Source: a virus. Taken from it: a DNA stretch of 64,000 nucleotides. The DNA lies in IMG/VR virus record IMGVR_UViG_3300009000_000003. One strand, given 5' to 3'. The notes below the pieces were generated by a model. That model had not been told where the DNA came from and did not search any database. It was given only the letters and a program-made list of their open reading frames with translations. Both the position numbers and the translations under genes were made by a program. Positions 1 through 64,000 of the stretch are shown here, in pieces (the stretch's first letter is position 1; each line of letters begins with the position of its first letter).

Positions 1-635
1 AAATAAGATTGAGCTAAATAAAATTGAGATCTAGTATCAGTTGGATTTCTAATTAATTCATCTTTTAAAAGCTTAGCATCATGTAAGTATTTTTCTTTTA
101 AAGATCTACCTTTAGATTTGCCGCCTTGATTAACATGTGAAAAAATATAAGTTTCTTGTTTATTTAAATTATAAACAGAATATTGTTTTTGTGCTGTTAA
201 ATAATTGTGAACCGGTGCATTCCAGCGCCAACCTAAATTATTGTAATCTTTAATATTAATTAAAAAAGGTACAGAATATTCTAAATCAGCATATTTCTTA
301 ATAATATAGTAAGAATCATAAGTTAAATTATTAAAATTAAAATCATTAACAATTAATTCTTCATCAGCATCTATAGTTAAAAAATAATCTGCTTTGCCAA
401 CAGCTAAAGTTAAAGCTTGTTGTCGATTATAACCGAAATTGACCCACTCACGTTCATAAATTTCGCCGGGTATTTTTAATTTACTAGTAACAGATTTAAT
501 TTTATCAACAGTATCATCTTCACTACCAGTATCTACTATTAGATAATAATCTATTACACTCTTTAAACTATTAAATAATCTTTCAATATTAGAAGATTCG
601 TTTTTTACTATCATATTTAAACAAATTTTGTGCAT
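1..635 (-). CDS. Glycosyltransferase family 2 protein (partial, runs off the window start)
   Basis: Manual translation from ATG at 635: MHKICLNMIVKNESSNIERLF...IVDTGSEDDT...WVNFGYNRQQAL...LTIDADE. This has the GT-A/GT2 signatures including a DxD motif. Absent from the ORF track because there is no stop in the window. Confidence 0.85.
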   Translation of the reverse strand, partial: MHKICLNMIVKNESSNIERLFNSLKSVIDYYLIVDTGSEDDTVDKIKSVTSKLKIPGEIYEREWVNFGYNRQQALTLAVGKADYFLTIDADEELIVNDFNFNNLTYDSYYIIKKYADLEYSVPFLINIKDYNNLGWRWNAPVHNYLTAQKQYSVYNLNKQETYIFSHVNQGGKSKGRSLKEKYLHDAKLLKDELIRNPTDTRSQFYLAQSY

Positions 636-734
636 ATTTTTTCTTTCTTATTTATAATTTTGAATTAAATCGTATACAAATCTTAAAGCTTGCTGTTGAT
701 CTAAAGTATAAATATTATAATGAGCCAAATTATA

Positions 735-926
735 TTATAGATCTAATTCAAGCTGATAAATTATATTTGAAAAAGCTTCTTCTGGAGAAAACATTTCTAA
801 ATATTCAAAAGACAATTTAAATTCTTGTTTAAAAGTTTTTAAATCTGTCATTAAATCATTAGAGATAGTCTCAATTACATTAATTACTTGACTCTCTAAT
901 AAGTCATAAAAATCGTCATCACTCAT
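735..926 (-). CDS. Small acidic hypothetical protein
   Basis: ORF track; part of a tightly packed minus-strand run. Confidence 0.55.
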   Translation of the reverse strand: MSDDDFYDLLESQVINVIETISNDLMTDLKTFKQEFKLSFEYLEMFSPEEAFSNIIYQLELDL

Positions 927-1125
927 GATTTGAAATCTTATCTAATTTTTCGCCAAGCTCATTTAATAAATTAAGATATTGCTCATATTTATTTAAATAA
1001 ATATCTGGGATTTGGCTAGAACCTTTTCCCATTAAATCAATTTGAGCTAAAGCGTGGTTAATACGTAACATTTGATCCAATAACTGGACTTGCTCAGGTG
1101 TACTGTAGTGCTTCAGGTGTTTCAT
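919..1125 (-). CDS. Hypothetical protein
   Basis: ORF track; overlaps its neighbours in operon-like fashion. Confidence 0.55.
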   Translation of the reverse strand: MKHLKHYSTPEQVQLLDQMLRINHALAQIDLMGKGSSQIPDIYLNKYEQYLNLLNELGEKLDKISNHE

Positions 1126-1426
1126 TTGGAATTAATCTCGAAATTTCTAGATGTGCTCTAGCTAAAGAAATGTTGTGATAAATCTCTAAATCTTTACCTA
1201 AGCGGCTGTGATAACCTACATAAGGTAAAGGTGAGTCTTGATAAAAAAAGCATAAATCAATATTCCTACTATTATTAATATTATAATGAGAAGGAAATGA
1301 TTTAGTAGTAATTAAAGCGCGTATATCATTTGGTAAAAATAAATTAATAGCCAAGCTATTCATATTATAAATACGCACAGTAAAAGGTGCTCTTACAGAT
1401 AAATCACATAAACTAAATAATAACAT
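1094..1426 (-). CDS. Hypothetical protein
   Basis: ORF 1094..1459; start moved to the ATG at 1426, which abuts the upstream stop. Confidence 0.5.
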   Translation of the reverse strand: MLLFSLCDLSVRAPFTVRIYNMNSLAINLFLPNDIRALITTKSFPSHYNINNSRNIDLCFFYQDSPLPYVGYHSRLGKDLEIYHNISLARAHLEISRLIPNETPEALQYT

Positions 1427-1428
1427 AA

Positions 1429-1692
1429 TCAAATACTTTCGTAAGGTAATTCCTTCCAACCCTCTGTTAAATAGAGTATTGGGCCGTACATTTTACAAGG
1501 AAGAATATTCTCTAAAGCTAAATGCTTGTTTTCAACGGCGCCTTTAATTAACGCCTCTTCATCATAAGCATAATAACCATCTTTTAAAGATAATACTCCT
1601 GCATAACCATTAATATGCTTTTGTATATCTTGAAAAGAATTAATTTCTACTACATTAGTAGAACCTTCAACATCATACAAAATAGCAAGCAT
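1429..1692 (-). CDS. Small phage protein, DUF3846-like
   Basis: Pattern IQKHINGY...YAYDEEALIK...N...GPIL resembles the DUF3846 family (recognised by eye). Confidence 0.55.
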   Translation of the reverse strand: MLAILYDVEGSTNVVEINSFQDIQKHINGYAGVLSLKDGYYAYDEEALIKGAVENKHLALENILPCKMYGPILYLTEGWKELPYESI

Positions 1693-1703
1693 ACTTAATA
1701 ACC

Positions 1704-1895
1704 TTAATTCGCGGCGCCAATATTATTTTTTCTTTTAACGATACTATTAATAATATCAAAACAATCTATTACTTCTTCTCTATCTACTTTTCTTACATCT
1801 AAAACAACATTATTCTCTAATAAACTTAATAAAATAATCTTATTACTAAGACTATTAACATTATTAAAAGCTTTAAGCCATAAATCAAAAGTCAT
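1704..1895 (-). CDS. Hypothetical protein
   Basis: ORF track, ATG start. Confidence 0.5.
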   Translation of the reverse strand: MTFDLWLKAFNNVNSLSNKIILLSLLENNVVLDVRKVDREEVIDCFDIINSIVKRKNNIGAAN

Positions 1896-2129
1896 AAGTA
1901 CCTACTTGGGGATAAAGGGGGGTTAAAAAGTACCCTTGTATTATTTTTATGCTTTACGCAACAAAAAAGCGCCGTAAAAGGCGCTTAAAAGGAAACTTTT
2001 TGAGGAAATTTGGGGAGCAAAGCCAAAAAGGATTACGTAATAAGGATTGCACTGTAAGGGTGCAGGTCTCCTTACATATTCCCTCTTTATTCAAAAGGTT
2101 AAAATGAGTTTAAAGAGCTATAAATAGGT

Positions 2130-2164
2130 CCCCCTGGCGGGGGACTAATGCCCCCTGGCGGGGG
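2130..2164. repeat. Tandem pair of identical GC hairpins CCCCC-TGGC-GGGGG
   Basis: ccccctggcggggg at 2130-2143 and 2151-2164, inside the 1900-2440 non-coding gap. Confidence 0.8.
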
Positions 2165-2445
2165 CCACTAATTCAGACTACTACAAGAAAAAGTATATTT
2201 CAACTTTTCTTGCAAATAAATTAAAATAACTTACAAGTAACCGTAATTACTGAAGATTATCTTAATTTAAAGTAGCCGAATCACCACTCTAGGCAAAGGT
2301 TTTAAGTTTTTTCTTTACCTTTAAGGCGCGGAAGAACAAAAGTGCGATTAGAGCTCTTAACAATTACTTTTCTAGGGGGTAAACACTTTTCTGTTTTTCC
2401 CCGAAAGCGTGATTAAGAACCCTAACTACACTTTTTTAGCGCGCC

Positions 2446-2637
2446 TCAAATATCTTTCCAGTTTTCCAGATCCTTACCAATAACCTTACCAGTAAAGATT
2501 GTACCTGATATTAAACCAAACAAGATGCTTAGCTTTATTATATCAGGGGAGAGCAACGTATCTCCAAGACCTACACCTGTAATGGTGAAACTTAGTATCA
2601 ACGAATAGCCAATAAATAAGTTCCACCCTACCAGCAT
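2446..2637 (-). CDS. Small membrane protein (two hydrophobic helices)
   Basis: ORF track; TAATG coupling to the upstream gene. Confidence 0.6.
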   Translation of the reverse strand: MLVGWNLFIGYSLILSFTITGVGLGDTLLSPDIIKLSILFGLISGTIFTGKVIGKDLENWKDI

Positions 2638-3212
2638 TACTTGTGCTTAACCTCGTACAAGGTGCCAGTGTGGTCTTCGTTCTGGATAAAGACAGCATAC
2701 TTACTATAAGTTTTAATCAGATAGTAAGTGTCTCCATTGGAGCTAACTGTTGCTTTGAGGAAAATTTGATCTGCGGCTCTCTGACAAGCAAGAAAGCTTT
2801 TTGCCTCGATTGCAGAATAATCTCTGCCTTGAGCGCAATCAATTTTCTTTATCATTTCGTTCAAAGGAGTTGGCGGCATTTTTAGCTGCTCTCTGAGAGC
2901 AGTGCGCAGGCGATGGTTCACTCTTTGCTCCCAATTTTCCTCCTCGTAGACTGCATCGTCCTCATCCTCGCACTCACGCTTGAACGCAAGGATGTTCTCC
3001 TTGATGTTTTTTTTAGCCTGGTTGACTCTCCTCATGGGGAAGGTTTCAACGGCATTGACGACATTAATCAAAAATGTTGCAACATCAGGATAGCAGGAGA
3101 TGATCTCCTGTGCGTTGCGATAGGCGAGGTTGAGTACACGAAGTGTTTCCTCATTGGTTTGTGGGTCCGCAATCTCTTCAAGGACGCTGCGAATTGTGTC
3201 AAATTTACTCAT
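2637..3212 (-). CDS. Hypothetical protein
   Basis: ORF 2637..3233; ATG at 3212 preceded by AAAGGAG. Confidence 0.7.
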   Translation of the reverse strand: MSKFDTIRSVLEEIADPQTNEETLRVLNLAYRNAQEIISCYPDVATFLINVVNAVETFPMRRVNQAKKNIKENILAFKRECEDEDDAVYEEENWEQRVNHRLRTALREQLKMPPTPLNEMIKKIDCAQGRDYSAIEAKSFLACQRAADQIFLKATVSSNGDTYYLIKTYSKYAVFIQNEDHTGTLYEVKHK

Positions 3213-3436
3213 TGGTGTGCTCCTTTCGAGCATCTTGCTACATATTCTTTAATGTAGCGGGGAGAAGTAAGCCTGGTTAGCATGATTGGCCAGGCAAGGA
3301 AAGTAAGAAGTGCGGCCATAATAATGCCCCAAACTCTAGTTGAAGTTGGAGCGTTCGCTACGATGAACTCCCAAGCGATGATGCTTGAGAAAACAACTGT
3401 GATGAAGAAAGAGATCTCAATGTACGCCGCGAACAT
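3209..3436 (-). CDS. Small membrane protein
   Basis: Two hydrophobic segments; ATG at 3436 coupled to the upstream stop. Confidence 0.6.
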   Translation of the reverse strand: MFAAYIEISFFITVVFSSIIAWEFIVANAPTSTRVWGIIMAALLTFLAWPIMLTRLTSPRYIKEYVARCSKGAHQ

Positions 3437-3726
3437 TATTTGTTCTCCGGACATACAAGATTGTACTCTTTGGTAGTCTGAAGCCACTCCCGCTTATAGC
3501 GGTAGACTGACTCGTAACAATTATACTTATCATCAGCGTTCTCGATGTCAAAACAAAGGTCCTCTAAGAGGTTAATGCTTTTGGCATTTTCTCTTAGATC
3601 CTCCCACAACTGAGAACAAGAAGGAGCTGGTGTGGGCTTAGCATCAGTCACAGCGCTCATGACGAGTAAAACTGTAACCACTGCAATCAATGAGGGCATC
3701 AACCACTCAAAAAGAAAATCTCTCAT
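3436..3726 (-). CDS. Membrane-anchored or secreted Cys-containing protein
   Basis: N-terminal hydrophobic helix, four Cys, GAGG RBS. Confidence 0.6.
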   Translation of the reverse strand: MRDFLFEWLMPSLIAVVTVLLVMSAVTDAKPTPAPSCSQLWEDLRENAKSINLLEDLCFDIENADDKYNCYESVYRYKREWLQTTKEYNLVCPENK

Positions 3727-3791
3727 TTTTTACCTCGCAACCAAGTTGAGGAAGGAAATTATGATAAGCATTGCAAAGAATTTATCTTCAT

Positions 3792-4154
3792 TCATTGCTC
3801 AGTTTTATCCCATTGCTGCTTCATCGCAGTAGCAACGTCTTTGACTGTAGCATGATCTTGATCTTGCAATTCCTCAATAGTCTCAGAAACTTTGTTTCGA
3901 ATGTCTTGAGATACACTTTGAACAAGTCTGTGAAACTTATTGTAGAGCTCTACGTTCAACACACAGAGTGAAGCTAGCGCCACGAATGGCACTAAGAATA
4001 TGTAGAAGAAGTAGTAGATCAAATCAAGTATTGGTGTATACTTGATTATCAAGAACAAGATCATCAGAGACAAGAAAATGCGAGCCCAAGGACCAATCGC
4101 ATCCAAGTCCCGTAGTGCCTGTTGCGTTAAGGCGTCTCTCTTGTCCTCAGCCAT
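3792..4154 (-). CDS. Membrane protein with C-terminal coiled coil
   Basis: Two TM-like segments. Confidence 0.65.
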   Translation of the reverse strand: MAEDKRDALTQQALRDLDAIGPWARIFLSLMILFLIIKYTPILDLIYYFFYIFLVPFVALASLCVLNVELYNKFHRLVQSVSQDIRNKVSETIEELQDQDHATVKDVATAMKQQWDKTEQ

Positions 4155-4563
4155 TGTTCTTTAACCCGGCTAAGAAGTTTTGGACCTCCTCATAATTGGA
4201 AGTCCCAATGTAGAGATGCACTCCCCGGTAACCGTTCACTTCCACCCGAGCATCGTAACGTATGTTAGCAGGAACACAGTTCTCTAACGCTTCAGCAAGA
4301 CGCTGGAAGATAGTCTCGTGGTCGTTGCTGCGACACATATTGCCGTATGTGACCGTACAGGGGATGTACTCCCCCTTACGTAAAGAGATCTTCCAGATGG
4401 ACTTAGTCCACCTGTAAAGCTGAAGGTGGGCCCTGACATCGGGATGGATCGCATCCCAAGTCTGCTGCACGTGGGTTGGGACCTCAGGTGAGGTCGTTGT
4501 TGTGGTTGCGGGTGCAGGCCGAACTACCTCGGCCACAAAGTTGTTTGTGCTGTTGTCAGACAT
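4147..4563 (-). CDS. Hypothetical protein
   Basis: ATG with TAAGGAG RBS. Confidence 0.7.
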   Translation of the reverse strand: MSDNSTNNFVAEVVRPAPATTTTTSPEVPTHVQQTWDAIHPDVRAHLQLYRWTKSIWKISLRKGEYIPCTVTYGNMCRSNDHETIFQRLAEALENCVPANIRYDARVEVNGYRGVHLYIGTSNYEEVQNFLAGLKNNG

Positions 4564-4648
4564 CTCGTCTCCTTAAAAAAGCACGTGTTAGGTAATGGTT
4601 GGACAATACCTTTGAATTAATTTTTTACAAGCTTCCAACTAGCTTATG

Positions 4649-4771
4649 AACCAACAAGTCAACACGACTCATCAGGCAGGTTTCCCTGCTAACAACCATT
4701 TACATGGAAAGCTTCGATTACTCTAAGCTTTTACGTTTTCGACCCCGCCGTAACGGTAGGTCTTGCTGGTT
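4649..4771 (-). ncRNA. Hammerhead ribozyme candidate (permuted), copy A
   Basis: Minus strand reads GACC..GGUC-GAAA-AC..GU-UA/GCAGG-GAAA-CCUGC-CUGAUGA. CUGAUGA is at 4675-4669 and GAAA at 4740-4737. Predicted cut between 4690 and 4689. Outer stem AACCAGCAA/UUGUUGGUU. Confidence 0.72.
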
Positions 4772-4786
4772 AATAGATGAAAGCAG

Positions 4787-5101
4787 TCAAGACCACCATC
4801 TTGACTTTTGTGGCACTGGTTTCTCCAACCAGTGCCGATCATCAATCGGCCACCATTCTGTTATTGGTTGGCGGCCTCCAACTAGTTCAGTTGAGCCTGC
4901 TATTGAGCTTTCAAGATGACTAAAGAAAACCACTTTAATGACTTCAAGCTTGCCGTCGACAAGCTTTGAAACCACTTCATGGTCATTGCTGATTTTTACC
5001 ACGTCGATAAGCTCCCCTTCTTTAATCCCTGTCTCACAGACAGGGCAGTCGGGGTGTTTTAGTTCGTCGTGAGTCGAGCAATAGTTTTTTTTTGCCATCA
5101 T
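4787..5101 (-). CDS. Hypothetical protein with CxxH..CxxC putative Zn site
   Basis: CSTH...CPVC near the N-terminus. Confidence 0.6.
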   Translation of the reverse strand: MMAKKNYCSTHDELKHPDCPVCETGIKEGELIDVVKISNDHEVVSKLVDGKLEVIKVVFFSHLESSIAGSTELVGGRQPITEWWPIDDRHWLEKPVPQKSRWWS

Positions 5102-5160
5102 CTTTTGCCTTTTAAATAGCAGACTTGCTGGTTAACTTGTTTTAACGGCCACGGTTACCT

Positions 5161-5203
5161 TGCTAACAACCATCCGCCGTAACGGTAGGTCTTGCTGGTC
5201 AAT
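5161..5203 (-). repeat. Partial duplicate of the copy-A ribozyme
   Basis: ccgccgtaacggtaggtcttgctggt is identical at 4745-4770 and 5174-5199; tgctaacaaccat at 4687-4699 and 5161-5173. Confidence 0.85.
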
Positions 5204-5204
5204 A

Positions 5205-5531
5205 TTATCGTCGCAGGCCCTTACAGCCTACGGGTTTTCCATTGTCGTCTCGGACAAGCTCCCCAGGTGAAGTGACGTCATAGCGAGTGCCTTGAAGGGC
5301 ACTCACGATGAGCCCTGACGTAATATAAATCACGTCATTCTGAGGTGCAGGGAGACCTTCGATCTCCCCATATGTTGCGGTGTAGATGTCAATGCCATCT
5401 ACGGTGCTATCGAGGTTGAAGGACGTAGCCACTCGGGCTACATCTCCCGATGGAGGGACGGAGATCACGCCGCTTTCCGCAGTGTGAATGTTGATGGTGT
5501 GAGGGGTAAGGTTGACAAAGTTTGTAGTCAT
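5205..5531 (-). CDS. Conserved phage hypothetical protein
   Basis: NLTPH..I...PPSG.VARV...GLP.P...SPG.LVRD..G.PVGC pattern recurs in phage proteins; AAGGAG RBS. Confidence 0.75.
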   Translation of the reverse strand: MTTNFVNLTPHTINIHTAESGVISVPPSGDVARVATSFNLDSTVDGIDIYTATYGEIEGLPAPQNDVIYITSGLIVSALQGTRYDVTSPGELVRDDNGKPVGCKGLRR

Positions 5532-5555
5532 GACGGCTCCTTTTTATTTTTTAAT

Positions 5556-5960
5556 CTACTGATAGATCACTTTCGTGACGCTATCAGTTTTGGCGGTGTT
5601 GGCCTTAAGGGCTGCTTTGCCTTCTTCTGTCGTTAGCCAACGACGCAGGATGGTCTCGCAATGGACTGCCTTAGCGCGGTCCAGTACGAGAATTTGGTGG
5701 TCGTCAGTTCCACTTTCCTCGTTAAGAGGAGTGAAGCTGACAACCAGCCCATTGGAGGCGATTGCCTCCAGCCTCCTCCTGACTGGGTTATGCACCCAGT
5801 CTAGGTAGAAAAATGGGTCTTCCCCTTCAAGGGGAGACCAGTCGCAAACTAAGATGGACTGGTGCCTGAGCACCAGTCCTGCTTGACCACCAACGTTATT
5901 TACGAGGTGGGAGTAGAGCGCCATAGCTGGCACCCAGTTGGGGATGTTGTGGGTGTTCAT
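5556..5960 (-). CDS. Hypothetical protein
   Basis: ATG with AAGGA RBS, coupled to the upstream gene. Confidence 0.7.
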   Translation of the reverse strand: MNTHNIPNWVPAMALYSHLVNNVGGQAGLVLRHQSILVCDWSPLEGEDPFFYLDWVHNPVRRRLEAIASNGLVVSFTPLNEESGTDDHQILVLDRAKAVHCETILRRWLTTEEGKAALKANTAKTDSVTKVIYQ

Positions 5961-5961
5961 T

Positions 5962-6201
5962 TTATTCCTTCTTGAGGATGAGGCTCAAGGCCTCTAACAA
6001 GGAGACGTACTCGACGTCTCTCTGCTGGATGAGGTGTTCGGGATCAAACACCTCTACTTCTCCGACATTAGACATGTTGAAGAGAAAAGAGATTGACCCT
6101 TGACCCACACGAATGGAGAGAGCATATTTGCCTTTCTCTACTTCGCATAGGTTTGAGGCCCCGAGCTCTTTTTGGAGCTCAAGGAGGATGGAGGAGATCA
6201 T
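5962..6201 (-). CDS. Hypothetical protein
   Basis: ORF 5962..6243; ATG at 6201 with AAGGAG RBS and ATGA overlap. Confidence 0.65.
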   Translation of the reverse strand: MISSILLELQKELGASNLCEVEKGKYALSIRVGQGSISFLFNMSNVGEVEVFDPEHLIQQRDVEYVSLLEALSLILKKE

Positions 6202-6701
6202 TTGATCTCCTTCGGGCTGAACGCCAAAGCGTTCTTTGACCACTCCCCCGAAGGGTCGTCATCAAACTTTGGCATGGATGGCCCGGAATGGACCGTCCAG
6301 ACCGTACCTCCGAAACAAATAACTGTTCCGGACTTAGTGCTGCGGAAGGGCTCATTCCGGACCACGATAGGCTGCGGAGGTCTCCCCTCCCCTCGAGAGA
6401 AGAGGGTGCGGGGCTCGGAGGATAAATCCTCTGAGCCCGTTTTGGGCCCCCAGAGGCGGGTGACCGCCTCACCTGCGAGGGGGTACTCATGCACCCCATC
6501 TGGGCAACCTTTGGCTGCCCACTGGTTGAGGAGGCTCCGAAGAGCTTCCTCGTTGAACTCGTCACAGTGCGTGACGAAGTGTCTGCTGCCCTCAGGGGGC
6601 AGGTTGATGTTGTGCTCAGCAAAGAAGCTGAGCAAGAAGGCCTCGTTAGCCGAGGCCATGTTTTTAAAAGGAGCCATTGCGGTTCCCTTTTCTCCCAACA
6701 A
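6198..6701 (-). CDS. Hypothetical protein
   Basis: ORF track; true start is probably a downstream ATG (MAPF or MASANE). Confidence 0.65.
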   Translation of the reverse strand: MLGEKGTAMAPFKNMASANEAFLLSFFAEHNINLPPEGSRHFVTHCDEFNEEALRSLLNQWAAKGCPDGVHEYPLAGEAVTRLWGPKTGSEDLSSEPRTLFSRGEGRPPQPIVVRNEPFRSTKSGTVICFGGTVWTVHSGPSMPKFDDDPSGEWSKNALAFSPKEIK

Positions 6702-6723
6702 GGGGTTTTGGGTTAATTGAAAG

Positions 6724-6797
6724 TGGGCCCTCTGGGGATTGAACCCAGGATCTCCGGTTTATGAGACCGGTGCCTTAACCAACTTGGCTAAAGGCCC
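6724..6797 (-). tRNA. tRNA-Ile2 (CAU; Met cannot be excluded)
   Basis: GGGCCUUUAGCCAAGUUGGUUAAGGC-ACCGGUCU-CAU-AAACCGG...GGUUCAAUCC..AGGGCCCA; acceptor stem resembles Ile2; no encoded CCA. Confidence 0.88.
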
Positions 6798-6808
6798 AAA
6801 TGTGAGAA

Positions 6809-6881
6809 TGGGTTGTCTGGGGCTCGAACCCAGGACCTACGGATTAAAAGTCCGCTGCTCTACCGACTGAGCTAACAACCC
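6809..6881 (-). tRNA. tRNA-Lys (UUU)
   Basis: GGGUUGUUAGCUCAGUCGGUAGAGCAGCGGACU-UUU-AAUCCG...GGUUCGAGCC..ACAACCCA. Confidence 0.95.
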
Positions 6882-6886
6882 AAAAA

Positions 6887-6960
<74 letters not shown>

Positions 6961-7096
6961 ATAAGCGCCCATTATTACGTCCGGAGCCAGACGCCTCTTT
7001 ACTATGCCACAACTTACACCACACATAGCAAAGAGAAGTTCCTCTCCTCCCGAAAGGAGTAAAAAGAGGAGAGGAGGGTGCTCCCCAACACCCGAG

Positions 7097-7178
7097 TACC
7101 GTCAGCCGGGATCGAACCGGCACACCCGAAGGCGGGAGATTTTAAGTCTCCTGTGTCTACCTATTCCACCATGACGGC
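7097..7178 (-). tRNA. tRNA-Leu (UAA)
   Basis: GCCGUCAUGGUGGAAUAGGUAGACACAGGAGACU-UAA-AAUCUCC, long variable arm, GGUUCGAUCC..UGACGGUA. Confidence 0.95.
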
Positions 7179-7216
7179 ATGGTGCTCCTGGTTAGGAGTG
7201 GGAGGGGGGCCAGAGG

Positions 7217-7411
7217 TTAATATATTTCCTCTGGCTCAAGGAATTTTTCTATCTCCCTAATGATAAAGGGGGCGATAAGAATGAATGTGATGATCCCCAA
7301 TAAAGGGGACCACATGGCTAGCTTGATCCAAGCGGCAAAAGCCGCGAGGGTCGTAAAGGCCGCTAATAGGACGAAGGTCACAAACGCGACCTCTTTGAGA
7401 TATCTTTGCAC
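7217..7411 (-). CDS. Small two-helix membrane protein
   Basis: GTG start with AAAGGAG RBS; hydrophobic. Confidence 0.65.
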   Translation of the reverse strand: MQRYLKEVAFVTFVLLAAFTTLAAFAAWIKLAMWSPLLGIITFILIAPFIIREIEKFLEPEEIY

Positions 7412-7460
7412 GAGTTACTCCTTTCGTGCAAGTAGGGGTAAGGTGGGGGAAGAGCCAGAA

Positions 7461-7580
7461 TTACTCTGACTCCTCCCAATCGAGGAGGCAGTTGTTGCAC
7501 TGCGCTCCCCAGACAATGGAGTTGAACGTGCGGCGGATGATCCAGAACCGCACGTTCAGACTGTGGCATTGTGGGCACAT
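7461..7580 (-). CDS. Small zinc-ribbon protein
   Basis: MCPQC...QCNNC; ATG at 7580 with GAGAGGA RBS. Confidence 0.6.
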   Translation of the reverse strand: MCPQCHSLNVRFWIIRRTFNSIVWGAQCNNCLLDWEESE

Positions 7581-7663
7581 AGTATTTCCTCTCATGTGCG
7601 ATAGAGGGTGTTGTAGACTGTTCAGCACATCAATTAATGATGCCCGCACTCACCATGGACGTC

Positions 7664-8391
7664 GAGGTCCTGGGGGAGGTCTGTCGAGTGCTTAGATTCC
7701 CTATTAAAACTCTTACAAGCTGCGGAGGCTTTTACTTACCCGGGATCCGCATTCTCCTAAATTACTTTAGAAGTTTCTGCCTTTTACGGCTTTGGTCATG
7801 TTGTAGACCACGGCTGCATTTCAGCTTTGCCGTTCTCCCTTGCCGCTTTTTCAGGCAATGATCTCGTCCCCCAACGCTCCTCTTGACATTTATAAAGGGA
7901 TTTCCTGTCAAGATTACTCTTTCGAGAGAGCGCAAGTTCCAACTCTTGCTATCAATCTAGGTGCTTTACGCACAACCTTTGAAAGGCGATTGACATTGCC
8001 CGTCCCCAACCTCGTGGAGGTGGTCCGTATCTGGGGACTTAGTGGTGCGGACCGGAAGGTTGCAATAGGGATAAAATCCTTATTACCCCTGGCTTCCCCT
8101 GGTACCACACCGGTGTGCAGTGCTCACTATAAAGACCAACTCCCACTGCACTTTGGGTTGGTCGGAGAGGGTGGTTGAAAAGTACTAGGCTGGGCTGATG
8201 CCCATTTAAACTGACCTAATATTTCCAACCCCCCTATAGAGAGATCGCTCTCTCCCATAAAAACATTATCTGCAATGCTTTTATGTTTTTGCTACTACAC
8301 TACAGAATAATCTGCAATGAGTAGCTTTGGTGCGGACGAGGTCTATTCCTCTTACGTCTTCCGACAGCCCGCAGCTCACCCCCAAGACCTC
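7664..8391 (-). ncRNA. Large (about 730 nt) highly structured, pseudoknotted non-coding RNA candidate
   Basis: A 13-bp terminal helix (8379-8391 with 7664-7676), three further long-range helices, two internal H-type pseudoknots and many local hairpins; no credible ORF. Confidence 0.72.
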
Positions 8392-8513
8392 TAACAGAGG
8401 TCCTGAGGAATTTAGAAGCTTTAAAACGTCTCCTTACTAGAGGTAAAACCTACTAGAAAGAAACGGTTGGACCAACCCCCGCCTGAGCGGGGAGGTCTGT
8501 CGGCGGACCCAGC

Positions 8514-8840
8514 TTAGCTCATGAGAGCCTTTAGCTGGCTCATCGGGTCGGTTTTAGCCGTCCACCCCGTGTTGGAGGTCGGGTCTTCGATCACAACGGT
8601 GATCTTCAGACCCTGGCTAGTCAGGGTCTGAACCTGAGCGTAGAGCTCGGGGCTCAACGCTGAGGTACGAATCTCAGCCTTGGACATTGTGCCCTTGGCC
8701 GATGTCGAGCTGTCAATGGACAGCTCTGAATCAAGGCCCTTAGCCGCGAGGGCAGCCGAGGCTGCGATTAAGGCAGCCTTGGAGTTAACAAATGCCCCCT
8801 CAATAAGAGGGGTGGGGGTGGGGGTGTTCTCGTTAGCCAT
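8514..8840 (-). CDS. Hypothetical protein
   Basis: ATG with strong TAAGGAG RBS; lies between the hairpin array and the large ncRNA. Confidence 0.8.
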   Translation of the reverse strand: MANENTPTPTPLIEGAFVNSKAALIAASAALAAKGLDSELSIDSSTSAKGTMSKAEIRTSALSPELYAQVQTLTSQGLKITVVIEDPTSNTGWTAKTDPMSQLKALMS

Positions 8841-8915
8841 GACGGCAACTCCTTATAGGAAGAGAAGGGAAAAGGAAGGTGTGTCTTGTGACTCACCACC
8901 ACTATCTCTCTTTCT

Positions 8916-9100
8916 GCCGTAGGCGTGCGTCAGCACACCCTCCGAAGGAGGGAGCCGTTAGGCATAGGGGCCGCTAGGCCCCCCGACAGGGCTCGCCCCT
9001 GTCGAAGACAGCCGTTAGGCGGCAACCGTTAGGTTGCTCCAGCGGAGCCGTTAGGCGGAGCGGAGTACGACGCCGCTAGGCGGAGTACGGGGAGCGGAGT
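8916..9100. repeat. Array of mini-hairpins with C-G(N)NA-G loops plus CGGAG repeats
   Basis: gcc-gta-ggc, gtgc-gtca-gcac, ccctcc-gaa-ggaggg, gcc-gtta-ggc (x3), ggggcc-gcta-ggcccc, gcaacc-gtta-ggttgc, cgcc-gcta-ggcg. Confidence 0.85.
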
Positions 9101-9147
9101 AATATCAGACGCAGCTGTCAAACATTACTATGAATATTTCTATGTTA

Positions 9148-9924
9148 TTAAGAATCATTCCACAGATCACCAAGATCAATTTGAATCTCATCGTCTAAAG
9201 TAGAAACATTGGAATCTGCACCTACAGCAGTATCAGAAACGGGTTCTACTTGAGCCTCAGAATTATCTTTAGGCTCAGAAGCCTTAGCCTCAATAAGCCT
9301 TACATAGATTGCCTTTTTATAAGCAACGCTCTTAAAGAGCCAAAAGCCCTCAGGACTAGTGACGTCTTTGAGTCGAGTAGTAGAAACTGACTCGTAGCCG
9401 TCAGGAACAGTAAAAGCTGTTCCAGCTGGATAAAACAGTGCCATCTTGAGAGGTGCCTTAAGCTGAAGCTTGCGTTTTACAGCATTGCCAAAGCTAGACA
9501 CAACTCTAGCGTTACCAAGCGAATCGTCTACTTGGCAGGATTGCTTAGCCCCAAGTAAAGGAGCAAACACCTGATTGATCCAAGTGTCTTTAACCAAAGT
9601 CCTATCTCCGTCAGCCCTTGCAGGCTCAGAAACCTTTACTGTTGAAGCTTTCTGAGTAGACGGCTTAGAATTCCCTGAGCTCCTACCAGAGCCCTTCTGA
9701 ACCATCTTACCAAAATTCACCACGACATGACTGCCACCAGAAACAGTCACATTCTGCCCAGCTTGAGGGTCTGGAACCTGTGTAGCTAACTGCTCGAGCA
9801 ACGCTGGCGAACCAGCTGCATAAGCAGCTTCAATCATACTAGAATAGCTGGAAGCCACAAGCATCAACTTAGCCTTAGCTGTATCGCTGATGGGAGCTGT
9901 GGCAATCATCATGTAAACATTCAT
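9148..9924 (-). CDS. Hypothetical protein with acidic C-terminal tail, coupled to the polymerase gene
   Basis: ATG at 9924 with GAGGAGG RBS, immediately after the polymerase stop; ends DDEIQIDLGDLWNDS. Confidence 0.75.
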   Translation of the reverse strand: MNVYMMIATAPISDTAKAKLMLVASSYSSMIEAAYAAGSPALLEQLATQVPDPQAGQNVTVSGGSHVVVNFGKMVQKGSGRSSGNSKPSTQKASTVKVSEPARADGDRTLVKDTWINQVFAPLLGAKQSCQVDDSLGNARVVSSFGNAVKRKLQLKAPLKMALFYPAGTAFTVPDGYESVSTTRLKDVTSPEGFWLFKSVAYKKAIYVRLIEAKASEPKDNSEAQVEPVSDTAVGADSNVSTLDDEIQIDLGDLWNDS

Positions 9925-9925
9925 T

Positions 9926-12900
9926 TTAGCAACCCTCCTCAGTAGTTGCAACGTCGATCAAAGCAATCAACGCTTGGGGAGAAGGCAACTTGACATTAAT
10001 CTCGTCGCCCAACCTAAAGAAACGCCTCAACGCGCTAGGCGTCTTAGCACCAAGACGACTCGAATGCTCTTGGAAGTTAGAGAGAACATAAGAGTCAAAG
10101 GCTGAAGTAAAGTGCATCAGCCCGATGACAAACTCTGCCACCACCTCGTACGGGACTGTCAGCTCATAAAGCGAAACTGTCAATCCGTCAGAAGCAGTAA
10201 GAGCTGCCTTGATGTCTTGAAGGATATGATACGGCGCCTTGACGCCATTAACCTTCGAGACAAAAGGTGTGCAGATGCTATTGCGCACATAAGACGCAAC
10301 AGGTGCCGAGTCAAACACCTCAACCTCACCACCGCTCTTAAAGACGTATTGACGAGGAGCCTCTGCGTCAAGATCGTGGTAAGTAGCAAGCTGATCGCCA
10401 GAAGACCACAGAATATTCCCAAACGAATCTGAGAACGGTGAAGGTAGAATCTTCATATAGGCGGTCTCACCGTTAAGCTTAACCATCTTACTACAAGGGT
10501 TCCGGCTTGGGTGCCGACTACCATTGCCAGACTCCGCTACGAGCTCAGCAAAGGCCTCGAGGCCGCTACCCTCGAACTTGCTCTTCCTTGAAAAGGAAGC
10601 ACCTGAGATGTCCTCGAAAAGCCTGAAGCGGCGATCCTTAAGCGCATCCTCGGTGTAGCGATACTCATTACCATCCTTGACGAAGGTAGTCTGGTCATTG
10701 AGTGCCGCCATAATAAACCGCCAGATAGGACGGTAAGCAGACACCCTGTGCCCAAACGGGCTGTTGATGTCAGCCTTAAATGAGCCACCCCAGTGATACG
10801 GTACTACCGTGCCCTGGGTAATCAGGGCGTTCCCGTCCTCCTGGTTAACGAGCTTATGGTCGAGCCTGACTAAAGCGCCAGTCTCAACCATATTGAGCTT
10901 GTGCTCCAAGTACTTCTTCACCATCTCGAGCTTTTCAGTGTCTTCCTTGAACACTGCCTTAAGCACGGCTGGATGACTGTAGAGCTTCAACTCAGTAGCC
11001 GAGTAACAGTGACCGATGCCGAAACCAGTCTCAAGCTCAAGCATTACCTGCATCCTACCAGGGAGGAAAGCACCAAGGCGCTCCTCTAAGCGATACTGAA
11101 CGCCAGAGTGAAGCACCCAGCGCTTAGTGGTGCGAGTCACATCACCAAGCGTCTTATTCTTGCGCACATAAATGTTACGCACTGGCTGCAACAAGTACAG
11201 CGAGCCATGCTCCAACATAGCGGCTGCCATGTTGACGATGATGCTCGAGCTGACAGGGTAGTCAACACGGCCTCGAAGCGTATGGAACTTCTTGACTGTG
11301 TCAATCCCGTTAGAGTCAACACCCTCGACAACCCTAGTGTGAACCATGTAACTGGCCACTCGAGCAGAAAGCTCTTCGCCAGTCAGCTGACCACCCTGCT
11401 GGGTCTTGATGAGAGCACTGAGACGCATCGCTTGCATAATGGGGGCGCCCGCCTGGATAACCTCACGGATACTAGGCAAGAGATCGCGCTCCTTCAACGC
11501 GCCCAACATGTAAGCAGTCAAATTTGGCTTATCGTCCTGCTTGACCTTAACAAACTCATCATCAGACTTGAACAGATCAGCGTTATCAAGAAGATAACTA
11601 CTCAAGAGCTCCTGATAGAATTCCTGAGTGTAACTCTCGAAGCAGTCAGCCTGCACCGCGAGCAACAGCTTGTCAATGCCGCTGCTTTCAACAAAGTAGC
11701 GGTGCTTAACATCAGACGTCTCAACAACCTCTGCTTGTACAGCGATCGCTGGATAGACGTCTGACCAGAGCCACTCTGGCCAAATGTCCTTGGTGTTGTC
11801 AGCAAGGAGCTTGTTGACGTCTACCATGACCTTACTTGCAGTCACCTGCCCGACGTTAGTGACATTAAGTAGGTCACTAAAGGAAACAGGGTGCTGCCTC
11901 TCATAGGCCGCCACAAGCGCTGCTTTGAGGCTCTCCCAAGTAGCTTGGGCTTTTGACCCATTACCTACAACAGGGAAAACCGCCAGAAGGCGACTCAAGA
12001 AGGTCTCATCGCCCGACTCGTCCGAGTTCAAGCTGTTGCGAGCAACTTCGACCTCATCCGAATTGACAGCCAGCTTCATAGCAAGCCAGTCAAGTGGTGA
12101 TCGAGCCATAAGATACTGCTCATAGCCGAAGACTCCCCACGCGTGGAAAAACAGCTCAGAGAGCATCTCGAGAGATTCTCTCTTAGAACCATCCCCGTAC
12201 TGAGGCTTAAAGGCTCGAAGAGCTGCCTTGTAGACAACACTTTGATTCTCAGTGTCATCAAACATCTCAAGGGCCTGTTTAAGCTTATCAAGCATGTCAT
12301 TGGCGTCATTATCGCCACGAGCATTAAAATACTCGCTTTGAGCCATGCTAGCGTACTCACCGGCCTTGACTTGCTTGTAATAGCTAAACCACTTCTGAAG
12401 GAAGTGATAAGCACTGCTTGCAGCATTCGCTTTCTTAGGGTCAGCGAAAGCAATCGCATAGTGCTCATGGATTGCCCTTAGAGGCTGCCCCGTGATTCCA
12501 AGGTCACACTTGACAGCCTGATTTTCCTCGACAGTCCACTCAGACATGAGCTTCGCGGCTGGAGGTGCATCGCGAAGAGGCACCTCTAGGGAAGTCTCTT
12601 TGATCCAAGCGTAGGCTCGCTCAGGAAAGACCCATGAGTTCTCAATGGCTTTAATCTCTCGATCATCACCAAGAATCTCCTTGATCTTCTCCCACATCGG
12701 TTTCAGGTCATCCGCGTTAGCAGTAGCCATCGCCTCCGAGATCGCCTCCATCTTGCTAGCCCAGTCATCAGCTGATGGGAACTGGTACCCAGCATTGATG
12801 AAGTTAATGGCCCAACAGACGAAGAGCTTGAGCACTCCGACGTTGTACTGCTCGTCAACAGAGAGACGAGTGTGCACATTCGCTCCAGGATTCTCGGGAG

Positions 12901-15142
12901 CAATCTCCATACGTGGGAAGCTCTCGTCCATGGTAGCGACGACATAATCTTTGTCGCTGACAATAGCTCTTTCGAAGATAGCATCGGAGAGCTGAAGCCA
13001 GCAGAGCAGTGACGCTACCGCTGCTGGTTTTTTGGTGCGGTCGATGCTATTCTGCACCAAGAAGCACAAGAAGGCATAAAACTTTAACGCCCACTCCCTT
13101 ACCCGAGGATCTGGTCCCCAAGCTCCATTTGTGTCCCGCCATACGATGTGGGCAAGCACAGCAGAGCACAGGTTGACTAGAGTCCCTGTAGGCCCTTGGC
13201 CTTGATTTGGGGCACAAATAAAATTGGCCACCTCGGCCTTTGTTACCCCATCGGGGATCTCAAAACAAGGAGCATCAAGAACCTTGAGGTTTCCGTCCTT
13301 GCGTGAGTCCCTGTGATTAACCTCAATCTTTGGGACAGGGAGGTTCCGAGTAGCCTCCTCGTGAATTTTAACAGCGCGAACACGCCAAGCCTCTTTCTCT
13401 ACGAGCAAGCGGTCGCCGTCAGAGTCTCGTTGGAGGCGGTCTTGGGCCTGCTTGCTCATCCAAATGAGATTTGGACTTGCCTCGAGGCTAATCCAAATTG
13501 CTCTGAGGCGCAGATAAACCGCTTCATTAAGGGCAAAGGCCGTGCTCTCGCTGCCTATCTCCTTGTAGATGAAGGAGCAAAGGTCCCCGTAGAACTGCTG
13601 TCCCTGACGAGACAGCTCCCCTGAATCATGCTCAAGGCCAAAATAGACCTTCTTTGCAAAATCAAAGACCTTGGTCAAAGACTTGTGAGTTATCACAGCC
13701 TGCGTGATGAGGCAAGCGTGGTAGAGCTGAGGCTGGCCTGTAACAGCAACAGCATCAAACTCAACGCCCTCAATCGATACTTTCTCGGTCTTCTTTGGCA
13801 TCTTTTTAAGGATACAGTAGTCCGAAGGCATTGAAATCTGATCGCAGTACATGGTCTTAACCTTGTGGCCCTGGCCGTACACTGTGTGCGCGACCTTGCC
13901 TGGGCTAATAGCTCCAAGGCTGGCAGCCGAAGCCTTGAGAGCATCGACATTCTCTGCGCCCTCAAAGAGCTTCTCGACAATTGGATTGTCAAGCTCATAG
14001 AGACGCTCAAGCGAGCTGCGGATTGCTCCACGGAACTCATTCTCTTGGAGCAGCAAAGCACCAGCAGAACGAATAATAGCGTCCTGCCATGCTACCGACG
14101 AGCTTCCTTGAGGATTGTCCTCGGCAATCACGCCACCTGTGAAGAGGCGATGATCGTGACCCACCGTTGGAGCGTAGCAATCAAACCACCACTCTTGCAG
14201 GTCAATGATCTCGAGCCCTTGAAGGGCCTCACCCTTAGCCTCCACAGCATCTTTCAACGACCCCTTAACGTTGTCGTAGTGGATGAAGAAGGCGTCGACA
14301 GTCTCGTCAGGAGACTGACCCTTGAGATCGCGGTACTTGATCTCGTCAGGGGTGAGTTTGAGCCACCGATCCCCATACCTGACCGCCTGGGTGCAGGTGG
14401 CGTGGGCCTTACCCTTAGCCTGGAAGCCAGGAGCGACATTGCCCTCAGCATCCTCAACCAACGGCGTGTGCACGCGAATCTGGAAGATCGGGTGCCCAGC
14501 GCCTAGGTTTAAGCCCATAGAGTACTCGTTTCCTCCATCAGCTCCAACCTGACCTTGGTTCTCGATGTTGGTCAGGAAGTACCTGACGCGGTTTCCATCA
14601 AGATCTCGGTTGAGGCCCGAGGTAAACGGCGTCGTTGCCATACCACGACTACGAGCCCTGAGCTCTTTGTTCGTGGCAAATACGCTCTTGAGCCACTTAG
14701 CGTATGGCATCAAGTTGCCATCCTCATCCCGCTCCTTAACGAAGAAGCCAGGAGTAACAGGGCTAAAGCCAAGTTGAGCTGTAACTCGATTGAGCACAGC
14801 TACGTCAACCTGACGCCCCTTCTCGTCCTTGAGGTTTTGGACAAACAAGACGTCATCATACGCCACCTCAAGTTTATCCTGCCCAAGCGACTCGCGCCAC
14901 TCATTGAGCTGGTCAAGGCTCTGCTTGAAAGCAGAAGCCCACTGGTGCTCTGCCACAAAGGCCTGCTTGAGCACCTGCCCATGAGGCTCATCGCCCTCAG
15001 CCCACCCCAAGAAGTCCTTATCAGACGTGGGGAAAAGCTTAAGGGTTAAATAGTTCTCAGCCATAGCTGAGCTCTTGACTTGCTTTTTCAGCGAGTCCAT
15101 GAGCTTCCTGCCAAGCTGAATCTTCTTCTTAATAGAACTCAT
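9926..15142 (-). CDS. Putative single-subunit two-barrel RNA polymerase (YonO / eukaryotic RdRP-like)
   Basis: Ordered motifs GADGGNEYS (DGxG-like), IFQIR, AKG, VAVTGQPQL (RNP-equivalent position) and RDSDGD (DxDGD at 13426-13412). Confidence 0.72.
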   Translation of the reverse strand: MSSIKKKIQLGRKLMDSLKKQVKSSAMAENYLTLKLFPTSDKDFLGWAEGDEPHGQVLKQAFVAEHQWASAFKQSLDQLNEWRESLGQDKLEVAYDDVLFVQNLKDEKGRQVDVAVLNRVTAQLGFSPVTPGFFVKERDEDGNLMPYAKWLKSVFATNKELRARSRGMATTPFTSGLNRDLDGNRVRYFLTNIENQGQVGADGGNEYSMGLNLGAGHPIFQIRVHTPLVEDAEGNVAPGFQAKGKAHATCTQAVRYGDRWLKLTPDEIKYRDLKGQSPDETVDAFFIHYDNVKGSLKDAVEAKGEALQGLEIIDLQEWWFDCYAPTVGHDHRLFTGGVIAEDNPQGSSSVAWQDAIIRSAGALLLQENEFRGAIRSSLERLYELDNPIVEKLFEGAENVDALKASAASLGAISPGKVAHTVYGQGHKVKTMYCDQISMPSDYCILKKMPKKTEKVSIEGVEFDAVAVTGQPQLYHACLITQAVITHKSLTKVFDFAKKVYFGLEHDSGELSRQGQQFYGDLCSFIYKEIGSESTAFALNEAVYLRLRAIWISLEASPNLIWMSKQAQDRLQRDSDGDRLLVEKEAWRVRAVKIHEEATRNLPVPKIEVNHRDSRKDGNLKVLDAPCFEIPDGVTKAEVANFICAPNQGQGPTGTLVNLCSAVLAHIVWRDTNGAWGPDPRVREWALKFYAFLCFLVQNSIDRTKKPAAVASLLCWLQLSDAIFERAIVSDKDYVVATMDESFPRMEIAPENPGANVHTRLSVDEQYNVGVLKLFVCWAINFINAGYQFPSADDWASKMEAISEAMATANADDLKPMWEKIKEILGDDREIKAIENSWVFPERAYAWIKETSLEVPLRDAPPAAKLMSEWTVEENQAVKCDLGITGQPLRAIHEHYAIAFADPKKANAASSAYHFLQKWFSYYKQVKAGEYASMAQSEYFNARGDNDANDMLDKLKQALEMFDDTENQSVVYKAALRAFKPQYGDGSKRESLEMLSELFFHAWGVFGYEQYLMARSPLDWLAMKLAVNSDEVEVARNSLNSDESGDETFLSRLLAVFPVVGNGSKAQATWESLKAALVAAYERQHPVSFSDLLNVTNVGQVTASKVMVDVNKLLADNTKDIWPEWLWSDVYPAIAVQAEVVETSDVKHRYFVESSGIDKLLLAVQADCFESYTQEFYQELLSSYLLDNADLFKSDDEFVKVKQDDKPNLTAYMLGALKERDLLPSIREVIQAGAPIMQAMRLSALIKTQQGGQLTGEELSARVASYMVHTRVVEGVDSNGIDTVKKFHTLRGRVDYPVSSSIIVNMAAAMLEHGSLYLLQPVRNIYVRKNKTLGDVTRTTKRWVLHSGVQYRLEERLGAFLPGRMQVMLELETGFGIGHCYSATELKLYSHPAVLKAVFKEDTEKLEMVKKYLEHKLNMVETGALVRLDHKLVNQEDGNALITQGTVVPYHWGGSFKADINSPFGHRVSAYRPIWRFIMAALNDQTTFVKDGNEYRYTEDALKDRRFRLFEDISGASFSRKSKFEGSGLEAFAELVAESGNGSRHPSRNPCSKMVKLNGETAYMKILPSPFSDSFGNILWSSGDQLATYHDLDAEAPRQYVFKSGGEVEVFDSAPVASYVRNSICTPFVSKVNGVKAPYHILQDIKAALTASDGLTVSLYELTVPYEVVAEFVIGLMHFTSAFDSYVLSNFQEHSSRLGAKTPSALRRFFRLGDEINVKLPSPQALIALIDVATTEEGC

Positions 15143-15570
15143 TTCTGAGTCCTCCCTTCTGCGTCAAAAAGACGCTTTATGAGGTCGTTAACCTCATTGT
15201 TGTAAGTCTCTGGGTCTGAGATCACCCTCAACTCATTCAGTTCCGTGAGGAACCACTGCCACTCGGTGACAATCTGACAGGTCAAGGGATCCTGATAAAC
15301 GGGCCTCACAAACTTCTCAAACGAGTAGTCCCTCACACAATAAGTCTGCGAGAGCTCCTCAGCCAACTGGGGATTGGCGAAGATCACTAAGGCGTCCTCA
15401 AACTGCCTGGTCAACGCTGCCTTGACTTTGAGGGCCACCGTCTTGTTGAGAAGGCGGCAGTCGTGCCAAGCTGGCTCGATCTTATTTGTCTTGGGGTTGC
15501 GATACAACCCCTCGACGTTGTCGTACCAAGACAATGTGAGCTTTAAAATTTGCTGGATGCGGATGTTCAT
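15139..15570 (-). CDS. Hypothetical protein immediately upstream of the polymerase
   Basis: ORF 15139..15660; ATG at 15570 follows the upstream stop; ATGA overlap with the polymerase start. Confidence 0.7.
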   Translation of the reverse strand: MNIRIQQILKLTLSWYDNVEGLYRNPKTNKIEPAWHDCRLLNKTVALKVKAALTRQFEDALVIFANPQLAEELSQTYCVRDYSFEKFVRPVYQDPLTCQIVTEWQWFLTELNELRVISDPETYNNEVNDLIKRLFDAEGRTQK

Positions 15571-15571
15571 C

Positions 15572-16246
15572 TTAGCACCCCCACCCAAGCTCAATGCTGT
15601 TAAACTCGATACTCTGTTGAGCGTTGATGATGAGTCTTTGCAGACTCGCCATGCGATCAACTACCTTCCCGATCTCTCGGAAGAAGTAGTCGTTCGCGGC
15701 CTCAGAGGCCTGGGAGAAGGCCTCCATCAACCTCTGCTCCTTAGCAGCGAGGTTGATCATCACCCGCTCTGCCTTCTTGAGGAAAGCCGCGGCTCCCTCT
15801 AGGGCGGGAGTGGTGAGGCTCCGAACTGCCTTAGCAGCAGCTCGGATAGCCTGTTTGTTGTGGCTCGCCTTACGGAGAGTCACAGGGCGCTCGGCCCGCC
15901 GAGCCTGGCGGATGGCCTCGCGGTGAGCATGACGCTCTGCACGCAGGGCCTTGGCCTCGGCACGACGCGCCTCACGGAGCGCAGCCTGCTCCTCAGCGCG
16001 CGCTTGCCCCTCACTCCGTGCCTTGGCCTTCGCCTTCGCCTTCGCTGCAGCCTTAGCCTCTTTAGCGGCCTTGACAGCCGCTAGCTCTTGATGGCCGAGA
16101 GCAATAAGCTCCCGGCGATTTTTGTTACGGCGCTTCCGCGAAGCGCCGCCGATCCTGACCAGCAGGCTATACTTAGCCTTCTGGTTATTAGAGGCGTTGC
16201 GCTTGTCATTGCGCTCGCCCGATGGCTTATTAGTTGCCTTTTTCAT
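15572..16246 (-). CDS. Highly basic Ala/Arg/Lys-rich helical protein (possible nucleic-acid binding)
   Basis: ATG at 16246 with AAGGAG RBS; AKAKAKAK and RRxxR repeats. Confidence 0.75.
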   Translation of the reverse strand: MKKATNKPSGERNDKRNASNNQKAKYSLLVRIGGASRKRRNKNRRELIALGHQELAAVKAAKEAKAAAKAKAKAKARSEGQARAEEQAALREARRAEAKALRAERHAHREAIRQARRAERPVTLRKASHNKQAIRAAAKAVRSLTTPALEGAAAFLKKAERVMINLAAKEQRLMEAFSQASEAANDYFFREIGKVVDRMASLQRLIINAQQSIEFNSIELGWGC

Positions 16247-16537
16247 GATAAACTCCTTTTCATGAATGGCGGGTTGTGGAGCCAATTGGGGAGGGCTCCG
16301 GGGAAGTGTGTCATCTTTGTTGACACGAACAAGGTCATAGCGACCACATGTGCAGTTTGAGGTTACACAGAAGCCATAACTACAAAAAGGCTACTGTGGG
16401 GTGCGGTTCTCTGCTTCACCTATCCCAGCTATAAGCTTTCGAGGGAGCGGCAGAATTGACCACACTAACTGCTTATAAAGCAGCTATGTGGCAATGGTTC
16501 AGGTGTTTATAGAGGTTGCCTGAAACCTCTAGCGGGG

Positions 16538-17305
16538 TCAGAAAAGGTAATGGGTGTGAAGATCAAAGATTTCTTTGACCTTATTGCCATACCTGTACGC
16601 ACCCATCCCACCGCCATTGTAGCGGTAAAATAAATACGTATCGACCTTCTTCGCTCCCCGTTTCACTGGCTTGAGCCAGTGGTCTGGGTTGTAAAGATCG
16701 ACTTTTTTAAAGTCTCTTTCCAACCCGTTGTACCACCGACTCTCTAGCCAGAGGCGCTGGTACCTAAACGCATTCTCAAACGATGCGTTTAAAGTGGCGC
16801 AAGAGGCAAGGCGCCCTCCTGCGTCCTCACCTCTAGTGTCCACCTGGGTAAGGCCACAGGCTTGGACAGGAGACATGTATATCTCCTTCTCCCACATCTG
16901 ATGGGCAGACTTGACCTTGCCCTGTGAAAGCTTGTGGCTGTGACCCTCACTAAAGCCACACCCTGTCTCTTTGAGACAGAGGGCAAGAGCGAGGCGTTGG
17001 ACTTCGCTTGGGGCATCGCCCCAAACTTCTTGGAATGCTTGAGCTATGCGTTCAAGCCGATCAGGGTATTGCTTAAGGCGCTTAGTCCCCATGGAGGTAG
17101 AACGATAAAAGCTCCTAATAGAAGCCTTTACCCCTGCCTTGACCGCTAACCTCTTAAAGAGGCGGCTCTCCGCCTCCCAAACCCGAGCTGTTTCCAGCTC
17201 AAGCAGGGTAGGTCCCTCTTGCTCAACTAAGAGAGGCTGTACCTCAGTTAAGGTGCAGGCAGAAAGGAAAAGGAAAAGAATTGTTGACATGATGAGCTTA
17301 GTCAT
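16538..17305 (-). CDS. Lipoprotein with lysozyme-like / lytic transglycosylase fold
   Basis: Lipobox FLSAC after a hydrophobic leader; LKET (catalytic Glu candidate), ACGLTQV and YNGG...Y match SLT motifs I-III; ATG at 17305 with GAAGGAG RBS. Confidence 0.65.
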   Translation of the reverse strand: MTKLIMSTILFLFLSACTLTEVQPLLVEQEGPTLLELETARVWEAESRLFKRLAVKAGVKASIRSFYRSTSMGTKRLKQYPDRLERIAQAFQEVWGDAPSEVQRLALALCLKETGCGFSEGHSHKLSQGKVKSAHQMWEKEIYMSPVQACGLTQVDTRGEDAGGRLASCATLNASFENAFRYQRLWLESRWYNGLERDFKKVDLYNPDHWLKPVKRGAKKVDTYLFYRYNGGGMGAYRYGNKVKEIFDLHTHYLF

Positions 17306-17354
17306 TGCGACTGCTCCTTCTGCAGTAAAAGACACTGCGGCTGTTCTGATAAAT

Positions 17355-17470
17355 CCCCTTGATCATCAGGCGAGATTCCTCGCGAGCTTTTACGCAGGGC
17401 CTTGGGCCTCTGCAACCTCCCCTAAGGGAGGTTAGCTTTCGACCAGGACGCTAAGCGCCCTGGTCAGGGG
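17355..17470 (-). ncRNA. Hammerhead ribozyme candidate (permuted), copy B
   Basis: Minus strand reads CCCCU-GACCAGGGCGC-UUA-GCGUCCUGGUC-GAAA-GCU..AGC-UC/GCGAG-GAAU-CUCGC-CUGAUGA-UCA-AGGGG. Predicted cut between 17384 and 17383. Confidence 0.75.
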
Positions 17471-17474
17471 GTGG

Positions 17475-18152
17475 TTAGTCAAACCAATTAGGAATTGGGT
17501 CACCTCTCCAGTCCCAATCCCTAGGGAAAAGAGATTGCGCCATCGACTTGGCGCTGTCATAGCCCATGCGTCGAGCATACTTCTCTTCCTTTCCCAGACT
17601 GAGGGCTTTGAGGAGGCAAATCCAAGCTTCAAAGCCTTTTGGCTCCTGAGGGTTTGGAAATGACAATCCATAACGAATTGCCATCAAAGCCCCCCTCGCC
17701 TCAAGTCTTGAGGCTTTCCAGGAATCGTCATCAATAATGACAATTCCCCTACTCAAGACTTCTTCAAGAAGTCCGGGAAAGGAACAAACCTCCCCTTCTA
17801 GGTCCATCCAGACCTGGTTGATATTAAGGTCTCTGGACCAATAGTAGTCTAGCTCGTACCCTTGTGGGTACACCTCAATGTCAAAGCCTTGGCCTTCGAA
17901 GGCCTCGAGGAGGCTTTGAACCTCTTTGGAAGGCTCGAAAACGAGCTGGCCCCCCAAGGTATAGATCTCCTCGAAATAACTCTCAGGGAGCCACCAGAGG
18001 AAATCCACATCTAGTGGTACCTCCTCATAAGCAAGGTTATGCTTTTTGAAGAAAGCATTCCTTGCTACCCCTCTCTTAAAACCCAAAGTACCAAAAGGCA
18101 CTTTGGGAATATTTGTTGTTGTTGTTGTTGTTGTTGTAATGAAGTAACGCAT
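17475..18152 (-). CDS. Hypothetical protein, first gene of the GC-rich island; N-terminal poly-Thr
   Basis: ATG with GAAAGGA RBS; (ACA)n microsatellite at about 18113-18137. Confidence 0.75.
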   Translation of the reverse strand: MRYFITTTTTTTTNIPKVPFGTLGFKRGVARNAFFKKHNLAYEEVPLDVDFLWWLPESYFEEIYTLGGQLVFEPSKEVQSLLEAFEGQGFDIEVYPQGYELDYYWSRDLNINQVWMDLEGEVCSFPGLLEEVLSRGIVIIDDDSWKASRLEARGALMAIRYGLSFPNPQEPKGFEAWICLLKALSLGKEEKYARRMGYDSAKSMAQSLFPRDWDWRGDPIPNWFD

Positions 18153-18256
18153 TGTTTTGTCCTTTCGACAAGTGGGTTAGCGTTGAATTAAAGCAACGTT
18201 GGCACCCCGGGTGGGCACCCAACTATTACATTGCTAAAACTTCAATAATAAAAATA

Positions 18257-18415
18257 CCCCCAAATATACTTTATATATTTCATAACCCTTATAAGATTTT
18301 TCCCAAATATATTATATATTTTCACTTCCACACATAGGAAATTCTGATCCCAAAATATTAATTATATATTTTCTATAGCCCCTATAGGCCTAAATATACT
18401 TTATATTCTTACCCC
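18257..18415. repeat. Four imperfect AT-rich direct repeats upstream of the island
   Basis: ccc/cct-aaatat(act)-ttatat(a)tt(t)c units starting near 18258, 18302, 18349 and 18389. Confidence 0.6.
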
Positions 18416-18538
18416 TTACTTATAAGAACTTTACCCATAACATATTAACTCTTAACCTACCCTACCCCCTGTTTAGAGATAATATATTGCAACTTAAAAA
18501 AACCGTAAATCCAAATTTTTTAATTCAAATTTTTTAAT

Positions 18539-19306
18539 TTACAATATGCAATTTTTTGGATTGATAATATCAAACATTACTTTTACAGAATCGTCTAACC
18601 AATTAAAATTAGAGCTATTAAAATCAAAATCTACAGTATGTAAAATCTGCGGAGAATAATCATTTACTGACCATATATTTTGCTGTGTTTTAAAACTAAA
18701 CATAGTGCTATTCAATTCAGATTCTATTAATCTGTTTTCAACAGGCACTTTAAATTTATCTAATTCAAGTTTTAAACAACCATCCATGCCTGACATTTTG
18801 TTATAACCAAATACATCTCTAGGTAAAGCTTGTAATGCTTGTTTAGTATATATTCGACCAGCGCCTAATCCATGTGTAACCAACCCATGCTCAGGTAAAT
18901 ACCCTACAAAATGTTTTATTGTTTTTGTAAAAGAGTCGTACATATACATGTTTTTAATAGAAGCCCAATAACCATTTTCATGCGCTACCTTGATGCAAGT
19001 TAAAATTAAATTTAAAGGCATAAAATCATCAGAACCAAGCCATAATAAAAAGTCAACATTTCTAATTTTAGCTTGGTTGTATATATGGTTATTTTTATTC
19101 GAAAGTATATTAGGCATTTCGTAAAATTCGACATTATTAAATTTTTCAATAACATCTCTCTCAATTTTACTACTACCTACAACTAGATACTCTACTTGAA
19201 AACCTCTTTTATTTAATTCTGGGATTATATATTTGGTCATATAATAAGTATGCACTCTAAGCACATTGGGTCTTTTCCAAGCAGGAAGTCCGATCATTAT
19301 TTTCAT
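18539..19306 (-). CDS. Glycosyltransferase (GT-A fold)
   Basis: IGLPAWKR...K.N...DFLLWLGSDDF...GAGR. Confidence 0.75.
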   Translation of the reverse strand: MKIMIGLPAWKRPNVLRVHTYYMTKYIIPELNKRGFQVEYLVVGSSKIERDVIEKFNNVEFYEMPNILSNKNNHIYNQAKIRNVDFLLWLGSDDFMPLNLILTCIKVAHENGYWASIKNMYMYDSFTKTIKHFVGYLPEHGLVTHGLGAGRIYTKQALQALPRDVFGYNKMSGMDGCLKLELDKFKVPVENRLIESELNSTMFSFKTQQNIWSVNDYSPQILHTVDFDFNSSNFNWLDDSVKVMFDIINPKNCIL

Positions 19307-20052
19307 ATTGTAGGCCTTTGCATTACTTTAGTAATAAATTTTAACTCATCTAACTCTCTATTAATTACTTCGCACGGTAAATCTTTTTGATGGCTTGTAG
19401 CTGATATAGTCTCTTTAAAATTTATATCATTATGAGTTATGTCACCTTGCTTATGCGGTAATGCTAATATAGGTATATTATTACGTTGTGAATATATTCC
19501 CACCCATACATCTGCCATATTTCTCTCCGCTCCAAAATCGTTTAAAGAGAGCTTTATATTATTGGTAGGTATGCACATGACCCCCGTGCCACCAAACTGC
19601 GTATATTGTGGGAAATCGAGCGTATATAAGCAACGTACTTGTGAATAAAACGTTGGTTTATAATAACCTTTTAAAGGTAAATCAAAGAAAGAACGCCCGT
19701 GATATGTAGTAATAATTTGATTATTAAAGTGTTGTTGATATGCGATATGATTTTGTACGTAACCAGGCGAATAGAATAAATCATCATCTATAGTAAAGTA
19801 ATAACATTCTGGTAGTTTATCTATAAAATAAAATTTAGCGGCGTCGCCTAGATCACCTGCCAAATTTGGTCCAAAATGCAATTTTACGTTTTTAAAGTTT
19901 TGTATTACTTTAGCGTATAAAACAGCGGGCATTTCTTTATAATCATTTAAGTATACATGTACTTCATCAACTTGATTATAAATCGAAGCTAATGTTTGTA
20001 GTAAAGATGATTGTCTACTTTTAATAGTGGCCATAGCTGCTATTTTTTTCAT
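19303..20052 (-). CDS. Glycosyltransferase family 2-like protein
   Basis: ATIKSR..L..TLASIYNQVD, FTIDDDLFY, GGTGV, MADVW. Confidence 0.8.
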   Translation of the reverse strand: MKKIAAMATIKSRQSSLLQTLASIYNQVDEVHVYLNDYKEMPAVLYAKVIQNFKNVKLHFGPNLAGDLGDAAKFYFIDKLPECYYFTIDDDLFYSPGYVQNHIAYQQHFNNQIITTYHGRSFFDLPLKGYYKPTFYSQVRCLYTLDFPQYTQFGGTGVMCIPTNNIKLSLNDFGAERNMADVWVGIYSQRNNIPILALPHKQGDITHNDINFKETISATSHQKDLPCEVINRELDELKFITKVMQRPTI

Positions 20053-20417
20053 TATAATAACTCCAAGCTAATAGGGTCTTTTTCAAATTGCACATAAGTA
20101 ATATATGTTAAGCCAAGAAATTTAGCTTTGACTAATCTATGCACTCCATCAAAAATTAAATTTTCTTCTGATAGTATAATTGGATAAGTAAGCTCTGAAT
20201 TTAATACTCTATTCATATGATGTAAAAAGAAATCATTGTTTATTTCTTCATCTTCATGTTGCCAACACCAAGCAGTTTTATATCTTTTATCCCATAGTTC
20301 AGAAACTAACATTTGTTTTGGTTTAATATCTTTTGACAACTCCCAAATGTTATCTAACTTCCAAGTACGGTTATATTGATATTTTTCTGTTTTAGGAAAA
20401 TAAACAGTAGATGACAT
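20052..20417 (-). CDS. ParB/Srx-fold small protein
   Basis: YPIIL...IFDGVHRLVKA motif. Confidence 0.7.
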   Translation of the reverse strand: MSSTVYFPKTEKYQYNRTWKLDNIWELSKDIKPKQMLVSELWDKRYKTAWCWQHEDEEINNDFFLHHMNRVLNSELTYPIILSEENLIFDGVHRLVKAKFLGLTYITYVQFEKDPISLELL

Positions 20418-20427
20418 TTTTATCCTT

Positions 20428-20739
20428 TTATTTTAATGTTAAGTATCCGCCAAATATTAATAAGCTGATACCTATAATTTGTTTAGTAGTAGGTGCGTCA
20501 AAGAAATAAGCATTTAAACTCATTTCTATAATTGTGTGCATAGTGTATGTTAATGCAGTAGCAGTCCAAACACCATATTTATCTATCAAAATCCACCAAG
20601 AAGTAATACCTAAATAATTAGTTATTAACCCAGTTGTTAACCACCAGTGCCAAGGTTGCATATTTATATTAAATAAAGGTTTTGCATTACCTTTAAACCA
20701 TAATATAATATATAATAAAAACAAAGCAAAAAAATGCAT
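20428..20739 (-). CDS. Small multi-pass membrane protein (SMR/EamA-like)
   Basis: About four TM helices; ends KQIIGISLLIFGG. Confidence 0.55.
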   Translation of the reverse strand: MHFFALFLLYIILWFKGNAKPLFNINMQPWHWWLTTGLITNYLGITSWWILIDKYGVWTATALTYTMHTIIEMSLNAYFFDAPTTKQIIGISLLIFGGYLTLK

Positions 20740-20751
20740 GAAAAGGTCACC

Positions 20752-21483
20752 ATGAGCTCTAATAAAAATAGCTTAGTAATTTTTGAAGATTTAATTGAAG
20801 ACAATTCTTATGATAAATATTTGGCTAAATTAGCGCCAGAGAAACTAGCTAAAATCAATAGAAAGATCAATAGTTATAAAACAGGTGTTTATGCTTCTGC
20901 ACCTATCATGTGTTATGGTCCTAAAAAGTGTCCTTTTATCAACAAGTGTCCAATACCAGATACTAATGAAAATGGAGAACTAGTATTAGGTCCTGAATCT
21001 AACTACCCTATGGGTAAAGAATGTTTGATGGAAAAGTATTTTGTGGAACATAAAACAATTCAATATGTAGAGTATTTAAATGTAGATATCTCTAATCCAG
21101 TAGAGATGAGCATAGTAAATGAACTAGCCTTAATTGATCTTTATAAAAATAGGTGCCTTTTTGTTTTGTCTCAGGGAGATAAAAAAGGAGAAGGTAGAGA
21201 TTTTATGACTACAGATGTGTTAGCTTTTAACGAAAATGGAGATAGAGCAGAATCTATAAAGCTACACCCTGTAATAGAAATGATTGAAAAACTAGAGAAA
21301 CGTCGTGAGCGTTGGCTTGAGAGACTTATGGAAACTAGAGAATCAAAAGCTAAACTCATGGCTAAAATGCAAGAAAATAAAAATCAATCTAAAATGTTAC
21401 AAGAAATTAGTATGCTAAGAGAAGCTCTTTATAAAATAGAATCAGAACCTATTAATGAAGAGATCTTAATAGATGAAGAATAA
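20752..21483 (+). CDS. Putative terminase small subunit or head-module protein
   Basis: First gene of the plus-strand module; Cys cluster plus C-terminal coiled coil. The function is assigned from position only. Confidence 0.4.
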   Translation: MSSNKNSLVIFEDLIEDNSYDKYLAKLAPEKLAKINRKINSYKTGVYASAPIMCYGPKKCPFINKCPIPDTNENGELVLGPESNYPMGKECLMEKYFVEHKTIQYVEYLNVDISNPVEMSIVNELALIDLYKNRCLFVLSQGDKKGEGRDFMTTDVLAFNENGDRAESIKLHPVIEMIEKLEKRRERWLERLMETRESKAKLMAKMQENKNQSKMLQEISMLREALYKIESEPINEEILIDEE

Positions 21484-24400
21484 AACTTTTACATACATTA
21501 ATACAGGTAATACTGATAAACAAATTGTAGTAGATTATGTAGATCAAGATGGTGCACAAAGGCGCACTTTAATTACATTAAAGCCAAAACAAGTATTAAG
21601 TGATAGCCTCGCTAAAGTAACTATCGGTGGTGATAGGAACACTATTGTTAATGTAAGTGTAAGTGGAAGTCCAGTAAAATCCACATTAAGTACTAGTGAA
21701 AGTATATTAAAGCGCTCTGCAGTATTAGATATAGAGACTTCAGGTAGGTTAGGCCCTGACTCTATAACACAAATAGGTATATATGATGTTGCTGACAAAA
21801 GAGCAACAGCTATATTCCCTAGTGTAAATTCAATAATTAATCCTGCACCAGGTGAATTAAGTTATAAAAGAATACAATCTGGAATAAATCCATTTACAGG
21901 TAGCAGCTTCAAAGCGCAAAAGTATATTGATATGTATATGGAAATGTATCCTTTTTATGATAAAAAAAATGCTAAAAGCAGAGTAGAAACTGCTTTAAAA
22001 GATACAAGTGGGTTACAAAAATCTACAATAGATTTAATTGAAAAACGTTTAATCGAGCAAGATTTTTTTCAAGCCGAACAAATGGTTTCGGAAGAAAATC
22101 TAAGAAAATATGCTGGCAGCAGAGTAGTAGATCCAAAAACAGGACAGCTATATCAATCAGTACAAGCTAAAAGATTACTTTATCAAGCAATAGATTCTGG
22201 AACAATTGATGAATCTGTTTTAAGAGAGCACTTTAAGTTAGGTACTGGAAGTAGTAAAGTTTTTGATAAATTATTTTCAGGCGGAGTAAATATTTTATCT
22301 GGAAGATCAATGGTAGATATACTTAACCAAGATCTTCCTAGTGCGCTTAAAGATAAAGTAACTTGGATTGCTAACGCACCCTTTGAGTCTACTCAGTTTG
22401 GTGCACAAATTGATGCTCAAGCTAGAGAATCAATGAATGCTTTAAACGAAGCAAGAGTTAAAGCTGGGGAAGCGCGTATTTCTGAAAAAAACTTTATTAA
22501 AGGTTTTTCTTATGGGGCTTATGAAAAAGAGATTGAAGCATTAAATGTTAAAAGAGCTGCAGACCAACAATTAGTAACTAAAAACCCAATGTATGGAGTA
22601 ACAAAAGGTGTATCAATTACTTCAGGAAAACCATTTTTCGTTACTGGAGCTGAGTTCCAAAAAGCTAGAAGACTAGCTCAAAAATCAGGAGATTACAGCT
22701 TATTGTATAAAGCACTGTTAGAAACAACTACTGAAGGAGATGTAAGAGACATTCTTGATTTACCTAGAATGCAACAATCAATGCTTATACAAAGTGGCGA
22801 TATGACGTCATCAAAAGTGCCGACATCTGTAGGTGTGGAAGTTCAAGCGCGTTTATATGGATTTACTGAGCAACTTAGAAAAGGTAAGTCTTTTGAAGAA
22901 GCAAGTAAGCGCTTAATGCAAAAAGAGCTTCACTCTGGTATTGGTGACGTTGCTTTGTCAGAAACTCCAATATTGAGAGAAGCTTTAGATCAATTAGAAG
23001 CATTAGAAATAGAACGTACTGGAGGGCCAGGTTTAGATAAATTGCGAGAACAAGCAGCTAGAGGTGAAGGCGCTTTATTCAGAGCTAAAATATACGGTTC
23101 CTTAATGGACTATCTTAATAACCCTTTAGTAACAAAAGAAGGCAATGTAATAGAATCTTTGCATGATGTTCAAATGAAAGCAAGAGCTGGACGTTATGCT
23201 TATGATATTGCAACTCAAGGCTCTTATGAAACAAGAGAGTTTATACCTGGGTATAACACAGTACCACAAGCAAAACCAATTGGGGATGGAGTTGCTCAAT
23301 TTGAATATCATGAAGTAAATAGAATCAAGCGTACTAGAAAAACAAACTTTTTTGAGCTGTTAGATGATGTAGCAAATCTTCCTGAATATGAATCAGCAAG
23401 AAAACAAGAAGTAATGCAGGAAATAAAAGATCATTTTAAAGGCACCTATGATCTTGAAACAGGAGAAATTTTAAAAAGTAAAGAAGAAATCTTTAAAAAG
23501 AAAGCAACTATTTTAAGTGAATCTGCAGATAGCCAAATACGAGCGATAGAACAACACTTCGCTCCAGAAAGATTTTATTTACAAGAACAAGGTTCTATAG
23601 CAAAAAATGTACTACTGCAAGGTAGCGGAAGAACTACTAATGTTAAATTAAGTCAAAATATGACAAATAATGTTATATCAAATTATTCAGATTTTCTTAA
23701 TGTTAATACTAAAAAAATTGCTTCTAAAAGTAAATTTAATTTCGCAAAATTAGGAGGCTATGCGGTTTTAGCTGTAGGGCTTGCTGCTTTATCACCTGGA
23801 AGTTCAGAACAAAAAGCTATACCTAAAAACTTTTTAATAGGAGATAGTGGGGCTTATTTAAAAAGTAAAGCAATGCAAAATCAAGTAACAGAATCAGAAT
23901 ATAAAAAAGCTATGATGATAAAATATAACAACATGGAGGGTATGTCTGAGCAAGGAGTAGGTTCTGCACTAAGAAAACTATATACAGACTTTGGATCTCC
24001 ATATCAGAATCCAGGATACTCTTTAAGTGTTTTAGATGATTACAATTTAAGAAGAGAAAGAGAAAAATATAATTCTCTTGAATTTGCAAACACTCACTTT
24101 AGTGAAAAAGGTTCTGTTGGCTTTCAATTGAAAAGATTTATTTCTTCAGGGTTTAAAGACCAATTAGGTACAAGAATTAGAATTGTAGAAAGTTTTGCTC
24201 CGCCAGGAAGTAGAATCAATAGAGCTAAATATCCAGGGTTAACTCATAATAATTTACAAGAATACGATTTGTCTCCATCAAACCCTAATTACAAAATCAG
24301 TATGGAAGATGCTGACACTTTAACAGTAAATAGTAAAGGTGGAAAGTTTTCATTTCGTCTTGCAGGAATAGATGCTCCGGAAACTTCTCACGGTGGTCGC

Positions 24401-25258
24401 GCTGCACAACCTTTTGCAGAAGAAGCAAAAGCTTTAGTACAACAAATGATTTCAGAAGCTAAAGATGTAAGAATGGTTGTTCAACCAGGAGATATGACTT
24501 ACGGACGTCAGGTAGGTATGCTTTATGCTGACGGCCGTAACATCAACTTAGAGTTAATTAAAAGGGGTTTTGCTGCTTACTTACCATATAAAGGAAAAGG
24601 TAAAAAACAATTATATAATACTCAAGCTTTTGAAGAAGCCCAAGAAAGAGCATACACGGCTAAAAGAGGTATGTGGCAAAGTCCTTTTTTCCAAGCATAC
24701 AAAATGATGACTGATAAAACTGGGCAATCAATTACATTTAACACTTTAGCAAATGTAAGCAAAGTAGCACAAAATGCTAGTTTAATGTCTATATATTCTA
24801 CTATGAACCAAGCTCAAGAAATGGGCATGGTAAATAATGCAATGCAAATGGAAATTGCCTCAATTGGCGATCAAATGAATTCAAGTAGAAAACCTTTTGC
24901 ACCTGATAGTAAAAAAGGTGGTTGGACTCAATTAGATCTTCAATCTTATGGAGAAAACAATAACTCTATTCTTAGCGTATTAGATCAACAAAAATATGAA
25001 ATAGGTAGATTGATGCGCACAAGGAATAGTAAAAATTTAAATCAAAAATTTAAATCAGGTAAATTCAATAAAAATAATTTAGCTATGACAAATGAGACTT
25101 TAGCTAAAAATGTTTATAACGAAGAAAACAAAATAAAAATTCTTCAAGATAAAAGACGTCAACAATTAAATACACTAAGAATTAAAAAGATGGAACAAAT
25201 GCAACAACAAGCATTAGGTAATCAATTTAATTCTCCAATAGGACACCATAGGATGTAA
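21473..25258 (+). CDS. Large protein with DEDDh-like exonuclease motifs and a thermonuclease (SNase) domain
   Basis: VLDIETSG, WIANAPFE, ELHSGIGDV; EDADTL..FRLAGIDAPE..QPFAEEAK..TYGRQVG..NINLELIKRGFA..AKRGMW. Confidence 0.8.
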   Translation: MKNKTFTYINTGNTDKQIVVDYVDQDGAQRRTLITLKPKQVLSDSLAKVTIGGDRNTIVNVSVSGSPVKSTLSTSESILKRSAVLDIETSGRLGPDSITQIGIYDVADKRATAIFPSVNSIINPAPGELSYKRIQSGINPFTGSSFKAQKYIDMYMEMYPFYDKKNAKSRVETALKDTSGLQKSTIDLIEKRLIEQDFFQAEQMVSEENLRKYAGSRVVDPKTGQLYQSVQAKRLLYQAIDSGTIDESVLREHFKLGTGSSKVFDKLFSGGVNILSGRSMVDILNQDLPSALKDKVTWIANAPFESTQFGAQIDAQARESMNALNEARVKAGEARISEKNFIKGFSYGAYEKEIEALNVKRAADQQLVTKNPMYGVTKGVSITSGKPFFVTGAEFQKARRLAQKSGDYSLLYKALLETTTEGDVRDILDLPRMQQSMLIQSGDMTSSKVPTSVGVEVQARLYGFTEQLRKGKSFEEASKRLMQKELHSGIGDVALSETPILREALDQLEALEIERTGGPGLDKLREQAARGEGALFRAKIYGSLMDYLNNPLVTKEGNVIESLHDVQMKARAGRYAYDIATQGSYETREFIPGYNTVPQAKPIGDGVAQFEYHEVNRIKRTRKTNFFELLDDVANLPEYESARKQEVMQEIKDHFKGTYDLETGEILKSKEEIFKKKATILSESADSQIRAIEQHFAPERFYLQEQGSIAKNVLLQGSGRTTNVKLSQNMTNNVISNYSDFLNVNTKKIASKSKFNFAKLGGYAVLAVGLAALSPGSSEQKAIPKNFLIGDSGAYLKSKAMQNQVTESEYKKAMMIKYNNMEGMSEQGVGSALRKLYTDFGSPYQNPGYSLSVLDDYNLRREREKYNSLEFANTHFSEKGSVGFQLKRFISSGFKDQLGTRIRIVESFAPPGSRINRAKYPGLTHNNLQEYDLSPSNPNYKISMEDADTLTVNSKGGKFSFRLAGIDAPETSHGGRAAQPFAEEAKALVQQMISEAKDVRMVVQPGDMTYGRQVGMLYADGRNINLELIKRGFAAYLPYKGKGKKQLYNTQAFEEAQERAYTAKRGMWQSPFFQAYKMMTDKTGQSITFNTLANVSKVAQNASLMSIYSTMNQAQEMGMVNNAMQMEIASIGDQMNSSRKPFAPDSKKGGWTQLDLQSYGENNNSILSVLDQQKYEIGRLMRTRNSKNLNQKFKSGKFNKNNLAMTNETLAKNVYNEENKIKILQDKRRQQLNTLRIKKMEQMQQQALGNQFNSPIGHHRM

Positions 25259-25260
25259 TT

Positions 25261-26391
25261 ATGTTTTCAATTGCAGGCTATCTTTCAGATAACGTTCCAG
25301 ACGATCCAGCAGGAGCAGGGCTTTCAATAGCTGTAGGTGCTAGCGCAGCTGGAGCTTTTGTAAAAGCTGGTGGATTACAAACTATGGCTTTAGGAGCAGC
25401 TTATTCTATTGGCGGTGAGCCTTTAGTAGGGGAAATAGGTTATGGTGCTGTTGTAACTAGAGGAGGGAATTTAACAGAAAAAGGAATAAGGAGCACAGTA
25501 TTGCATGGAGAAGCTGGAGGTTTTTCCACTAGTTTAAAATTACAAAATACTTATGGCGGCCCAGGAGTAGCGCCAACAATTACAGCAAATAGCAGAGGAA
25601 TATTTTCCAGTACAATGGGTGCTGGAATTATGAAACAAAATTTTCTTAGCAGTGCAATACCAATTGCTTCTTTAGCATATGGGGGCATTGGGGCTTATTC
25701 AGATGGCGGAGCTGTTGGTTTGGGACAGTATTTAGTTTCCGATGTTTTAGGCAACTATTATGGTACTCAAGCTTCTTTACAAGTAGGTACTGTAGAAGTT
25801 GCTGGTGTTGCAAATGAAATATACGGAATAGAAGCTGGAGCTGCTAATGCTTTACAAAAAGGAGATATTGTTTCTAGAATAAAGTCTATTGGTGGCTCTG
25901 GAATGCTAGGTAGAGCACTTCCTTCATTAGGTGGTATTATGGGAAGTGTAATGGGCATGGAATTAGGTAAAAATGTAGGTAAGTTCGGAGCCAGCTTACT
26001 CTCTGGAGACTCTTTTACAATAAGTGAAACTGCAGGAGCTTTTGTTGGAGGTTTGGGAGGAGCAATAGCTGGAGCTAAATTTGGAGCTTATATGACTTCA
26101 TCTGTAGGTGGAGCAATTCTTGGAGGCTCAGCTTTACTTGCAGGAGCAGTTATTTCTAATACTACAATGTCTCTATTAGAAAGTGGTTTTCAAAATATGA
26201 ATAAAAGCCGACAAGGTTTAGGCTTTGCAGGAGACACAGCTCATTACTTTACAAGAAATGCTGTAACTATGAGAGAGCGTGCAGTACAAGCGATGCATAA
26301 ATCACATTTAAATGCCAGAAGTGCTTTCGGACAAGAAGCTAATATAGTACATATGAATAGAGATATGTTTAGCCAATACAAGAGATATTGA
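25261..26391 (+). CDS. Gly/Ala-rich hydrophobic protein (putative virion-internal or ejection protein)
   Basis: Composition, glycine-zipper-like segments, location in the head module. Confidence 0.55.
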   Translation: MFSIAGYLSDNVPDDPAGAGLSIAVGASAAGAFVKAGGLQTMALGAAYSIGGEPLVGEIGYGAVVTRGGNLTEKGIRSTVLHGEAGGFSTSLKLQNTYGGPGVAPTITANSRGIFSSTMGAGIMKQNFLSSAIPIASLAYGGIGAYSDGGAVGLGQYLVSDVLGNYYGTQASLQVGTVEVAGVANEIYGIEAGAANALQKGDIVSRIKSIGGSGMLGRALPSLGGIMGSVMGMELGKNVGKFGASLLSGDSFTISETAGAFVGGLGGAIAGAKFGAYMTSSVGGAILGGSALLAGAVISNTTMSLLESGFQNMNKSRQGLGFAGDTAHYFTRNAVTMRERAVQAMHKSHLNARSAFGQEANIVHMNRDMFSQYKRY

Positions 26392-28511
26392 TGAAAAATA
26401 TAAATAATAAAATTAGAGATGAGCTTTTTGTACTTAATGAGTATGACGTTCTACATCAAGACCCAGATGCAAAAGCTTCTAATGAGTTAATAAAAGCTTT
26501 TGAAGACAAAATCAATACAGACACAACTCGCGCATGTATTAATTGTCAAATGCGACAATATTATAAATACGGAGAGAATAAAATAAAATGTTCTTTTTCT
26601 CCAAGAAAGCTACCTGATGGAGCTGCAAGTAAAATAAATTCATTAGTAAAAGAAACTGGTTTAACTAAAGACCACGCTACTAAATTATTAAAAGCATCTA
26701 TAGATCCAGTAGCTTGGTGTGAATTAATGTTTGGTTTTACAGATGATAATGAAAAATGGTTTATTCGTAGTTATCAAAAAGAACAATTAAGATGCACATC
26801 TAAAAGAATAGCAATTCTCGAAGGACGTCGTGCTGGTAAAACCTTTGCAATGGCGCTTAAATTAATATACCACGCTTTTAATAGTAAATTAGAGAGAGGT
26901 ATTGATGCACAGGGACAACCTGTATATATGGGGCCAACAATAATGATTGTTACTCCTTATCAGGCGCAGTTAACAAATATCTTTGAAGAAATGGAAAAGT
27001 TAATAAAGCGTAACGTTGAATTAAAAACTGAAGTACTTTCTGGTACTGGAGACTCATTATATGTAAAGACTCCTACATTTAAAATGGAGCTTAAAAATGG
27101 TGCTTTAATCCAAGGATTCGTATCAGGTATAGGTATGCGTCAAGATGGTTCTGGCGGTGGTACTATGCGTGGTTTCTCGGCGAATATTATTTATCTAGAC
27201 GAGATGGATATGATTCCTGCAGAAGTACTTACTAAAGTTATTAATCCAATCTTAGCTACAACTCCAGATACTATATTATATGCAACTTCAACACCTATTG
27301 GTGAAAAAGGTAAGTTTTACGAATGGACTAAACGTAGATCTGATTTTAAATCAGATCATTTACCTACTTCAGTGCTTCCCTTTTGGGATGAAATCAAAGA
27401 AGATATTATTAAAGATTCTACCGCAGATTCATTTCTTGCAGAATACATGGGAGTCTTTATTGAAGATGAAAAAGGCGTTTTCAAAAAGCAGTGGGTAAAT
27501 AATGCAATGCTTGATTACACTTACCAAGACTGTTTAAATTCACGCACATTGCAATCAAAACTAAACCTTAAGTCTACTACAGATTGTATAAAAGCTATCG
27601 GTATTGACTGGAACAAAAACGCTGGCACTGAGTTCTATGTAATTGGTTACTATCCACAAGATAAAATATGGATTGGTTTAGATGCAATTAATGTAGAGTC
27701 AAGTGAGTTTTCTGCAAAGAGGTGGATTAAAGAATTAATTCGATTAAATTATAAGTGGAAGCCAGATTACATTTATGCGGACGAAGGTTATGGGCACACC
27801 ATAATAGAAGACATAATTTACGAAGCATATGCTTTGAGAAGTAAAGGAAATAAAACTGATGTTGAATTAGAAACAGTACAAATTCCAGAAAGATTAAAAG
27901 CATTTAATTTCTCAAGCAATATCGTGTTAAAAGACCCAATCACAAATAAAGATATTAAAAAGATGGGCAAACACTTTTTAGTAGAAAATGCTATAAGAAT
28001 TCTACAAGAGCAGCTATTTATTTTTCCTACAGAAGATACTGTACTAAAAGATCAGTTTTTCAATTATATTATAGAAAAATATAATAAACAAAATAACAAA
28101 CCAGTATATGGTAAAATAAATAACGAAATTGGAGATCACAGGTTAGACGCTTTTATGTTAGCGCTTGGAGCTTTAATATTAGAGGAATCCGTTTACTCTG
28201 GAAAGCAAATGATGCCCTCAGCCCCTAGCTATCATAAAATAAAACAAATCAAAGAAACAGTAGATAACGATTCTCCTGAAGCTGTTTTAAAATATGCACA
28301 AGAAAAAAATATGCCTGGAGTTTTTGATATACTTCAAATTAACAGAGAAGAAAGAAAAAAGAAAAGTAGAAATAATAACAATGAGTTCTCTATATTAGAA
28401 GGCATAAACAAATACAAAAACACTTCTAAAGGTATGACACCTATTAGTGAGCTACAACACAGCCAACGCAGAGGCATCTTTGGCAAAAAATCTTCTAGGA
28501 GTTGGAAATGA
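26388..28511 (+). CDS. terL: Terminase large subunit
   Basis: YQKE Q-motif, Walker A GRRAGKT, Walker B IYLDE, motif III TSTP, nuclease GIDW...DHRLDA. Confidence 0.93.
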   Translation: MMKNINNKIRDELFVLNEYDVLHQDPDAKASNELIKAFEDKINTDTTRACINCQMRQYYKYGENKIKCSFSPRKLPDGAASKINSLVKETGLTKDHATKLLKASIDPVAWCELMFGFTDDNEKWFIRSYQKEQLRCTSKRIAILEGRRAGKTFAMALKLIYHAFNSKLERGIDAQGQPVYMGPTIMIVTPYQAQLTNIFEEMEKLIKRNVELKTEVLSGTGDSLYVKTPTFKMELKNGALIQGFVSGIGMRQDGSGGGTMRGFSANIIYLDEMDMIPAEVLTKVINPILATTPDTILYATSTPIGEKGKFYEWTKRRSDFKSDHLPTSVLPFWDEIKEDIIKDSTADSFLAEYMGVFIEDEKGVFKKQWVNNAMLDYTYQDCLNSRTLQSKLNLKSTTDCIKAIGIDWNKNAGTEFYVIGYYPQDKIWIGLDAINVESSEFSAKRWIKELIRLNYKWKPDYIYADEGYGHTIIEDIIYEAYALRSKGNKTDVELETVQIPERLKAFNFSSNIVLKDPITNKDIKKMGKHFLVENAIRILQEQLFIFPTEDTVLKDQFFNYIIEKYNKQNNKPVYGKINNEIGDHRLDAFMLALGALILEESVYSGKQMMPSAPSYHKIKQIKETVDNDSPEAVLKYAQEKNMPGVFDILQINREERKKKSRNNNNEFSILEGINKYKNTSKGMTPISELQHSQRRGIFGKKSSRSWK

Positions 28512-29422
28512 GTCTTTCAGGTTTCTTAACTAGGATGGGTGCAAATATAATGGGCGATGTAGGTGCAGACGGTGCCGCTTTAGGAACTAGGAGGTTATTT
28601 ACAGATGCGTTAAATGGTAGCAGTTTAAGTAATGCTCAACAAACCACTGCAAGAGATGCTTTTGAAAGCAGTATGAATGAAGGTCAGATGCTTTCTGCAG
28701 GAGGTATTAGTGCAATGCTAAAAAATGTAGAAGCTGGTGTAAAACCTAGAACTGGTTTAGCAGCACAAACTACTACAGGTACAGGGGCTAGCAATTTTCT
28801 TGGAGGGCAATCTGGAGGAATACTTGGAGCCATGGGGGCTGGTGCGATGTTAGGCATGGGGGGAGCAGCTATTAGCGGTTCAGATAAAACAGAAGGTGCT
28901 ATGTATGGGGCTATGGCCGGACTAACTGTAGGTGGCGCTGCTAGAGGTATTATGCAAAACATTGGCGATATAGAAAAAGGTTTTATGAAAGATTTATTAG
29001 GTAATAGTTACACTGCAGCTGACAATATTAAATTTACTAAAGGAACTTTATTTGAAGACTTAGACCCTAAATTAAAGTTATCTAAACTTGGAAATACTAA
29101 ATCAGGAGGAAAAACAGTAGGGGATGTTTTAAATGATCTAAAAGCAGGAGGCTCTGATGGAATGCCCAGAATAAACAAAAATATTGACACATATGGAAGA
29201 TCAGAAAATTTAAATGCTTTAAAAAATATGGATACTGATAATTTAGGTACTATTGATTCTTATAAAAGAGATTTGCTTTTAGGAAATAAAAAACTTAATG
29301 TAGGACAAATGGGAAGAATGGCTACAGGAGCTGGAGCTTTTCTAGGAGGAATGGCTTTCGCTTCTTCTAATAGAAGAGATCATAGAAGAGGCTTTAACAA
29401 AGGCAGAGGAAATAGAATATGA
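28502..29422 (+). CDS. Gly-rich putative virion protein
   Basis: Glycine-zipper segments, basic C-terminus; likely start ATG at 28508. Confidence 0.55.
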   Translation: MEMSLSGFLTRMGANIMGDVGADGAALGTRRLFTDALNGSSLSNAQQTTARDAFESSMNEGQMLSAGGISAMLKNVEAGVKPRTGLAAQTTTGTGASNFLGGQSGGILGAMGAGAMLGMGGAAISGSDKTEGAMYGAMAGLTVGGAARGIMQNIGDIEKGFMKDLLGNSYTAADNIKFTKGTLFEDLDPKLKLSKLGNTKSGGKTVGDVLNDLKAGGSDGMPRINKNIDTYGRSENLNALKNMDTDNLGTIDSYKRDLLLGNKKLNVGQMGRMATGAGAFLGGMAFASSNRRDHRRGFNKGRGNRI

Positions 29423-29856
29423 GCTTAGTTTTTTTAGATTCTGAATTAGGTTTATTATCTAATACGCAGTTAATTACTAACCACAATAGTTTTACTGGCG
29501 GTGAAGATATAATTAAAATTCATGTTAAAAATGTAGACCCACAATATTATTATGAAAATATTGTTATTACACCAGTAATGGATGATTTAATTCCTGGAGA
29601 TCTTTTTTCTGATTCTGGATGGAGTATCAAAATGCACGCTTCGTCTGAACAACCTACAGATAAAGAGTGGGGTGATACATTAATTAATGGCTCAGTACAA
29701 ATACCAAACATTGGGACTGAATCAACGCCTAATATTGAATCAACATTTCCTATTTGGATCAGAGTTTTTTGTCCAGGACACAGCGAACCTCAAGTTAAAA
29801 AAGATATGAAATTAAGTTTAAAATATACAAAGAAGGTAATTTTAACTGATGTCTAA
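29419..29856 (+). CDS. Hypothetical beta-rich virion protein
   Basis: ORF track, ATGA overlap; FPIWIRV motif. Confidence 0.65.
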   Translation: MSLVFLDSELGLLSNTQLITNHNSFTGGEDIIKIHVKNVDPQYYYENIVITPVMDDLIPGDLFSDSGWSIKMHASSEQPTDKEWGDTLINGSVQIPNIGTESTPNIESTFPIWIRVFCPGHSEPQVKKDMKLSLKYTKKVILTDV

Positions 29857-30334
29857 TAAAAAGTTTTTTGATGATATTTATAATCAAAAATTAAATTTAT
29901 CTTTTAAAGATATCTCAAGAGATACTTCTATAAAACCAGATAAATTTAAAAAATCTATAGCTACAAATTATACAAAAACAGATCTAGAAGATTTAATTAC
30001 TAAAGCTAGAAATAATCCTTATGAAAAGTTTTCAGAGGAAGAAGTTGAAATAATTAATAAAGAGCTACAAAAAAACTTAACAGAAGCTCGAGAATTAATA
30101 TCTGAAATTAAAAAAGTAAAAGAAGATATTTATAAAGAAGTGTCTGAATCAGAACATAAGTTTACTTTAGATATTAACAATAACATTGCTTTAAAAGAAG
30201 CAGCGAATAATATTTTTGGTGGAAACAAAAATAAAATAACATATGAAGATTATGTAGTTTTATTAGAAATGAAAAAACAAATACAGTTCGATGAAACCAG
30301 AAGTTTGATGAACGAGGTATTTGATGATTTTTAA
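29849..30334 (+). CDS. Hypothetical protein
   Basis: ORF track, overlapping operon. Confidence 0.7.
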   Translation: MSNKKFFDDIYNQKLNLSFKDISRDTSIKPDKFKKSIATNYTKTDLEDLITKARNNPYEKFSEEEVEIINKELQKNLTEARELISEIKKVKEDIYKEVSESEHKFTLDINNNIALKEAANNIFGGNKNKITYEDYVVLLEMKKQIQFDETRSLMNEVFDDF

Positions 30335-30638
30335 TAATCTAAATAAACGTCAAGATGTAAAAGGAATGAATCAAGACGACTCTTTAGAAGAGCAATATCA
30401 AAAAATGTATAAAAAAATAGCAAGAGATTTTGTTCATAGAGACGACTTAACAGAAATACTTAGAGAGTTACTGCTAGGGTTGGGAAGTATAAACCAAGCA
30501 ATTTTTGGAGAAATATTAGATCAAATAGATTTAAATCATAATATTAACAATGCTATAGATAGAGCTATAGAATATAGAGAAAATCTTTCTAAACCTAAAA
30601 TAAAAAGAAAAAAATATAAAGATATAGAAGATGAGTGA
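30321..30638 (+). CDS. Hypothetical protein
   Basis: ORF track, overlapping operon. Confidence 0.7.
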   Translation: MMIFNNLNKRQDVKGMNQDDSLEEQYQKMYKKIARDFVHRDDLTEILRELLLGLGSINQAIFGEILDQIDLNHNINNAIDRAIEYRENLSKPKIKRKKYKDIEDE

Positions 30639-33018
30639 AAACAATTCAGAAATTAACATCTTATTGCCATACATACAACAATTAATAGAAGAGTATGAAA
30701 GGCAAATGATTGCGGATAGAATCAAAGGGTCTTTTGATTTGTCGCAAATAGATGTTGCTAGCAAAGCACTTTACCATGACCCATTATCTGAATATGAATT
30801 TGCTTTAAGAAGCAGGGTTATGGGTGCTGCCAGTACTAATGAAATTGTTAATTTTATGATGCTAGAACAAAATGAAACCGAAGAACAAGTAGCTCAATAT
30901 CGTACAGCTGCACATAAATATGAAAAACCTTTTTCAGAAAAAGCTAAAGAGTTTGCAGAAGAAAATTTATATTTTGAATGTGACATTGTAGATAAGGATG
31001 GTCGACCTTCTAATGACTGGCTAAATTATGAAAACTTAGATGAAAACACCTTATTAAATAATGGAGAACTTCATTTAAAAAGTTTCTTAGATGAAGATGT
31101 AGAAAAAGTTAAATTTAGAAAGCGCATGACAAATGAAGTAAAATGGAAACGTAGCAATGATGTTTCAAAAGCTGTAGATAAGCTTATCGGTGCTGAAGAT
31201 GGTAAATGGAAACTCTTTGGAAAAGATTTTAATGTAGGAATAGAGCAATGCTTTAATTGTTTTGTAAAAATAGATTTATATGCAGTTTTACCAGCATTAG
31301 AGTTTGTATTTGATTTTTCTAAACTAATAAATGCAGTAAAAGGTTTATTGCTAGAAATAGAAAAAAATCTTAACCCTTTAGATATATTTAATCAGCTCTG
31401 TAATTTTTCTTTAGGTATTGGTGAAAACTTATTATGTCCTGCAAATATGCAAGGGATTAATTTATTATTACCAACTTTATTTGTAAAGTATTCATTAGAT
31501 TTAATGAACTTTAGATTTGATCTAATGTCGTTGTTAGGCAATGTTATTAGTGGAGTTATAAAAGGAATTACTTCTTGGGTAGAAAACTTACCAAGATTAG
31601 TGGTGCCTTTTATAGATTGTACAATAAATGCAACTAAAGCAACTTTTGGATACATACGAGCAATTGCAAATAGTTTGAATAAGATAAGTCAAGAACTGTT
31701 AACAAGCATAAATCAACTAACAACTTCTGCGCATAAATTACTTTTAAATACTTTAGATTTTATCCCTGGATACAATTTAGAAACTTTAAAAGAAGAAAAA
31801 GAATCGCTTAGAAAAGAAATTAATTCTATTACTAAACAAGTAGAAGAAACAAATACTAAAATATCAAAAAAGAAAAAGAAACAACTTCAACAAACAAGAG
31901 AAATAATTAACTTTATAGATTCTATTGGAAATTATTTTAGTAATAAAGCAGCTCAAGAATTAATATCAGATCAACAAGTACAAAAGTATGTTGAAGTTAA
32001 CTTTGATCAATATAAAGATCATTTTATTAATTTAGTTAGCAACCCAAGAAGTGATGAGGAAAAATTTCTTTCAATAAATTTTAATAAAATTTTATCTTTT
32101 TTAGATGAAGAAAGTTTAAATTCTTTAGAAGAACTTCAAAAAGAATACAAAGAATTATTTAAAGAAAGAAAAACAGAATTACAAAATAAAAAATCTGAAT
32201 CTTTAGAAAATAAAATGGCTTCTAATAGAACTTCGATTGAAGTGGTAGGAGAAAACTCTAGATATATATCAGAAAATACTTCTGCTGGTTTTTGGGAAGG
32301 TAAATATAAAATTAACAGTACTCAAAATTTACTTAATAACAAAGGTAAAAAAAGAGATATGAGGGCAGGTAGATACTCTTCTAATGCAAATTATAAGAGA
32401 CCCGCTTCTGAAGAATTCACACTGTCAGATAAATTATTTGCTAGGTACGGAATAGATATAAATCAAAATTACACAAATTATGAATATGGTTGGATTAGCG
32501 GCAGTAAAAAATTTGTTAACGACAAAACTAAAAGTTTTAATCAAAGTTTAAGTAATATTGAAAATATAATTGTTAAAAATCTAGAAGCAGCAAAGCAAGC
32601 AATACTAGATATTACTAATAAAATAATTTTAACTTTTAAAAACTTAGATGCGTTTTTATCAGAAAATGTAAATGCTCAATTTAAAATTTTAGGAGAAATT
32701 CAAAATTTATTACATTTAATTAGATTGTTCAGAGTAATAAATGAATTAATTCAAAATGGTTTTTCTGGATGCGATGAAGCAAAAACAAATAAAGATTATT
32801 TTAAAAATTTAATTGTTACTTCTGCAAAAAAACAAGGATTAAATTTAGAAGCTTCTTCTAGTGATAAACCAGAAGATTATTTGTTAAATCTTACTTATAA
32901 AAATATTGATATTGATATTGACTTAAATGAGTGCTCTGAAATATCTACTCAATTAAAAAAGCCAGAAATTAATTTAGATGAAATATATGGGGTAATTAAA
33001 TATGGCTTCTCCACTTAA
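30631..33018 (+). CDS. Large helical / coiled-coil hypothetical protein
   Basis: 795-aa ORF in the operon. Confidence 0.75.
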   Translation: MSENNSEINILLPYIQQLIEEYERQMIADRIKGSFDLSQIDVASKALYHDPLSEYEFALRSRVMGAASTNEIVNFMMLEQNETEEQVAQYRTAAHKYEKPFSEKAKEFAEENLYFECDIVDKDGRPSNDWLNYENLDENTLLNNGELHLKSFLDEDVEKVKFRKRMTNEVKWKRSNDVSKAVDKLIGAEDGKWKLFGKDFNVGIEQCFNCFVKIDLYAVLPALEFVFDFSKLINAVKGLLLEIEKNLNPLDIFNQLCNFSLGIGENLLCPANMQGINLLLPTLFVKYSLDLMNFRFDLMSLLGNVISGVIKGITSWVENLPRLVVPFIDCTINATKATFGYIRAIANSLNKISQELLTSINQLTTSAHKLLLNTLDFIPGYNLETLKEEKESLRKEINSITKQVEETNTKISKKKKKQLQQTREIINFIDSIGNYFSNKAAQELISDQQVQKYVEVNFDQYKDHFINLVSNPRSDEEKFLSINFNKILSFLDEESLNSLEELQKEYKELFKERKTELQNKKSESLENKMASNRTSIEVVGENSRYISENTSAGFWEGKYKINSTQNLLNNKGKKRDMRAGRYSSNANYKRPASEEFTLSDKLFARYGIDINQNYTNYEYGWISGSKKFVNDKTKSFNQSLSNIENIIVKNLEAAKQAILDITNKIILTFKNLDAFLSENVNAQFKILGEIQNLLHLIRLFRVINELIQNGFSGCDEAKTNKDYFKNLIVTSAKKQGLNLEASSSDKPEDYLLNLTYKNIDIDIDLNECSEISTQLKKPEINLDEIYGVIKYGFST

Positions 33019-35242
33019 TAAAAATAAAGAAGAATTAACTTTATATTTAATAGAAGAATCTTACAAAGTCTATAAAGCAAATTTTGCTGGTAGTAGAGAT
33101 TTTGAAGCTCCAATCCCAAGATACAGAGATAGAAACCCACCATTAGAAAGCTTGCCTCCAGGAACAGATTTTTTTTCACGTAACCCAGATATTCCACCTC
33201 CACCACTTCCTCCACCACCTCCTTCACTGCCGGATCCTATAAAAACTCCAGCAAAAAAAATATATTCTTCTGTTGGAGAATGGAAGGAAGATAATCTTTA
33301 TCCACCAGCAAGAGAAGGGTATATTTGGAAATTAAGTGAAGATGGAACACATGCTAAAGAAGTACCAACTCCATGGACTGAATATTATATTCAATCATCA
33401 CAAGAACCTAGAGAAATAAAAGAAAAGTCAAAACAAGTTATTCTCAAGCCTGTTGCTATTCCAAAAGAAACACTAAAAAAGAAAAAAGCTTTCTTTGATT
33501 TTAACCCAGAAAAAGCTCAAAGACAGGAATTAGCAAAAGAACAAAGTCTTTTATTGTCAGTAGAAACTCAAAGAAAAAAAGAAAACATTGAATCTACAAT
33601 AGAAACTATAGAAATAGAAATCGCTGAGCCAATTGTAAATGAAGAAAATGTTTATAATTTATTAAATTATCTAAATGAAGAGTTTAGTAAAATAAATTTA
33701 TTTCCAAAAGCTTTTATAGAAAATATTTCTTCTGAAATTCCAAATGAAAGACAGCTTGTACTACCTGAAGAAAAAGAAAAAATTGTTGAAAATATAAGTT
33801 TAGCTAAAAAAGAATTTATATTAAGCGAAGAAAATTTTGTTGATTTATTAAGTTCAAAAATTAATCAACTAGAAAATGTAGAAGAATTATTTGAATTAGA
33901 AGAAAATGAATTTTTAAGAAACGATTTAGTTAACTACAAATTATTTAATGACAAAGAATTATATTCTTTAACAATATTGTTGTACTCTTTAAATAGTGAA
34001 TTAAGTTTACTAACGTTAAATAACATATTACAAATAAATTCTTATTATTATATAAAAGAAGAAAAAACTGAAAATTTATTTTTTCTTTCTGAAATAGTAA
34101 TTAAAGAAGAAGAACTTCTTTCTGGAATAAAATATAAACCAATTATTTTAAAAGATAACACAACTAATAAAGAAATAAATTTAAGTTTATTAATTCAAGA
34201 ATATATTACTGATTTATTAAAATCAGACTTTAAAATTATCAGACAAGCAAATATTAAAAATAATTTATCTGATGATGAAAAAAAAGAAGCTATAAAAACA
34301 ATATTAGATGAAATAGTTGAAATTGGTAAAAAAGAAGCTGCATACAACTTAAAAACAGTTTCTACAGATATAAATAAAATAAATCTTACTAAAGGAAGAA
34401 TAAAAACAATAATAGAAGAAGGTATCCTTTGGGAAGATTCTTTATTATTTACAATCGAAGAAAAGCAATTAGTTAAAGATGTTTTCCTTAATGAAGAAAA
34501 TGAAATTGTAATTGAAAATTATGAAAATAAACATTATTTTTTAGATAATTATTTTATAACAGATAGTTATTATTTTAATTGGTGTGGTTGTTTTATTGCT
34601 TATTGTTATAAAGATTTTATAAAAAAAGAAATAAGAAAAAAGTTTTTAGCTTCTACTTATAGATTTGCTTCTTTTTGCAATAACACAAAAAGAAGTACAA
34701 AAATAAATTCAATAGTTTTAAATGCTACAAAAAATATTAATTTAGAAATATTTAAAATAAAAAATTCTAAACTTCAAACAGAAGAAGAAAAAAATAATTT
34801 AATTAATAAAAAAATTAACGAAGAAAAAGAAAAATTAGATCCTTTTTTTAAAAAGGGAACAATTTTAACTTTAAATCCTACTGCAGAAAAATGGTATGGA
34901 ACTCATTTTGCTTTATTAAAAAATAATGGAGTAAAAATAAAATATATTGATTACTATTCAGATGATATTAAATCTTATGAAGAAAAAATATTATCTTTTT
35001 TTGTAGACACAATAGAAGGAAACACAGTAGTAGAAGAAATTGAAGTATGGGAAAAAGATGAAGAAAATTCTTGGATTGAATCATCTATAGATGTTGTTGG
35101 CGTTAAAGAAAAAGAAAGAAATTTAATAAATGCAGTTGCAGTACATATCTTTCTTCCAGAAGATTATAATTTAGAATTTCAAGGAAAAGTTAAGCAAGAA
35201 TATAACAATGCAGAAATTATTATTAAGGACCCACTAACATGA
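33002..35242 (+). CDS. Protein with C-terminal CHAP/NlpC-P60-like amidase domain
   Basis: NWCGCFIAYCY ... GTHFALL ... DTIEGNT; Pro-rich N-terminus. Confidence 0.65.
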   Translation: MASPLNKNKEELTLYLIEESYKVYKANFAGSRDFEAPIPRYRDRNPPLESLPPGTDFFSRNPDIPPPPLPPPPPSLPDPIKTPAKKIYSSVGEWKEDNLYPPAREGYIWKLSEDGTHAKEVPTPWTEYYIQSSQEPREIKEKSKQVILKPVAIPKETLKKKKAFFDFNPEKAQRQELAKEQSLLLSVETQRKKENIESTIETIEIEIAEPIVNEENVYNLLNYLNEEFSKINLFPKAFIENISSEIPNERQLVLPEEKEKIVENISLAKKEFILSEENFVDLLSSKINQLENVEELFELEENEFLRNDLVNYKLFNDKELYSLTILLYSLNSELSLLTLNNILQINSYYYIKEEKTENLFFLSEIVIKEEELLSGIKYKPIILKDNTTNKEINLSLLIQEYITDLLKSDFKIIRQANIKNNLSDDEKKEAIKTILDEIVEIGKKEAAYNLKTVSTDINKINLTKGRIKTIIEEGILWEDSLLFTIEEKQLVKDVFLNEENEIVIENYENKHYFLDNYFITDSYYFNWCGCFIAYCYKDFIKKEIRKKFLASTYRFASFCNNTKRSTKINSIVLNATKNINLEIFKIKNSKLQTEEEKNNLINKKINEEKEKLDPFFKKGTILTLNPTAEKWYGTHFALLKNNGVKIKYIDYYSDDIKSYEEKILSFFVDTIEGNTVVEEIEVWEKDEENSWIESSIDVVGVKEKERNLINAVAVHIFLPEDYNLEFQGKVKQEYNNAEIIIKDPLT

Positions 35243-36894
35243 AAAATGAATTAATTTTAAAAGCATATGAAAGCTTAGCATTGAAAAAAGAAATGTCCTT
35301 AATAGACAGGAATGTACCTTTATTAGGAGAAAGTATTTCTGGAGCACGAGTTAAAAAAGTAAACGCTCGAGTAATGCCTTATGCTGATCGACATAGAGGT
35401 AATTGGTTTAAACCAGAATACGATCTTACTGAAATACAAATTGCTCAAGATACAGATGCATTCCTTTATAAAGCTATACAAAAAAAAGTACAGCGCTTTG
35501 TATTGGCTGGTTGGGAAATAGTTGGTAATGATAAAGAGCGAGTTGAATATATTAAGCGTAGGCTAAAAGAAATCGAATACGTTTCAGGCCAACCATTTAA
35601 TTTGTTAATGACTGATCTTGCACACGATCTTATTAGATACTCAAACTGTGCATGGGTTAAAGTAAGAAATAATGATGCTTCTACGGGTAAAAAACGAACT
35701 TGGATGGGTAAAGAAATAGATCCAGTTGCTGGTTATTATATTCTTCCGTTTGAAACTCTTTGGTTTAAAGTAAAGAAAAATGGTGAGCTTAAAAAAGTAA
35801 TGCAGGAACAACCGAATACAGGTGAATGGAAAGAGTTCGCGCCTCAAGATGTAATCCATTTCTATACTAATAGAAAACCTGGATTTACTATGGGGACTCC
35901 AGAGATCTTACCTGTACTAGAGGATCTTGCTTTATTAAGAAGGCTAGAAGAGTCAGTAGAAAATATGATTGATTCCAATCTACATCCTTTATTTCATTAT
36001 ACTGTAGGTAACGACAATATGCCTGAAAGGTACTCACCTGAAGGTATTAAGGAATCAGATCTAGTAAGGCAAACGATTGAATATATGCCTTCTGGAGGAA
36101 TCTTTGTATCTGATCACAGACACAAAATAAATGCAATTGGATCAGAAGGTAAAGCTCTAGATATTAGAGATTACTTAGAATACTTCAAAAAAAGAGTTTA
36201 TGCTGGGTTGGGTGTCTCACCTATGGATATGGGAGAAGCGGACTCTGCAAATAGGTCAACTGCTAATACTTTATCTAAAATTGCAATTCAAGATGTAGAA
36301 GCATTACAAAGACATATTAAGACCTTTATAGAAACTTATATTATTAATGAATTACTTCTTGAAGGTGGATATGAAGATTCATTGTTTGAAAGTGATAAAG
36401 CGGTACAAATTAAATTTGGAACTGTAGATAAAGAAGAAAAATCAAAAGAAGAAAATCAAACAATTCAACTTTGGTTAAACAATCTTATATCAGAACAAGA
36501 AGCTAGAAAACGTTTAGGTGAGCAACCTGTAGATCAAACTTATAGAGATCAAACGAACTATAAATTATATACAGAACCTTTAGCTTTAATCAAAACAATG
36601 GGGCCATTTAGCGCAGGCTCAGATGCATTAGCTAAATCTGAAACTTCTTCTATTACTCCAGAAGCAGTTAAAAAAGAAGAACAGGCTCAACAAAGAAAAA
36701 CAAATAAAAATATACCTGAAAAAGAAAACAATCCTGCAGCCAATTTATCAGAAAATATTAGTAGACCCGCAAATCAAAATGGTTCAAGAAATGCGCCTAA
36801 ATTTTCTAATGATGTAGAAAGCTTGTTTTTTGAAATAAAACAAGGTAAAAAGATCTTAGATCTTTTAAACTCTTTAAAAAAAGATGCATTTTAA
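35239..36894 (+). CDS. Portal protein
   Basis: 551 aa upstream of the protease and capsid; DVIHF...GTPEILP, AGLGVSP..MG, ISEQEARKRLG portal-like motifs. Confidence 0.85.
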   Translation: MKNELILKAYESLALKKEMSLIDRNVPLLGESISGARVKKVNARVMPYADRHRGNWFKPEYDLTEIQIAQDTDAFLYKAIQKKVQRFVLAGWEIVGNDKERVEYIKRRLKEIEYVSGQPFNLLMTDLAHDLIRYSNCAWVKVRNNDASTGKKRTWMGKEIDPVAGYYILPFETLWFKVKKNGELKKVMQEQPNTGEWKEFAPQDVIHFYTNRKPGFTMGTPEILPVLEDLALLRRLEESVENMIDSNLHPLFHYTVGNDNMPERYSPEGIKESDLVRQTIEYMPSGGIFVSDHRHKINAIGSEGKALDIRDYLEYFKKRVYAGLGVSPMDMGEADSANRSTANTLSKIAIQDVEALQRHIKTFIETYIINELLLEGGYEDSLFESDKAVQIKFGTVDKEEKSKEENQTIQLWLNNLISEQEARKRLGEQPVDQTYRDQTNYKLYTEPLALIKTMGPFSAGSDALAKSETSSITPEAVKKEEQAQQRKTNKNIPEKENNPAANLSENISRPANQNGSRNAPKFSNDVESLFFEIKQGKKILDLLNSLKKDAF

Positions 36895-36918
36895 TTTAAT
36901 TTAAAAACAGGTCAAAAT

Positions 36919-39615
36919 ATGTCTAAAATTATCAGATACAATGATTTTATACAGATAAATCCTGATAACAAGATTCTTTCTTTAGATAAAGAAAAGAAAA
37001 TTTTGCTAACAGATAGTTTGCTTTCTTCTGCATATAATACTGGCAAAGGCTTAGTTATCACTTATGATTTGTCTCACTCTGGACGTAGAATAAATAATAG
37101 AATTTATTCTACGAAAGGACAGCAAAGAGGAATTGATTCTCTTACTAGCCCTTATCCAAAACCTATTCTTAAAAATCACGATCAAATGAGTGAGCCTATT
37201 GGTCGCTTCATTGGTGGTGAGTGGCAAAATTTGTATGACGAAGCAAGTAATTTTCTACAATCTTCTCAATCTACATTAGACATTCATAATGCTTTTGCTT
37301 CAGATGAACCTGAAAGAATTTATAAAACATTAAAAAGCTTTGATTTAATTGATAATAAAAATTGGCCTGGACTTGGTAGAATGAGAGTGCAAGCTAATAT
37401 TAATGATGAAGAGTCAATTAAAAAATTCTTAGACGGTAGATACATTACTTTTTCTGCTGGCTCTACAACGGATCGTCACGTTTGTTCAATTTGTGATACA
37501 GATTGGGCTACTGATGGAATGTGTGAACACAAGCACGGGAAAAAATATGACGGAGAAACATGTGTATTCATTACTGGAGACTTCATTGTTTTAGAAGGTT
37601 CAGTAGTTAATACGCCAGCAGATGATCTATCTCAATTAGTTTCAATGGAAATTAAAGATTCAGAAGATACATCTAATATTAAAGATGAACAAATCCCTTA
37701 CGAACTTATTTTAAGCGATTCAATATTTACTATGGAAAAACAAAATGAAGCACAGCGGTTACAAGACTCCGAGCAAATCGACGCCTATGAAAAAGAAACC
37801 AAAAAAGAAGAAGGTTCCAAAAAAGAAGTAGAAAAGAAATATGATCATGAAATGTCTATTTCTGAATCTGCAATGATGGAACTTCATCAAAAAGGTGAAA
37901 CTTATATTACCCAGCGCGGTGATAATGAGACTATGATTATCAAAGTTAAATATTCAGGCTCAATGCGCAAAGATTCAATTGAAGACTTTGAAATCAATGA
38001 AGAAGAACTAGCTTCTTTAATTGAAGAGCTTGAAGATGAAAAAACTTTTAAAGTTCCTGCAGGAGCAAAAGGTAACGCTCAAAAAGTTCTTAAATGGAAA
38101 GCTGAAAAAGGTTCAGAAGTTAAAGGAATGACGCCTGTAGGTTGGGCAAGAGCAAGGCAGCTTGCTACTAAATCTGAGATTGGTCTTTCTACTGTTAAAA
38201 GAATGGCAGCATTTAATCGTCATAGAAAAAATGCAGCAGTAGCTCCAGAGTACAAATCTGAGCCATGGAAAGATCGTGGTTATGTAGCTTGGCTTGGTTG
38301 GGGCGGAACATCTGGTATTGACTGGGCTGTTAAAATTAGCGCTGCCAATGATTCAGAAAATGACTTAGAGATGATAGGTGATTTTGATAAAGATGCTTAT
38401 CGCTCTTCGCCAAAAGGTAAGGGAGCTAAAACTCCTGCAAAACCTTCTGAAAGAATTAAGGGCTCCAAAAAGAATAAAGAAGGTTCAGCTTCAAAAGCTA
38501 ATTCTAAAATTGAAGTTGGATCTGTATTAGAGTCTTTAAAAGAAAAAGTTTCTTCACATAATAAAAAGTATGGAAAAGATAAAGGAAAACGAGTAACTCT
38601 TGGTATGCTAAAAGCAGTATATCGCAGAGGTGCAGGAGCTTTCTCTAGTACTCACAGGCCTGGAATGTCTAGATCTGGGTGGGGTGTTGCAAGAGTAAAT
38701 GCTTTCCTTAAACTTGTTAGAAGTGGTAGCCCATCAAACTCCAAATATAAACAAGACAATGATTTGTTACCTGCAGGTCATCCAAGAAAATCATCAAATA
38801 AAATGAAAAAGGATTTTATTATGGAAAATGAAGAGTTAGAAATTCTGGATACAGAAGTAGATTCTAAAGATGAAGATTTAGAAATCGAAGCTGTAGAGCC
38901 AACTGAAAAGCAACAAGAAGAGCATGACGAAAGTCTCGGAGAAGAAGAAACTTTAGATGCAGAAGATTCTGAAGAGCTTGTTGATTGGGAAATTTTAGAT
39001 CTTGCTTTGCAAAGTATTCTTCGAGGAGAAGATGCGGAACTGTCTACAGAAGCTAGAAATGAATTACCTGATTCAGCTTTCTGTGGCCCCGAAAGATCTT
39101 TTCCAATTCCTGATTGTGCGCACGTAACTGCTGCAAAACGTTTAATTGGTAGATATAAAGGTTCTGATGCAACTAAAGCTAAAATCATGGCTTGCGTTAA
39201 TAAAAAAGCAGAGTCCATGAAATGCGACTCTTCCGAAGATGCAAATTCTTTAAAAGCAGAGCTTGCTGATCTTCAAGAAAAATACAATACATTAGAAGAC
39301 AAATTTAAAGAGCTTCTAGAAATAGTTGTAATTAAAAGTAAAAAAAATAAAGATTCTATTGAAATAGAAGATAATGTTGTTGTAAGTGATAAAAAAGAAA
39401 CAATTCTTGACAAAGAAATTGAAAACCCTTCTAATCATGCAAATGAAGAAGTAATCGAAAATAAAAAGCAAGAAGACTCACTTCCTAGCTTTGAAAGAAA
39501 TGTAGTAAATACTTACAGAACTATCAAAGATAGCGAAGGCGAGTTAGCTGCTAATATTTATTTAAATAGCAAAGCTCAATACTTACCTCGTGGCTTCAAC
39601 CCAGAAAAATTTTAA
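36919..39615 (+). CDS. Prohead protease / scaffold, multidomain
   Basis: NNRIY, PILKNHD, FSAGS..CSIC..CEH, EGSVVNTPAD protease motifs; acidic coiled-coil scaffold-like C-terminus. Confidence 0.82.
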   Translation: MSKIIRYNDFIQINPDNKILSLDKEKKILLTDSLLSSAYNTGKGLVITYDLSHSGRRINNRIYSTKGQQRGIDSLTSPYPKPILKNHDQMSEPIGRFIGGEWQNLYDEASNFLQSSQSTLDIHNAFASDEPERIYKTLKSFDLIDNKNWPGLGRMRVQANINDEESIKKFLDGRYITFSAGSTTDRHVCSICDTDWATDGMCEHKHGKKYDGETCVFITGDFIVLEGSVVNTPADDLSQLVSMEIKDSEDTSNIKDEQIPYELILSDSIFTMEKQNEAQRLQDSEQIDAYEKETKKEEGSKKEVEKKYDHEMSISESAMMELHQKGETYITQRGDNETMIIKVKYSGSMRKDSIEDFEINEEELASLIEELEDEKTFKVPAGAKGNAQKVLKWKAEKGSEVKGMTPVGWARARQLATKSEIGLSTVKRMAAFNRHRKNAAVAPEYKSEPWKDRGYVAWLGWGGTSGIDWAVKISAANDSENDLEMIGDFDKDAYRSSPKGKGAKTPAKPSERIKGSKKNKEGSASKANSKIEVGSVLESLKEKVSSHNKKYGKDKGKRVTLGMLKAVYRRGAGAFSSTHRPGMSRSGWGVARVNAFLKLVRSGSPSNSKYKQDNDLLPAGHPRKSSNKMKKDFIMENEELEILDTEVDSKDEDLEIEAVEPTEKQQEEHDESLGEEETLDAEDSEELVDWEILDLALQSILRGEDAELSTEARNELPDSAFCGPERSFPIPDCAHVTAAKRLIGRYKGSDATKAKIMACVNKKAESMKCDSSEDANSLKAELADLQEKYNTLEDKFKELLEIVVIKSKKNKDSIEIEDNVVVSDKKETILDKEIENPSNHANEEVIENKKQEDSLPSFERNVVNTYRTIKDSEGELAANIYLNSKAQYLPRGFNPEKF

Positions 39616-39640
39616 TCTAACTCTTTTAGGAGAATAAAAT

Positions 39641-40933
39641 ATGGCTATTAGTAGATTCCAAAGCCGTTTTAAAACACGCACTGATCTAATGGATCACATT
39701 ACTCCAAATAACACCGTGCAGATGAACGCTTCTGTTCCTCACGGTGAGTGGGCTCCAGCTAACTGGCTCCCAGTTGTTTGGCAAAACGAAAAAAGCAAAG
39801 ATTACTTTGTTATGTCTGCAGGCAAAGTTGTTTCTTTAGATAGAAGTGGCCGTGTAGTTCCTGCTGGTCTTCTTCGCCGCGCACTAGATGCAAATGCTGC
39901 TGCTGATACAATACTTACTTATACAAGTAATGACGTTGAAGCTAGAGTTGTTGATATCCGCACTGGAGCTTTTGTTGATGCAGCTGCTGTTTTAGATCTT
40001 GAGGCTTTTACAGACGCATTAGTTGCTAACGGCTGGGTTGCTGGTTTTGATGCTAGTAATTTTGGAGACGCTGATCCAGCAATTGACCTTGCTGCTCGCA
40101 AAGCTTGCGTAGAATTCTTTATTTCTGCTCCAGTAGGTATTCTTGCTTACGATGTCTACGTTTGGGCTGGTGACGATCCTGCAAGCTTGCACTTTAGTAA
40201 TTATCAAAAACAACACTTGATTCAGTTCTTTACTGATATTCAGATGAAAGTAGCACACGTTTGTGCTGACGCTTCTGCAGTTGCAGTTGCAGGTTTAACT
40301 CGTGTTGATGGGGCTGCACTTGCAGTTATGCCACGCTATGCTGGTTTGGATATGAGCAATGTAGTTGCTTTCGATCTTGAGCTTGGAAAACTTGCTTCTA
40401 GCGTTAGCCGCACTCCTGTAAGCTTTAGCGCTTTTGCAGGACGCCAACGTAGTGACATTTCACTTCTTGCAAAAGCTGGAGATTGGTATCTTGACGCAGA
40501 TGGAGGAATGATTCTTTTCTTTGAAGATGGTGGAAATGCTGATCCTGTTGGAACTGACGCTGTTGCTCTTGCTGGTACTATTTCAGTATTCCCTTACGAC
40601 GGAGCTGCTTCTGCACAAGAAAGAATGGTTATGATGGTCGGTGATTGCCGCCCTGGTGACTTTGTTTCTTTTGATGAGATGAGTAACTTCAAAGTTGCAA
40701 GCTCTGGTGATCACGATGCACACCTTGTTGTTGGTCGTCTTCTTGCAATGTATAAAGAGCCACGCGGCCTTCTTGAAAGAGTTCGTACTGGTTGGAAGGG
40801 TGACGAGTTTGACGCTACTTCTAAAATGCCTGGTAGCGCAACTGAAGGATTCTCTGATCTTATCACTCTCTCTTCTCATCACGGTGAGAATGTTGCAGAC
40901 GAGATCGCTGTCATTAACGTCAAACTTCAATAA
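39641..40933 (+). CDS. Capsid-associated (decoration/cement-type) structural protein
   Basis: Between the protease and MCP, strong AGGAG RBS, codon bias of a highly expressed gene. Confidence 0.6.
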   Translation: MAISRFQSRFKTRTDLMDHITPNNTVQMNASVPHGEWAPANWLPVVWQNEKSKDYFVMSAGKVVSLDRSGRVVPAGLLRRALDANAAADTILTYTSNDVEARVVDIRTGAFVDAAAVLDLEAFTDALVANGWVAGFDASNFGDADPAIDLAARKACVEFFISAPVGILAYDVYVWAGDDPASLHFSNYQKQHLIQFFTDIQMKVAHVCADASAVAVAGLTRVDGAALAVMPRYAGLDMSNVVAFDLELGKLASSVSRTPVSFSAFAGRQRSDISLLAKAGDWYLDADGGMILFFEDGGNADPVGTDAVALAGTISVFPYDGAASAQERMVMMVGDCRPGDFVSFDEMSNFKVASSGDHDAHLVVGRLLAMYKEPRGLLERVRTGWKGDEFDATSKMPGSATEGFSDLITLSSHHGENVADEIAVINVKLQ

Positions 40934-40958
40934 TAGATAATTTAAAGGAACTTAAAAC

Positions 40959-42293
40959 ATGGCTATTAAATTTACAGACGGAACTGAACTAACACTCCCA
41001 AGTAGCAAGAAAGCTGCTGCTCGTTATATGGCTGACATGATCCGCAACCGCGGTCAACTTCCTGATAGCGAAGAGTCAATCAGCTGGGAGACTTTTGCTA
41101 ATACAATTTCTCCTAAGAACAGAGACGCAATCTCTTCTTCTGAGATTTCACCTCTCCTCCAAGAGTCAATGGAAATCCTCATTCGTGAGCCAGTTGAGCC
41201 ATCAATGACCATTACTCCTCTTTTCACTCGCGTTCAGGCTAAAGGCCTCAACACTCAAATCCTTGCTGGTGCAATGGGTGCTGTTTACGCTGGTGATGTT
41301 CAGGAGTCAGGTACTTACCCTGAGGTTAATTTCCAAATGGGTGGCGCTGTTTCTACTGCTTACATTGGAAAGAGCGGTATTGCAGCTTCTTTCACTGACG
41401 AAGCTCTCCGTTACAGCACCTTTGATATCATGGCTAAAAACCTAGAGCTCATGGGTAACGCTATGGTTCGCCACAAGGAGCAGAAGGCTGTTGCTTTCCT
41501 TAAGCAACTCGGTACTTCTCTTTTTGATAACCTTAACCCCGCGCAGTCTATTTACGGTGTACTTAGCGGTCGTGGTCTTGAAGGTGGGTCACTTGTTGCT
41601 AATGGCTCAATGACTATGGAAAATCTCATGCGTGCTATGGCTCACATGAGCGAAGAGGGTTTCACTCCTGATACCCTTCTTATGCACCCACTCTTTTACT
41701 ACACCTTTGTACAAGATCCAGTTCTCCGCACTATGATGCTCGCTCATGGCGGTGGCTCAATCTTTAATCCTTACAGTGGTAATCCTGGTCCTCTCGACCC
41801 TTACAGCAATGGTGCTCTTGGCGCACGTGGACCTAGCAATGGTACTCGCGTTGTTAATCCTCGCGGCATTGGTAGCTCTGGTACTGGAAGCAGCAGCGAG
41901 TCCGTTACCTCTGTTCTTGAGCGTAACCAGAACATGACTTCTGCTCCTAATCTCCCAAGCTACTTCCCATTCAACTTCCGTATCATTGTATCTCCTCTCT
42001 GCCCATACGATCCAGAGTCAGAGACTGGTGATATCTTCCTTCTTTCAAGTGGTAACGTTGGTTTCCACCTTGTTGACGAGGATGCAACTACTGTTGAGTG
42101 GCGCGACGAGAACACTGAGACTGTTAAAGTTAAAATCCGTGAGCGTTATGGCTTTGCAGTTGCTCACGAGGGTCAAGGCGTTGGCGTCTTCAAGAATGTT
42201 AAGCGTGCAGAGAATCGTTGGGACGGCTCTATTGATGCTGCTCCTAGCGATATTGCTGACCTTGATGAAGCAGACGTAAAAGCTAATCTCTAA
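40959..42293 (+). CDS. Major capsid protein (HK97 fold)
   Basis: ESGTYPE, KSGIAASFTDE, PDTLLMHP, KIRERYG motifs; position; followed by a terminator. Confidence 0.88.
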   Translation: MAIKFTDGTELTLPSSKKAAARYMADMIRNRGQLPDSEESISWETFANTISPKNRDAISSSEISPLLQESMEILIREPVEPSMTITPLFTRVQAKGLNTQILAGAMGAVYAGDVQESGTYPEVNFQMGGAVSTAYIGKSGIAASFTDEALRYSTFDIMAKNLELMGNAMVRHKEQKAVAFLKQLGTSLFDNLNPAQSIYGVLSGRGLEGGSLVANGSMTMENLMRAMAHMSEEGFTPDTLLMHPLFYYTFVQDPVLRTMMLAHGGGSIFNPYSGNPGPLDPYSNGALGARGPSNGTRVVNPRGIGSSGTGSSSESVTSVLERNQNMTSAPNLPSYFPFNFRIIVSPLCPYDPESETGDIFLLSSGNVGFHLVDEDATTVEWRDENTETVKVKIRERYGFAVAHEGQGVGVFKNVKRAENRWDGSIDAAPSDIADLDEADVKANL

Positions 42294-42323
42294 TACTACT
42301 TTACTCTAGTAAAGAGATTTAGT

Positions 42324-42354
42324 AAAAAGGCAAGTAGAAATACTTGCCTTTTTT
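42324..42354 (+). terminator. Rho-independent terminator after the MCP gene
   Basis: aaaaaggcaagta-gaaa-tacttgcc-tttttt. Confidence 0.9.
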
Positions 42355-42514
42355 ATTAGGAGCTTTTTAATGGGTGTTTTCAAAACAGAAAAAACTGATA
42401 TTGAATTATATATAGAAGAGAAGTTTTCTGAAGAAGAAGAAATTTTATATAATTTTGATGTAGAAATAGAAGAAGATAATTTTATTGAAGTTAAAATAGA
42501 AACAGGAGAGGCAA

Positions 42515-43702
42515 ATGGCGATAACATTCAAACCGGAGAACAGTTACCCCCAAAACCAAGAGGATGGATTTCCAGTCGGGCAGAGTTTTTATTTAATATT
42601 CTCGAACGCAGTAGATTTGAAAAAGTTCAAAGAGTGTTGCGTTTTATTCGGAAGAGACTTTGATAGAAGCTATGGCCCTGACAATTCTTTATGGTTGAAC
42701 ACTAGCGATGCAACTAATCCTTTTTTCTTACGTTCTCCTGGTTTTGGTGGTTTTATTGATTATGATATTGAAGGATATTTAATTGATGACTATGAGTTAA
42801 AAAATGTTTTAGAAGTTCAAACTACAATTGAAAAAGTAGCAGAGCAAAAAACTTTAATAAAAATTACTCCTAAAATAATATTGCCTGAAAATAATAAATT
42901 TTATCTTTATATTATTGGAAGCAATGCAGACGAAAGCAATGACTTGCCTGAATTCGTAAAAGGTTACGGAGAAGGTAAAAGTATATCAGTTCGAACTGTA
43001 TATGATGTAATGGGTGACAATAATGAAGTTGATTCGAGAATTCGAAGCTCAGGTTCTTTTGAACCAAAAAATAATGAGTCTTCTAATGTGCTTTATTTTA
43101 AAATTGTAACTGCAGGTGAAGGATCGCAAGCTAAATACATTTGGTGGTTTGATGACGAAAGTGAACCTGCTCCAGCAGATGACAGGTATAAAGAACGTTT
43201 GTCTCGCTGCGTACAAAGGTGGCGTTTAACAGATAGAGGAGTAATGTTACGTTTCTCTGGTAGTACTTATGAGCTGAATGAATTGTTCAAAGTTTTTTGT
43301 TATGAAGAAGAACTATTAGAGCAGAGTTATTTAATTACATTTCAAACAAGCACAGATTCAGTATATGAGTACCCTGAAAATGTTTCAGCTTCACCCATTG
43401 GTTTAGATAACAATGTCATTCCAGACGTAAACAGCTTTTTACCTTCATCAGAAAATGAATTAAAAGTAATCTCAATTGAACCTTATAATGGGGCAGTTAA
43501 TGTAAATTTAGATTTAAAACAAATAGTAATTACTTTTAATAAAAATTTAAATCCAGAAACAGTAACTCAAGAAAATGTAAAGTTAACTTCATATCCTGTA
43601 AGTGGAAGTTTTGATGGACCAAATGGTACAAGATCAGACAGGGAAAGAATTATTTATAAAATAATTTCTGTAATTGATAATAAGATTATTTTAGAAATTT
43701 AA
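42515..43702 (+). CDS. Ig-like domain virion protein
   Basis: C-terminal VISIEPYNGAVNV...IVITFNKNLNPETV, Big_5-like; GGAGAGG RBS. Confidence 0.7.
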   Translation: MAITFKPENSYPQNQEDGFPVGQSFYLIFSNAVDLKKFKECCVLFGRDFDRSYGPDNSLWLNTSDATNPFFLRSPGFGGFIDYDIEGYLIDDYELKNVLEVQTTIEKVAEQKTLIKITPKIILPENNKFYLYIIGSNADESNDLPEFVKGYGEGKSISVRTVYDVMGDNNEVDSRIRSSGSFEPKNNESSNVLYFKIVTAGEGSQAKYIWWFDDESEPAPADDRYKERLSRCVQRWRLTDRGVMLRFSGSTYELNELFKVFCYEEELLEQSYLITFQTSTDSVYEYPENVSASPIGLDNNVIPDVNSFLPSSENELKVISIEPYNGAVNVNLDLKQIVITFNKNLNPETVTQENVKLTSYPVSGSFDGPNGTRSDRERIIYKIISVIDNKIILEI

Positions 43703-43711
43703 GGAGTTAAA

Positions 43712-44797
43712 ATGAGTTGCTCTAACACAAATAGCAAATATTGTGGTCCTCCTACTAAAATAAAAAGAAAAGGAGATTACAGAAAAAATTGTTACAATTT
43801 AAATGAAAGTTTTAAATTTAAAGTTATATTTAAAGATAACTGTAATAATAATTATGATCCCGATGATTTAAGTATACAGTTAAATTTAACTGCTCCAAAT
43901 GGAGATTTAATCTCTCCAATAGATTATATAAAAGTAGATACAGGGTTTTATTATACTGAATATACTTTCTTGCAAGAAGGAAATTGGAGTGGCTTCTGGA
44001 GCTCTGAAAAAGATGGAATAGCAAGAACAGAGTCTGTTTTCACTTTTACAGTACAAAACAATTTATCTAGTGAAAATATAATAAGTGGATTAACTTTCAA
44101 TAGTTTAATTGTAATAGAGCTTAGTCAAAATATTGAATCAGAGCATGGACATAAAACATTAAAAGAAAATGAATTTTATTCTTTTAGTAGTGAGTATAAT
44201 CCGTTTTATTGTTCTGTTGAAATGTTGCGAATGGAAATGGGTTCTTGGATTGACTTAGTGTCAGATGATACATTAGCGTTAGCTATACATTGGTCTTCTT
44301 TAGAAGCAAATAATATAACTGGAGTACCACCTACTTCAGAAAGATATTTGTTTGCACGTACAAGATTTGTAATGTACGATGCAGCAATTAAATTGTTTAG
44401 TATGCCTGTCGGCATATCTTCTCCAGGTTCAGGTAAATCTAAAACGCTTGGAGATTTAATGATAGATAATGGTTCGTCTTTAGATTTTGCTTTAAAAGAT
44501 TTAGTATCTGAATTAAAAGCAGAAAGAGATGAATGGTGGAGAGTTGTCAATGCAGGGGGCTGCATTGTGCCTGGTCAAGGTTTAGGTCCCTCTTCAGCAG
44601 TTCAAGGGGGAGCCAGATCTGATAAAATGCAAAGATCAAGAGAATGGCACGACCCATGGACTGAATACTATATTCAACCTACTCAAAACTCTCTTTATCG
44701 CAAACCTGGAGAAAAGAAATACAAGCATGGTTACTCAGGTTGGACTGAGTATTACTATGGTCAAAACGTAGTAAACGTAAGGAAAGGTAGAAGATGA
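43712..44797 (+). CDS. Putative head-tail adaptor / neck protein
   Basis: Position; SKTLGDL motif and an N-terminal Ig-like segment. Confidence 0.55.
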   Translation: MSCSNTNSKYCGPPTKIKRKGDYRKNCYNLNESFKFKVIFKDNCNNNYDPDDLSIQLNLTAPNGDLISPIDYIKVDTGFYYTEYTFLQEGNWSGFWSSEKDGIARTESVFTFTVQNNLSSENIISGLTFNSLIVIELSQNIESEHGHKTLKENEFYSFSSEYNPFYCSVEMLRMEMGSWIDLVSDDTLALAIHWSSLEANNITGVPPTSERYLFARTRFVMYDAAIKLFSMPVGISSPGSGKSKTLGDLMIDNGSSLDFALKDLVSELKAERDEWWRVVNAGGCIVPGQGLGPSSAVQGGARSDKMQRSREWHDPWTEYYIQPTQNSLYRKPGEKKYKHGYSGWTEYYYGQNVVNVRKGRR

Positions 44798-45348
44798 TAC
44801 CTCCTAGTCGTAGAAAAACAAAAACAGATTGTGAAATAGATCTTCGTAAAGAATTTGATGATATTGTTTTTGGTATCGGTGGTTGTAAACCACATAATCA
44901 CTTAGTTTTGTTAAGAGTACCAAGGCAAGATTCTACAGGCAATTTGATTAAATGCGATTGTGTATCAGAGCTAACGGATGAACCAGATAATGAAAATGAA
45001 TGTAGATTCTGTTTAGGAGAAAAATACATTTGGGACGAAAGTTTTATTAGAGTTTATTCATCTATAGTTGGTGCTGACGGAGGTAAAGCAAATAGAAATC
45101 GTCGCTTAAGTCCTGGTGAGCTCAGAACAGACTATAAAATCTTTTACCTAAGATATGATCAAAAAATATCTTATAATTATAAAATAATAGAATTAAGTCT
45201 TGATTTAGAAGGAAATTTAGTTGTACCTTACAAAAGAGAAACGATCTATAGACCTGAAACTATTCAAAAATATAGAGCTGATTATGGACGAGTAGAGTAT
45301 ATCGCAGTATATGCTCGAGAAGAATCTTCAATAAGAGAGAATATTTAA
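44794..45348 (+). CDS. Putative head closure / neck protein with Zn-finger
   Basis: CDC...CRFCLG; R.DYGRVEY C-terminus; position. Confidence 0.55.
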   Translation: MIPPSRRKTKTDCEIDLRKEFDDIVFGIGGCKPHNHLVLLRVPRQDSTGNLIKCDCVSELTDEPDNENECRFCLGEKYIWDESFIRVYSSIVGADGGKANRNRRLSPGELRTDYKIFYLRYDQKISYNYKIIELSLDLEGNLVVPYKRETIYRPETIQKYRADYGRVEYIAVYAREESSIRENI

Positions 45349-46068
45349 ATGGCAAGAAATCTAGACGAAGCTGTGGTTATCAATGTAGTTGATTCCAACG
45401 GAGATATCGTTAATGTACTTAACGCTAGAGATTTTGTTATTAACAACCCTTATAATGTTAATATAGATTCTGTATTTTTACCAAATACAAAACCAATGGA
45501 TTTAGATACATTTTTTACCGTATCTAAAATGTTAATCGAAGATGCTCAATTAAGAGAAGGTATTAATGAAGACTCTTTTATTAAATTAATAGAAGAATAC
45601 CCACCAGAAGATATTAATAAATATGGAAACGAAGTAATTACTTGGAAAGTGGTAGAGCGAAAACCAGGTATGATGAATACAAAAGGCACTGGTAGGCCGC
45701 ATAGAAAAGCTACTTATTCGCATCAAGAGCATCGACCAGATTTACCTAATAAAATCATAACAGTTGAATCTAGACCAGTAGACCATGTAATAGAATTTAA
45801 TTGCTGGGCCGTTAATAATAAGTTAGCTAACAAAAGAGCTATTTGGCTTGAAAAATTATTTGTAAATTCTGCTTTTGCTTTCGAAGTAAAAGGAGCTGAA
45901 AGATTTTATTTTAAAGAAAGACTTTCAGATAATTATTTAACTACTAATGGTCAAAGAATTTTTAGCAGACCTTTAAGGTTCTTTTTAAGGTTCCGAGAAT
46001 TTGATGCTAAAGCAGATACAATGATTAGAAATATTTTAGTTGATATCGGTATATTACCAAAAAATTAA
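45349..46068 (+). CDS. Putative tail terminator / completion protein
   Basis: Immediately upstream of the sheath gene; IEFNCWA motif. Confidence 0.55.
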   Translation: MARNLDEAVVINVVDSNGDIVNVLNARDFVINNPYNVNIDSVFLPNTKPMDLDTFFTVSKMLIEDAQLREGINEDSFIKLIEEYPPEDINKYGNEVITWKVVERKPGMMNTKGTGRPHRKATYSHQEHRPDLPNKIITVESRPVDHVIEFNCWAVNNKLANKRAIWLEKLFVNSAFAFEVKGAERFYFKERLSDNYLTTNGQRIFSRPLRFFLRFREFDAKADTMIRNILVDIGILPKN

Positions 46069-46098
46069 ACTTACATTATTTTCTCTTAAGGAGACAAA

Positions 46099-48681
46099 AT
46101 GGCATACCAAAACCTTACATTAAGAAACATTGCGGGTGAAATGACAGCCACCTTCAATGATAATAGAATGAGAGCTTCTTTGCCGCCAGAACCGGAAGTA
46201 GGTCCAAGACTTTTTGTTACTGGACTTGCTAAAAGAGGTTTGGCTTACGAAGTTTTTAGACACAGAAACGTGAGTGAAACTTTTCTTGAGTTTTCACCTA
46301 ATTCTGAAATTGCAAGAATTGTTTCTGCAGCTAAAGATGCAAATGGATCTATACCATTATTAATATCTCGAATTGCTTCTAAAGCTGACCACTTTATGAT
46401 CAAAAGAGAAATTGACAATTCTTTTGAAAAAGAAAATTATATTGTTATAAAACCATTAATTTTCCAAGAAGCAGATGATACAAGAAATATCCGCTCAAGT
46501 GCAGAACAGCTTAAAATGGTTTTAATGCCATATGTAGAAGGAAGCGTTGTTCGTCAAAGAGTACTTCTTGCAGCAGATTCAAATACAAACACTTTTTCCG
46601 TTGTTTATGATTCAGAAAGAATTCTAAGAACTGAAGGAGATCTTTTATTTGATGTAGAAATTAATGTTCCAGTTGGAGAATTCTTGTTAACTCCAGGAGC
46701 TTTTGAAGATTTAGAAATTGCAAGTTTTGTATCTGGTGGATCTTACGATTTAGCTGCAATTAAAACATTATCAGAGCTTACTCCTAGCTTTAGAGCAGTA
46801 GAAGCATTATCAAAATGGGAAGATACTACAAATTCAAAAGACATTTTACACAAAACTGTGCTTGTAGATATTTTTGAGTCTGATAACACAGACGTTTTAG
46901 ATACACTTGGATTTTTCAAAAGTGAAGTCATTCAAGGTAGCGCTAAAGAAGCGATTAACAATTGCGAAAGATACGCTAGCAATGAAATCGCTTATGATAA
47001 ACTTGAATTTGAAAATGTAGACTTTATTTATTGTGAAAAATGTTATGCAGATACTCCTGCGGTTTCTTTGTCTATTTCAGATTCTCTTGGTGAACAACTC
47101 CAATGGGTAGAAAAATCATTAGGTTACTTTTGGAAATATATTTTTAATGGTAAACCTTATATGTTTATGTTTAATGAAAGCGCTCCTTTTACTAGTAGTT
47201 TAGTTGCAGATTATTCTAGCAATGATATTGCATATAGCTTTTCTGTAGATCAGAAAAAAGTAGGAAATCTTTTAAATTTAGTTCAAATGAACATTCATGC
47301 AGTAGCTGGAACCGCAGAAACTGAAGTAGAATCATTCTTTAATGAAAAAGGTTTAATTGAATGCCATGTTACAATTGCACCAGTAGGTGCCAGTAATGTA
47401 ACTGTAGAAACACCATTTTGTACTATAACAATCACTGCGAATCATACAGATCTTAATACTGCTGGAGATTTAGTTTCTGTAAGATTGCGTCCGTCTTTAG
47501 TAGATGGAGGCAATGCTCTTTCTACATATTGTTTGGATTCTCAAGAAAGTTTAAATACAGATCCTTTTGTATTGAGCCACTATGAGCTTGTTGGAGATCT
47601 TATCCCTGAAGCAGTTATGACTAGGTTGTTAACTTTCCCAGAAAGTGGGGCTGATACAAGTGTGAGCCTTGTCGCCAGCAATGAAGAAATTAGAGAAGTT
47701 TCTTTCTTGCAGCAAGCTGCTCAAGCGGCTTATAAAGCTTCTACAAATTATAGTCAAACAATCGCATTAGTACCAACTAGCCCTCCTCCAAGTTCACATA
47801 CAGGTGTATCTACTTGGGCAGGTAACCCTGCTTCTTATGAAGTAGATCGCAGTGGAAATATCGTTGTTATTAAAGATGGTACTGGAATTTTAGGTACTAA
47901 ACTTTTAGCGGGTTCTACAACGTATAGAGATGGCACTGCATTTGGTGGTGTAATTCTTACAAATGGAACTAATTTGCCAAACGAAATTCCTTACGGAATT
48001 GATGATACTGACGAAGCGCTTGATGGATTTGGAAATCCTATTGATCTTGGCAAACACGCTGTAGTTATTGGAGCTTGGGGATTCATTGAAGACCCACAAA
48101 ATGCTCAAATTAACAGAGGTTCTAGAATTAGAACGGGGCAAAGAACTTCTGCTTTCGTAAATGCAGCACCACTTATTGCAGGGGTTTTAGCAAACCTAGC
48201 TCCTGGTGAAGAGCCTATTGGGCCTATTCGTGGAGTGATTCCTGGAATTCTTCCACAGCAACGCACACCTAGAGCAGTGCTTGACAATCTTGCAGCATTA
48301 CGCATTGCAATGATTGATCAAACTGGCGTGCTTTCTTCAATTTATACTGCAGCCTTAAGAACTTCTGATTATTCTAAGATTAGCTCTATTATGTCTGCCA
48401 ATGCAATTCTTCAACAAGTAAGAGCTCTTTGTGGAGGAGTTATTGGTACAGCATACAAAGATGAGCAAATTGCTTCTCTTAGTCAGCAAGTAGACGGTGT
48501 TATGCGTTCTATGGTGCGTGATGGTTATGCACAAAGTATTGACGTTAGTTTTTCTGCATCTCGTTTTGATAGAATCAATGGTGTACTTCGCACTTCAGTA
48601 CGATTTGTTCCGCCACTAAGCTTAGAAGCTGTAACCATTGAACTAACCCTTGAAGCTCCTGCTTCAGGAATCAACGCTTAA
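46099..48681 (+). CDS. Tail sheath protein
   Basis: 860 aa; C-terminal SDYSKISS..I...IG...VRFVPPLSLEAVTIEL typical of sheaths; precedes the tube gene. Confidence 0.8.
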   Translation: MAYQNLTLRNIAGEMTATFNDNRMRASLPPEPEVGPRLFVTGLAKRGLAYEVFRHRNVSETFLEFSPNSEIARIVSAAKDANGSIPLLISRIASKADHFMIKREIDNSFEKENYIVIKPLIFQEADDTRNIRSSAEQLKMVLMPYVEGSVVRQRVLLAADSNTNTFSVVYDSERILRTEGDLLFDVEINVPVGEFLLTPGAFEDLEIASFVSGGSYDLAAIKTLSELTPSFRAVEALSKWEDTTNSKDILHKTVLVDIFESDNTDVLDTLGFFKSEVIQGSAKEAINNCERYASNEIAYDKLEFENVDFIYCEKCYADTPAVSLSISDSLGEQLQWVEKSLGYFWKYIFNGKPYMFMFNESAPFTSSLVADYSSNDIAYSFSVDQKKVGNLLNLVQMNIHAVAGTAETEVESFFNEKGLIECHVTIAPVGASNVTVETPFCTITITANHTDLNTAGDLVSVRLRPSLVDGGNALSTYCLDSQESLNTDPFVLSHYELVGDLIPEAVMTRLLTFPESGADTSVSLVASNEEIREVSFLQQAAQAAYKASTNYSQTIALVPTSPPPSSHTGVSTWAGNPASYEVDRSGNIVVIKDGTGILGTKLLAGSTTYRDGTAFGGVILTNGTNLPNEIPYGIDDTDEALDGFGNPIDLGKHAVVIGAWGFIEDPQNAQINRGSRIRTGQRTSAFVNAAPLIAGVLANLAPGEEPIGPIRGVIPGILPQQRTPRAVLDNLAALRIAMIDQTGVLSSIYTAALRTSDYSKISSIMSANAILQQVRALCGGVIGTAYKDEQIASLSQQVDGVMRSMVRDGYAQSIDVSFSASRFDRINGVLRTSVRFVPPLSLEAVTIELTLEAPASGINA

Positions 48682-48697
48682 TTGAAAGGAATTTAAC

Positions 48698-49627
48698 ATG
48701 GCAACATCATTAGATTTAGCTAGAACATATACATCATACTCAGGCGTTGATATTCGTGTTATTATTAACGGCGCACAAGTTGGCTCTATGCAAGCGCTTT
48801 CATACGCTATCCAACGTGAAAAAGCACCCATCTATGTTATGGGTTCAGTAGACCCTATTTCTTATTCTCGTGGTAAACGTGGTATTGCAGGTACAATGAT
48901 TTCACTCATGATGGATACTCATATCCTTATGAGCCCTTCATTTACTGGCGAATATTACCTCGGTGATGCAGATGAAATTTTTGCTATGGTTGGGAAAGGA
49001 GATGATGAAAGCAACAAAGTTACTGGAAGCAATAGCACTCAAAGTTTAAATAATGTAGCAAATGAAAGTTTAGCAGGAGGTGTAGGTTTAACAAGTTTAG
49101 GTTTATCAACATCAGCACGCGGAGGAGTTAGTGGTACAGGGATTGGATCAACCAATGTGTCAAATTCTGGTGGAGCAGGGCAACCCGGAGCAAATGCTTC
49201 AGGTGCTTATCAAAGAAATGATACTAATTTTAGAACATTAGATGTTAACGCATTAGGAAATAATTATCGTATTGCACCAGTATTTTATGTAGATCAAATC
49301 CTTCCATTTGATATTGCTATTGTTGCAGCTAACGAATATGGCCAATCAGCTCAAATGCGCCTTTATGGTTGTGAGATTCTTAACGAAGGATCTGGTTTTT
49401 CAATTGATGACATCGTTATTGAAAACCAGATGACTTATGTTTGCCGCACTATTCTCCCATGGCGTAGTTTTGATTTACAAGACGTAAGAGCAGCAGAAGG
49501 TGGTAGTAAACCAGTATCAGGGTCTGCAAGAGATGCTCTTTACAGCAGATTAGGAAAGCCAGCGAATAGAGGTGCAAACACTACAAGTACTGGTGGAGAC
49601 GCTACAATTAAATATCAAAAAGCTTAA
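48698..49627 (+). CDS. Tail tube protein
   Basis: SYSGVDI..QALSYAIQREKAPIYVMG..SRGKRGIAGT..DQILPFDI..GCEILNEGSGFSIDD. Confidence 0.8.
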   Translation: MATSLDLARTYTSYSGVDIRVIINGAQVGSMQALSYAIQREKAPIYVMGSVDPISYSRGKRGIAGTMISLMMDTHILMSPSFTGEYYLGDADEIFAMVGKGDDESNKVTGSNSTQSLNNVANESLAGGVGLTSLGLSTSARGGVSGTGIGSTNVSNSGGAGQPGANASGAYQRNDTNFRTLDVNALGNNYRIAPVFYVDQILPFDIAIVAANEYGQSAQMRLYGCEILNEGSGFSIDDIVIENQMTYVCRTILPWRSFDLQDVRAAEGGSKPVSGSARDALYSRLGKPANRGANTTSTGGDATIKYQKA

Positions 49628-49658
49628 TATCTTTACTTTATAAGTAATCCGGTGCTAT

Positions 49659-49684
49659 AAAGGAGGCCTAGCCTCCTTTTTTTA
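49659..49684 (+). terminator. Rho-independent terminator after the tube gene
   Basis: aaaggaggc-cta-gcctcc-tttttttt. Confidence 0.88.
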
Positions 49685-49695
49685 TAGGTAAAATT

Positions 49696-50649
49696 ATGGA
49701 TTACACTTATTCTTACTCTGGAGCTGATTGCAGAGCATACGCTTTTTTTCCTGATAATCCAGGAAATATGGTAGATCTCTCTTCATTGGCAACTATATCT
49801 ATCTCTGTGCATGAAGCTAAATCTCCTGTAAGAAGATTAGGGGAAAGAGGCGTTAGTGGTTATACTAGAGGAATCAGAACTATTGCTGGATCAATGGTTT
49901 TCTTAGTAATAGAAGATCATCCTTTATGGAAATTAATTCATTCGAATAATAATTATTCTCCAGGGTACTCTTCTACTGATTGGAACAGAGATTCAGGTCG
50001 GAGTATCTCTAGAATTAATCAAAGAAAACTTTCTACAATGATTCGCCCGTTTAATATAATGTTAATTTATCAAACAGAAGTAGTTAAAACTGGTAACTCA
50101 AGCAAAGTTTCTTTAATGGAGATTCCAGAAAAAGCTTCTTTAATAATTGAAAATATAGATATATTAAATGAAGGTTTAGTTACATCTGTAAATGATATGG
50201 TTACTGAAGTACAAATGCAATTTGTAGCTCAAGATTATTATAGCTTAGATAAAGGAATTCAAGAATTAAAACAACAAGAAATTGTTGAAAATACTTTAAC
50301 TATGCAACCTAAACGATCAGATATTGAAAAACCAGATCCAGTTACAGAAATACAAAACAAGTTATCATTTTTTGGGTATAAAGGAATAAACGAATTAAAT
50401 ATACCAAATTTATCTGAAGAGCAAAAAGCTAAACTTAGAGAAGCAAATACTTCAATTCAACTTAAAGAACTTGCAGAATTAATAAGAGAAGTTAATAAAG
50501 ATGCTAAATATTCATATGACGATACAATGTATTGGTCTAGTCAATATGGCCAATTGACAGAAATTCAAAAAATAATTAATGAAAACAAAGCCATTCGCGA
50601 TTCTTATGAAGTGATTAATGGCAAACTTGTTATTAAAAATAAAGAGTAA
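49696..50649 (+). CDS. Tube-fold paralog (baseplate-proximal tube protein)
   Basis: SYSGADC..SVHEAKSPVRRLG..TRGIRTIAGSMVF..ILNEG, aligns by eye with 48698..49627. Confidence 0.75.
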   Translation: MDYTYSYSGADCRAYAFFPDNPGNMVDLSSLATISISVHEAKSPVRRLGERGVSGYTRGIRTIAGSMVFLVIEDHPLWKLIHSNNNYSPGYSSTDWNRDSGRSISRINQRKLSTMIRPFNIMLIYQTEVVKTGNSSKVSLMEIPEKASLIIENIDILNEGLVTSVNDMVTEVQMQFVAQDYYSLDKGIQELKQQEIVENTLTMQPKRSDIEKPDPVTEIQNKLSFFGYKGINELNIPNLSEEQKAKLREANTSIQLKELAELIREVNKDAKYSYDDTMYWSSQYGQLTEIQKIINENKAIRDSYEVINGKLVIKNKE

Positions 50650-50654
50650 AATTT

Positions 50655-51116
50655 ATGACTAATTACGAATACTTTTCTGGAGCTAATGTAAAAATATCCT
50701 TTACTCAAATTAATAAATTTGACGATAATATAATCCTTCCAAAAGAAATAATTGAATGCGCAGGTATTTCTTATTCTTATCAGAATTCAAGACAACCAGT
50801 ATACTCTTACGCATCGAGTAGATTTGATGCAGTGCTACCAGGTAGGGAAATTATTCAAGGAACTTTTTTAGTTAACTATGTTTCGCCAAATTATGTAATT
50901 AACAAAATAAAAGAAACTGAAACTAATGAATTTACTTTTGATGAATTATTTACACCACACTTTGACATAACAATTAACTTTGGTAATGATAGTAATAAAA
51001 ATAGAGTAATAGAAAATTGTTTTATTATTTCCATGGGGCAAACAATCCAAATAAGTGAGCAAGTAATTATAGAAGAATATGGATTTATTGGACGCAATAT
51101 TAAAGGATCTAATTGA
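50655..51116 (+). CDS. Third tube-fold paralog
   Basis: YFSGANV..ISYSYQNSRQPVYSY..GREIIQGT..PHFDI. Confidence 0.7.
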   Translation: MTNYEYFSGANVKISFTQINKFDDNIILPKEIIECAGISYSYQNSRQPVYSYASSRFDAVLPGREIIQGTFLVNYVSPNYVINKIKETETNEFTFDELFTPHFDITINFGNDSNKNRVIENCFIISMGQTIQISEQVIIEEYGFIGRNIKGSN

Positions 51117-52024
51117 TGGGACTAGAAGGTCGAAAAATAGAAGATAACAAAGTTGTTTTTGGAGAACCTGCTACTGGAAAAGCTTTACAAGCACTACAAA
51201 GAAATTCTCCTACAGCTGAATCTATATTAAGCAGTTTACCACCAAGTGCTTTTATACCTATTCAACAAGAAACAACTTTAGTCGAAGAAGATATAGAAAA
51301 AAAAGAAAAAGCTAAACAAGAATTAGATGAGAAAGTTAATATGACAAAATATAGAAGAGAAAGAAAACGTAAACAAAGCTTACTTAAAGAAAAGAAAGAA
51401 AGTCATATTAAAAAAAGTTTGGAAGAACCAAAAGAAGAAGCTACTGTAGAAAAAACTTCTATAGAAAAAATTATAGAAACTTCTAATAAAGAAGAGGAAC
51501 TTATGAATTTAGAAGATGAATTGGCAGCTTTAGAAAAAGAAGTAGCAGCAAAAAAAGCTGAAAAAGAAAAAGCTGAACTTCAAAAAATGTCAGAAGAAAT
51601 ACAAGCAGCTCCTCAAGAAGAGCAACCTGAAATGAAAGACCAGATTTTAGAATTATTAAAGTCTGATCCAAACGCGCCAGGTATTGAAACAATTAATGCT
51701 TGGAAAGAACGTTTTGGAAAAAACGGTTTGCATGTAATGGCTTTTGGAGAAGATGATGTATACATTTACCATCACCTTACAAGAGGCGAATGGAAGAAAA
51801 TTAAAGAGCTAATGACACGTTTATCAGAAACAGATGAACAAGAAGAAATTGAAGAAAAACTAAAAGAAAAAGTTGTTCTTTATTGTGTACTTTATCCATC
51901 AGTAGATGAAAACTGGTTGGAGTACTGCAAAGCAGGAATCCTCGACTCATTATATCAAATGATTCTTTTAAATAGTGGTTTCTTAACCCCCCAGCAAGCG
52001 ATGTTATTGACTACCCAGCTATGA
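51113..52024 (+). CDS. Putative tail assembly chaperone
   Basis: INAWKERFG..YIYHHLTRGEW..CVLYP..AG..L...I...SGF; position after the tube genes. Confidence 0.6.
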   Translation: MMGLEGRKIEDNKVVFGEPATGKALQALQRNSPTAESILSSLPPSAFIPIQQETTLVEEDIEKKEKAKQELDEKVNMTKYRRERKRKQSLLKEKKESHIKKSLEEPKEEATVEKTSIEKIIETSNKEEELMNLEDELAALEKEVAAKKAEKEKAELQKMSEEIQAAPQEEQPEMKDQILELLKSDPNAPGIETINAWKERFGKNGLHVMAFGEDDVYIYHHLTRGEWKKIKELMTRLSETDEQEEIEEKLKEKVVLYCVLYPSVDENWLEYCKAGILDSLYQMILLNSGFLTPQQAMLLTTQL

Positions 52025-52701
52025 GTTTATTAAGAGCATTAGAATCTAATTCTGAGCTCTACAGTACAATTTATGAAGATGTAGTTTTAAAATTCAGATT
52101 ATTAAAAATCAAAGAATACAACTACTTCAATAAAATAATTACGGGCGGTCGAATACCGCCTTTTTTAGTTTTTGAAGAAATCTTCAATTTATGTAGTTTT
52201 GATCCAGTAGAGTTCTTTCCTAAAGAGTTGCCTGTAGGATATTTTATATCTACTGGGCATTTAATTTATTATTTATCTGGAGGAAAAGAAACTAAAAATT
52301 TCTTATTAGAGATTGCTCAAACAAGAACAGAGCATCCACCTGATAGTATTTTCGAACACATGAAAAGTATTATATTTACTGCTTTTCCTTCTTTATGTTT
52401 AAAAGACATAGATGAAATGACGGAAAAAGAATTTGTTCGTAATTTTGTTACTGCTGAAAACAAATTAATTAAAACAATGCAAGGATATACGCCGCTCGAT
52501 TTAAAGAAAATTTACGAAGAAATTTATGAATCAAAAACTGAAGAAGTAGAAAAAAAGAGCGAAGTAGTACATAATGTTAAGAATATGGAACAAGAGCTTG
52601 GTTATTGGGAAGTACAAGAAGCAGAAGCTAAATTTATTGAAGAAGAAAAAGCAAGATTAACAAGAGAGCATTTAGCAAAGCTAGATCAAAGAAAAGGTTA
52701 G
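52021..52701 (+). CDS. Putative second tail assembly chaperone
   Basis: Position before the giant genes; ATGA overlap in the -1 frame. Confidence 0.5.
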   Translation: MSLLRALESNSELYSTIYEDVVLKFRLLKIKEYNYFNKIITGGRIPPFLVFEEIFNLCSFDPVEFFPKELPVGYFISTGHLIYYLSGGKETKNFLLEIAQTRTEHPPDSIFEHMKSIIFTAFPSLCLKDIDEMTEKEFVRNFVTAENKLIKTMQGYTPLDLKKIYEEIYESKTEEVEKKSEVVHNVKNMEQELGYWEVQEAEAKFIEEEKARLTREHLAKLDQRKG

Positions 52702-52704
52702 TTT

Positions 52705-55700
52705 ATGTTTGCAAGCCAAGGGCCGGGAGGCATTTACTATTCTGCAGTACAGCAAGAACCAGAGATGCACCCCTTGATTGAAATGGGAGCTTCTTTAGCA
52801 CCTTATGTGACCCTTGGTATGGGAGCAAACTATCTTGCTAAACTTAAATATAAAAATAGTAAAGAAATAACAGCTTATGATGTAGCTTTAACAAAAACAC
52901 GTAACCTTTTAAATAAAGGTTTAGGAGGATTTTTTAATACATTTCGTATAGCAGAAATGGGATCGTTTAATTTAAGTGGAGAAGCTTTAGGTTTAAATTT
53001 AAAACAATCAGTATTGGATCCTTCAAAACAAGTAAGGCAACAAGTTTTTGGAAGTGAATACTTTAATAAAAATACAAATAAGTTATTAAAAGAAATACTT
53101 GGTGAAAGTGATTACGAAAAAATATCTGCGCACTTAATTGGTGGGCAAGATAATTTTGAATTAATCTATGAAATGGGTACTGAAGATAAAAGAAAAGGTA
53201 ATTTAATATTTAGAGAACTACAATCTGAATTTGTAGATACAGTAGACAGTACAGGCAAACCAATAAAGCAAAAAGTTTACAAACCAAAAACAGGAACTGA
53301 AAGATTAATTTCTCAAAATGTTGCTTTACAATATGGTGTTTCAGGAGCTGATACTTTAGATCTTTTAGAAGGGGGAGACTTTCAAGGAAGAATAAATCCC
53401 ATCACTCAAGGTGTTTATCAAAATCTTGTTTCTGGAGAAGATGTAAATTTTAAAGAAGTTTTTAAAAGTAGCATTAGTGGGCAACAATCAAGAGTAATGC
53501 TTGTTCCTAGCGTAAGTGGATCGTTAGATAATGTAGGAGATTTAAAAAGACGTACAAGCGTTTTAACAGGGCATTTGTCAGCAGGTATTGATAGATTTAA
53601 TAGACTTATTGATGCAACTACAAATCAAATACCTATGTTTAACCAAATAAAAGAAAAATTATTTGGTGATCAAGATTTTGGTTTAAGTTTAAAAACAACT
53701 CCAGATGCATTTTATAAGCAATTCTTTAGTATAGGTTTAAAAGCTTCTAAAATAGGTGGAGCTTACATGGGGCTGCAAACTATAGATCACTATAGAGAGC
53801 AGTTTGGATTTTTAGGAAATGTAGTAGCATCAAGTGCAGTTTCTGGAGGACTAGCGCTAGCTTATACTAAAATTGCAAAAAAAGCTGATACAGCTTTTGC
53901 TACTAAACTAGGATTAGGAAGCTTAGCAATTCAACTAGCAATGCCGGGGTTTGATAAAGGCGTTGTAGAAGGCTTAGCGACTACTGCAGTAAATGTAGAT
54001 ATAGGAAGATCCTATATAGGTCAATTCACAGGATTATCGTATGTAAGAAGAGGGATCGAAGGAATACTTCCTGGATTTACAGAACCTGAAATGGGGATTG
54101 CTTTAGGATTAGGAGTAGCTGGTTTATCTTACTCTGAATATCCAAAAAGATTTGCTGAAAGATTAGCAAGCGGAAAACTACATACAGGAGATAAAATATT
54201 CCAAAGTATAGATAACTTTTTGTCTCCTAAGTTTGGAGCTTTAGTAGGAGAAAGCTACTCACCACCAGCATCTAAAAAAGATATTATCTCACAAAACTTA
54301 ATTGATATCTTATATCCAGGCAAAGATCCAGCAACTAAAGAATACAGTGAAAAATTTATATCTAAAAATCCATTAGCTCAAACTTTGATGGGAATGGATG
54401 AAACCAATCCTTTATTTAAAGAATATAAAACAAAAATTGATGATATTTTACAAGGCAAAGGATTTGACGAGTTAGATAAAGATCAAATTAAAAATTTAAA
54501 ATCTTTTTTTAAAGATAATAAAGATTTAATTAAACAAATGATTCCTGGAATTGACGCAGGCCAATTAGAATTAAAAGTAGATGATTTTGATTATACTTTA
54601 AAAAATATAGAAAGAAGCGAAGTTTATAAAGCATATACACAAAACAATGAAATTAACGCTTCTTTATTAAAAAGAATAAATTACATTAATAATAAATATT
54701 CTAGCGGAGAAGGAGTTTTAAATAATATTTCTAGAAGAATAGAAATATTTGGTGCCGAAATGTATCACAGTTTTTATGGTGCATCTATGACTGGAGAAGT
54801 AGATGTAGACATAGACGGCATAGAAACAAAAACTAAATTAGCTGATGGAACATTTAAAAATTTAGATTATGAAACTGTAGCTAAAAGTTTAAAAGCTTCT
54901 CCAATTATGAAACGTTTAGGTACTCTTACTTTAGGTACTGCATTTTTGCATCAAATGGTAACTTCTGGATTTTTTGGAATGATGGAAAACCCTGATGAAT
55001 TAAAAGAAATATATTCAGGAGAAAAGCTAGTAGAAGTTAAGAAAGGTAGATGGTGGGAAGCTGGAGCTACTCCTTATGAAGGTGGGGAAACTAGATATTT
55101 TAGACCGCACGCTTATGTTCAGATGATGACTAAAGCAAAAGATAGATCAGTTTGGGGAGATGAAGTAGATGAGTACAACCCATTAACTAGATTCTTATTA
55201 AAGAACTTTACTTATCATTTAGAACGTAAAAATTACTATGACAGGCCCTACCCTATAACGGGTGCTGCATTTGAAGATGTGCCAGTTCTAGGAGGCATTT
55301 TGAGTGCTACTATTGGTAGAGTAATTAAACCTACTAAATTAATGCATGAAGAAGAGTTAAGGAGGGTTGGTGCTGGAGGAATAAATGAAATTGCTTATCA
55401 AACAGAATATGGATCGTCTCCAGAATTAGGACAAATTCCACCAGGAGTACCTACTAGCCCATATGGAACAATGGCTAGTTTAGGAAAAATACAATATCAA
55501 TTTAGAGAACTTGAAGGTTTGACTGGTTATGGAAAAAATGTTTTACAAAAAATGTTTACAGGTAGAGAAATTCTAGGAACTCGACAATACATCATGGCGA
55601 ATTCAAATATGATGAGTTCGACAATTAGAGATTTTTGGGATCAAGATTTGGGTGGCTTTGCTTTTATGTCAGAGCCAATTAGACGTTTACTACCTAGACC

Positions 55701-57129
55701 TAGAGCTGAAATTGAAACATACAATCCAATAATGAATTCAATGCCTTCGTATTTACCAGATAAATTTAAACAAGGAGACCCTTATCGTTTAATTGATAAT
55801 GGCGCAGTAAGACTTCCTGGCAAAGGATATGAAGCTGTAAACCCAGATGTAGCCGGAATGGACCCTGAAGATTATCCACTTATACACAAGTATAAAATAA
55901 TGGCTGATGTAGCTCCTCAATCTCGAGTAACAATGAAAATGAGAGAAGAGCTTTTAGAAAGAGAAGTAGCAGAAATATTAACTAACAGAGAAAAAGAAAT
56001 GTTAGCCAAAATATCTGAGTATCACTACAAGCGATTAGCTGCTACAAGAGATGAAACATTTCATGAGAACGCAATTAAAATTCCAGTGCTTTCTTCTTTG
56101 ATTGGAGAAACATATGCTGGAGCAACTTCATTAATGAGAAAAACTGCAGCTGCTGCAGAGAACTTAATGCCTGGTGGTTTTAGACCTCTAAGTAAATTAA
56201 CTGGACATACAAGAGATGCTATTGAAGTTTATGAAATGGAGCGTTTGTATAACACTAGTAACTCTTTTTGGGACGCCCCTATAAGAGACTGGTTTAGGCC
56301 CGCAATGTATTCTGCAGCACATGCTATGGGTTGGGATGGAAAACCTATACATGTACAAAAGAGAGAAGCTTTAGATGAGCATTTTGATAAACTTCAATTC
56401 ATGAAGTTTATGGCTTTAGCTGACCAGGCATCTAATGCAAAAGATAGAAAGCGTTATTTAGGGTTAGCTGCTAGAACAAGAACAGGTGTAAACCCTAACG
56501 GAGACGCGCTCTCTTTATACTTGTCATTACCTAGTGCAGAAAAAAGATTTTTTGATGCGTTCGCTAATGCTAGAGAATCAGATCGACAAAGAATTTTAGA
56601 AATGGTTCCAGACGATCAAAAAGCATTATATAAAACAGTTTGGTCTAGAATAGATGCTGGTCAAGAATCGGAGATGCTTGCTTCAAGTAAACCAATTATT
56701 AATGAGCAACATATGTACTCTCAATTAGCTAAAGTAAGAGAAGAGATGAAAATGATGCCTATGCCTGAAGCGGATTGGATTGGTTGGCATAAAGACGTAG
56801 ACATTAATGATATTAAAGTAAAATATGTTGATAATCTTGGTGCAGAAATACATGACTATGACATGTGGGAATCTCAAGTCAGAAAAGTCTCTAGAAGGCC
56901 CTATTTAGAAGGAAGTGACCTATTTCTATATAAGGGTAGGGGGTTTAATAGAAACAGCGCTAGACAAGAGTTTTTAAGAGGATTTGACAATTATAGTGAA
57001 TTGAACTCTGGTAAAATTTTATTAAATAGTAGCGGTGATTTTTTTGAGAATTCCAGAGCTGAAATTTATTATAAAGATTCTAGAGAAGCTGAAATACTAA
57101 ATATGATGTCTACAGCAATTAGAGGTTAA
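52705..57129 (+). CDS. Large virion protein at the tape-measure position (tape measure or ejected protein)
   Basis: 1474 aa, Gly-rich hydrophobic helices, KKGRWWE..PYEG..YFRP; follows the chaperones. Confidence 0.55.
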   Translation: MFASQGPGGIYYSAVQQEPEMHPLIEMGASLAPYVTLGMGANYLAKLKYKNSKEITAYDVALTKTRNLLNKGLGGFFNTFRIAEMGSFNLSGEALGLNLKQSVLDPSKQVRQQVFGSEYFNKNTNKLLKEILGESDYEKISAHLIGGQDNFELIYEMGTEDKRKGNLIFRELQSEFVDTVDSTGKPIKQKVYKPKTGTERLISQNVALQYGVSGADTLDLLEGGDFQGRINPITQGVYQNLVSGEDVNFKEVFKSSISGQQSRVMLVPSVSGSLDNVGDLKRRTSVLTGHLSAGIDRFNRLIDATTNQIPMFNQIKEKLFGDQDFGLSLKTTPDAFYKQFFSIGLKASKIGGAYMGLQTIDHYREQFGFLGNVVASSAVSGGLALAYTKIAKKADTAFATKLGLGSLAIQLAMPGFDKGVVEGLATTAVNVDIGRSYIGQFTGLSYVRRGIEGILPGFTEPEMGIALGLGVAGLSYSEYPKRFAERLASGKLHTGDKIFQSIDNFLSPKFGALVGESYSPPASKKDIISQNLIDILYPGKDPATKEYSEKFISKNPLAQTLMGMDETNPLFKEYKTKIDDILQGKGFDELDKDQIKNLKSFFKDNKDLIKQMIPGIDAGQLELKVDDFDYTLKNIERSEVYKAYTQNNEINASLLKRINYINNKYSSGEGVLNNISRRIEIFGAEMYHSFYGASMTGEVDVDIDGIETKTKLADGTFKNLDYETVAKSLKASPIMKRLGTLTLGTAFLHQMVTSGFFGMMENPDELKEIYSGEKLVEVKKGRWWEAGATPYEGGETRYFRPHAYVQMMTKAKDRSVWGDEVDEYNPLTRFLLKNFTYHLERKNYYDRPYPITGAAFEDVPVLGGILSATIGRVIKPTKLMHEEELRRVGAGGINEIAYQTEYGSSPELGQIPPGVPTSPYGTMASLGKIQYQFRELEGLTGYGKNVLQKMFTGREILGTRQYIMANSNMMSSTIRDFWDQDLGGFAFMSEPIRRLLPRPRAEIETYNPIMNSMPSYLPDKFKQGDPYRLIDNGAVRLPGKGYEAVNPDVAGMDPEDYPLIHKYKIMADVAPQSRVTMKMREELLEREVAEILTNREKEMLAKISEYHYKRLAATRDETFHENAIKIPVLSSLIGETYAGATSLMRKTAAAAENLMPGGFRPLSKLTGHTRDAIEVYEMERLYNTSNSFWDAPIRDWFRPAMYSAAHAMGWDGKPIHVQKREALDEHFDKLQFMKFMALADQASNAKDRKRYLGLAARTRTGVNPNGDALSLYLSLPSAEKRFFDAFANARESDRQRILEMVPDDQKALYKTVWSRIDAGQESEMLASSKPIINEQHMYSQLAKVREEMKMMPMPEADWIGWHKDVDINDIKVKYVDNLGAEIHDYDMWESQVRKVSRRPYLEGSDLFLYKGRGFNRNSARQEFLRGFDNYSELNSGKILLNSSGDFFENSRAEIYYKDSREAEILNMMSTAIRG

Positions 57130-57130
57130 A

Positions 57131-60100
57131 ATGAAAAAACCAAGCTTTTTAAATTTTTCAGAAGAGCAAAATCAAAACAGAAAAAATACAGTTCAAAATC
57201 TTTTAGCTGCTGGAGCAGTAGGAGGTTTAGGGTATGCTGGTTATAAAAACTTTTTAAACTCACCTGCAGAAATAACAAAAGCGTTAACAGGTTTAAATGC
57301 TCCTACAGAATTAAGGCAAGCAGGAGAAGAAATAGGTAAAGGGCTTCGCACTTCAAAAGAAGTTTTAGAAACAAGTAAAAAAATAGAGTTAGATAAATTT
57401 GTTGAAAATATCAACAACCAATTAGATGATATTTTAGATCAAACAAGTAACGTTGCTCCAGAAGAACGCAGAGCTTTTTTTGCTAGTTTTTTTGAAACAG
57501 TAAAAAATGAACAAATAAGCGCTGGAGTAAATACAGATGATTTACTTAAACAAGCTTACGATGATGTAGCTACGCTTAATGATACACAAAAAGCAGTATT
57601 AACAGACATGTTCAATATGCAAATAAAAGGTTCTGAAAAAACAAGCCGAAGATTTAATAAAGCTTATGCAAAATATAGTTCTAATATGAATTTATTTGCA
57701 GAGACTACAAAAAGAGAAATTCCGTCTGGAATTCCAACAAGTAATATTAGAAGGAATGTTAGCGTACCTAGTGATATTCAAAGCAAATACAATGAAATTG
57801 TTAATTTAGCTAGAGGAAGTAATTATAGCGTAAGTTTAGATGAAGTAGATGAAGGTGGTGTCAAAGGACTGTATGCTCGATTCACAAAAAATGGAGGACA
57901 AAGTGAAACATTAGTTTTAAGAGCAGGTACAGACACAGCAGGAAATCCAATCATAAGAGCTGGAGAAAATTTACAAACACGTTATGTAGCTCCATTAAAA
58001 GTTTTAAACGCCCCCGCTATGATTGATAGTAGAACTATGCGTTCTGTAAATGCAGGTACAGTAAAACAAGCAATGGGAAATGGAATAATTACAGATTATG
58101 CAGATTATGTATTTAATTTATTCAAATCGCAAATCGGAGGACGTAGTGGGTTTGCAAATTTAAACAGAAGTAATTTTAGCAAGTTTAATCAACTAATAAC
58201 TGCTTCTGCGATGTATGCTCCTTCAGAAGCTGGAAAACTATCTGATGCTTCTAGCAGAGCGATAGCTTCAAGCAGAAAACTATTTTCTAGTTCGTTTTTA
58301 ATTTCAGGGTTAGAGCAATTTAGTCCAGAGCAAAGAGGTCAAGTTAATAAAATTCTATTAGAAGCTTTTCCTCAGGATTTTGCAGGTGTAAGCTCTGTGC
58401 AAACTATGACTAGAGATTATGAAAATCCTTTTATGCGAGGCAGCAATCTAAGTTTTGCAAAATTAGGATATGCAGGAAAAGATATTCCAGGATATGCAAG
58501 TCCATTTAAATATTTAAAATTTTATGGTCGAGATTCTATAGACCGTGCAGTACAAAAACAAACAGCGCGTGAATACCAGATGATAGGTAGAGAAGAAACT
58601 GTACTAGGTATTGATGGTATAGATAAGTTTGGTAAGGGGGGTGTTATAAAAACAACTGGAGTTGGAAGTGATTTAATAGGAATTAATAAAGCTTATTCTG
58701 GAACAGCTACAGGTTTAAATTTAGGCGGAGTTATATTTAAGAAAAAAGCTGCTGAAAAATTAGGATTAGCTGAAGGTGTGGCTTATCTAGGAGGTACCGT
58801 CAGAAATGAAATAATATCTACTTTGACGGTTAACCCCAATATTGGAATTGCAGAAACAAACTTATTAAAAAAATTAAAGCAAGGTAGTATAACTGTAGGT
58901 GGTGCAGGAGCAAATTATAGCGTAGATGAATTTTTTCAAAAATACGCAGGAAAGGATGGAAGGGTAATTGTAGGAGAAATTGATACAGGTTTTAGTACAA
59001 TACAAAGAAGAAGCGGTTTAGAAAGCTTCCAATTAGAATTGTATGATCAGGCAGGTGGCTCTAGACCTAATTATAAAATTAGACAAACTTCTCAACTTAG
59101 AAATCCAGGAACAAAACTTTTTGGTTTTGCTACAAAAGATACAACTAATCAAATAACTGAAGAACAGTTACGCGCTAGATTAAAAAATGTTGGAGCAGAA
59201 GATTTTGGAGATTTATATTTCGGAGAAAATGTAGGAGGAAATATAAAATCAACTTTAGTAACAACTTCTGGACAATTAAAAAAATCTAGTACATATTTTA
59301 GCAACTTTATGGTTGGAGGTTTTGCTCAGATTGGAGGAGATGTTGCAAAATTAGAAAATGCAATTAGGGCTGATATCGGTGGAGATACAAATTATTTAAA
59401 CTTAATTAATAAAACTTATGGAACATCTTATGCTAATTTAAATCAAGCGCCAGATGCTTATCGAAGTGGTGTTCAACTTTTAGCTACAGCACAAAATATA
59501 ATAACATCAGGAAGAACCCAAAGATTAGGATCAAGGGAGCTTGGGCATATAGTAGGAGTTTTAGAAGATAGTATTGGTAAGTTTGGTATGGACGAAAACT
59601 TATTTAATAAAATAATAAGTAAAGGAGATGATGCTTTTCAAAAAGCAGCTAGAAGCAATATTGGCTTTGGTGTAACTTATGCAACTACTGGTGGTGTTCA
59701 TTCTGAGTTAAAAAGAAATTTGGCTAGAATGGAGCCTCGCGCATTCAATTATATGTATACTTCATTACGAAGCAATATGGGCTTAAGTGCAAATGAAGCT
59801 AAAAAATATATGGCTTCTTTTGTAGGAAGGATGGAAGGTTCAACAGAAAAATCTTTAATATTGCCAGGAATGACAGCAGCTCAATTTTCACTAAGTCCAA
59901 TGAATGAAATGGAATTTAGTAAATATGTATCTTCTGTAGGCAATATAGGAGCTATGGATGACGCAGATGTAGCTAAATTGTTTTCGCTAGGCCAAGGAAA
60001 TGAATCTGAAGTAATTGAAATACTTTCTAAGTATGGTCAAGGCAGTACAGTTGATTTAAAAAAAGTAATTTCAGATCCTAAAAAACTAACAGCTATTTCA

Positions 60101-63100
60101 GAAATGCTTGGAGGAAGAACAAGTTTATTTTTCGGAGGAGCGCAAGTTTTTGATAACTTATCAGGATTTTCATTAAAAAGCGGAGAAGAATTATTAAATA
60201 TAGAAAATGAATATAATAGATCAGTAACAGATTTAATAACTTCTATTTCGTCTATTAGAGATTCAAGATCAGACACTGAGTTAAGTAATCGTACTCAACA
60301 ATTTAAATACGCTAAAAAATACATGGCTGATATAACTGGTAAAACAATAAGGCAAAGTTTATCAGGAAGCGTAAGTGGTTCTGGATCTTATATGGGTGCA
60401 GGTATTATTTTAGGAAATTCTAAAGCAAATTCTACATTAGTATCGAATAATGTTACTGACATGGGAGAGCTAACTAATGCTTTTGAAAAAAATAAAGGTT
60501 ATGTAGTTTTTCAAGATGCTCAAGCGTTTTTAGATGGGATGTCTACATATAGAGATGGTTTGAAAGGAGAGAATAAAGATAAAGCTGTAGCAAAAAGAGT
60601 AAGGCAATTTTTTCTAGGGATGCATACTAAAGATAAAGAAGCTGTTACAGCTATGGTTATGCGTAATCCAAACATTAACTTTACTCACTTTTTACCAGGC
60701 ATGGGGTTGATGCGCTATGATTTTAATAAAGGTAATCGAGATCAATTCTTTGAAATGTTTAGAGGAAGATCAGTACCTTTAATTAATTACGACAGAGTAA
60801 ATGAAATTAATGAAAAACTTATGGGTATTTATGATCCTAAAGCAAAAAAACATAGTGGAAAAGGTTTGTTTGAAGTTTTAAATGCAGAAAATCCTGCAAA
60901 TATAAGAAGGCTCCTTTATGCACATTTAGAAGGTTTGGGAACTACAGACGGATATAGTACAGATGATCTTAAAAATAGATTTGGAAAAGATTATGATATT
61001 TTAAAAAAACATTACAAAAAAGCTGGTGCTAGCTATAAGTATTATTTAGATAAAGAAATAAAATTAAAGAAAAAAGTTCAAAAAACTCTTAAAACAAGAA
61101 TGAAAAAAGGTGAAGATCTAAAAATAGATTTAGATAACGTACAAAAAGAAATACAAGATTTATTAAAAAAACAAAAAGAAGCACGTTATAAAGAAGGAAA
61201 GCTTACAAGTAAAGCTGTACATGATTCCTTAATGGAATATTATGAAACTATTTTTAAAGATTCAAAATTTCAAATACAACAAAATTCTTTTTTAAGAAAT
61301 CTTGAACAGTTTGCTTTTTCAGAAAATTATGAAAAAGATGATGTGAGTAAAACAATATCAGATACTTTAGAAAAAATAAAAGGAATGAAAAATTACAGTA
61401 AATTAGACGTTTTTCATCATTTAATGGGAATGGATTTTGGAGAAATAAAAACTTTAAAATATGATGGAAAAGAAGAATCTAAAATTAAAAAATATTATTC
61501 TACAGAAGAAACAGATAAAGTAGCTGCTAAAATAAAAAAATTGTTAGATGAAAAAAAAGCGCTTTTAGATCCAAGTGTCTCTAATAATAAAATACAAGGA
61601 AATAAATTAAATATTTTAGAAAGACAATTAGAATTAAACAAAAACAGTTTAACTTCATTTGAAGACATAGCAAGGCTTTATGAACAAAGAAGCGATGAAA
61701 TAATTCAAACTAAGTCTGGGAAAGATATTACTGTAGGGGAACAATTAGATAAATATTTTGCATCAATGTTAAGACATCATCAAAACTTTGGAGAAGTTGG
61801 TGGAGGGCGTATTTATTTCCCTCAAATAGACGTAGAAGGAACATTAGAAAGCGGAGGAAAGTCATTTAAATTCAGCGAACGTATAGACTTTTCAAGAATG
61901 ATGATTGGTGACTTTGACGCTGATTATTATCAAGTATTTCATGATACTGATGCATTTAACAAAAATGCTGCAGACCATTTTGGTTTGTATAAAGCTGGTG
62001 GTGAGTACTTAATTCATAAACAATTACTTGGTGAAGGTATGGCTCAACTTGGAAAACGTTTAGGTGTAGGAGAAATATCTATAGGTCAAAGCGTTTTAGA
62101 TGAGTATCAAAAAGAAAAAGTAATTAAAGAAGTAGGCGGGTTAGATGTACAAGTAAAGATTGGTATGCTTGGTGCTATTCGTGCAGCAGAAGAAAATTCA
62201 TTGCGTACTGGCGGGAAAGAATATATGTCAGAAAGTATGCGTAGTGTATCTTCATTAGTTGCAGTAGCGCAGGAAGTTTTAGCTATTAAAGGTAAATCAT
62301 TACCTACCGCAGCAAATGTAGCAGAAGCTTTTACTAGCTCTTTGAAAGAATCTTATAAAACAGGTAAAGGAGATGCTATTTTTAACTTTTTCCAAGAAAA
62401 TGTTTTTAAAGGAACATTACTAGAAAAAGAAGGTAAAATTAAATTTTCTAATATTGATTTTCTCAATTTAGATGAAAGCTTAGAAACAACTAAACAATTA
62501 AAAAGTTTTTTAATGGACATCGAAATTGATACTAGTGTTTTTAGAAGACATCTAGATGAATTGGCTTCTAATGTTAAAAAATATGGACTCGATGCATTAG
62601 GTTCAGATACTCGTACTGGTAGTGCTTTGATGTCAGGTGACATAGCTTCAATTCAACTATTAAATAGACTCATGTCTGCTTCTGCAGAAGGAGGCTTATT
62701 TGATTCAAGCGGAAACTTTGATCAAAGTCAGCTTGAAAGAATTTCAAGAGACATAAGCGGTGGTTCTAAACAAGTATTTTTTAAAGCAGCCCCAAGAAAT
62801 TTTGGAGGTTTAATTGCAGGAGTTTTAGGAGGATCTTACTTGTTGGGAGCTACAAATAATGTATCTTCGCTGCAACTATCAGAAGAAAACTTTTCAGATA
62901 TTAGAGCAAGTCAAAATATAGGCAATAAACATGTATCTCAAATGTTTGCAAACAAAGATCATAATGGGTCTATTAGTAGTTTAAACAATAGTGGTTATGA
63001 TTCTACTTTTTACCAAAGACCTATTAATCAAGGGGAAACTATGGTAATTAAAAATAATAGAACTCGTTTTTATGGTGAAGCTGCAACTCAATCAGAAGCT

Positions 63101-63211
63101 ATGGGATCGGCACATAGATTTGCATCTGCAGGTGGAAAAGCTTTTGTAGGTATACAAGATAATAGAATGCCAATTTCTAATTCTTATATTGCTAATTCTT
63201 TAAGAGATTAA
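57131..63211 (+). CDS. Putative virion-packaged single-chain two-barrel RNA polymerase
   Basis: Ordered motifs GLAEGVAY, GTKLFGFATKD (beta-like Lys pair), VMRNP, RIYFP and IGDFDADYYQV (61910-61924). Confidence 0.7.
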   Translation: MKKPSFLNFSEEQNQNRKNTVQNLLAAGAVGGLGYAGYKNFLNSPAEITKALTGLNAPTELRQAGEEIGKGLRTSKEVLETSKKIELDKFVENINNQLDDILDQTSNVAPEERRAFFASFFETVKNEQISAGVNTDDLLKQAYDDVATLNDTQKAVLTDMFNMQIKGSEKTSRRFNKAYAKYSSNMNLFAETTKREIPSGIPTSNIRRNVSVPSDIQSKYNEIVNLARGSNYSVSLDEVDEGGVKGLYARFTKNGGQSETLVLRAGTDTAGNPIIRAGENLQTRYVAPLKVLNAPAMIDSRTMRSVNAGTVKQAMGNGIITDYADYVFNLFKSQIGGRSGFANLNRSNFSKFNQLITASAMYAPSEAGKLSDASSRAIASSRKLFSSSFLISGLEQFSPEQRGQVNKILLEAFPQDFAGVSSVQTMTRDYENPFMRGSNLSFAKLGYAGKDIPGYASPFKYLKFYGRDSIDRAVQKQTAREYQMIGREETVLGIDGIDKFGKGGVIKTTGVGSDLIGINKAYSGTATGLNLGGVIFKKKAAEKLGLAEGVAYLGGTVRNEIISTLTVNPNIGIAETNLLKKLKQGSITVGGAGANYSVDEFFQKYAGKDGRVIVGEIDTGFSTIQRRSGLESFQLELYDQAGGSRPNYKIRQTSQLRNPGTKLFGFATKDTTNQITEEQLRARLKNVGAEDFGDLYFGENVGGNIKSTLVTTSGQLKKSSTYFSNFMVGGFAQIGGDVAKLENAIRADIGGDTNYLNLINKTYGTSYANLNQAPDAYRSGVQLLATAQNIITSGRTQRLGSRELGHIVGVLEDSIGKFGMDENLFNKIISKGDDAFQKAARSNIGFGVTYATTGGVHSELKRNLARMEPRAFNYMYTSLRSNMGLSANEAKKYMASFVGRMEGSTEKSLILPGMTAAQFSLSPMNEMEFSKYVSSVGNIGAMDDADVAKLFSLGQGNESEVIEILSKYGQGSTVDLKKVISDPKKLTAISEMLGGRTSLFFGGAQVFDNLSGFSLKSGEELLNIENEYNRSVTDLITSISSIRDSRSDTELSNRTQQFKYAKKYMADITGKTIRQSLSGSVSGSGSYMGAGIILGNSKANSTLVSNNVTDMGELTNAFEKNKGYVVFQDAQAFLDGMSTYRDGLKGENKDKAVAKRVRQFFLGMHTKDKEAVTAMVMRNPNINFTHFLPGMGLMRYDFNKGNRDQFFEMFRGRSVPLINYDRVNEINEKLMGIYDPKAKKHSGKGLFEVLNAENPANIRRLLYAHLEGLGTTDGYSTDDLKNRFGKDYDILKKHYKKAGASYKYYLDKEIKLKKKVQKTLKTRMKKGEDLKIDLDNVQKEIQDLLKKQKEARYKEGKLTSKAVHDSLMEYYETIFKDSKFQIQQNSFLRNLEQFAFSENYEKDDVSKTISDTLEKIKGMKNYSKLDVFHHLMGMDFGEIKTLKYDGKEESKIKKYYSTEETDKVAAKIKKLLDEKKALLDPSVSNNKIQGNKLNILERQLELNKNSLTSFEDIARLYEQRSDEIIQTKSGKDITVGEQLDKYFASMLRHHQNFGEVGGGRIYFPQIDVEGTLESGGKSFKFSERIDFSRMMIGDFDADYYQVFHDTDAFNKNAADHFGLYKAGGEYLIHKQLLGEGMAQLGKRLGVGEISIGQSVLDEYQKEKVIKEVGGLDVQVKIGMLGAIRAAEENSLRTGGKEYMSESMRSVSSLVAVAQEVLAIKGKSLPTAANVAEAFTSSLKESYKTGKGDAIFNFFQENVFKGTLLEKEGKIKFSNIDFLNLDESLETTKQLKSFLMDIEIDTSVFRRHLDELASNVKKYGLDALGSDTRTGSALMSGDIASIQLLNRLMSASAEGGLFDSSGNFDQSQLERISRDISGGSKQVFFKAAPRNFGGLIAGVLGGSYLLGATNNVSSLQLSEENFSDIRASQNIGNKHVSQMFANKDHNGSISSLNNSGYDSTFYQRPINQGETMVIKNNRTRFYGEAATQSEAMGSAHRFASAGGKAFVGIQDNRMPISNSYIANSLRD

Positions 63212-63212
63212 T

Positions 63213-64000
63213 ATGTTAGATAATTTAATTAATGTTGATGCTAATCAGGAAGAAATTAATTTTTATATTAATGACGTAGGTCTATTTGTAGCACCTACAA
63301 GCATTTCTATACATAAAGAAGGAATGACATATAGTTCTAAAACTTTGCGCACCAATACAAGTGTAAAATTTGGATCTGGTAACGGAATTTACCACGTACA
63401 ATTAAGCTTAGTATTTCCTCCAGATAGCCTAGTTCAGTTACATAGAATCATTGTACAAATAAAAAATAACCCATTTGTTTACATAGAAAATGATTTTATT
63501 AAATCTTCAATAGACCCATTAGAATTAAATGAGCCTATTAAAGATAGAGACAATTCTTTATTTTTTACTTGCATGGGAATTAATGTAATCAATCACCCGA
63601 GTTCTCCCGCATCATTTATTTGTGAAGTAGATTTAAGATTATTTAATGAAAAAGCTTACTCTTCAAGATTAGAATATAAAGATGATGTAACTGAAAATAT
63701 TTACAAAGATCAAAAATTGACTGAGATATCTTTTAATATTCCGTTTGGAGACAGCGAAGAATTAAATATTATTAATGAATTTCCAATTAATCAAAGTAAT
63801 TCAATAAGAAGCTATAATAAAATTTTTGCAGATAAAAAAAATCCAACTAGAAAAGTAAGGCAACCTTACAAATCTAAAATATATATAAGGTATTCTAATT
63901 GGTTGCAAAATTATTATCTTCAAGATTGTTTTCGAATAAATATATTTGAAATATTAGAAGAAGAATATTCAAAAGATGAAATTAAAAACATTTTATATAA
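63213..64000 (+). CDS. Putative tail/baseplate protein (partial, runs off the window end)
   Basis: ATG at 63213, in frame at both ends checked: MLDNLINVDANQEEINFYINDVGLFVAPTSISIHKE..KTLRT..; absent from the ORF track, consistent with no stop in the window. Confidence 0.6.
   Translation, partial: MLDNLINVDANQEEINFYINDVGLFVAPTSISIHKEGMTYSSKTLRTNTSVKFGSGNGIYHVQLSLVFPPDSLVQLHRIIVQIKNNPFVYIENDFIKSSIDPLELNEPIKDRDNSLFFTCMGINVINHPSSPASFICEVDLRLFNEKAYSSRLEYKDDVTENIYKDQKLTEISFNIPFGDSEELNIINEFPINQSNSIRSYNKIFADKKNPTRKVRQPYKSKIYIRYSNWLQNYYLQDCFRINIFEILEEEYSKDEIKNILY

Follow-up and report, generated by a model that had tools for sequence, protein, structure and literature searches.

A candidate hammerhead ribozyme with its core opened between A9 and G10.1 in an uncultured phage lineage

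Analysis of a 64,000-nt stretch of viral DNA (IMG/VR record IMGVR_UViG_3300009000_000003, here called the window) revealed a hammerhead candidate on the minus strand at positions 4649 to 4771 (copy A), in which stems I, II and III are all closed and the strand ends enter through an outer helix, P0. We read it as an active hammerhead, circularly permuted so that the chain opens between A9 and G10.1, which cuts early mRNA between positions 4690 and 4689. No cleavage or expression data are available, and we put the probability of this reading at roughly two in three. The conserved structure of the copy A family is real, although it is so far restricted to one uncultured phage lineage and its activity is unproven. 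Copy A lies between two early genes, has a full set of catalytic bases and, in our reading, opens its chain at a backbone link that published hammerheads keep unbroken. Because this layout is maintained across about nine phages of the lineage, we regard it as probably a new variant that works (cutting is untested).

Architecture of copies A and B

Every element that the initial annotation had named in copy A was recovered at its position on the minus strand. The description of the fold held for stems I to III, the core and the outer helix, but it had overlooked a hairpin, P4, between A9 and P0. From 5' to 3', the 9-nt P0 5' strand (4763 to 4771) directly adjoins G10.1 and pairs with the P0 3' strand (4649 to 4657) in 9 bp, including one G-U. 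Stem II is a closed hairpin (4741 to 4762; G10.1 = 4762, C11.1 = 4741) consisting of 5 bp, a 1x2 internal loop, 3 bp and a UUA loop. It is followed by GAAA (G12-A13-A14-A15.1, 4737 to 4740), as read from the sequence, and by stem III (4691 to 4737), which comprises 4 bp (A15.1-U16.1 plus 3 bp) and branches into two hairpins (4731 to 4708 and 4707 to 4696), the content of these branches being free to vary among relatives. The cleavage site, inferred from the hammerhead consensus, is predicted 3' of A17 (4690) in the triplet UUA, i.e., at 4689 to 4690. Stem I (4676 to 4689; 5 bp with a GAAA loop), the core segment CUGAUGA (C3 to A9, 4669 to 4675, with G5 = 4673, G8 = 4670 and A9 = 4669) and P4 (4658 to 4668), an 11-nt hairpin of 3 bp that starts with G right after A9, complete the structure. 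The result is a five-way junction of P0, II, III, I and P4, closed by P0, with a full core (C3-U4-G5-A6-N7-G8-A9, G12-A13-A14, A15.1-U16.1 and NUH). In the favoured fold, G10.1 sits 93 nt upstream of A9, far beyond the 1 to 2 nt at most that Block C allows between them, and with the core held open C11.1 pairs upstream with P = 0.99.

A second copy in the window, put forward together with copy A, turned out to be real, as judged by the same topology, a strict descriptor match and a competent fold that is the minimum free energy (MFE) structure (z = -5.77). This copy B (17355 to 17470, minus strand; predicted cut 17384/17383) is 54% identical to copy A, has a P0 of 5 bp and a 3-nt linker instead of P4, and carries U after A9. 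Its cleavage triplet (17384) is CUC here and CUA in near-identical strains (L016:2030, L017:2254), both of which are permissive. The minus strand also carries a decayed partial copy (5161 to 5204), a 31-nt direct repeat of P0 and part of stem II joined to a cleavage-site segment, with neither GAAA nor CUGANGA; the repeat itself (5174 to 5204) was considered as "copy B" and rejected for lack of a core. A third, isolated fragment of the P0 5' strand lies at 5124 to 5135 (minus strand).

A strict descriptor, requiring at least 5 bp each in stem I, stem II and P0, matched twice in the window (copies A and B) and four times in 4340 local dinucleotide shuffles of it (555 Mb), giving an expectation of about 0.001 matches per window. 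The copy A region folds with z = -3.37. As the initial annotation had anticipated, standard Rfam hammerhead models miss copy A: at gathering score, Rfam 15 returned four tRNAs only and no hammerhead over the whole window, and at E <= 10 over 4400 to 5400 nothing hammerhead-like was found, only noise. Accordingly, a match of at least 37 bits to RF02276 at copy A was absent even at E <= 10 in that interval. No match to RF03152 was obtained either; one additional search was also blank but weak, as its control gave no signal.

Related ribozymes and competing folds

Related contigs were found via homologs of a 1738-aa protein encoded in the window, and DNA patterns added two records. The related phages contain 24 distinct hammerhead cores, all intergenic (no ORF of at least 60 aa spans a core) and most located 23 to 227 nt downstream of a stop codon; every one has C or A at position 17. 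The number of copies per relative is one to six; the gene boundaries at which they lie vary, and many of them surround a single small gene. Thirteen of the 24 sequences, from about nine phages of one lineage, share the form of copy A and are 36 to 90% identical.

A MAFFT alignment of five A-type copies was misaligned, and the consensus fold that RNAalifold derived from it sequesters the core; a block-wise comparison of the 13 sequences was therefore used instead, and no covariance model was built. In this block alignment, stems I, II and III adjoin the core with covariation. C11.1 pairs with the upstream G with P >= 0.94 in 11 members, 0.71 in one and 0.31 in L006, where stem II itself is branched. 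Position 2 of stem II is paired throughout (A-U in five, G-C in five, C-G in two, G-U in one), and the orthologous L006 copy shows a change from A-U to G-C at this position relative to copy A. P0 measures 5 to 12 bp, with three to five pair types at each of its positions 1 to 5, and adjoins stem II without a gap in 12 of 13 members. The segment after A9 is a G-starting hairpin in seven, a C-starting hairpin in three (among them L020 and L025) and a 3-nt linker in three (copy B and two others); the nucleotide after A9 is G in eight members and U or C in the remaining five. Flank shuffling gave p = 0.0007 to 0.03 for 11 members (0.015 for copy A) and 0.06 to 0.08 for two. In the copy A ortholog L006:11828-12046, stems II and III are expanded into multi-hairpin domains (about 220 nt), with core, P4 and P0 kept.

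Both the members and their helices were picked with our own descriptor, the helices by maximal pairing and with G required at 10.1, so that the paired percentages are partly circular, and all 13 members come from one phage lineage. The non-circular evidence consists of the pyrimidine after A9 in five members, the variety of pair types, the precision of the register and the replacement of A-U in copy A by G-C in L006. The proposal that the strand ends enter between A9 and G10.1 was upheld by the closed upstream stem II in all 13 sequences, the covariation at position 2 and those pyrimidines.

Beyond this lineage, blastn against 50,697 phage records gave only short, weak matches with E of 3 or worse. 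Scans of IMG/VR with DNA patterns for other lineages returned chance matches plus one known relative and three records of the same lineage; the patterns were narrow, so that these results do not rule out the form in other lineages. The more distant polymerase loci L015, L022 to L024 and L105, which were partially covered, yielded no hammerhead core.

The remaining 11 cores (positions of C3: L007:2805, 9731 and 12273; L010:7196; L021:4277, 5651, 6591 and 7439; L067:2231; L076:15799; L077:5577) all have G after A9 and, 1 to 2 nt upstream of C11.1, a hairpin that in many cases combines a palindromic 6-bp stem with a loop of 9 to 10 nt; they show no consistent P0. All those in loci scanned against Rfam stayed below cut-off, the best scoring 25.8 bits on RF02276 (cut-off 37). 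From their sequences, we read them as type II hammerheads whose one-pair stem II would stack on the upstream hairpin; they are possibly a variant in their own right. L007:1719 combines the hairpin and loop I of this group with P0 and thereby links both groups. By inference, the opened-core form most likely arose from one-pair type II copies coexisting in the same phages.

The P4 hairpin of copy A begins with G, and this is the main source of a rival reading, in which copy A is an ordinary type II hammerhead: G4668 would pair with C4741, stem II would be reduced to one pair (or to G-C, U-U and C-G) with a branched domain, and P0 and the hairpins would be peripheral. The GSC block order, the G after A9 in copy A and seven further members, and the fit of all eleven sister ribozymes agree with this, and natural type II hammerheads are known whose stem II has a single pair or a U10.1-U11.1 mismatch (Perreault et al. 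2011, PMC3088659). However, with the core held open, the closed-stem-II fold of copy A (-38.3 kcal/mol) beats the forced type II fold (-30.5) by 7.8 kcal/mol, a stem II of the open kind has P < 0.01, and in five other members tested the closed fold wins by 3.3 to 8.5 kcal/mol. The type II pairing works at position 1 in eight members and at position 2 in only two; position 2 is mismatched (U-U or U-C) in all A-type orthologs, whose upstream pairing is intact and includes the compensatory change in L006, and no standard pair is possible where U or C follows A9, which is the case in five members. The loop I/3'-tail pseudoknot that most type II hammerheads have is missing as well, a search for at least 4 bp finding at most 2 bp in copy A and 4 bp in one of 24 sequences, where it overlaps P0. 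We consider the type II reading unlikely, although copy A, taken alone, could still adopt a type II fold whose stem II is a single pair. The break might also be placed elsewhere, with P4 as the functional stem II of copy A, the A9-G10.1 link intact and the chain opened between C11.1 and G12, as another stacking conformer. The A-type P4 does start with G-C, has 3 to 4 bp like natural stem II and is kept in six orthologs; yet its first pair is C-G in three members and three others lack it, whereas a helix lies next to GAAA in 13 of 13, which makes this placement highly improbable.

The fold could be real and selected and still cleave very slowly or conditionally, with a mispaired, extended stem I that is freed by a ribosome or protein, or it could serve only as a structured spacer or stabiliser. 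The nearest-neighbour MFE of copy A (-43.0 kcal/mol) lies 4.7 kcal/mol below the competent fold and pairs the 3' strand of stem III with CUGAUGA; such mispairing of the core recurs in L016, L008, L009 and L021:4778, and the alignment consensus fold behaves alike. There is no evident loop-loop contact, and a decayed copy lies 430 nt away. UUA is a weaker cleavage triplet than GUC, and published data show weakness for AUA and GUA. On the other hand, these folding models ignore the non-canonical pairs of the hammerhead core, copy B, L020:7604 and L025 have the competent fold as their MFE structure, and a perfect core consensus with NUH (H = C or A) in 24 divergent sequences suggests selection for the chemistry, even if these features were also search criteria. 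A structure without efficient cleavage keeps only a small share of our belief. Finally, hammerhead cores are short, and a loose descriptor match at 19032, inside an AT-rich gene, was rejected as probably a chance arrangement of motifs; to explain copy A in the same way is scarcely credible given about 0.001 expected strict matches against two observed and the covarying orthologs. The opened-core hammerhead remains our preferred reading.

Genome context and proposed role

The window is part of the genome of a large tailed phage, encoding a tail sheath and a major head protein; the capsid protein is at most 27% identical to those of Acinetobacter phage ME3 and Bacillus phage 0305phi8-36. Copies A and B are found in a region of about 16 kb with a raised GC content, in which their strand also carries small genes, four tRNA genes (6724 to 7178, minus strand) between the two ribozymes, and the 1738-aa protein (9926 to 15142, minus strand). 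The latter has no Pfam or PHROG match and a conserved DSDGD motif, invariant in 15 homologs, all from metagenome or sequencing-run assemblies; this motif would fit a single-subunit two-barrel RNA polymerase. GTDB genome contigs contained no relative of this putative polymerase and hence pointed to no host. At the place corresponding to the tRNA genes, L006 has five. Many contigs with a polymerase homolog are 14.3 to 14.8 kb long, about the size of the GC-rich island (window about 2400-18200, P0003-P0014). This suggests that the region assembles separately, e.g., as a long terminal repeat, for which there is no direct evidence. HDV-like ribozyme matches (RF02682, 27 to 37 bits, cut-off 44) were observed in the same early region of related phages (L007:11288-11356, L007:12828-12906 and L014:10768-10842).

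Copy A is flanked upstream by an ORF of 104 aa (4787 to 5101, minus strand) and downstream by an ORF of 138 aa and unknown function (4147 to 4563, minus strand) with an AAGGAG ribosome-binding site. Copy A stands 45 nt after a stop codon, measured to C11.1, and 94 nt ahead of the next ribosome-binding site. A segment of 429 nt in the window (4776 to 5204), which carries the 104-aa gene and is bounded by the 31-nt direct repeat of the ribozyme 5' part, has no counterpart in the near-identical L016 and L018. The core-less copy at 5161 to 5204 is accordingly a scar left when a gene was gained or lost at the ribozyme, and ribozyme copies seem to mark points of such events. Copies A and B might be imagined as the boundaries of a dedicated 12.7-kb circular RNA; we did not adopt this idea, on the indirect grounds that copies in relatives number one to six and sit at varying boundaries.

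The mechanism we propose is deduced from the predicted fold. Stem II, as a closed hairpin upstream of GAAA, would supply the G10.1-C11.1 pair, and the backbone link from A9 to G10.1 would be replaced by the P4 hairpin or a 3-nt linker plus P0, which carries the strand ends. We infer that stem II stacks on the sheared A9-G12 pair and P4 on P0, and that P0 takes over from the covalent link in keeping A9 close to G10.1. Because the phosphate of the A9-phosphate/G10.1-N7 metal site lies 5' of A9, this site would presumably survive the opening. G12 acts as the general base in hammerheads. Together with G12, G8 is a functional residue, its 2'-OH serving as general acid (PMC11300833). The upstream product is predicted to end in a 2',3'-cyclic phosphate at 4690, and the downstream one to begin with a 5'-OH at 4689.

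In the phage, the ribozyme may cut the polycistronic early transcript between the stop codon and the next ribosome-binding site, which would leave the 138-aa ORF with a 126-nt 5'-OH leader. After the cut, P0 alone would join the products, and the downstream message would start with a 5'-OH hairpin. Clustered intergenic phage hammerheads cleave polycistronic RNA (PMC3088659). A base-paired contact between stem/loop I and stem/loop II was sought and none was found; the C-G at position 3 of stem II (12 of 13 members) could be an A-minor receptor for loop I, which is an inference. With no tertiary contact of loop I identified and no type II pseudoknot, the rate at physiological Mg2+ may be low. 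We regard only tentatively, at somewhat less than even odds, the further-reaching reading of a fast natural hammerhead opened in the core at A9/G10.1, outside the six-type scheme, in which the P0/P4 junction replaces the loop-loop contact or works as a switch, and in which the same phages still record the evolutionary route from one-pair type II.

Relation to known hammerheads

Judged by its sequence, copy A has the GSC order of a type II-like permutation in which "Block C" is split. The claim that it fits none of types I, II or III was sustained: stems I and III, of which types I and III leave one open, are both closed in copy A, and an open stem II is disfavoured. The label of a "fourth topology," in turn, is out of date, as the pseudoknot hammerhead and the non-circular permutations SGC, CSG and GCS have already been published. 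The SGC, CSG and GCS orders with crossing stems do not apply to copy A, whose order is G, S, C and whose fold is nested. According to Eckert et al. 2023, no insertion of more than 1 to 2 nt next to CUGAnGA is known, and Block C is assumed to be indivisible; the separation of G10.1 from A9 in copy A would break this assumption (PMC10085705). A literature search, which left most subscription papers outside its coverage, yielded no description of a hammerhead opened at A9/G10.1.

The current permutation scheme thus takes CUGAnGA to be inseparable from the neighbouring paired bases (PMC10085705), and the covariance models tested miss copy A. If our reading is true, hammerheads are undercounted in phages, and nature provides a way to ask if the A9-G10.1 link, and the metal site close to it, depend on covalent continuity. 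It would also provide a scaffold with three preformed stems and P0 joining the products, a feature that switchable or trans-acting designs could use as a handle. Neither the chemistry nor the probable role in processing mRNA between phage genes is novel.

The pseudoknot hammerhead, or RAGATH-1, reportedly goes back to Weinberg 2015. Like copy A, it has a remodelled helix II region and an extra helix, but its helix II is replaced by a pseudoknot from the helix IV loop, whereas helix II of copy A is an ordinary hairpin without a pseudoknot (RF03152; PMC11300833). The SGC, CSG and GCS types are likewise natural rewirings with an unchanged core (PMC10085705); they leave all three blocks intact and are pseudoknotted, whereas copy A is fully nested with Block C split. 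The segment from A9 to G12 is known to be plastic, as seen in the A10 insertion, in minizymes and miniribozymes with their linkers or single pairs (PMC544870) and in the pseudoknot hammerhead, a very fast ribozyme (PMC11300833). The precedent of the extra A10 in a viroid hammerhead had been cited correctly: the CChMVd (+) hammerhead has this insertion at the A9/G10.1 link and stays active (De la Pena and Flores 2001, via PMC3705267 and PMC1636495). There, a single nucleotide is inserted; in copy A the site holds a hairpin or linker and an open helix, and the chain starts and ends at the link. Engineered minizymes and miniribozymes also show tolerance of changed connectivity from A9 to G12 and need no more than one G10.1-C11.1 pair, but they are artificial, retain a continuous A9-to-G12 strand and are usually slower (PMC544870). 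Closest to copy A is the order of type II (GSC; RF02276; PMC3088659), with which it shares the succession of GAAA, cleavage site and CUGANGA, the closed stems I and III, the intergenic location in phage operons with several copies per genome, and an intact core consensus. In type II, stem II is formed by the two ends, whereas in copy A it is closed upstream of GAAA, G10.1 is unlinked to A9, the ends meet in P0, and both the loop I/3'-tail pseudoknot and an Rfam match are lacking. What appears new, on a topology reading that is supported by the sequence comparison, is a hammerhead whose core is opened at A9/G10.1, within a known ribozyme class.

What the first reader, a model, noticed from the sequence alone, without database searches (positions are those of the whole stretch)
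7664..8391. Giant ornate non-coding RNA candidate (about 730 nt) upstream of the tRNA cluster
Seen: a terminal 13-bp helix GAGGUCUUGGGGG/CCCCCAGGACCUC whose G-U pair works only on the minus strand. Long-range helices 8369-8376 with 7718-7725 and 8362-8367 with 7681-7686 cross each other (core pseudoknot), and 8331-8336 pairs with 7746-7751. There are two H-type pseudoknots (8002-8008/8032-8038 with 8022-8027/8048-8053; 8115-8122/8144-8151 with 8134-8140/8157-8163) and over ten local hairpins. Established: GOLLD and ROOL RNAs are similarly large and occur near phage tRNAs. The core topology loosely recalls RNase P, but its signature sequences are absent. It may be a new class.
Basis: partly seen in the sequence, partly recalled or inferred. 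Interest (0 to 1): 0.85.

Follow-up and report, generated by a model that had tools for sequence, protein, structure and literature searches.

The report
Ribozyme-punctuated phage RNA module cassette
The supposed single 730-base RNA is a string of separately conserved folded RNA modules in an aquatic phage, most likely cut apart by one or two self-cleaving HDV-like ribozymes; the pieces match no catalogued RNA family and what they do is untested.

Summary
All eight helices exist and the region folds strongly (z -10.5), but it is not one RNase-P-like RNA. It lies in a non-coding cassette that related large aquatic phages carry at the same place with shuffled contents.

Homologs split it (minus strand) into four parts:
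- W1 (8409-8039), an undescribed structured RNA.
- HDV-like ribozyme 1 (8038-7939), with 6 compensatory pairs in 4 sequences.
- W2 (7938-7692), ending in an undescribed pseudoknot module K.
- An HDV-like fold with a non-standard L3 (7691-7615), which sits 6-7 nt behind tRNA-Met in relatives.

Every long-range helix uses strands that pair locally, with covariation, in relatives. The three nested ones drop from probability 0.88-1.0 to under 0.1 once flanks are included. Their complementarity still exceeds shuffles (0/500), so an alternative fold is not excluded.

No Rfam hit to GOLLD, ROOL, RNase P, tmRNA or introns. Most likely the ribozymes cut a long transcript into stable RNAs of 371+ and 347 nt. 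Cleavage and function are untested. The scan noted ribozyme-punctuated phage RNA arrays before on other DNA; I found no look-alike of these modules there.

The parts
8425..8510 (-). Conserved structured leader behind the 108-aa gene; ends in an SD-like AAGGAGACG with no ORF behind it; that motif opens the cassette in every relative
8379..8409 (-).
   Evidence: compensatory changes in 7 sequences; pair probability 0.92
8288..8378 (-). Module A three-way junction (stem 8373-8367/8337-8331 holding a GNRA hairpin and a hairpin with an invariant UAGA loop end), then a long hairpin; shared by W-type and B-type RNAs
   Evidence: 12 of 41 pairs of module A change on both sides
8039..8287 (-). Rest of W1: hairpins, H-type pseudoknot 8163-8115, closing helix 8111-8105/8050-8044 just before the predicted cut
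   Evidence: window versus L042: 5 two-sided changes and no broken pair among the 90 predicted over 8332-8036; pseudoknot stem kept through 2-3 changes
7939..8038 (-). HDV-like ribozyme 1: G1=8038, P1 8038-32/8008-02, P3 8021-19/8011-09, 7-nt L3, P1.1, long P4, C75=7948, P2 8027-23/7943-39 weakened by one G.G mismatch
   Evidence: Rfam RF02682 21.6 bits here, 37.4 bits in homolog L108, cut-off 44; 92.6% of cells paired, 6 two-sided pairs
7752..7938 (-). 5' part of W2: junction and hairpins, one with a T-loop-like loop also seen in G001 and L108; otherwise no homolog found
   Evidence: one 231-nt RNA-run contig covers 7795-8025 (weak)
7692..7751 (-). Module K: stem 7751-46/7726-21, inner stem with A-rich loop, tetraloop hairpin 7720-7709, pseudoknot 7745-42/7701-7698; HDV-like connectivity but no catalytic C
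   Evidence: stems and pseudoknot kept with different sequence in G001 and L108
7615..7691 (-). HDV-like fold 2: G1=7691, P1 7691-85/7652-46, hairpin 7670-7657 inserted in L3, GG, P4 7643-7627, C75-equivalent 7625, short P2
   Evidence: 2 two-sided changes each in P1, L3 hairpin and P4 against L037/L040, which are 2 lineages only
6723..7178 (-). tRNA-Leu(UAA), -Arg(UCU), -Lys(UUU), -Met/Ile2(CAU) downstream on the same strand
8514..8840 (-). 108-aa gene of unknown function that always precedes the cassette; used as the anchor to fetch homologs

Best explanation
A long minus-strand transcript of the phage's GC-rich island runs through a cassette of exchangeable RNA modules (transcription inferred). 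HDV-like ribozyme 1 folds as it is made and cuts between 8039 and 8038 (fold shown by covariation; cleavage inferred from the conserved active site, about 75%, probably slowed by the weak P2). This gives W1 (at least 371 nt) a defined 3' end with a 2',3'-cyclic phosphate just behind a strong closing helix. Fold 2 probably cuts between 7692 and 7691 (about 50%). That would release a 347-nt RNA (ribozyme 1 plus W2) whose 3' end is tied into pseudoknot K, and leave a 5'-OH end on the RNA for the downstream small genes and tRNAs. So the ribozymes do for these RNAs what theta ribozymes do for tRNA trailers: host-independent end formation. The released RNAs most likely persist as stable, protein-binding decoy or scaffold RNAs during infection, as is suspected for ROOL and GOLLD (inference only, about 40%).
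For: Mosaic order in relatives: L042 shares 8399-7937 and then goes into tRNA-Met; L040 has 8047-7939 at 95% identity in another context; L035, L037 and L040 share module A but continue into a different body of about 430 nt that also ends at an HDV-like ribozyme (CPEB3 model 33.7 bits for the paralogous copy in L040, cut-off 35). HDV covariation includes P1.1 and P3. HDV-like folds occur in every relative's cassette examined beyond the 333-nt fragment L036. Local covariation in modules A and K and in fold 2. Fold 2 lies 6-7 nt behind tRNA-Met in L037 and L040. Insertion boundaries in G001 versus L108 fall at module ends. C75, G25 and P1.1 are the known essentials (PMC13635239).
Against: Neither ribozyme reaches an Rfam cut-off in the window. 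P2 is weakened in both window copies. Position 78 of ribozyme 1 is G. Fold 2 lacks the 7-8-nt L3 with G25. My HDV descriptor has many false positives (14 hits with C against 4, 5 and 9 with A, G, T), so support rests on covariation in only 2-7 related sequences. No data on RNA ends. The excess long-range complementarity is not explained by this model.
Confidence: 0.68

Rival explanations
1. Bistable precursor: in this lineage the 5' module and the 3' modules have evolved matching helices, so a closed form competes with the local folds, sequesters fold 2 and module K, and times the cleavage or holds the cut pieces together in trans.
For: Complementarity far beyond shuffles. The nested constrained folds lie within about 3 kcal/mol (-314.5 versus -311.3). 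The terminal helix is 13/13 here but about 8/13 if the relatives' modules are paired. Both ribozymes have a weakened P2 here.
Against: No long-range partner in any relative. Local helices win with flanks and form first during transcription. Copying between modules happens in this lineage: the 14-nt identity 8502-8489 = 7686-7673 is absent from the 99% strain L105, so mirrored helices can be by-products.
Confidence: 0.15
2. One 730-nt ornate RNA of a new class in which former ribozymes serve only as structural domains.
For: All helices present; best fold at those boundaries; weak P2 in both ribozyme folds; GOLLD and ROOL precedent near phage tRNAs (PMC12286853).
Against: The boundaries cut two covarying modules in half; no relative has this unit; C75, G25 and P1.1 are retained in ribozyme 1.
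Confidence: 0.07
3. The modules are cis-acting processing and stability signals, or selfish hitch-hikers shuffled by recombination; the released RNAs have no role of their own and the cassette only matures and stabilises the tRNA and early-gene transcript.
For: Fast turnover of contents between close relatives; the whole island is over-folded, ORFs included; tRNAs lie downstream.
Against: 1-2 kb of covarying, pseudoknotted RNA is kept at one locus across phages whose polymerase-like proteins are only 30-45% identical, far more than end processing needs.
Confidence: 0.1

Closest known systems
HDV-like ribozymes (Rfam RF02682, RF00622) and theta ribozymes of gut phages (Kienbeck et al. 2024, PMC10879173)
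   Same: Nested double pseudoknot with G1, P1.1, G25 and C75; phage tRNA region; predicted to set the 3' end of the upstream RNA.
   Different: Ribozyme 1 has a long P4 and follows a structured non-tRNA; aquatic phage. Fold 2 carries a hairpin inside L3 and, in relatives, cuts 6-7 nt from the tRNA end, outside the +/-5 nt definition. The paper leaves non-tRNA-associated copies unexplained.
GOLLD and ROOL RNAs (Kretsch et al. 2025, PMC12286853)
   Same: Hundreds of nucleotides of structured phage RNA beside tRNA islands, pseudoknots and loop-loop pairings, unknown function.
   Different: No covariance-model match in the window or in the homologous cassettes scanned; no conserved core across homologs; contents are shuffled modules separated by ribozymes.
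Bacterial RNase P RNA
   Different: CR-I and CR-V motifs are absent from the region (motifs recalled from knowledge), no Rfam hit, and the drawn core is contradicted by covariation.
UG27 reverse transcriptase ncRNA arrays (bioRxiv 10.64898/2026.09.22.753630)
   Same: Phage-encoded variable array of structured RNAs with gain and loss of units.
   Different: The units here are unlike each other, and no reverse transcriptase (PF00078) was found in two related genomes.

Membership tests
HDV-like ribozyme (8038-7939) | P1 of 7 bp starting at G1; P3 of 3 bp; 7-8-nt L3 with U20 and G25; P1.1 | tested here: met
   compensatory changes in P1, P3 and P1.1
HDV-like ribozyme (8038-7939) | Catalytic C75 opening J4/2, followed by purines | tested here: met
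   C at 7948 invariant in the four aligned copies and in L108; position 78 is G here, A or G in homologs
HDV-like ribozyme (8038-7939) | Stable P2 closing the pseudoknot | tested here: inconclusive
   P2 covaries across homologs, but the window copy has 4 of 5 pairs, one of them G-U
HDV-like ribozyme (8038-7939) | Rfam gathering score (RF02682, 44 bits) | tested here: not met
   21.6 bits here, 29.4 in G001, 37.4 in L108
HDV-like ribozyme (both folds) | Mg2+-dependent self-cleavage lost in C75U | not testable with these tools
   needs an in vitro assay
HDV-like ribozyme (7691-7615) | P1, GG, P4, C75 and P2 in HDV order | tested here: met
   P2 is 5 bp in L037/L040 and 4 bp with a longer J4/2 here (read by eye; the P2 columns given were mis-set)
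HDV-like ribozyme (7691-7615) | 7-8-nt L3 with G25 | tested here: not met
   L3 carries a covarying 14-nt hairpin; no Rfam ribozyme hit at E up to 10
Theta ribozyme | Minimal P4, and for the tRNA-associated class a cut within 5 nt of a tRNA 3' end | tested here: not met
   the P4 region of ribozyme 1 is 51 nt; the nearest tRNA is downstream; the fold-2 homolog cuts 6-7 nt from tRNA-Met
GOLLD / ROOL | Covariance-model match | tested here: not met
GOLLD / ROOL | Phage-encoded, next to a tRNA island | tested here: met
GOLLD / ROOL | Homo-multimeric nanocage | not testable with these tools
   needs mass photometry or cryo-EM
RNase P RNA | CR-I and CR-V motifs; conserved P4 pseudoknot | tested here: not met
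tmRNA / group I / group II intron | ARAGORN or Rfam match | tested here: not met

The most novel reading that the evidence does not exclude
This phage clade keeps a dedicated locus for an exchangeable repertoire of large functional RNAs (W1, W2/K and the roughly 530-nt B-type RNA of relatives). Each would be a new ncRNA class released by self-cleavage, and fold 2 a new HDV-ribozyme variant with a hairpin inside L3. In this strain the 5' and 3' modules may also re-pair as a switch or a two-piece complex.
Probability: 0.3. Interest if true: 0.75.

Novelty: new variant of a known kind. Interest (0 to 1): 0.48.

Why it matters
It offers a concrete job for orphan phage HDV-like ribozymes, which the theta-ribozyme paper left open: setting the ends of large non-tRNA RNAs. 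It supplies three uncatalogued covarying motifs (module A/W1, module K, and an HDV-like fold with an L3 insert) with predicted cut sites that a simple transcription assay can test. It is also a caution: strong terminal helices in such cassettes can be an artefact of where the boundaries are drawn.

Tried and rejected
- Rfam at gathering and E-value thresholds: only tRNAs and sub-threshold HDV models.
- blastn against GenBank phages: only short chance hits outside the element.
- IMG/VR scans for module A (0 hits), the K loop 15-mer (43 hits, all but G001 look like chance), the fold-2 core (15 hits, none with the helices), and a gapped K pattern in viral and genome contigs (no new member).
- Covariance model of module A: no convincing second copy in the window, the searched part of G001, or L108.
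- No sigma-70 promoter match in 6400-9300, so the 5' end of W1 is unknown.
- RtcB, reverse transcriptase and TROVE/Ro not found in G001 (79% complete) or G005: no support for phage-encoded circularisation, cDNA templating or Y-RNA models.
- Expression: one RNA run holds a single 231-nt perfect contig at 7795-8025. The run was chosen for holding this stretch, and contigs show no strand or ends, so it is not counted as evidence.
- The HDV descriptor scan alone is unreliable.
- The structure, the P2 columns, one pair probability and the L037 anchor were mis-set. They were redone or not used.
- No whole genome is held for the window. The host was not determined.

Full report
Setting. The window is part of a large tailed phage: terminase, portal, major head and tail-sheath matches lie at 26-49 kb, and the finding's stretch is held by estuary, freshwater and soil-labelled runs. 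The finding lies in a 50% GC island on the minus strand, between a 108-aa gene (8840-8514) and two small ORFs followed by four tRNAs. No convincing ORF lies inside it.

The observation. All eight helices are in the sequence, and the wobble argues for the minus strand. The fold is far more stable than shuffles (z -10.5), but so is the adjacent coding gene (z -7.8), so stability alone does not define an RNA. The complementarity between 8391-8330 and 7751-7664 is real: -62.6 kcal/mol against -30 +/- 7 for shuffles, none of 500 as good. Rfam gives no family at cut-off. The best sub-threshold hit is an HDV ribozyme model at 8038-7966.

Homologs. Relatives were fetched through the 108-aa protein (60-97% identity), the terminase (G001) and the large polymerase-like protein (L108, L109). 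All have a non-coding cassette at the same place, but its contents differ. L042 matches 8399-7937 and then runs into tRNA-Met. L035, L037 and L040 share only 8399-8288 and continue into another body. L040 carries 8047-7939 at 95% identity elsewhere. L037 and L040 carry 7676-7640 behind tRNA-Met. No relative other than near-identical strains has the 730-nt unit.

Module A and W1. In seven sequences 12 of 41 local pairs change on both sides, including two in the stem 8373-8367/8337-8331 and one in the GNRA stem. The rest of W1 agrees between the window and L042, with five two-sided changes and no broken predicted pair. That pairing with 8027-8022 is absent in L040 and L042.

Ribozyme 1. 8038-7939 has the complete HDV layout. 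Across window, L040, L042 and G001, 92.6% of cells pair and six pairs change on both sides, in P1, P2, P3 and P1.1; slid controls give 25-54%. G25 and C75 are invariant, and these are the residues shown to be needed (PMC13635239). The L108 homolog scores 37.4 bits (E 0.002) against a cut-off of 44. The window's P2 has a G.G mismatch, so cleavage may be slow. The B-type RNAs of L035, L037 and L040 end at a different HDV-like ribozyme, and further copies occur in G001, L108 and L109. Ending a structured RNA at an HDV-like ribozyme therefore recurs across the clade.

Module K and fold 2. 7751-7692 recurs in G001 and L108 with a near-identical A-rich loop and linker but different stems. The outer stem, the tetraloop hairpin and a pseudoknot to the last bases are all kept. 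7691-7615 has HDV connectivity. P1, a hairpin inside L3 and P4 each show two compensatory changes against L037/L040, where the fold starts 6-7 nt after tRNA-Met. Its L3 is not canonical and G25 is missing, so activity is uncertain.

Why the giant fold appeared. With flanks they fall to 0.02-0.09, while the 8409 hairpin, HDV P1 and the K stem take over (0.82-0.92); the junction stem reaches 0.88 in the predicted W1 product. Relatives show no special long-range partner for module A (L035, L040, L042). The excess complementarity may come from copying between modules: a 14-nt identity between 8502-8489 and 7686-7673 is missing in a 99% identical strain. A real alternative fold cannot be excluded, since the constrained energies differ by only about 3 kcal/mol.

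Mechanism. Shown: the modules, their local folds, and their shuffling. Inferred: transcription on the minus strand; cleavage at 8039/8038 (about 75%) and 7692/7691 (about 50%); release of W1 (371 nt or more) and a 347-nt RNA whose 3' end is knotted by K. Speculative: that these RNAs act as stable decoys or scaffolds (about 40%). The 347-nt piece would carry a 5'-OH and a cyclic phosphate and could be circularised by a host ligase, but no RtcB was found in two related genomes.

Comparison and novelty. It works like theta ribozymes (PMC10879173) but on non-tRNA RNAs, and it fails that definition on P4 length and tRNA distance. It resembles GOLLD and ROOL (PMC12286853) in setting only. It is not RNase P. 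Five literature searches found no description of these modules. Other agents in this scan reported ribozyme-punctuated RNA modules in other phages; those notes are unchecked and are not independent support, and sequence look-ups found no match to these modules. Verdict: real and structured, not one giant RNA; a new variant of a known kind with uncatalogued modules. Interest 0.48.

Noticed in passing
L035 880-1409; L037 8755-9289; L040 4860-5392: B-type RNA of about 530 nt: module A plus a chain of covarying hairpins with an invariant 6-bp loop-loop pairing, ended by a CPEB3-like HDV ribozyme; no Rfam match. A better candidate for an ornate RNA than the window's unit.
   Followed up: partly
L032 7690-9635; L108 10310-12337; L109 14640-15786: 1-2 kb structured non-coding cassettes at the same locus in distant relatives, with HDV-like folds, a hammerhead-like core with U in place of A9 (L032 7867, L035 768) and recurring GUAAAA-loop hairpins.
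   Followed up: partly
L032 9340-9465; L035 1585-1720: tRNA-like modules with a clear T arm and anticodon-like arm but an aberrant 5' half, missed by ARAGORN and Rfam; the one in G001 is an exact insertion relative to L108.
   Followed up: no
window 9926-15142: 1738-aa protein with an invariant DxDGD motif across 15 aligned homologs; no Pfam or PDB sequence match.
   Followed up: partly
window 8425-8436: SD-like AAGGAGACG with no ORF behind it opens the cassette in all relatives; possibly a ribosome-binding decoy or processing signal.
   Followed up: no
window 8489-8502 and 7673-7686: 14-nt identity present here but not in the 99% strain L105, suggesting recent copying between modules.
   Followed up: partly
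window 7200-7596 and 8514-8840: Small ORFs of the island fold far better than shuffles (z -8.0 and -7.8), so structure is selected or tolerated in coding sequence too.
   Followed up: no
window 8845-8945: Structured leader of the 108-aa gene, nearly invariant in all close relatives; scores in my loose HDV descriptor on the plus strand, probably by chance.
   Followed up: no

Follow-up and report, generated by a model that had tools for sequence, protein, structure and literature searches.

A candidate hammerhead ribozyme with its chain ends inside the catalytic core, found between the genes of one phage clade

Few small ribozymes have been studied as closely as the hammerhead. Its type II form (type-GSC; Rfam family RF02276) occurs in bacteria and prophages with the order GAAA, cleavage site, CUGAnGA, and where such hammerheads cluster in phages, their suggested task is to divide long transcripts into mRNAs the size of genes (Perreault et al. 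2011; PMC3088659). Eckert et al. (2023; PMC10085705) distinguish six permutations, three circular and three non-circular (SGC, CSG and GCS; HRIMA-1), on the premise that block C is uninterruptible, insertions of more than 1-2 nt being unknown between A9 and position 10.1. Two described systems depart from the standard form close to this backbone step: in the CChMVd (+) hammerhead an additional nucleotide, A10, is tolerated after A9 and before G10.1 (De la Pena and Flores 2001, according to PMC3705267), and the PK hammerhead (Weinberg et al. 2015; PMC11300833) has a pseudoknot in the loop of helix II, with A9 contiguous with the G10.1-C11.1 pair.

Here we describe an element, copy B, on the minus strand of a 64,000-nt stretch of IMG/VR virus record IMGVR_UViG_3300009000_000003, the whole of which we call the window. 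Judged by its sequence and predicted fold, the element has every hammerhead feature that can be tested at this level, but not the stem II connectivity of types I-III or of the non-circular types. We consider it a probable self-cleaving hammerhead with a new connectivity, which would cut an early polycistronic mRNA and then lock itself off.

Fold and connectivity of copy B

Folded without constraint, the segment 17350-17475 reaches a minimum free energy (MFE) of -66.2 kcal/mol (z = -6.45), a stability equalled by 0/200 shuffles, and the MFE structure consists of P0, stem II, a branched stem III and stem I, with the core unpaired (Table 1). The sequence-only reading had proposed a second permuted hammerhead here, built of an outer helix, stems I-III, GAAA, CUGAUGA and a CUC triplet; each of these parts lies on the minus strand where that reading had placed it, the MFE fold agrees, and the architecture described for a first copy, copy A, is borne out. 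The plus strand holds no matching layout, and a ribozyme on the antisense strand was rejected. The junction of stem III contains an A-rich UAAA strand (17393-17389 in copy B, 4733-4729 in copy A), which lies on opposite sides in subtypes A and B and is a possible tertiary docking element.

Table 1. Features of copy B, its surroundings, copy A and the subtypes of homologs (window positions unless a contig is named)
Feature	Positions or members	Strand	Description and basis
Copy B	17470-17355	minus	fold and sequence
P0, 5' strand	17466..17470	minus	CCCCU; abuts stem II directly; folding, descriptor, covariation
P0, 3' strand	17355..17359	minus	AGGGG; pairs with 17470-17466; folding, descriptor
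Stem II	17441..17465	minus	closed 11-bp hairpin; base GACC/GGUC, loop UUA
G*	17465	minus	replaces G10.1; partner of C11.1 (17441), pair probability 1.0
Core G12 A13 A14 A15.1	17437..17440	minus	GAAA; sequence
Stem III	17385..17437	minus	AGCU/AGCU, 4 bp, opened by A15.1-U16.1; folding
Stem III three-way junction	17433-17414, 17413-17394, 17393-17389	minus	two hairpins and unpaired GUAAA; folding
Predicted scissile bond	17383..17384	minus	C17 (17384) / G1.1 (17383), triplet CUC; hammerhead numbering
Stem I	17370..17383	minus	GCGAG/CUCGC, 5 bp, GAAU loop; folding
Core C3 U4 G5 A6 U7 G8 A9	17363..17369	minus	CUGAUGA; sequence
Linker after A9	17360..17362	minus	UCA, 3 nt; sequence, descriptor
Anti-core strand	17346..17352	minus	UUAUCAG, complement of CUGAUGA; folding, 15-copy comparison
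Upstream ORF	17475..18152	minus	225 aa, variable cassette slot; stop 5 nt before P0
Small hairpin and RBS of downstream gene	17314..17338	minus	hairpin 17338-17322, AAGGAG 17319-17314; folding, sequence
Downstream gene	16538..17305	minus	255 aa from ATG 17305; conserved family, lipoprotein-like N-terminus by inspection
Copy A	4649..4771	minus	same layout; P0 4771-4763 with 4657-4649, hairpin P4 4668-4658
Copy A, core parts		minus	G* 4762, GAAA 4740-4737, cut 4690/4689, core 4675-4669
Subtype A	window copy A, L120-L126, L128		P4 starting with G; 7/15 copies
Subtype B	window copy B, L126/L127, L131, L132 twice, L130:4778		3-nt linker, pyrimidine at 10.1
Subtype D	L130:16023, L149:6597		hairpin P4 starting with C

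Every catalytic nucleotide of the hammerhead is kept in copy B. CUGAnGA follows stem I (17369-17363) and is intact in all homologs; GAAA ends in the A15.1-U16.1 pair that opens stem III, which is A-U in 15/15 copies while the remaining pairs of stem III covary; the NUH triplet directly 5' of stem I is CUC in copy B, its H being C or A but never G across the copies; and the G-C pair at the base of stem II is formed by C11.1 with an upstream G, at a probability of 1.0 in copy B and as G-C in 15/15 copies. This G*-C11.1 pair would be stacked under A9.G12. The blocks GAAA, site and CUGAUGA stand in the order G-S-C with stems I and III capped, as in type II.

The departure lies in stem II. Position 10.1 of copy B is U, and the contiguous 10.1-11.1 pair has a probability of 0, as against 1.0 for G17465-C11.1. 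Because 10.1 is U and C11.1 pairs with G17465, each of the three stems is capped and the two ends of the chain come together in P0, between A9 and 10.1; the sequence-only reading had not remarked that such wiring lies beyond the six permutations. Copy B thus does not have the contiguous strand of type II (0-2 nt inserted after A9, open stem II), nor the order of types I and III (C-G-S or S-C-G, with a stem II hairpin between CUGAnGA and GAAA): GAAA occurs only upstream of CUGAUGA, and no second GAAA closes stem II downstream of the core. It is also set apart from SGC, CSG and GCS, which have a non-circular order and pseudoknotted stems, by its G-S-C order and by the nesting of all its helices, and from the PK (RAGATH-1-type) hammerhead, which has a helix II loop pseudoknot and A9 contiguous with G10.1. 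Rfam returned no hammerhead family for copy A or copy B at the gathering threshold or at E <= 10 (181 nt for copy B). Among the B copies, no conserved Watson-Crick kissing pair or pseudoknot connects the loops or stems of I and II.

Homologs, covariation and sister elements

Homologs were sought on contigs encoding relatives of the polymerase of this region or of the 255-aa protein downstream of copy B. A strict descriptor of the layout has 16 matches in 352 kb of related contigs, all of them on the sense (coding) strand of the gene island described below, where the elements lie between genes; the 16.3-kb island, dinucleotide-shuffled 600 times, yielded 0 matches, as did 1.09 Mb of unrelated loci that had in many cases been pre-selected for core motifs. 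Removal of duplicates and the addition of L122:12533 and L120:12019, both placed by hand, gave 16 distinct sequences. Base pairs were counted in 15 tabulated copies of these 16, by script and in structural register because MAFFT misregistered L130B. The proposal that copies A and B are covarying versions of one permuted hammerhead, made from two sequences, is now backed by 16 distinct natural copies.

In the 15-copy set, stem I is paired in 75/75 cells, P0 and stem II in 74/75 each, stem III in 59/60 and P4 in 27/27, with compensatory changes in P0 and stem II. Most helix positions show 3-5 pair types, counts that overstate the number of independent events because the copies are kin (about five lineages). 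The pairs G*-C11.1 and A15.1-U16.1 are invariant across copies, N7 is U or C, and exchanging the P0 strands between subtypes lowers pairing from 4.9 to 1.5 of 5. For the five closest B copies RNAalifold independently recovered the active fold, in which P0 and stem III show compensatory changes; for five A copies it gave an alternative OFF hairpin. Core invariance is partly imposed by the descriptor; searches by BLASTN or with a covariance model, which did not filter for the core, gave 11 homologs, each with an intact core. The linker after A9 is CUA, CCC or UCC in homologs of copy B, and a hairpin, P4, of 3-4 bp in subtypes A and D. A near-identical copy in L126/L127 differs within the core element only by C17->A and an extra C just upstream of P0. 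One homolog of copy A (L120:11830-12055) has a swapped 5' half, with a branched stem II and a three-hairpin stem III, and keeps P0 and the G-C pair at 11.1.

Several relatives (L145-L148, L150-L152) hold no copy. When viral and genome collections were scanned for DNA patterns, without regard to structure, no copy of the layout turned up beyond the phage clade among the matches listed, which are chance matches, three unrelated canonical type II hammerheads and the L130 contig. BLAST against GenBank phages found no match for the RNA or for the polymerase. So far, then, the layout has been seen only in one phage clade.

The same contigs carry other hammerheads. Sister elements in L121 and L130, subtype C, are of type II with a one-pair stem II plus an upstream hairpin, and are weak RF02276 matches (18-26 bits); at L124:9808 (9770-9835), downstream of the polymerase operon and about where L121 has a one-pair type II, lies a canonical type III. 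Subtypes are mixed within single early islands, with six hammerheads in L130 (4277-7445 and 16023) and four in L121 (1719-12273); none of the island hammerheads of these two contigs reaches the Rfam gathering score. At L122:10500-10620, GAAA and CUGAAGA occur together with what may be a 3-bp stem II, though no clear stem I or cleavage site is present; the segment is possibly part of a larger structured RNA. In an unrelated phage, a type II hammerhead (L090:1195) has one extra U between A9 and G10.1, much like CChMVd.

A plausible evolutionary path leads from subtype C to subtype A, in which both registers of stem II are possible, and from there to B and D, in which the new register is fixed. 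The two strand ends of an A-form helix lie about 17-18 A apart, a gap that a 3-nt linker or the end of a short helix could span, which would fit the occurrence of only these two linker types. Subtypes A and D would form a perfect four-way junction, for which stacks of stem II on the core and of P4 on P0 are plausible. The A9-phosphate/G10.1-N7 position is a known metal site, and the invariant upstream G would keep it.

The anti-core strand and a predicted product lock

The segment 17352-17346, just outside 17355-17470 and absent from the sequence-only reading, is complementary to all seven core bases, and in 15/15 copies a downstream segment can pair with CUGAUGA; the 3' product is therefore predicted to lock its core. 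In these predictions C3-A6 are buried in the 3' product of 15/15 copies, as against 8-26% of shuffled tails; the same holds for 6/8 other clade copies tested and for 0/3 unrelated canonical type II hammerheads. The B copies have a linker that covaries with the P0 3' strand and extends the anti-core hairpin, and in subtypes A and D the anti-core is the P0 3' strand itself. The OFF, or product-lock, hairpin and the active fold are mutually exclusive. In longer context, OFF is more stable than ON for copy B by 1.1-1.6 kcal/mol (MFE) or 2-3 kcal/mol (ensemble), values that leave tertiary folding out of the count; among the copies, ON is less stable than the MFE structure by 0-9 kcal/mol. The RBS of the downstream gene is predicted to be partly paired in both states, which does not favour a clear switch at the RBS through cleavage. 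From these folding models we lean, by a little, toward a locking function of the anti-core.

The mechanism that we propose runs as follows. The G of the upstream strand would rebuild the quasi-invariant G10.1-C11.1 pair, and the gap after A9 would be bridged by the 3-nt linker in subtype B or by P4, giving a four-way junction, in A and D. Transcription as far as 17355 would suffice to complete the active fold, at a point where the anti-core (17352-17346) is still to be made, and the RNA would be cut after C17384. The 3' product, bearing a 5'-OH, would refold into stem I and an anti-core hairpin that buries CUGAUGA, a lock that would disfavour re-ligation and leave the downstream mRNA with a structured 5'-OH end; cleavage may be only partial. 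The net job would be to split the early polycistronic transcript of the phage between genes. Catalysis by the element is likely, and processing of mRNA in vivo, its most likely function, is fairly probable. The most inclusive form of the proposal, i.e. an active, core-opened fourth circular permutation with a near-balanced ON/OFF switch and a product lock, whose series within one clade would record its origin, we favour by a narrow margin. Some points speak against the proposal: in CChMVd an inserted C or G at A9/G10.1 is strongly detrimental (PMC3705267), five of the six B linkers are pyrimidine-rich, no tertiary contact between loop I and stem II was identified, OFF has the stability advantage over ON given above, and several relatives hold no copy.

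The OFF hairpin might instead be the working state of an RNA that derives from a hammerhead and cleaves poorly or not at all, serving as a stability element, a nuclease or protein site, or a conditional switch. Such a role would suit an uncut precursor whose OFF fold is equally or slightly more stable, the OFF hairpin that RNAalifold gives for five A copies, and the failure to find a tertiary contact. We nevertheless think it unlikely, since the catalytic bases, the NUH rule, A15.1-U16.1 and the G-C pair at 11.1 are selected while the stems diverge, and since P0, which in subtype B is needed for the ON fold alone, shows compensatory changes.

Less likely again is a degenerate type II element, in which 10.1 (17362) would stand opposite 11.1 in a contiguous stem II. 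Natural type II hammerheads are active with a stem II of one bp, and even with a U10.1-U11.1 mismatch (PMC3088659), the sister elements in L121 and L130 are one-pair type II, and subtype A (7/15) has G10.1, where the junction could branch-migrate by one pair. Contiguous pairing of stem II is found, however, in only 7/15 copies at the first position and 2/15 at the second; copy B and all B and D homologs (8/8) have a pyrimidine, U or C, at 10.1 opposite C11.1, and in these two subtypes a contiguous stem II is impossible. The upstream G, in turn, is invariant in 15/15 copies, pairs with C11.1 at p = 0.93-1.0 in B and D, and is abutted by P0 without a gap in nearly all copies. We accordingly prefer the opened core to a weakened type II stem.

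Genomic setting

The window appears to be a portion of the genome of a large uncultured phage. This genome is AT-rich, but about 16 kb of it (2-18 kb) form a GC-balanced island, which is read on the minus strand. The island encodes four tRNAs and a putative polymerase of 1738 aa that contains a DSDGD motif. Single-sequence AlphaFold gave a pLDDT of 33 for the N-terminus of the polymerase, and PDB sequence searches gave no match. An alignment search with the polymerase found 1 viral and 5 metagenome loci and 0 loci in GTDB genomes; searches for related loci with single proteins gave no match. One of the relatives is a complete 158-kb record.

Copy B had been placed between a stop codon and the next RBS, and so it lies: the upstream ORF stops at 17475, and the P0 end is about 35 nt 5' of AAGGAG, with ATG 17305 beyond (Table 1). 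The 255-aa downstream protein (16538-17305) has no significant Pfam, PHROG or PDB match. It carries invariant KExxCGFSE and RYNG motifs, which we take to be reminiscent of lytic transglycosylases, and in L126/L127 its N-terminus is kept and the remainder swapped. In relatives, copy B also follows unrelated large genes; L131 lacks the gene-plus-B insert before the 255-aa gene and has its B copy at another gene junction, and in L132 the gene beside B is a different one, and B stands between copies of a 9-bp direct repeat, CAACGCTAA, that is also found in the leader. Gene-plus-ribozyme inserts come and go in this cassette slot behind the first leader of the island (window 18185-17475; L131:8780-8930; L132:4574-5900). 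A 104-aa gene just upstream of copy A (window 4787-5101) is missing in the near-identical L126 and L128. Many independent assemblies (L120-L125, L150 and others) are contigs of 14.3-14.8 kb that hold the GC-rich island alone, which could reflect a long terminal repeat, a first-step-transfer region, coverage bias or modified AT-rich DNA.

This arrangement also invites the idea that copies A and B together excise a 12.7-kb RNA, circularised via a chimeric ribozyme and copyable by the island polymerase. The two cuts bracket the polymerase gene of the window, hammerheads lie on both sides in L121 and L130 as well, and the assemblies of many relatives are contigs of about 14.5 kb that contain just the island. 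We hold it to be very improbable. The excised RNA is unsupported because the A-5'/B-3' chimera cannot form P0 and folds core-locked, and because the bracket around the polymerase is not conserved; the number and position of the hammerheads vary, from none to six, L124 has the island start with no upstream copy, and the B copy of L131 sits at a different gene junction. Moreover, in DNA metagenome contigs of relatives the island and the terminase region lie on one continuous sequence.

Finally, a chance match or a terminator-like hairpin cluster, for which the generally hairpin-rich island and the lack of an Rfam match might be cited, is refuted by the covarying homologs and by the zero descriptor matches in shuffled and unrelated DNA, as the sequence-only reading had expected when it called coincidence unlikely.

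Relation to described hammerheads

The core-opened layout was not found described in the hammerhead literature searched, coverage of which was incomplete. The chain ends lie inside the catalytic core, and the list of hammerhead layouts may therefore gain one more member. If the proposed reading is true, a natural family with its ends inside the CUGAnGA block breaks the assumption that this block is uninterruptible, descriptor and Rfam searches miss a ribozyme class, and engineers gain a new attachment point with all three stems capped. The anti-core strand would add a testable idea for what phage intergenic hammerheads do after the cut, namely to make cleavage one-way and to cap the downstream mRNA, which bears on why phages carry hammerheads.

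The closest relative in layout is type II, with which the element shares the G-S-C order, the capped stems I and III, the clustering between variable phage genes and the proposed role in mRNA processing. The two differ in where the chain is open: type II has 10.1 immediately after A9 and its chain ends in an open stem II, whereas the present element forms stem II upstream, as a closed hairpin, and carries its ends in an additional helix between A9 and 10.1. Like SGC, CSG and GCS, the element rewires the hammerhead in nature without loss of any core nucleotide, and in both cases covariation supports the structure; those three reorder intact blocks and are pseudoknotted, whereas here block C itself is broken and the core has no pseudoknot. 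The PK hammerhead likewise has a remodelled helix II region, but A9 is here not contiguous with the 10.1-11.1 pair. Among the nearest precedents, alongside the one-base-pair stem II and the PK hammerhead, is CChMVd, where, according to PMC3705267, an insertion at the same backbone position is compatible with activity; that insertion is one nucleotide in a continuous strand, whereas here a whole helix and both chain ends are inserted.

What the first reader, a model, noticed from the sequence alone, without database searches (positions are those of the whole stretch)
57131..63211. Candidate virion RNA polymerase with a DFDAD active site in a contractile-tailed phage, giving a two-polymerase scheme
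Seen: beta-like motifs (AEG at 58769-58777; GTK......K at 59108-59137) followed by beta-prime-like RNP (60662-60670) and GDFDAD (61910-61924), with about 410 Lys-rich residues between RNP and the Asp triad. The gene is in the tail / tape-measure region. Established: crAss-like phi14:2 gp66 is a similar-sized virion RNAP with DFDID, and Thermus phage P23-45 has a tape-measure-linked virion RNAP plus a non-virion RNAP. Inference: this enzyme is injected to transcribe the GC island, whose YonO-like enzyme then transcribes later genes. I do not recall this pairing being described in a myovirus.
Basis: partly seen in the sequence, partly recalled or inferred. Interest (0 to 1): 0.82.

Follow-up and report, generated by a model that had tools for sequence, protein, structure and literature searches.

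The report
RNA polymerase in myovirus tape-measure slot
A 2,026-residue gene lying exactly where related contractile-tailed phages keep their tail "ruler" gene encodes a one-chain relative of the cell's RNA polymerase; the phage probably carries it in its particle to switch on a first block of genes that holds a second polymerase, and cultured phages exist in which this can be tested.

Summary
Observation confirmed. ORF 57131-63211 (2026 aa) belongs to an unannotated family (90 clusters at 50% identity) with invariant two-barrel catalytic residues (K662, K718, R1178-x-P, D1594/96/98). A confident model of an insert-free relative (pLDDT 82.5) matches only two-barrel RNA polymerases (top 19 hits); the window protein's own model failed. 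Every neighbour maps in order onto the tail module of myovirus 0305phi8-36, putting the gene in the slot of gp146, its assigned tape measure. Same-slot proteins of cultured phages ME3, WH1, Edson and KLEB27-3 also carry RxP...DxDxD. The 416-residue RNP-to-triad spacer is an insert of 114-1493 aa that explains 95% of family length variation. The GC island encodes an RdRP/YonO-like enzyme and starts with an AT-rich palindrome conserved in relatives, a candidate promoter. Virion packaging, activity and targets are inferred, not shown. It works like Thermus P23-45 gp96/gp64 but is not that family. Two-polymerase myoviruses are known (phiKZ, AR9; multi-subunit); I found no paper on this single-chain form. 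This scan reported the same kind of gene on other DNA (35 findings), one with a long insert.

The parts
57131..63211 (+). Single-chain two-barrel RNA polymerase in the tape-measure (gp146) slot, 2026 aa; probable virion RNAP
58688..59900 (+). Beta-like half (DPBB-B): G549 of AEG, K662, K669, K718; approximate limits
   Evidence: invariant columns; residues 1-400 of the relative's model align to beta subunits
60662..60670 (+). RNP (RxP motif of the beta-prime-like barrel)
   Evidence: R and P invariant in 40 relatives
60770..61640 (+). Length-variable, charged, Gly-poor, predicted-helical insert inside the catalytic barrel (about aa 1215-1500)
61910..61924 (+). DFDAD metal-binding triad (D1594, D1596, D1598)
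62780..63211 (+). Conserved C-terminal module: Gly-rich hydrophobic segment and terminal D-x-R-x-P-I motif; possible baseplate/membrane anchor
   Evidence: weak likeness to gp146 C-terminus
52705..57129 (+). Ortholog of 0305phi8-36 gp145 (virion protein), 1474 aa
   Evidence: profile E 8.8e-71 (71); tblastn
63213..63998 (+). Start of the baseplate hub gene (gp147-like), cut by the window end
46099..52701 (+). Tail sheath, two tube genes, tube paralog and two tail chaperonin genes (gp139-gp144 orthologs)
9926..15142 (-). Second polymerase, RdRP/YonO-like, 1738 aa (ADGG, QxRxH...FQxKG, GQPQL, RDSDGD); probable non-virion RNAP
   Evidence: homologs in relatives' islands
18200..18407 (-). Four AT-only palindromes each followed by GG, the last leading into a 75-nt element conserved in relatives; candidate virion-RNAP promoter at the head of the island
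2600..18152 (-). High-GC island of minus-strand genes and four tRNAs; probable first-injected (pre-early) block
   Evidence: arrangement as in 0305phi8-36 (65, 75, 92)

Best explanation
The ORF encodes an active DNA-dependent two-barrel RNA polymerase, beta-like half then beta-prime-like half in one chain (shown at the level of sequence conservation and a relative's predicted fold). It is the product of the tape-measure locus of a 0305phi8-36/ME3-type myovirus (shown by gene order), is made late, and is built into the particle, most likely stretched out in the tail tube (inferred). On sheath contraction it is ejected ahead of the DNA, folds at the cytoplasmic side of the membrane, recognises the AT-rich palindromic element at the head of the high-GC block and transcribes that first-entering block (inferred). 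That block encodes a second, RdRP/YonO-like polymerase that takes over a later gene class (enzyme class supported; its role inferred by analogy to P23-45 gp64). Step odds: two-barrel polymerase 0.95; in virion 0.88; transcribes the island 0.7.
For: Invariant G549, K662, K718, R1178, P1180, D1594/96/98 among 14 invariant columns in 40 relatives; 58 long relatives carry DFDAD/DFDGD/DYDAD-type triads. Model of relative P0034 (32-38% identical, E 8e-77 and 9e-61): pLDDT 82.5, pTM 0.83; ranks 1-19 of 48,161 chains are all two-barrel polymerases: RDR2 Z 9.7, rmsd 4.0, 354 aligned; QDE-1 Z 9.6; Pol II/I large subunits Z 8.6; P74-26 gp62 Z 7.9; P23-45 gp96 Z 6.6; isolated DPBB 2.5 A over 84 residues. 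All eight neighbours map in order to gp139-gp145 and gp147; gp146 is the assigned tape measure and a virion protein by mass spectrometry (PMC2147016). Gene order fixed in all 12 relatives examined. Cultured same-slot proteins carry RxP...DxDxD: WH1 gp95 and Edson (RYP1958, DHDGD1996), KLEB27-3 gp34 (RYP1893, DYDGD1933), ME3 gp36 (REP1174, DHDQD1217), and viral-structure hits include an ME3 protein of 801+802 aa (= gp36; E 3.6e-5) and a 1258-aa half matching WH1 gp95 by length (E 7e-7). A complete 161.8-kb relative has both genes and the GC island. Island-head element: 3 matches in the window against 0.05 expected, found in only three IMG/VR contigs, all at the GC step ahead of a second-polymerase homolog. 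Island ORF: 25 of 30 language-model hits are PF05183 RdRP clusters, score 0.95, 192 shared features.
Against: No experiment: no virion proteome, activity or transcript for this uncultured phage. The window protein's own model was poor (pLDDT 53.6, pTM 0.29) and gave no polymerase match, so the fold is transferred from a relative. Z-scores of 8-10 are only moderate and Foldseek/PDB gave no E below 0.001. 0305phi8-36 gp146 and MTATph1 CDS27, in the same slot, have no triad and no profile match, so the virion evidence is for a slot-mate, not a demonstrated homolog. The pairing is not obligate in the wider lineage: no PF05183 enzyme was found in WH1, KLEB27-3 or ME3. The island ORF has no Pfam hit and was not folded.
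Confidence: 0.7

Rival explanations
1. It is a virion polymerase but not the ruler: the constant-length gp145-like neighbour (or both proteins together) sets tail length, and the polymerase rides as cargo in the tube or head. The insert has some other job (DNA binding, shielding from host defence, a linker). Compatible with the best explanation's transcription steps.
For: The gp145-like protein stays at 1459-1482 aa in close relatives while the polymerase runs from 2026 to 2553 aa; only about 430 residues follow the triad, with no long repeat-rich ruler as in P23-45; the insert is K/R-rich (15-22%).
Against: gp146, not gp145, was assigned as tape measure by tail length (PMC2147016); the insert behaves as ruler segments do (one site, helical, fast gain and loss of length: 118, 132); termini are conserved with hydrophobic Gly-rich segments.
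Confidence: 0.45
2. It is an active polymerase that is not packaged: made from the late operon and used inside the cell to boost late transcription.
For: No direct virion evidence; one slot-mate with virion data (gp146) lacks the triad.
Against: Held between gp145 and the hub gene at about 20% identity; no other tape-measure candidate in the module; WH1 gp95 and KLEB27-3 gp34 are annotated as structural proteins.
Confidence: 0.08
3. It is virion-borne but its main job is to pull DNA into the cell or to make primers or a few short RNAs, with host polymerase transcribing most of the island.
For: Transcription-coupled DNA entry is proposed for P23-45 (PMC10770324); only one cluster of the candidate element was found, at the island head, not one per gene (130).
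Against: Sigma-70-like sites in 1500-21000 are near chance (30 against 23.7, sd 4.4); one head promoter could drive a co-oriented 16-kb block.
Confidence: 0.17
4. It is a purely structural tape measure derived from a polymerase, with dead or chance motifs.
For: Large insert inside the catalytic barrel; fast divergence (30% identity where neighbours keep 53-82%).
Against: The catalytic residues are nearly the only invariant positions; the insert maps to a surface helical excursion of the barrel in the relative's model.
Confidence: 0.04

Closest known systems
Thermus phage P23-45 gp96 (tape-measure-fused virion RNAP) with gp64 (non-virion RNAP); Chaban et al. 2024, PMC10770324; PDB 8h2m/8h2n
   Same: Single-chain two-barrel enzyme at the tape-measure locus; second single-chain polymerase in a pre-early block; AT-rich motif ahead of pre-early genes; structural match (Z 6.6, rmsd 4.8, 315 aligned).
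   Different: Contractile, not long non-contractile, tail; 1650-3270 aa instead of 5002, with the polymerase filling the middle of the chain and no long C-terminal ruler or metallopeptidase; variable insert inside the catalytic barrel; no detectable sequence similarity; the two enzymes here look unrelated to each other, whereas gp96 and gp64 are ancient paralogs.
crAss-like phage phi14:2 gp66 virion RNAP
   Different: Podovirus, head-packaged; no sequence match; not among the 50 listed structural hits (inconclusive); one crAss protein at E 0.011 in the viral library.
phiKZ- and AR9-like jumbo myoviruses (virion and non-virion RNAPs)
   Same: Myoviruses with two two-barrel polymerases, one in the virion (PMC7824862).
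   Different: Multi-subunit, head-packaged enzymes close to cellular RNAP; here each enzyme is one chain and one sits in the tail module.
Bacillus phage 0305phi8-36 (gp146 tape measure; gp99 YonO/RdRP-like RNAP), with ME3, WH1, Edson, KLEB27-3, MTATph1
   Same: Same terminase, tail module order and a minus-strand early block diverging from the terminase region with an RdRP-like gene (53, 65, 92, 132).
   Different: gp146 has no triad; ME3, WH1, Edson and KLEB27-3 have a slot triad with normal spacing (38-43 aa) but are unannotated and absent from the two-RNAP list of PMC10770324; this phage has both enzymes.
YonO / PF05183 RdRP-like phage polymerases (for the island ORF)
   Same: Motif order and language-model features.
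   Different: Below Pfam detection, no profile match to gp99, and about 500 aa longer.

Membership tests
Two-barrel (DPBB) nucleotidyltransferases | DxDxD metal-binding triad | tested here: met
   D1594/96/98 invariant
Two-barrel (DPBB) nucleotidyltransferases | RxP upstream of the triad in the same barrel | tested here: met
   R1178, P1180 invariant; spacing 114-147 aa in most relatives, 416 here
Two-barrel (DPBB) nucleotidyltransferases | Two basic residues from the second barrel | tested here: met
   K662 invariant, K669 at least 90% conserved, GDK...KG-like spacing; their 3D position was not measured
Two-barrel (DPBB) nucleotidyltransferases | Pair of double-psi barrels, beta-like then beta-prime-like | tested here: met
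   In relative P0034: model 1-400 matches beta chains, 460-1150 beta-prime chains, 622-893 isolated DPBBs
Two-barrel (DPBB) nucleotidyltransferases | Same fold in a model of the window protein itself | tested here: inconclusive
   Low-confidence model, no informative match
Two-barrel (DPBB) nucleotidyltransferases | Template-dependent RNA synthesis | not testable with these tools
   needs purified protein
P23-45 gp96 family (TMP-fused vRNAP) | Polymerase encoded at the tape-measure locus | tested here: met
   slot of gp146
P23-45 gp96 family (TMP-fused vRNAP) | Detectable sequence homology to gp96 | tested here: not met
   no hit in PDB sequences or cultured phages with single sequences or profiles
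P23-45 gp96 family (TMP-fused vRNAP) | N-terminal polymerase followed by thousands of residues of ruler with metallopeptidase | tested here: not met
   about 430 aa after the triad; no Pfam domain (4, 5, 118)
P23-45 gp96 family (TMP-fused vRNAP) | Non-contractile tail | tested here: not met
   tail sheath gene at 46099-48681 (6, 132)
P23-45 gp96 family (TMP-fused vRNAP) | Present in virions; transcribes pre-early genes including the second RNAP | not testable with these tools
   indirect only: position, island, conserved element
crAss-like virion RNAP (gp66) | Podovirus context, head-packaged cargo cluster | tested here: not met
   contractile tail module of 0305phi8-36 type (53, 132)
crAss-like virion RNAP (gp66) | Structural closeness to gp66 | tested here: inconclusive
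   not listed; weak crAss hit
phiKZ/AR9 multi-subunit RNAPs | Catalytic halves split over several genes | tested here: not met
   one ORF holds both halves
YonO/PF05183-like polymerase (island ORF) | Pfam RdRP score above cut-off | tested here: not met
   no hit for any of 10 members
YonO/PF05183-like polymerase (island ORF) | Conserved DxDGD, xxPxL and second-barrel basic motifs in order | tested here: met
   invariant in 10 homologs at 27-45% identity; DNDGD in a distant homolog; language-model lead
YonO/PF05183-like polymerase (island ORF) | Two-barrel fold | not tested

The most novel reading that the evidence does not exclude
The polymerase is itself the tape measure: the whole chain is stored extended in the contractile tail, the insert that grows and shrinks inside the catalytic barrel (114-1493 aa) tunes tail length, and after ejection the chain folds into an active enzyme that starts at a hairpin-like AT promoter. 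The design would extend, unrecognised, to cultured phages ME3, WH1, Edson and KLEB27-3.
Probability: 0.3. Interest if true: 0.85.

Novelty: new variant of a known kind. Interest (0 to 1): 0.68.

Why it matters
A tail-delivered two-barrel RNA polymerase has been demonstrated in one siphovirus group only. This family puts the strategy into a widespread, unannotated myovirus lineage, by a sequence-unrelated enzyme, and points to cultured phages whose 'hypothetical' or 'structural' tail genes carry the catalytic motifs, so the question of how a large folded enzyme gets through a tail tube becomes directly testable. The tolerance of up to about 1400 extra residues within the active-site barrel and a candidate phage-specific promoter give concrete handles for mechanism and for a possible orthogonal transcription system.

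Tried and rejected
Pfam, PHROGs, PDB-sequence and cultured-phage tblastn searches gave nothing for either polymerase. Folding window aa 520-1719 with 14 sequences failed; its Foldseek and VIA searches returned only generic helical bundles. Foldseek/PDB with the good model gave no E below 0.001, though many rows were RNAP beta chains. ESM Atlas on the whole slot protein gave only sub-0.9 scores, with tape-measure families at 0.83: not used as evidence. A fragment alignment (A3) misaligned and a 61-sequence alignment crashed. Family profiles did not significantly detect gp146, ME3 gp36, WH1 gp95, KLEB gp34 or MTATph1 CDS27; C-terminal likeness to gp146 is weak (hhalign probability 41%, 25 columns; HMM not significant). 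phi14:2 gp66 was not among listed structural hits, which excludes nothing. No second polymerase was found in G002, but that record lacks the early block. No whole genome is held for the window; no RNA holder listed. Tail lengths of ME3, WH1 and KLEB27-3 were not found in the paper library, so ruler scaling could not be tested. Host not identified.
Full report
Observation. The ORF runs 57131-63211 on the plus strand and gives 2026 aa. The RNP-to-Asp distance is 416 aa and the middle of it is 17.8% Lys against 7.1% in the core. A contig from an independent study covers 60315-62609 without a difference, so the long spacer is real. No Pfam, PHROG, PDB-sequence or cultured-phage match exists.

The family. 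Close relatives (30-79% identity) were found in metagenomes and IMG/VR. A profile of the N-terminal core found 90 clusters at 50% identity, most long ones 1650-1830 aa. Their triads are mainly DFDAD, DFDGD and DYDAD. In 40 members averaging 23% column identity, 14 columns are invariant; mapped to the window they include G549, K662, K718, R1178, P1180, D1594, D1596 and D1598, with K669 nearly invariant. This is the signature of two-barrel polymerases: an Asp triad from one barrel and basic residues from the other (PMC7824862).

Fold. The window protein folded badly with a shallow alignment (pLDDT 53.6) and matched nothing useful. I therefore folded residues 500-1699 of P0034, the closest relative without a long insert (E 8e-77 and 9e-61 to the window protein): pLDDT 82.5, pTM 0.83. 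Against 48,161 solved chains, ranks 1-19 are all two-barrel polymerases: maize RDR2 (Z 9.7, rmsd 4.0, 354 aligned), QDE-1 (9.6), Pol I/II/III and viral large subunits (7.3-8.6), P74-26 gp62 (7.9); P23-45 gp96 scores 6.6 and isolated DPBBs align at 2.5 A over 84 residues. Model residues 1-400 match beta chains and 460-1150 beta-prime chains, so the order is beta then beta-prime in one chain. Single Z-scores are moderate; the uniform list and the invariant residues carry the case. The fold is transferred, not observed in the window protein.

Position. The terminase's nearest cultured relatives are MTATph1, ME3, 0305phi8-36, WH1, Edson and KLEB27-3. Profiles of the neighbours map in order to 0305phi8-36 sheath gp139 (E 2e-15), tubes gp140 and gp141 (5e-39, 9e-29), gp142 (3e-10), chaperonins gp143 and gp144 (1e-7, 9e-8), gp145 (9e-71) and hub gp147 (2e-4; 1e-14 to the KLEB27-3 hub). 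The polymerase gene thus fills the place of gp146, assigned as tape measure from tail length (PMC2147016) and detected in virions. The order is unchanged in every relative examined, down to about 20% identity. gp146 has no triad, but WH1 gp95, Edson 0920, KLEB27-3 gp34 and ME3 gp36 have RxP followed 38-43 aa later by DHDGD, DYDGD or DHDQD. In the viral structure library the model hits an ME3 protein whose halves (801+802 aa) equal gp36 and an unnamed 1258-aa half that equals half of WH1 gp95; these identifications rest on length. None of these accessions is in the two-RNAP table of PMC10770324.

The insert. In 55 full-length members total length is 1658-3265 aa, the RxP-to-triad spacer 114-1493 aa and the rest 1662 +/- 98 aa (r 0.97; 95% of variance). 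Long spacers fall in one clade (support 1.00, midpoint root) and change quickly inside it: 416 here, 592 in the sister, 818 in the next, and 144 in P0034 beside a 429 sister. The insert is charged, Gly-poor and predicted helical. That is how ruler segments vary, but the gp145-like neighbour keeps a constant length and could be the ruler instead; no tail lengths were available to decide.

Second enzyme and island. The 1738-aa ORF at 9926-15142 (-) keeps ADGG, QxRxH, FQxKG, GQPQL and RDSDGD across homologs at 27-45% identity; residues 150-800 match PF05183 RdRP clusters by language-model features (0.95; 25 of 30 hits), though Pfam itself does not. A complete 161.8-kb relative has both genes and the same higher-GC minus-strand block. 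In 0305phi8-36 the equivalent minus-strand block starts in the terminal repeat and holds the RdRP-like gp99, which suggests that the island enters the cell first (inference). At its head the window has four AT-only palindromes followed by GG (18259-18407; 3 matches against 0.05 expected). The last copy opens a 75-nt element shared with the complete relative; a search of 2.9 million viral contigs found it three times (two distinct phages), each at the GC step ahead of a second-polymerase homolog. The stem is kept while the loop varies, but hairpins are weak (about -2.3 kcal/mol), so a double-stranded palindromic site is as likely. It is a candidate promoter, by analogy to the AT-rich gp96 motif; an origin or packaging signal is not excluded.

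Mechanism and odds. Most likely (0.7): made late, packed in the tail, ejected on contraction, folds, transcribes the first-entering island including the second polymerase. Shown: motifs, family, relative's fold, slot, island, element. Inferred: packaging, activity, targets. Rivals: cargo rather than ruler (0.45, compatible with the transcription steps), mainly DNA pulling or priming (0.17), non-virion (0.08), dead (0.04).

Comparison and novelty. It works like P23-45 gp96 with gp64 but fails membership on sequence, architecture and tail type. Two-polymerase myoviruses are known as multi-subunit phiKZ/AR9 systems. Paper searches found no description of a single-chain polymerase in a myovirus tape-measure slot; the library is incomplete. 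This scan has noted the same kind of gene in at least 32 other genomes, one with a 1,300-residue insert; I reached my reading before looking, and those notes are not independent support. Verdict: real; new variant of a known kind; interest 0.68.

Noticed in passing
window 6723-7178 (-): Four tRNA genes (Met, Lys-TTT, Arg-TCT, Leu-TAA) inside the GC island; three read AT-rich codons, as would suit the 32%-GC late genes in a GC-richer host (inference).
   Followed up: no
window 4745-4775 and 5174-5204; 8960-9056: A 31-nt intergenic element in two 97% identical copies, and a 10-mer in three copies ahead of the 8514-8840 gene; possible promoters of the second polymerase or terminators.
   Followed up: no
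Acinetobacter phage ME3 224456-226849 (-): 798-aa ORF in the presumed early block is a structural hit of the polymerase model (E 4.8e-4) but has no DxDxD.
   Followed up: partly
viral structure library hits A0A7J4 (Microcystis phage Ma-LMM01) and A0A075BUT7 (MaMV-DC): Large proteins of two cultured cyanomyoviruses match the model (E 5e-5, 3e-3); possibly further hidden polymerases. The genes were not located.
   Followed up: partly
L003:10001-17633 and L004:6565-13987: In two assemblies the slot gene is in pieces (1439+188+896 aa; 1143+1328 aa) while near-identical relatives are whole; assembly error is likely but was not checked.
   Followed up: no
window 57131-63211 against G001: The slot polymerase diverges faster (30% identity) than gp145-like (53%), sheath (61%) and capsid (82%) genes.
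   Followed up: no
window 21473-25258 (+): 1261-aa ORF before the terminase with a staphylococcal-nuclease domain at aa 961-1069, conserved in the complete relative.
   Followed up: no
window 3-635 (-) and 18539-20052 (-): ORFs that look like glycosyltransferases by eye, flanking the island; not tested.
   Followed up: no
public runs holding window 57131-63211: Half or more of the words occur in runs labelled soil, estuary and marine; estuary strains show a 3-base insertion near 57887.
   Followed up: no
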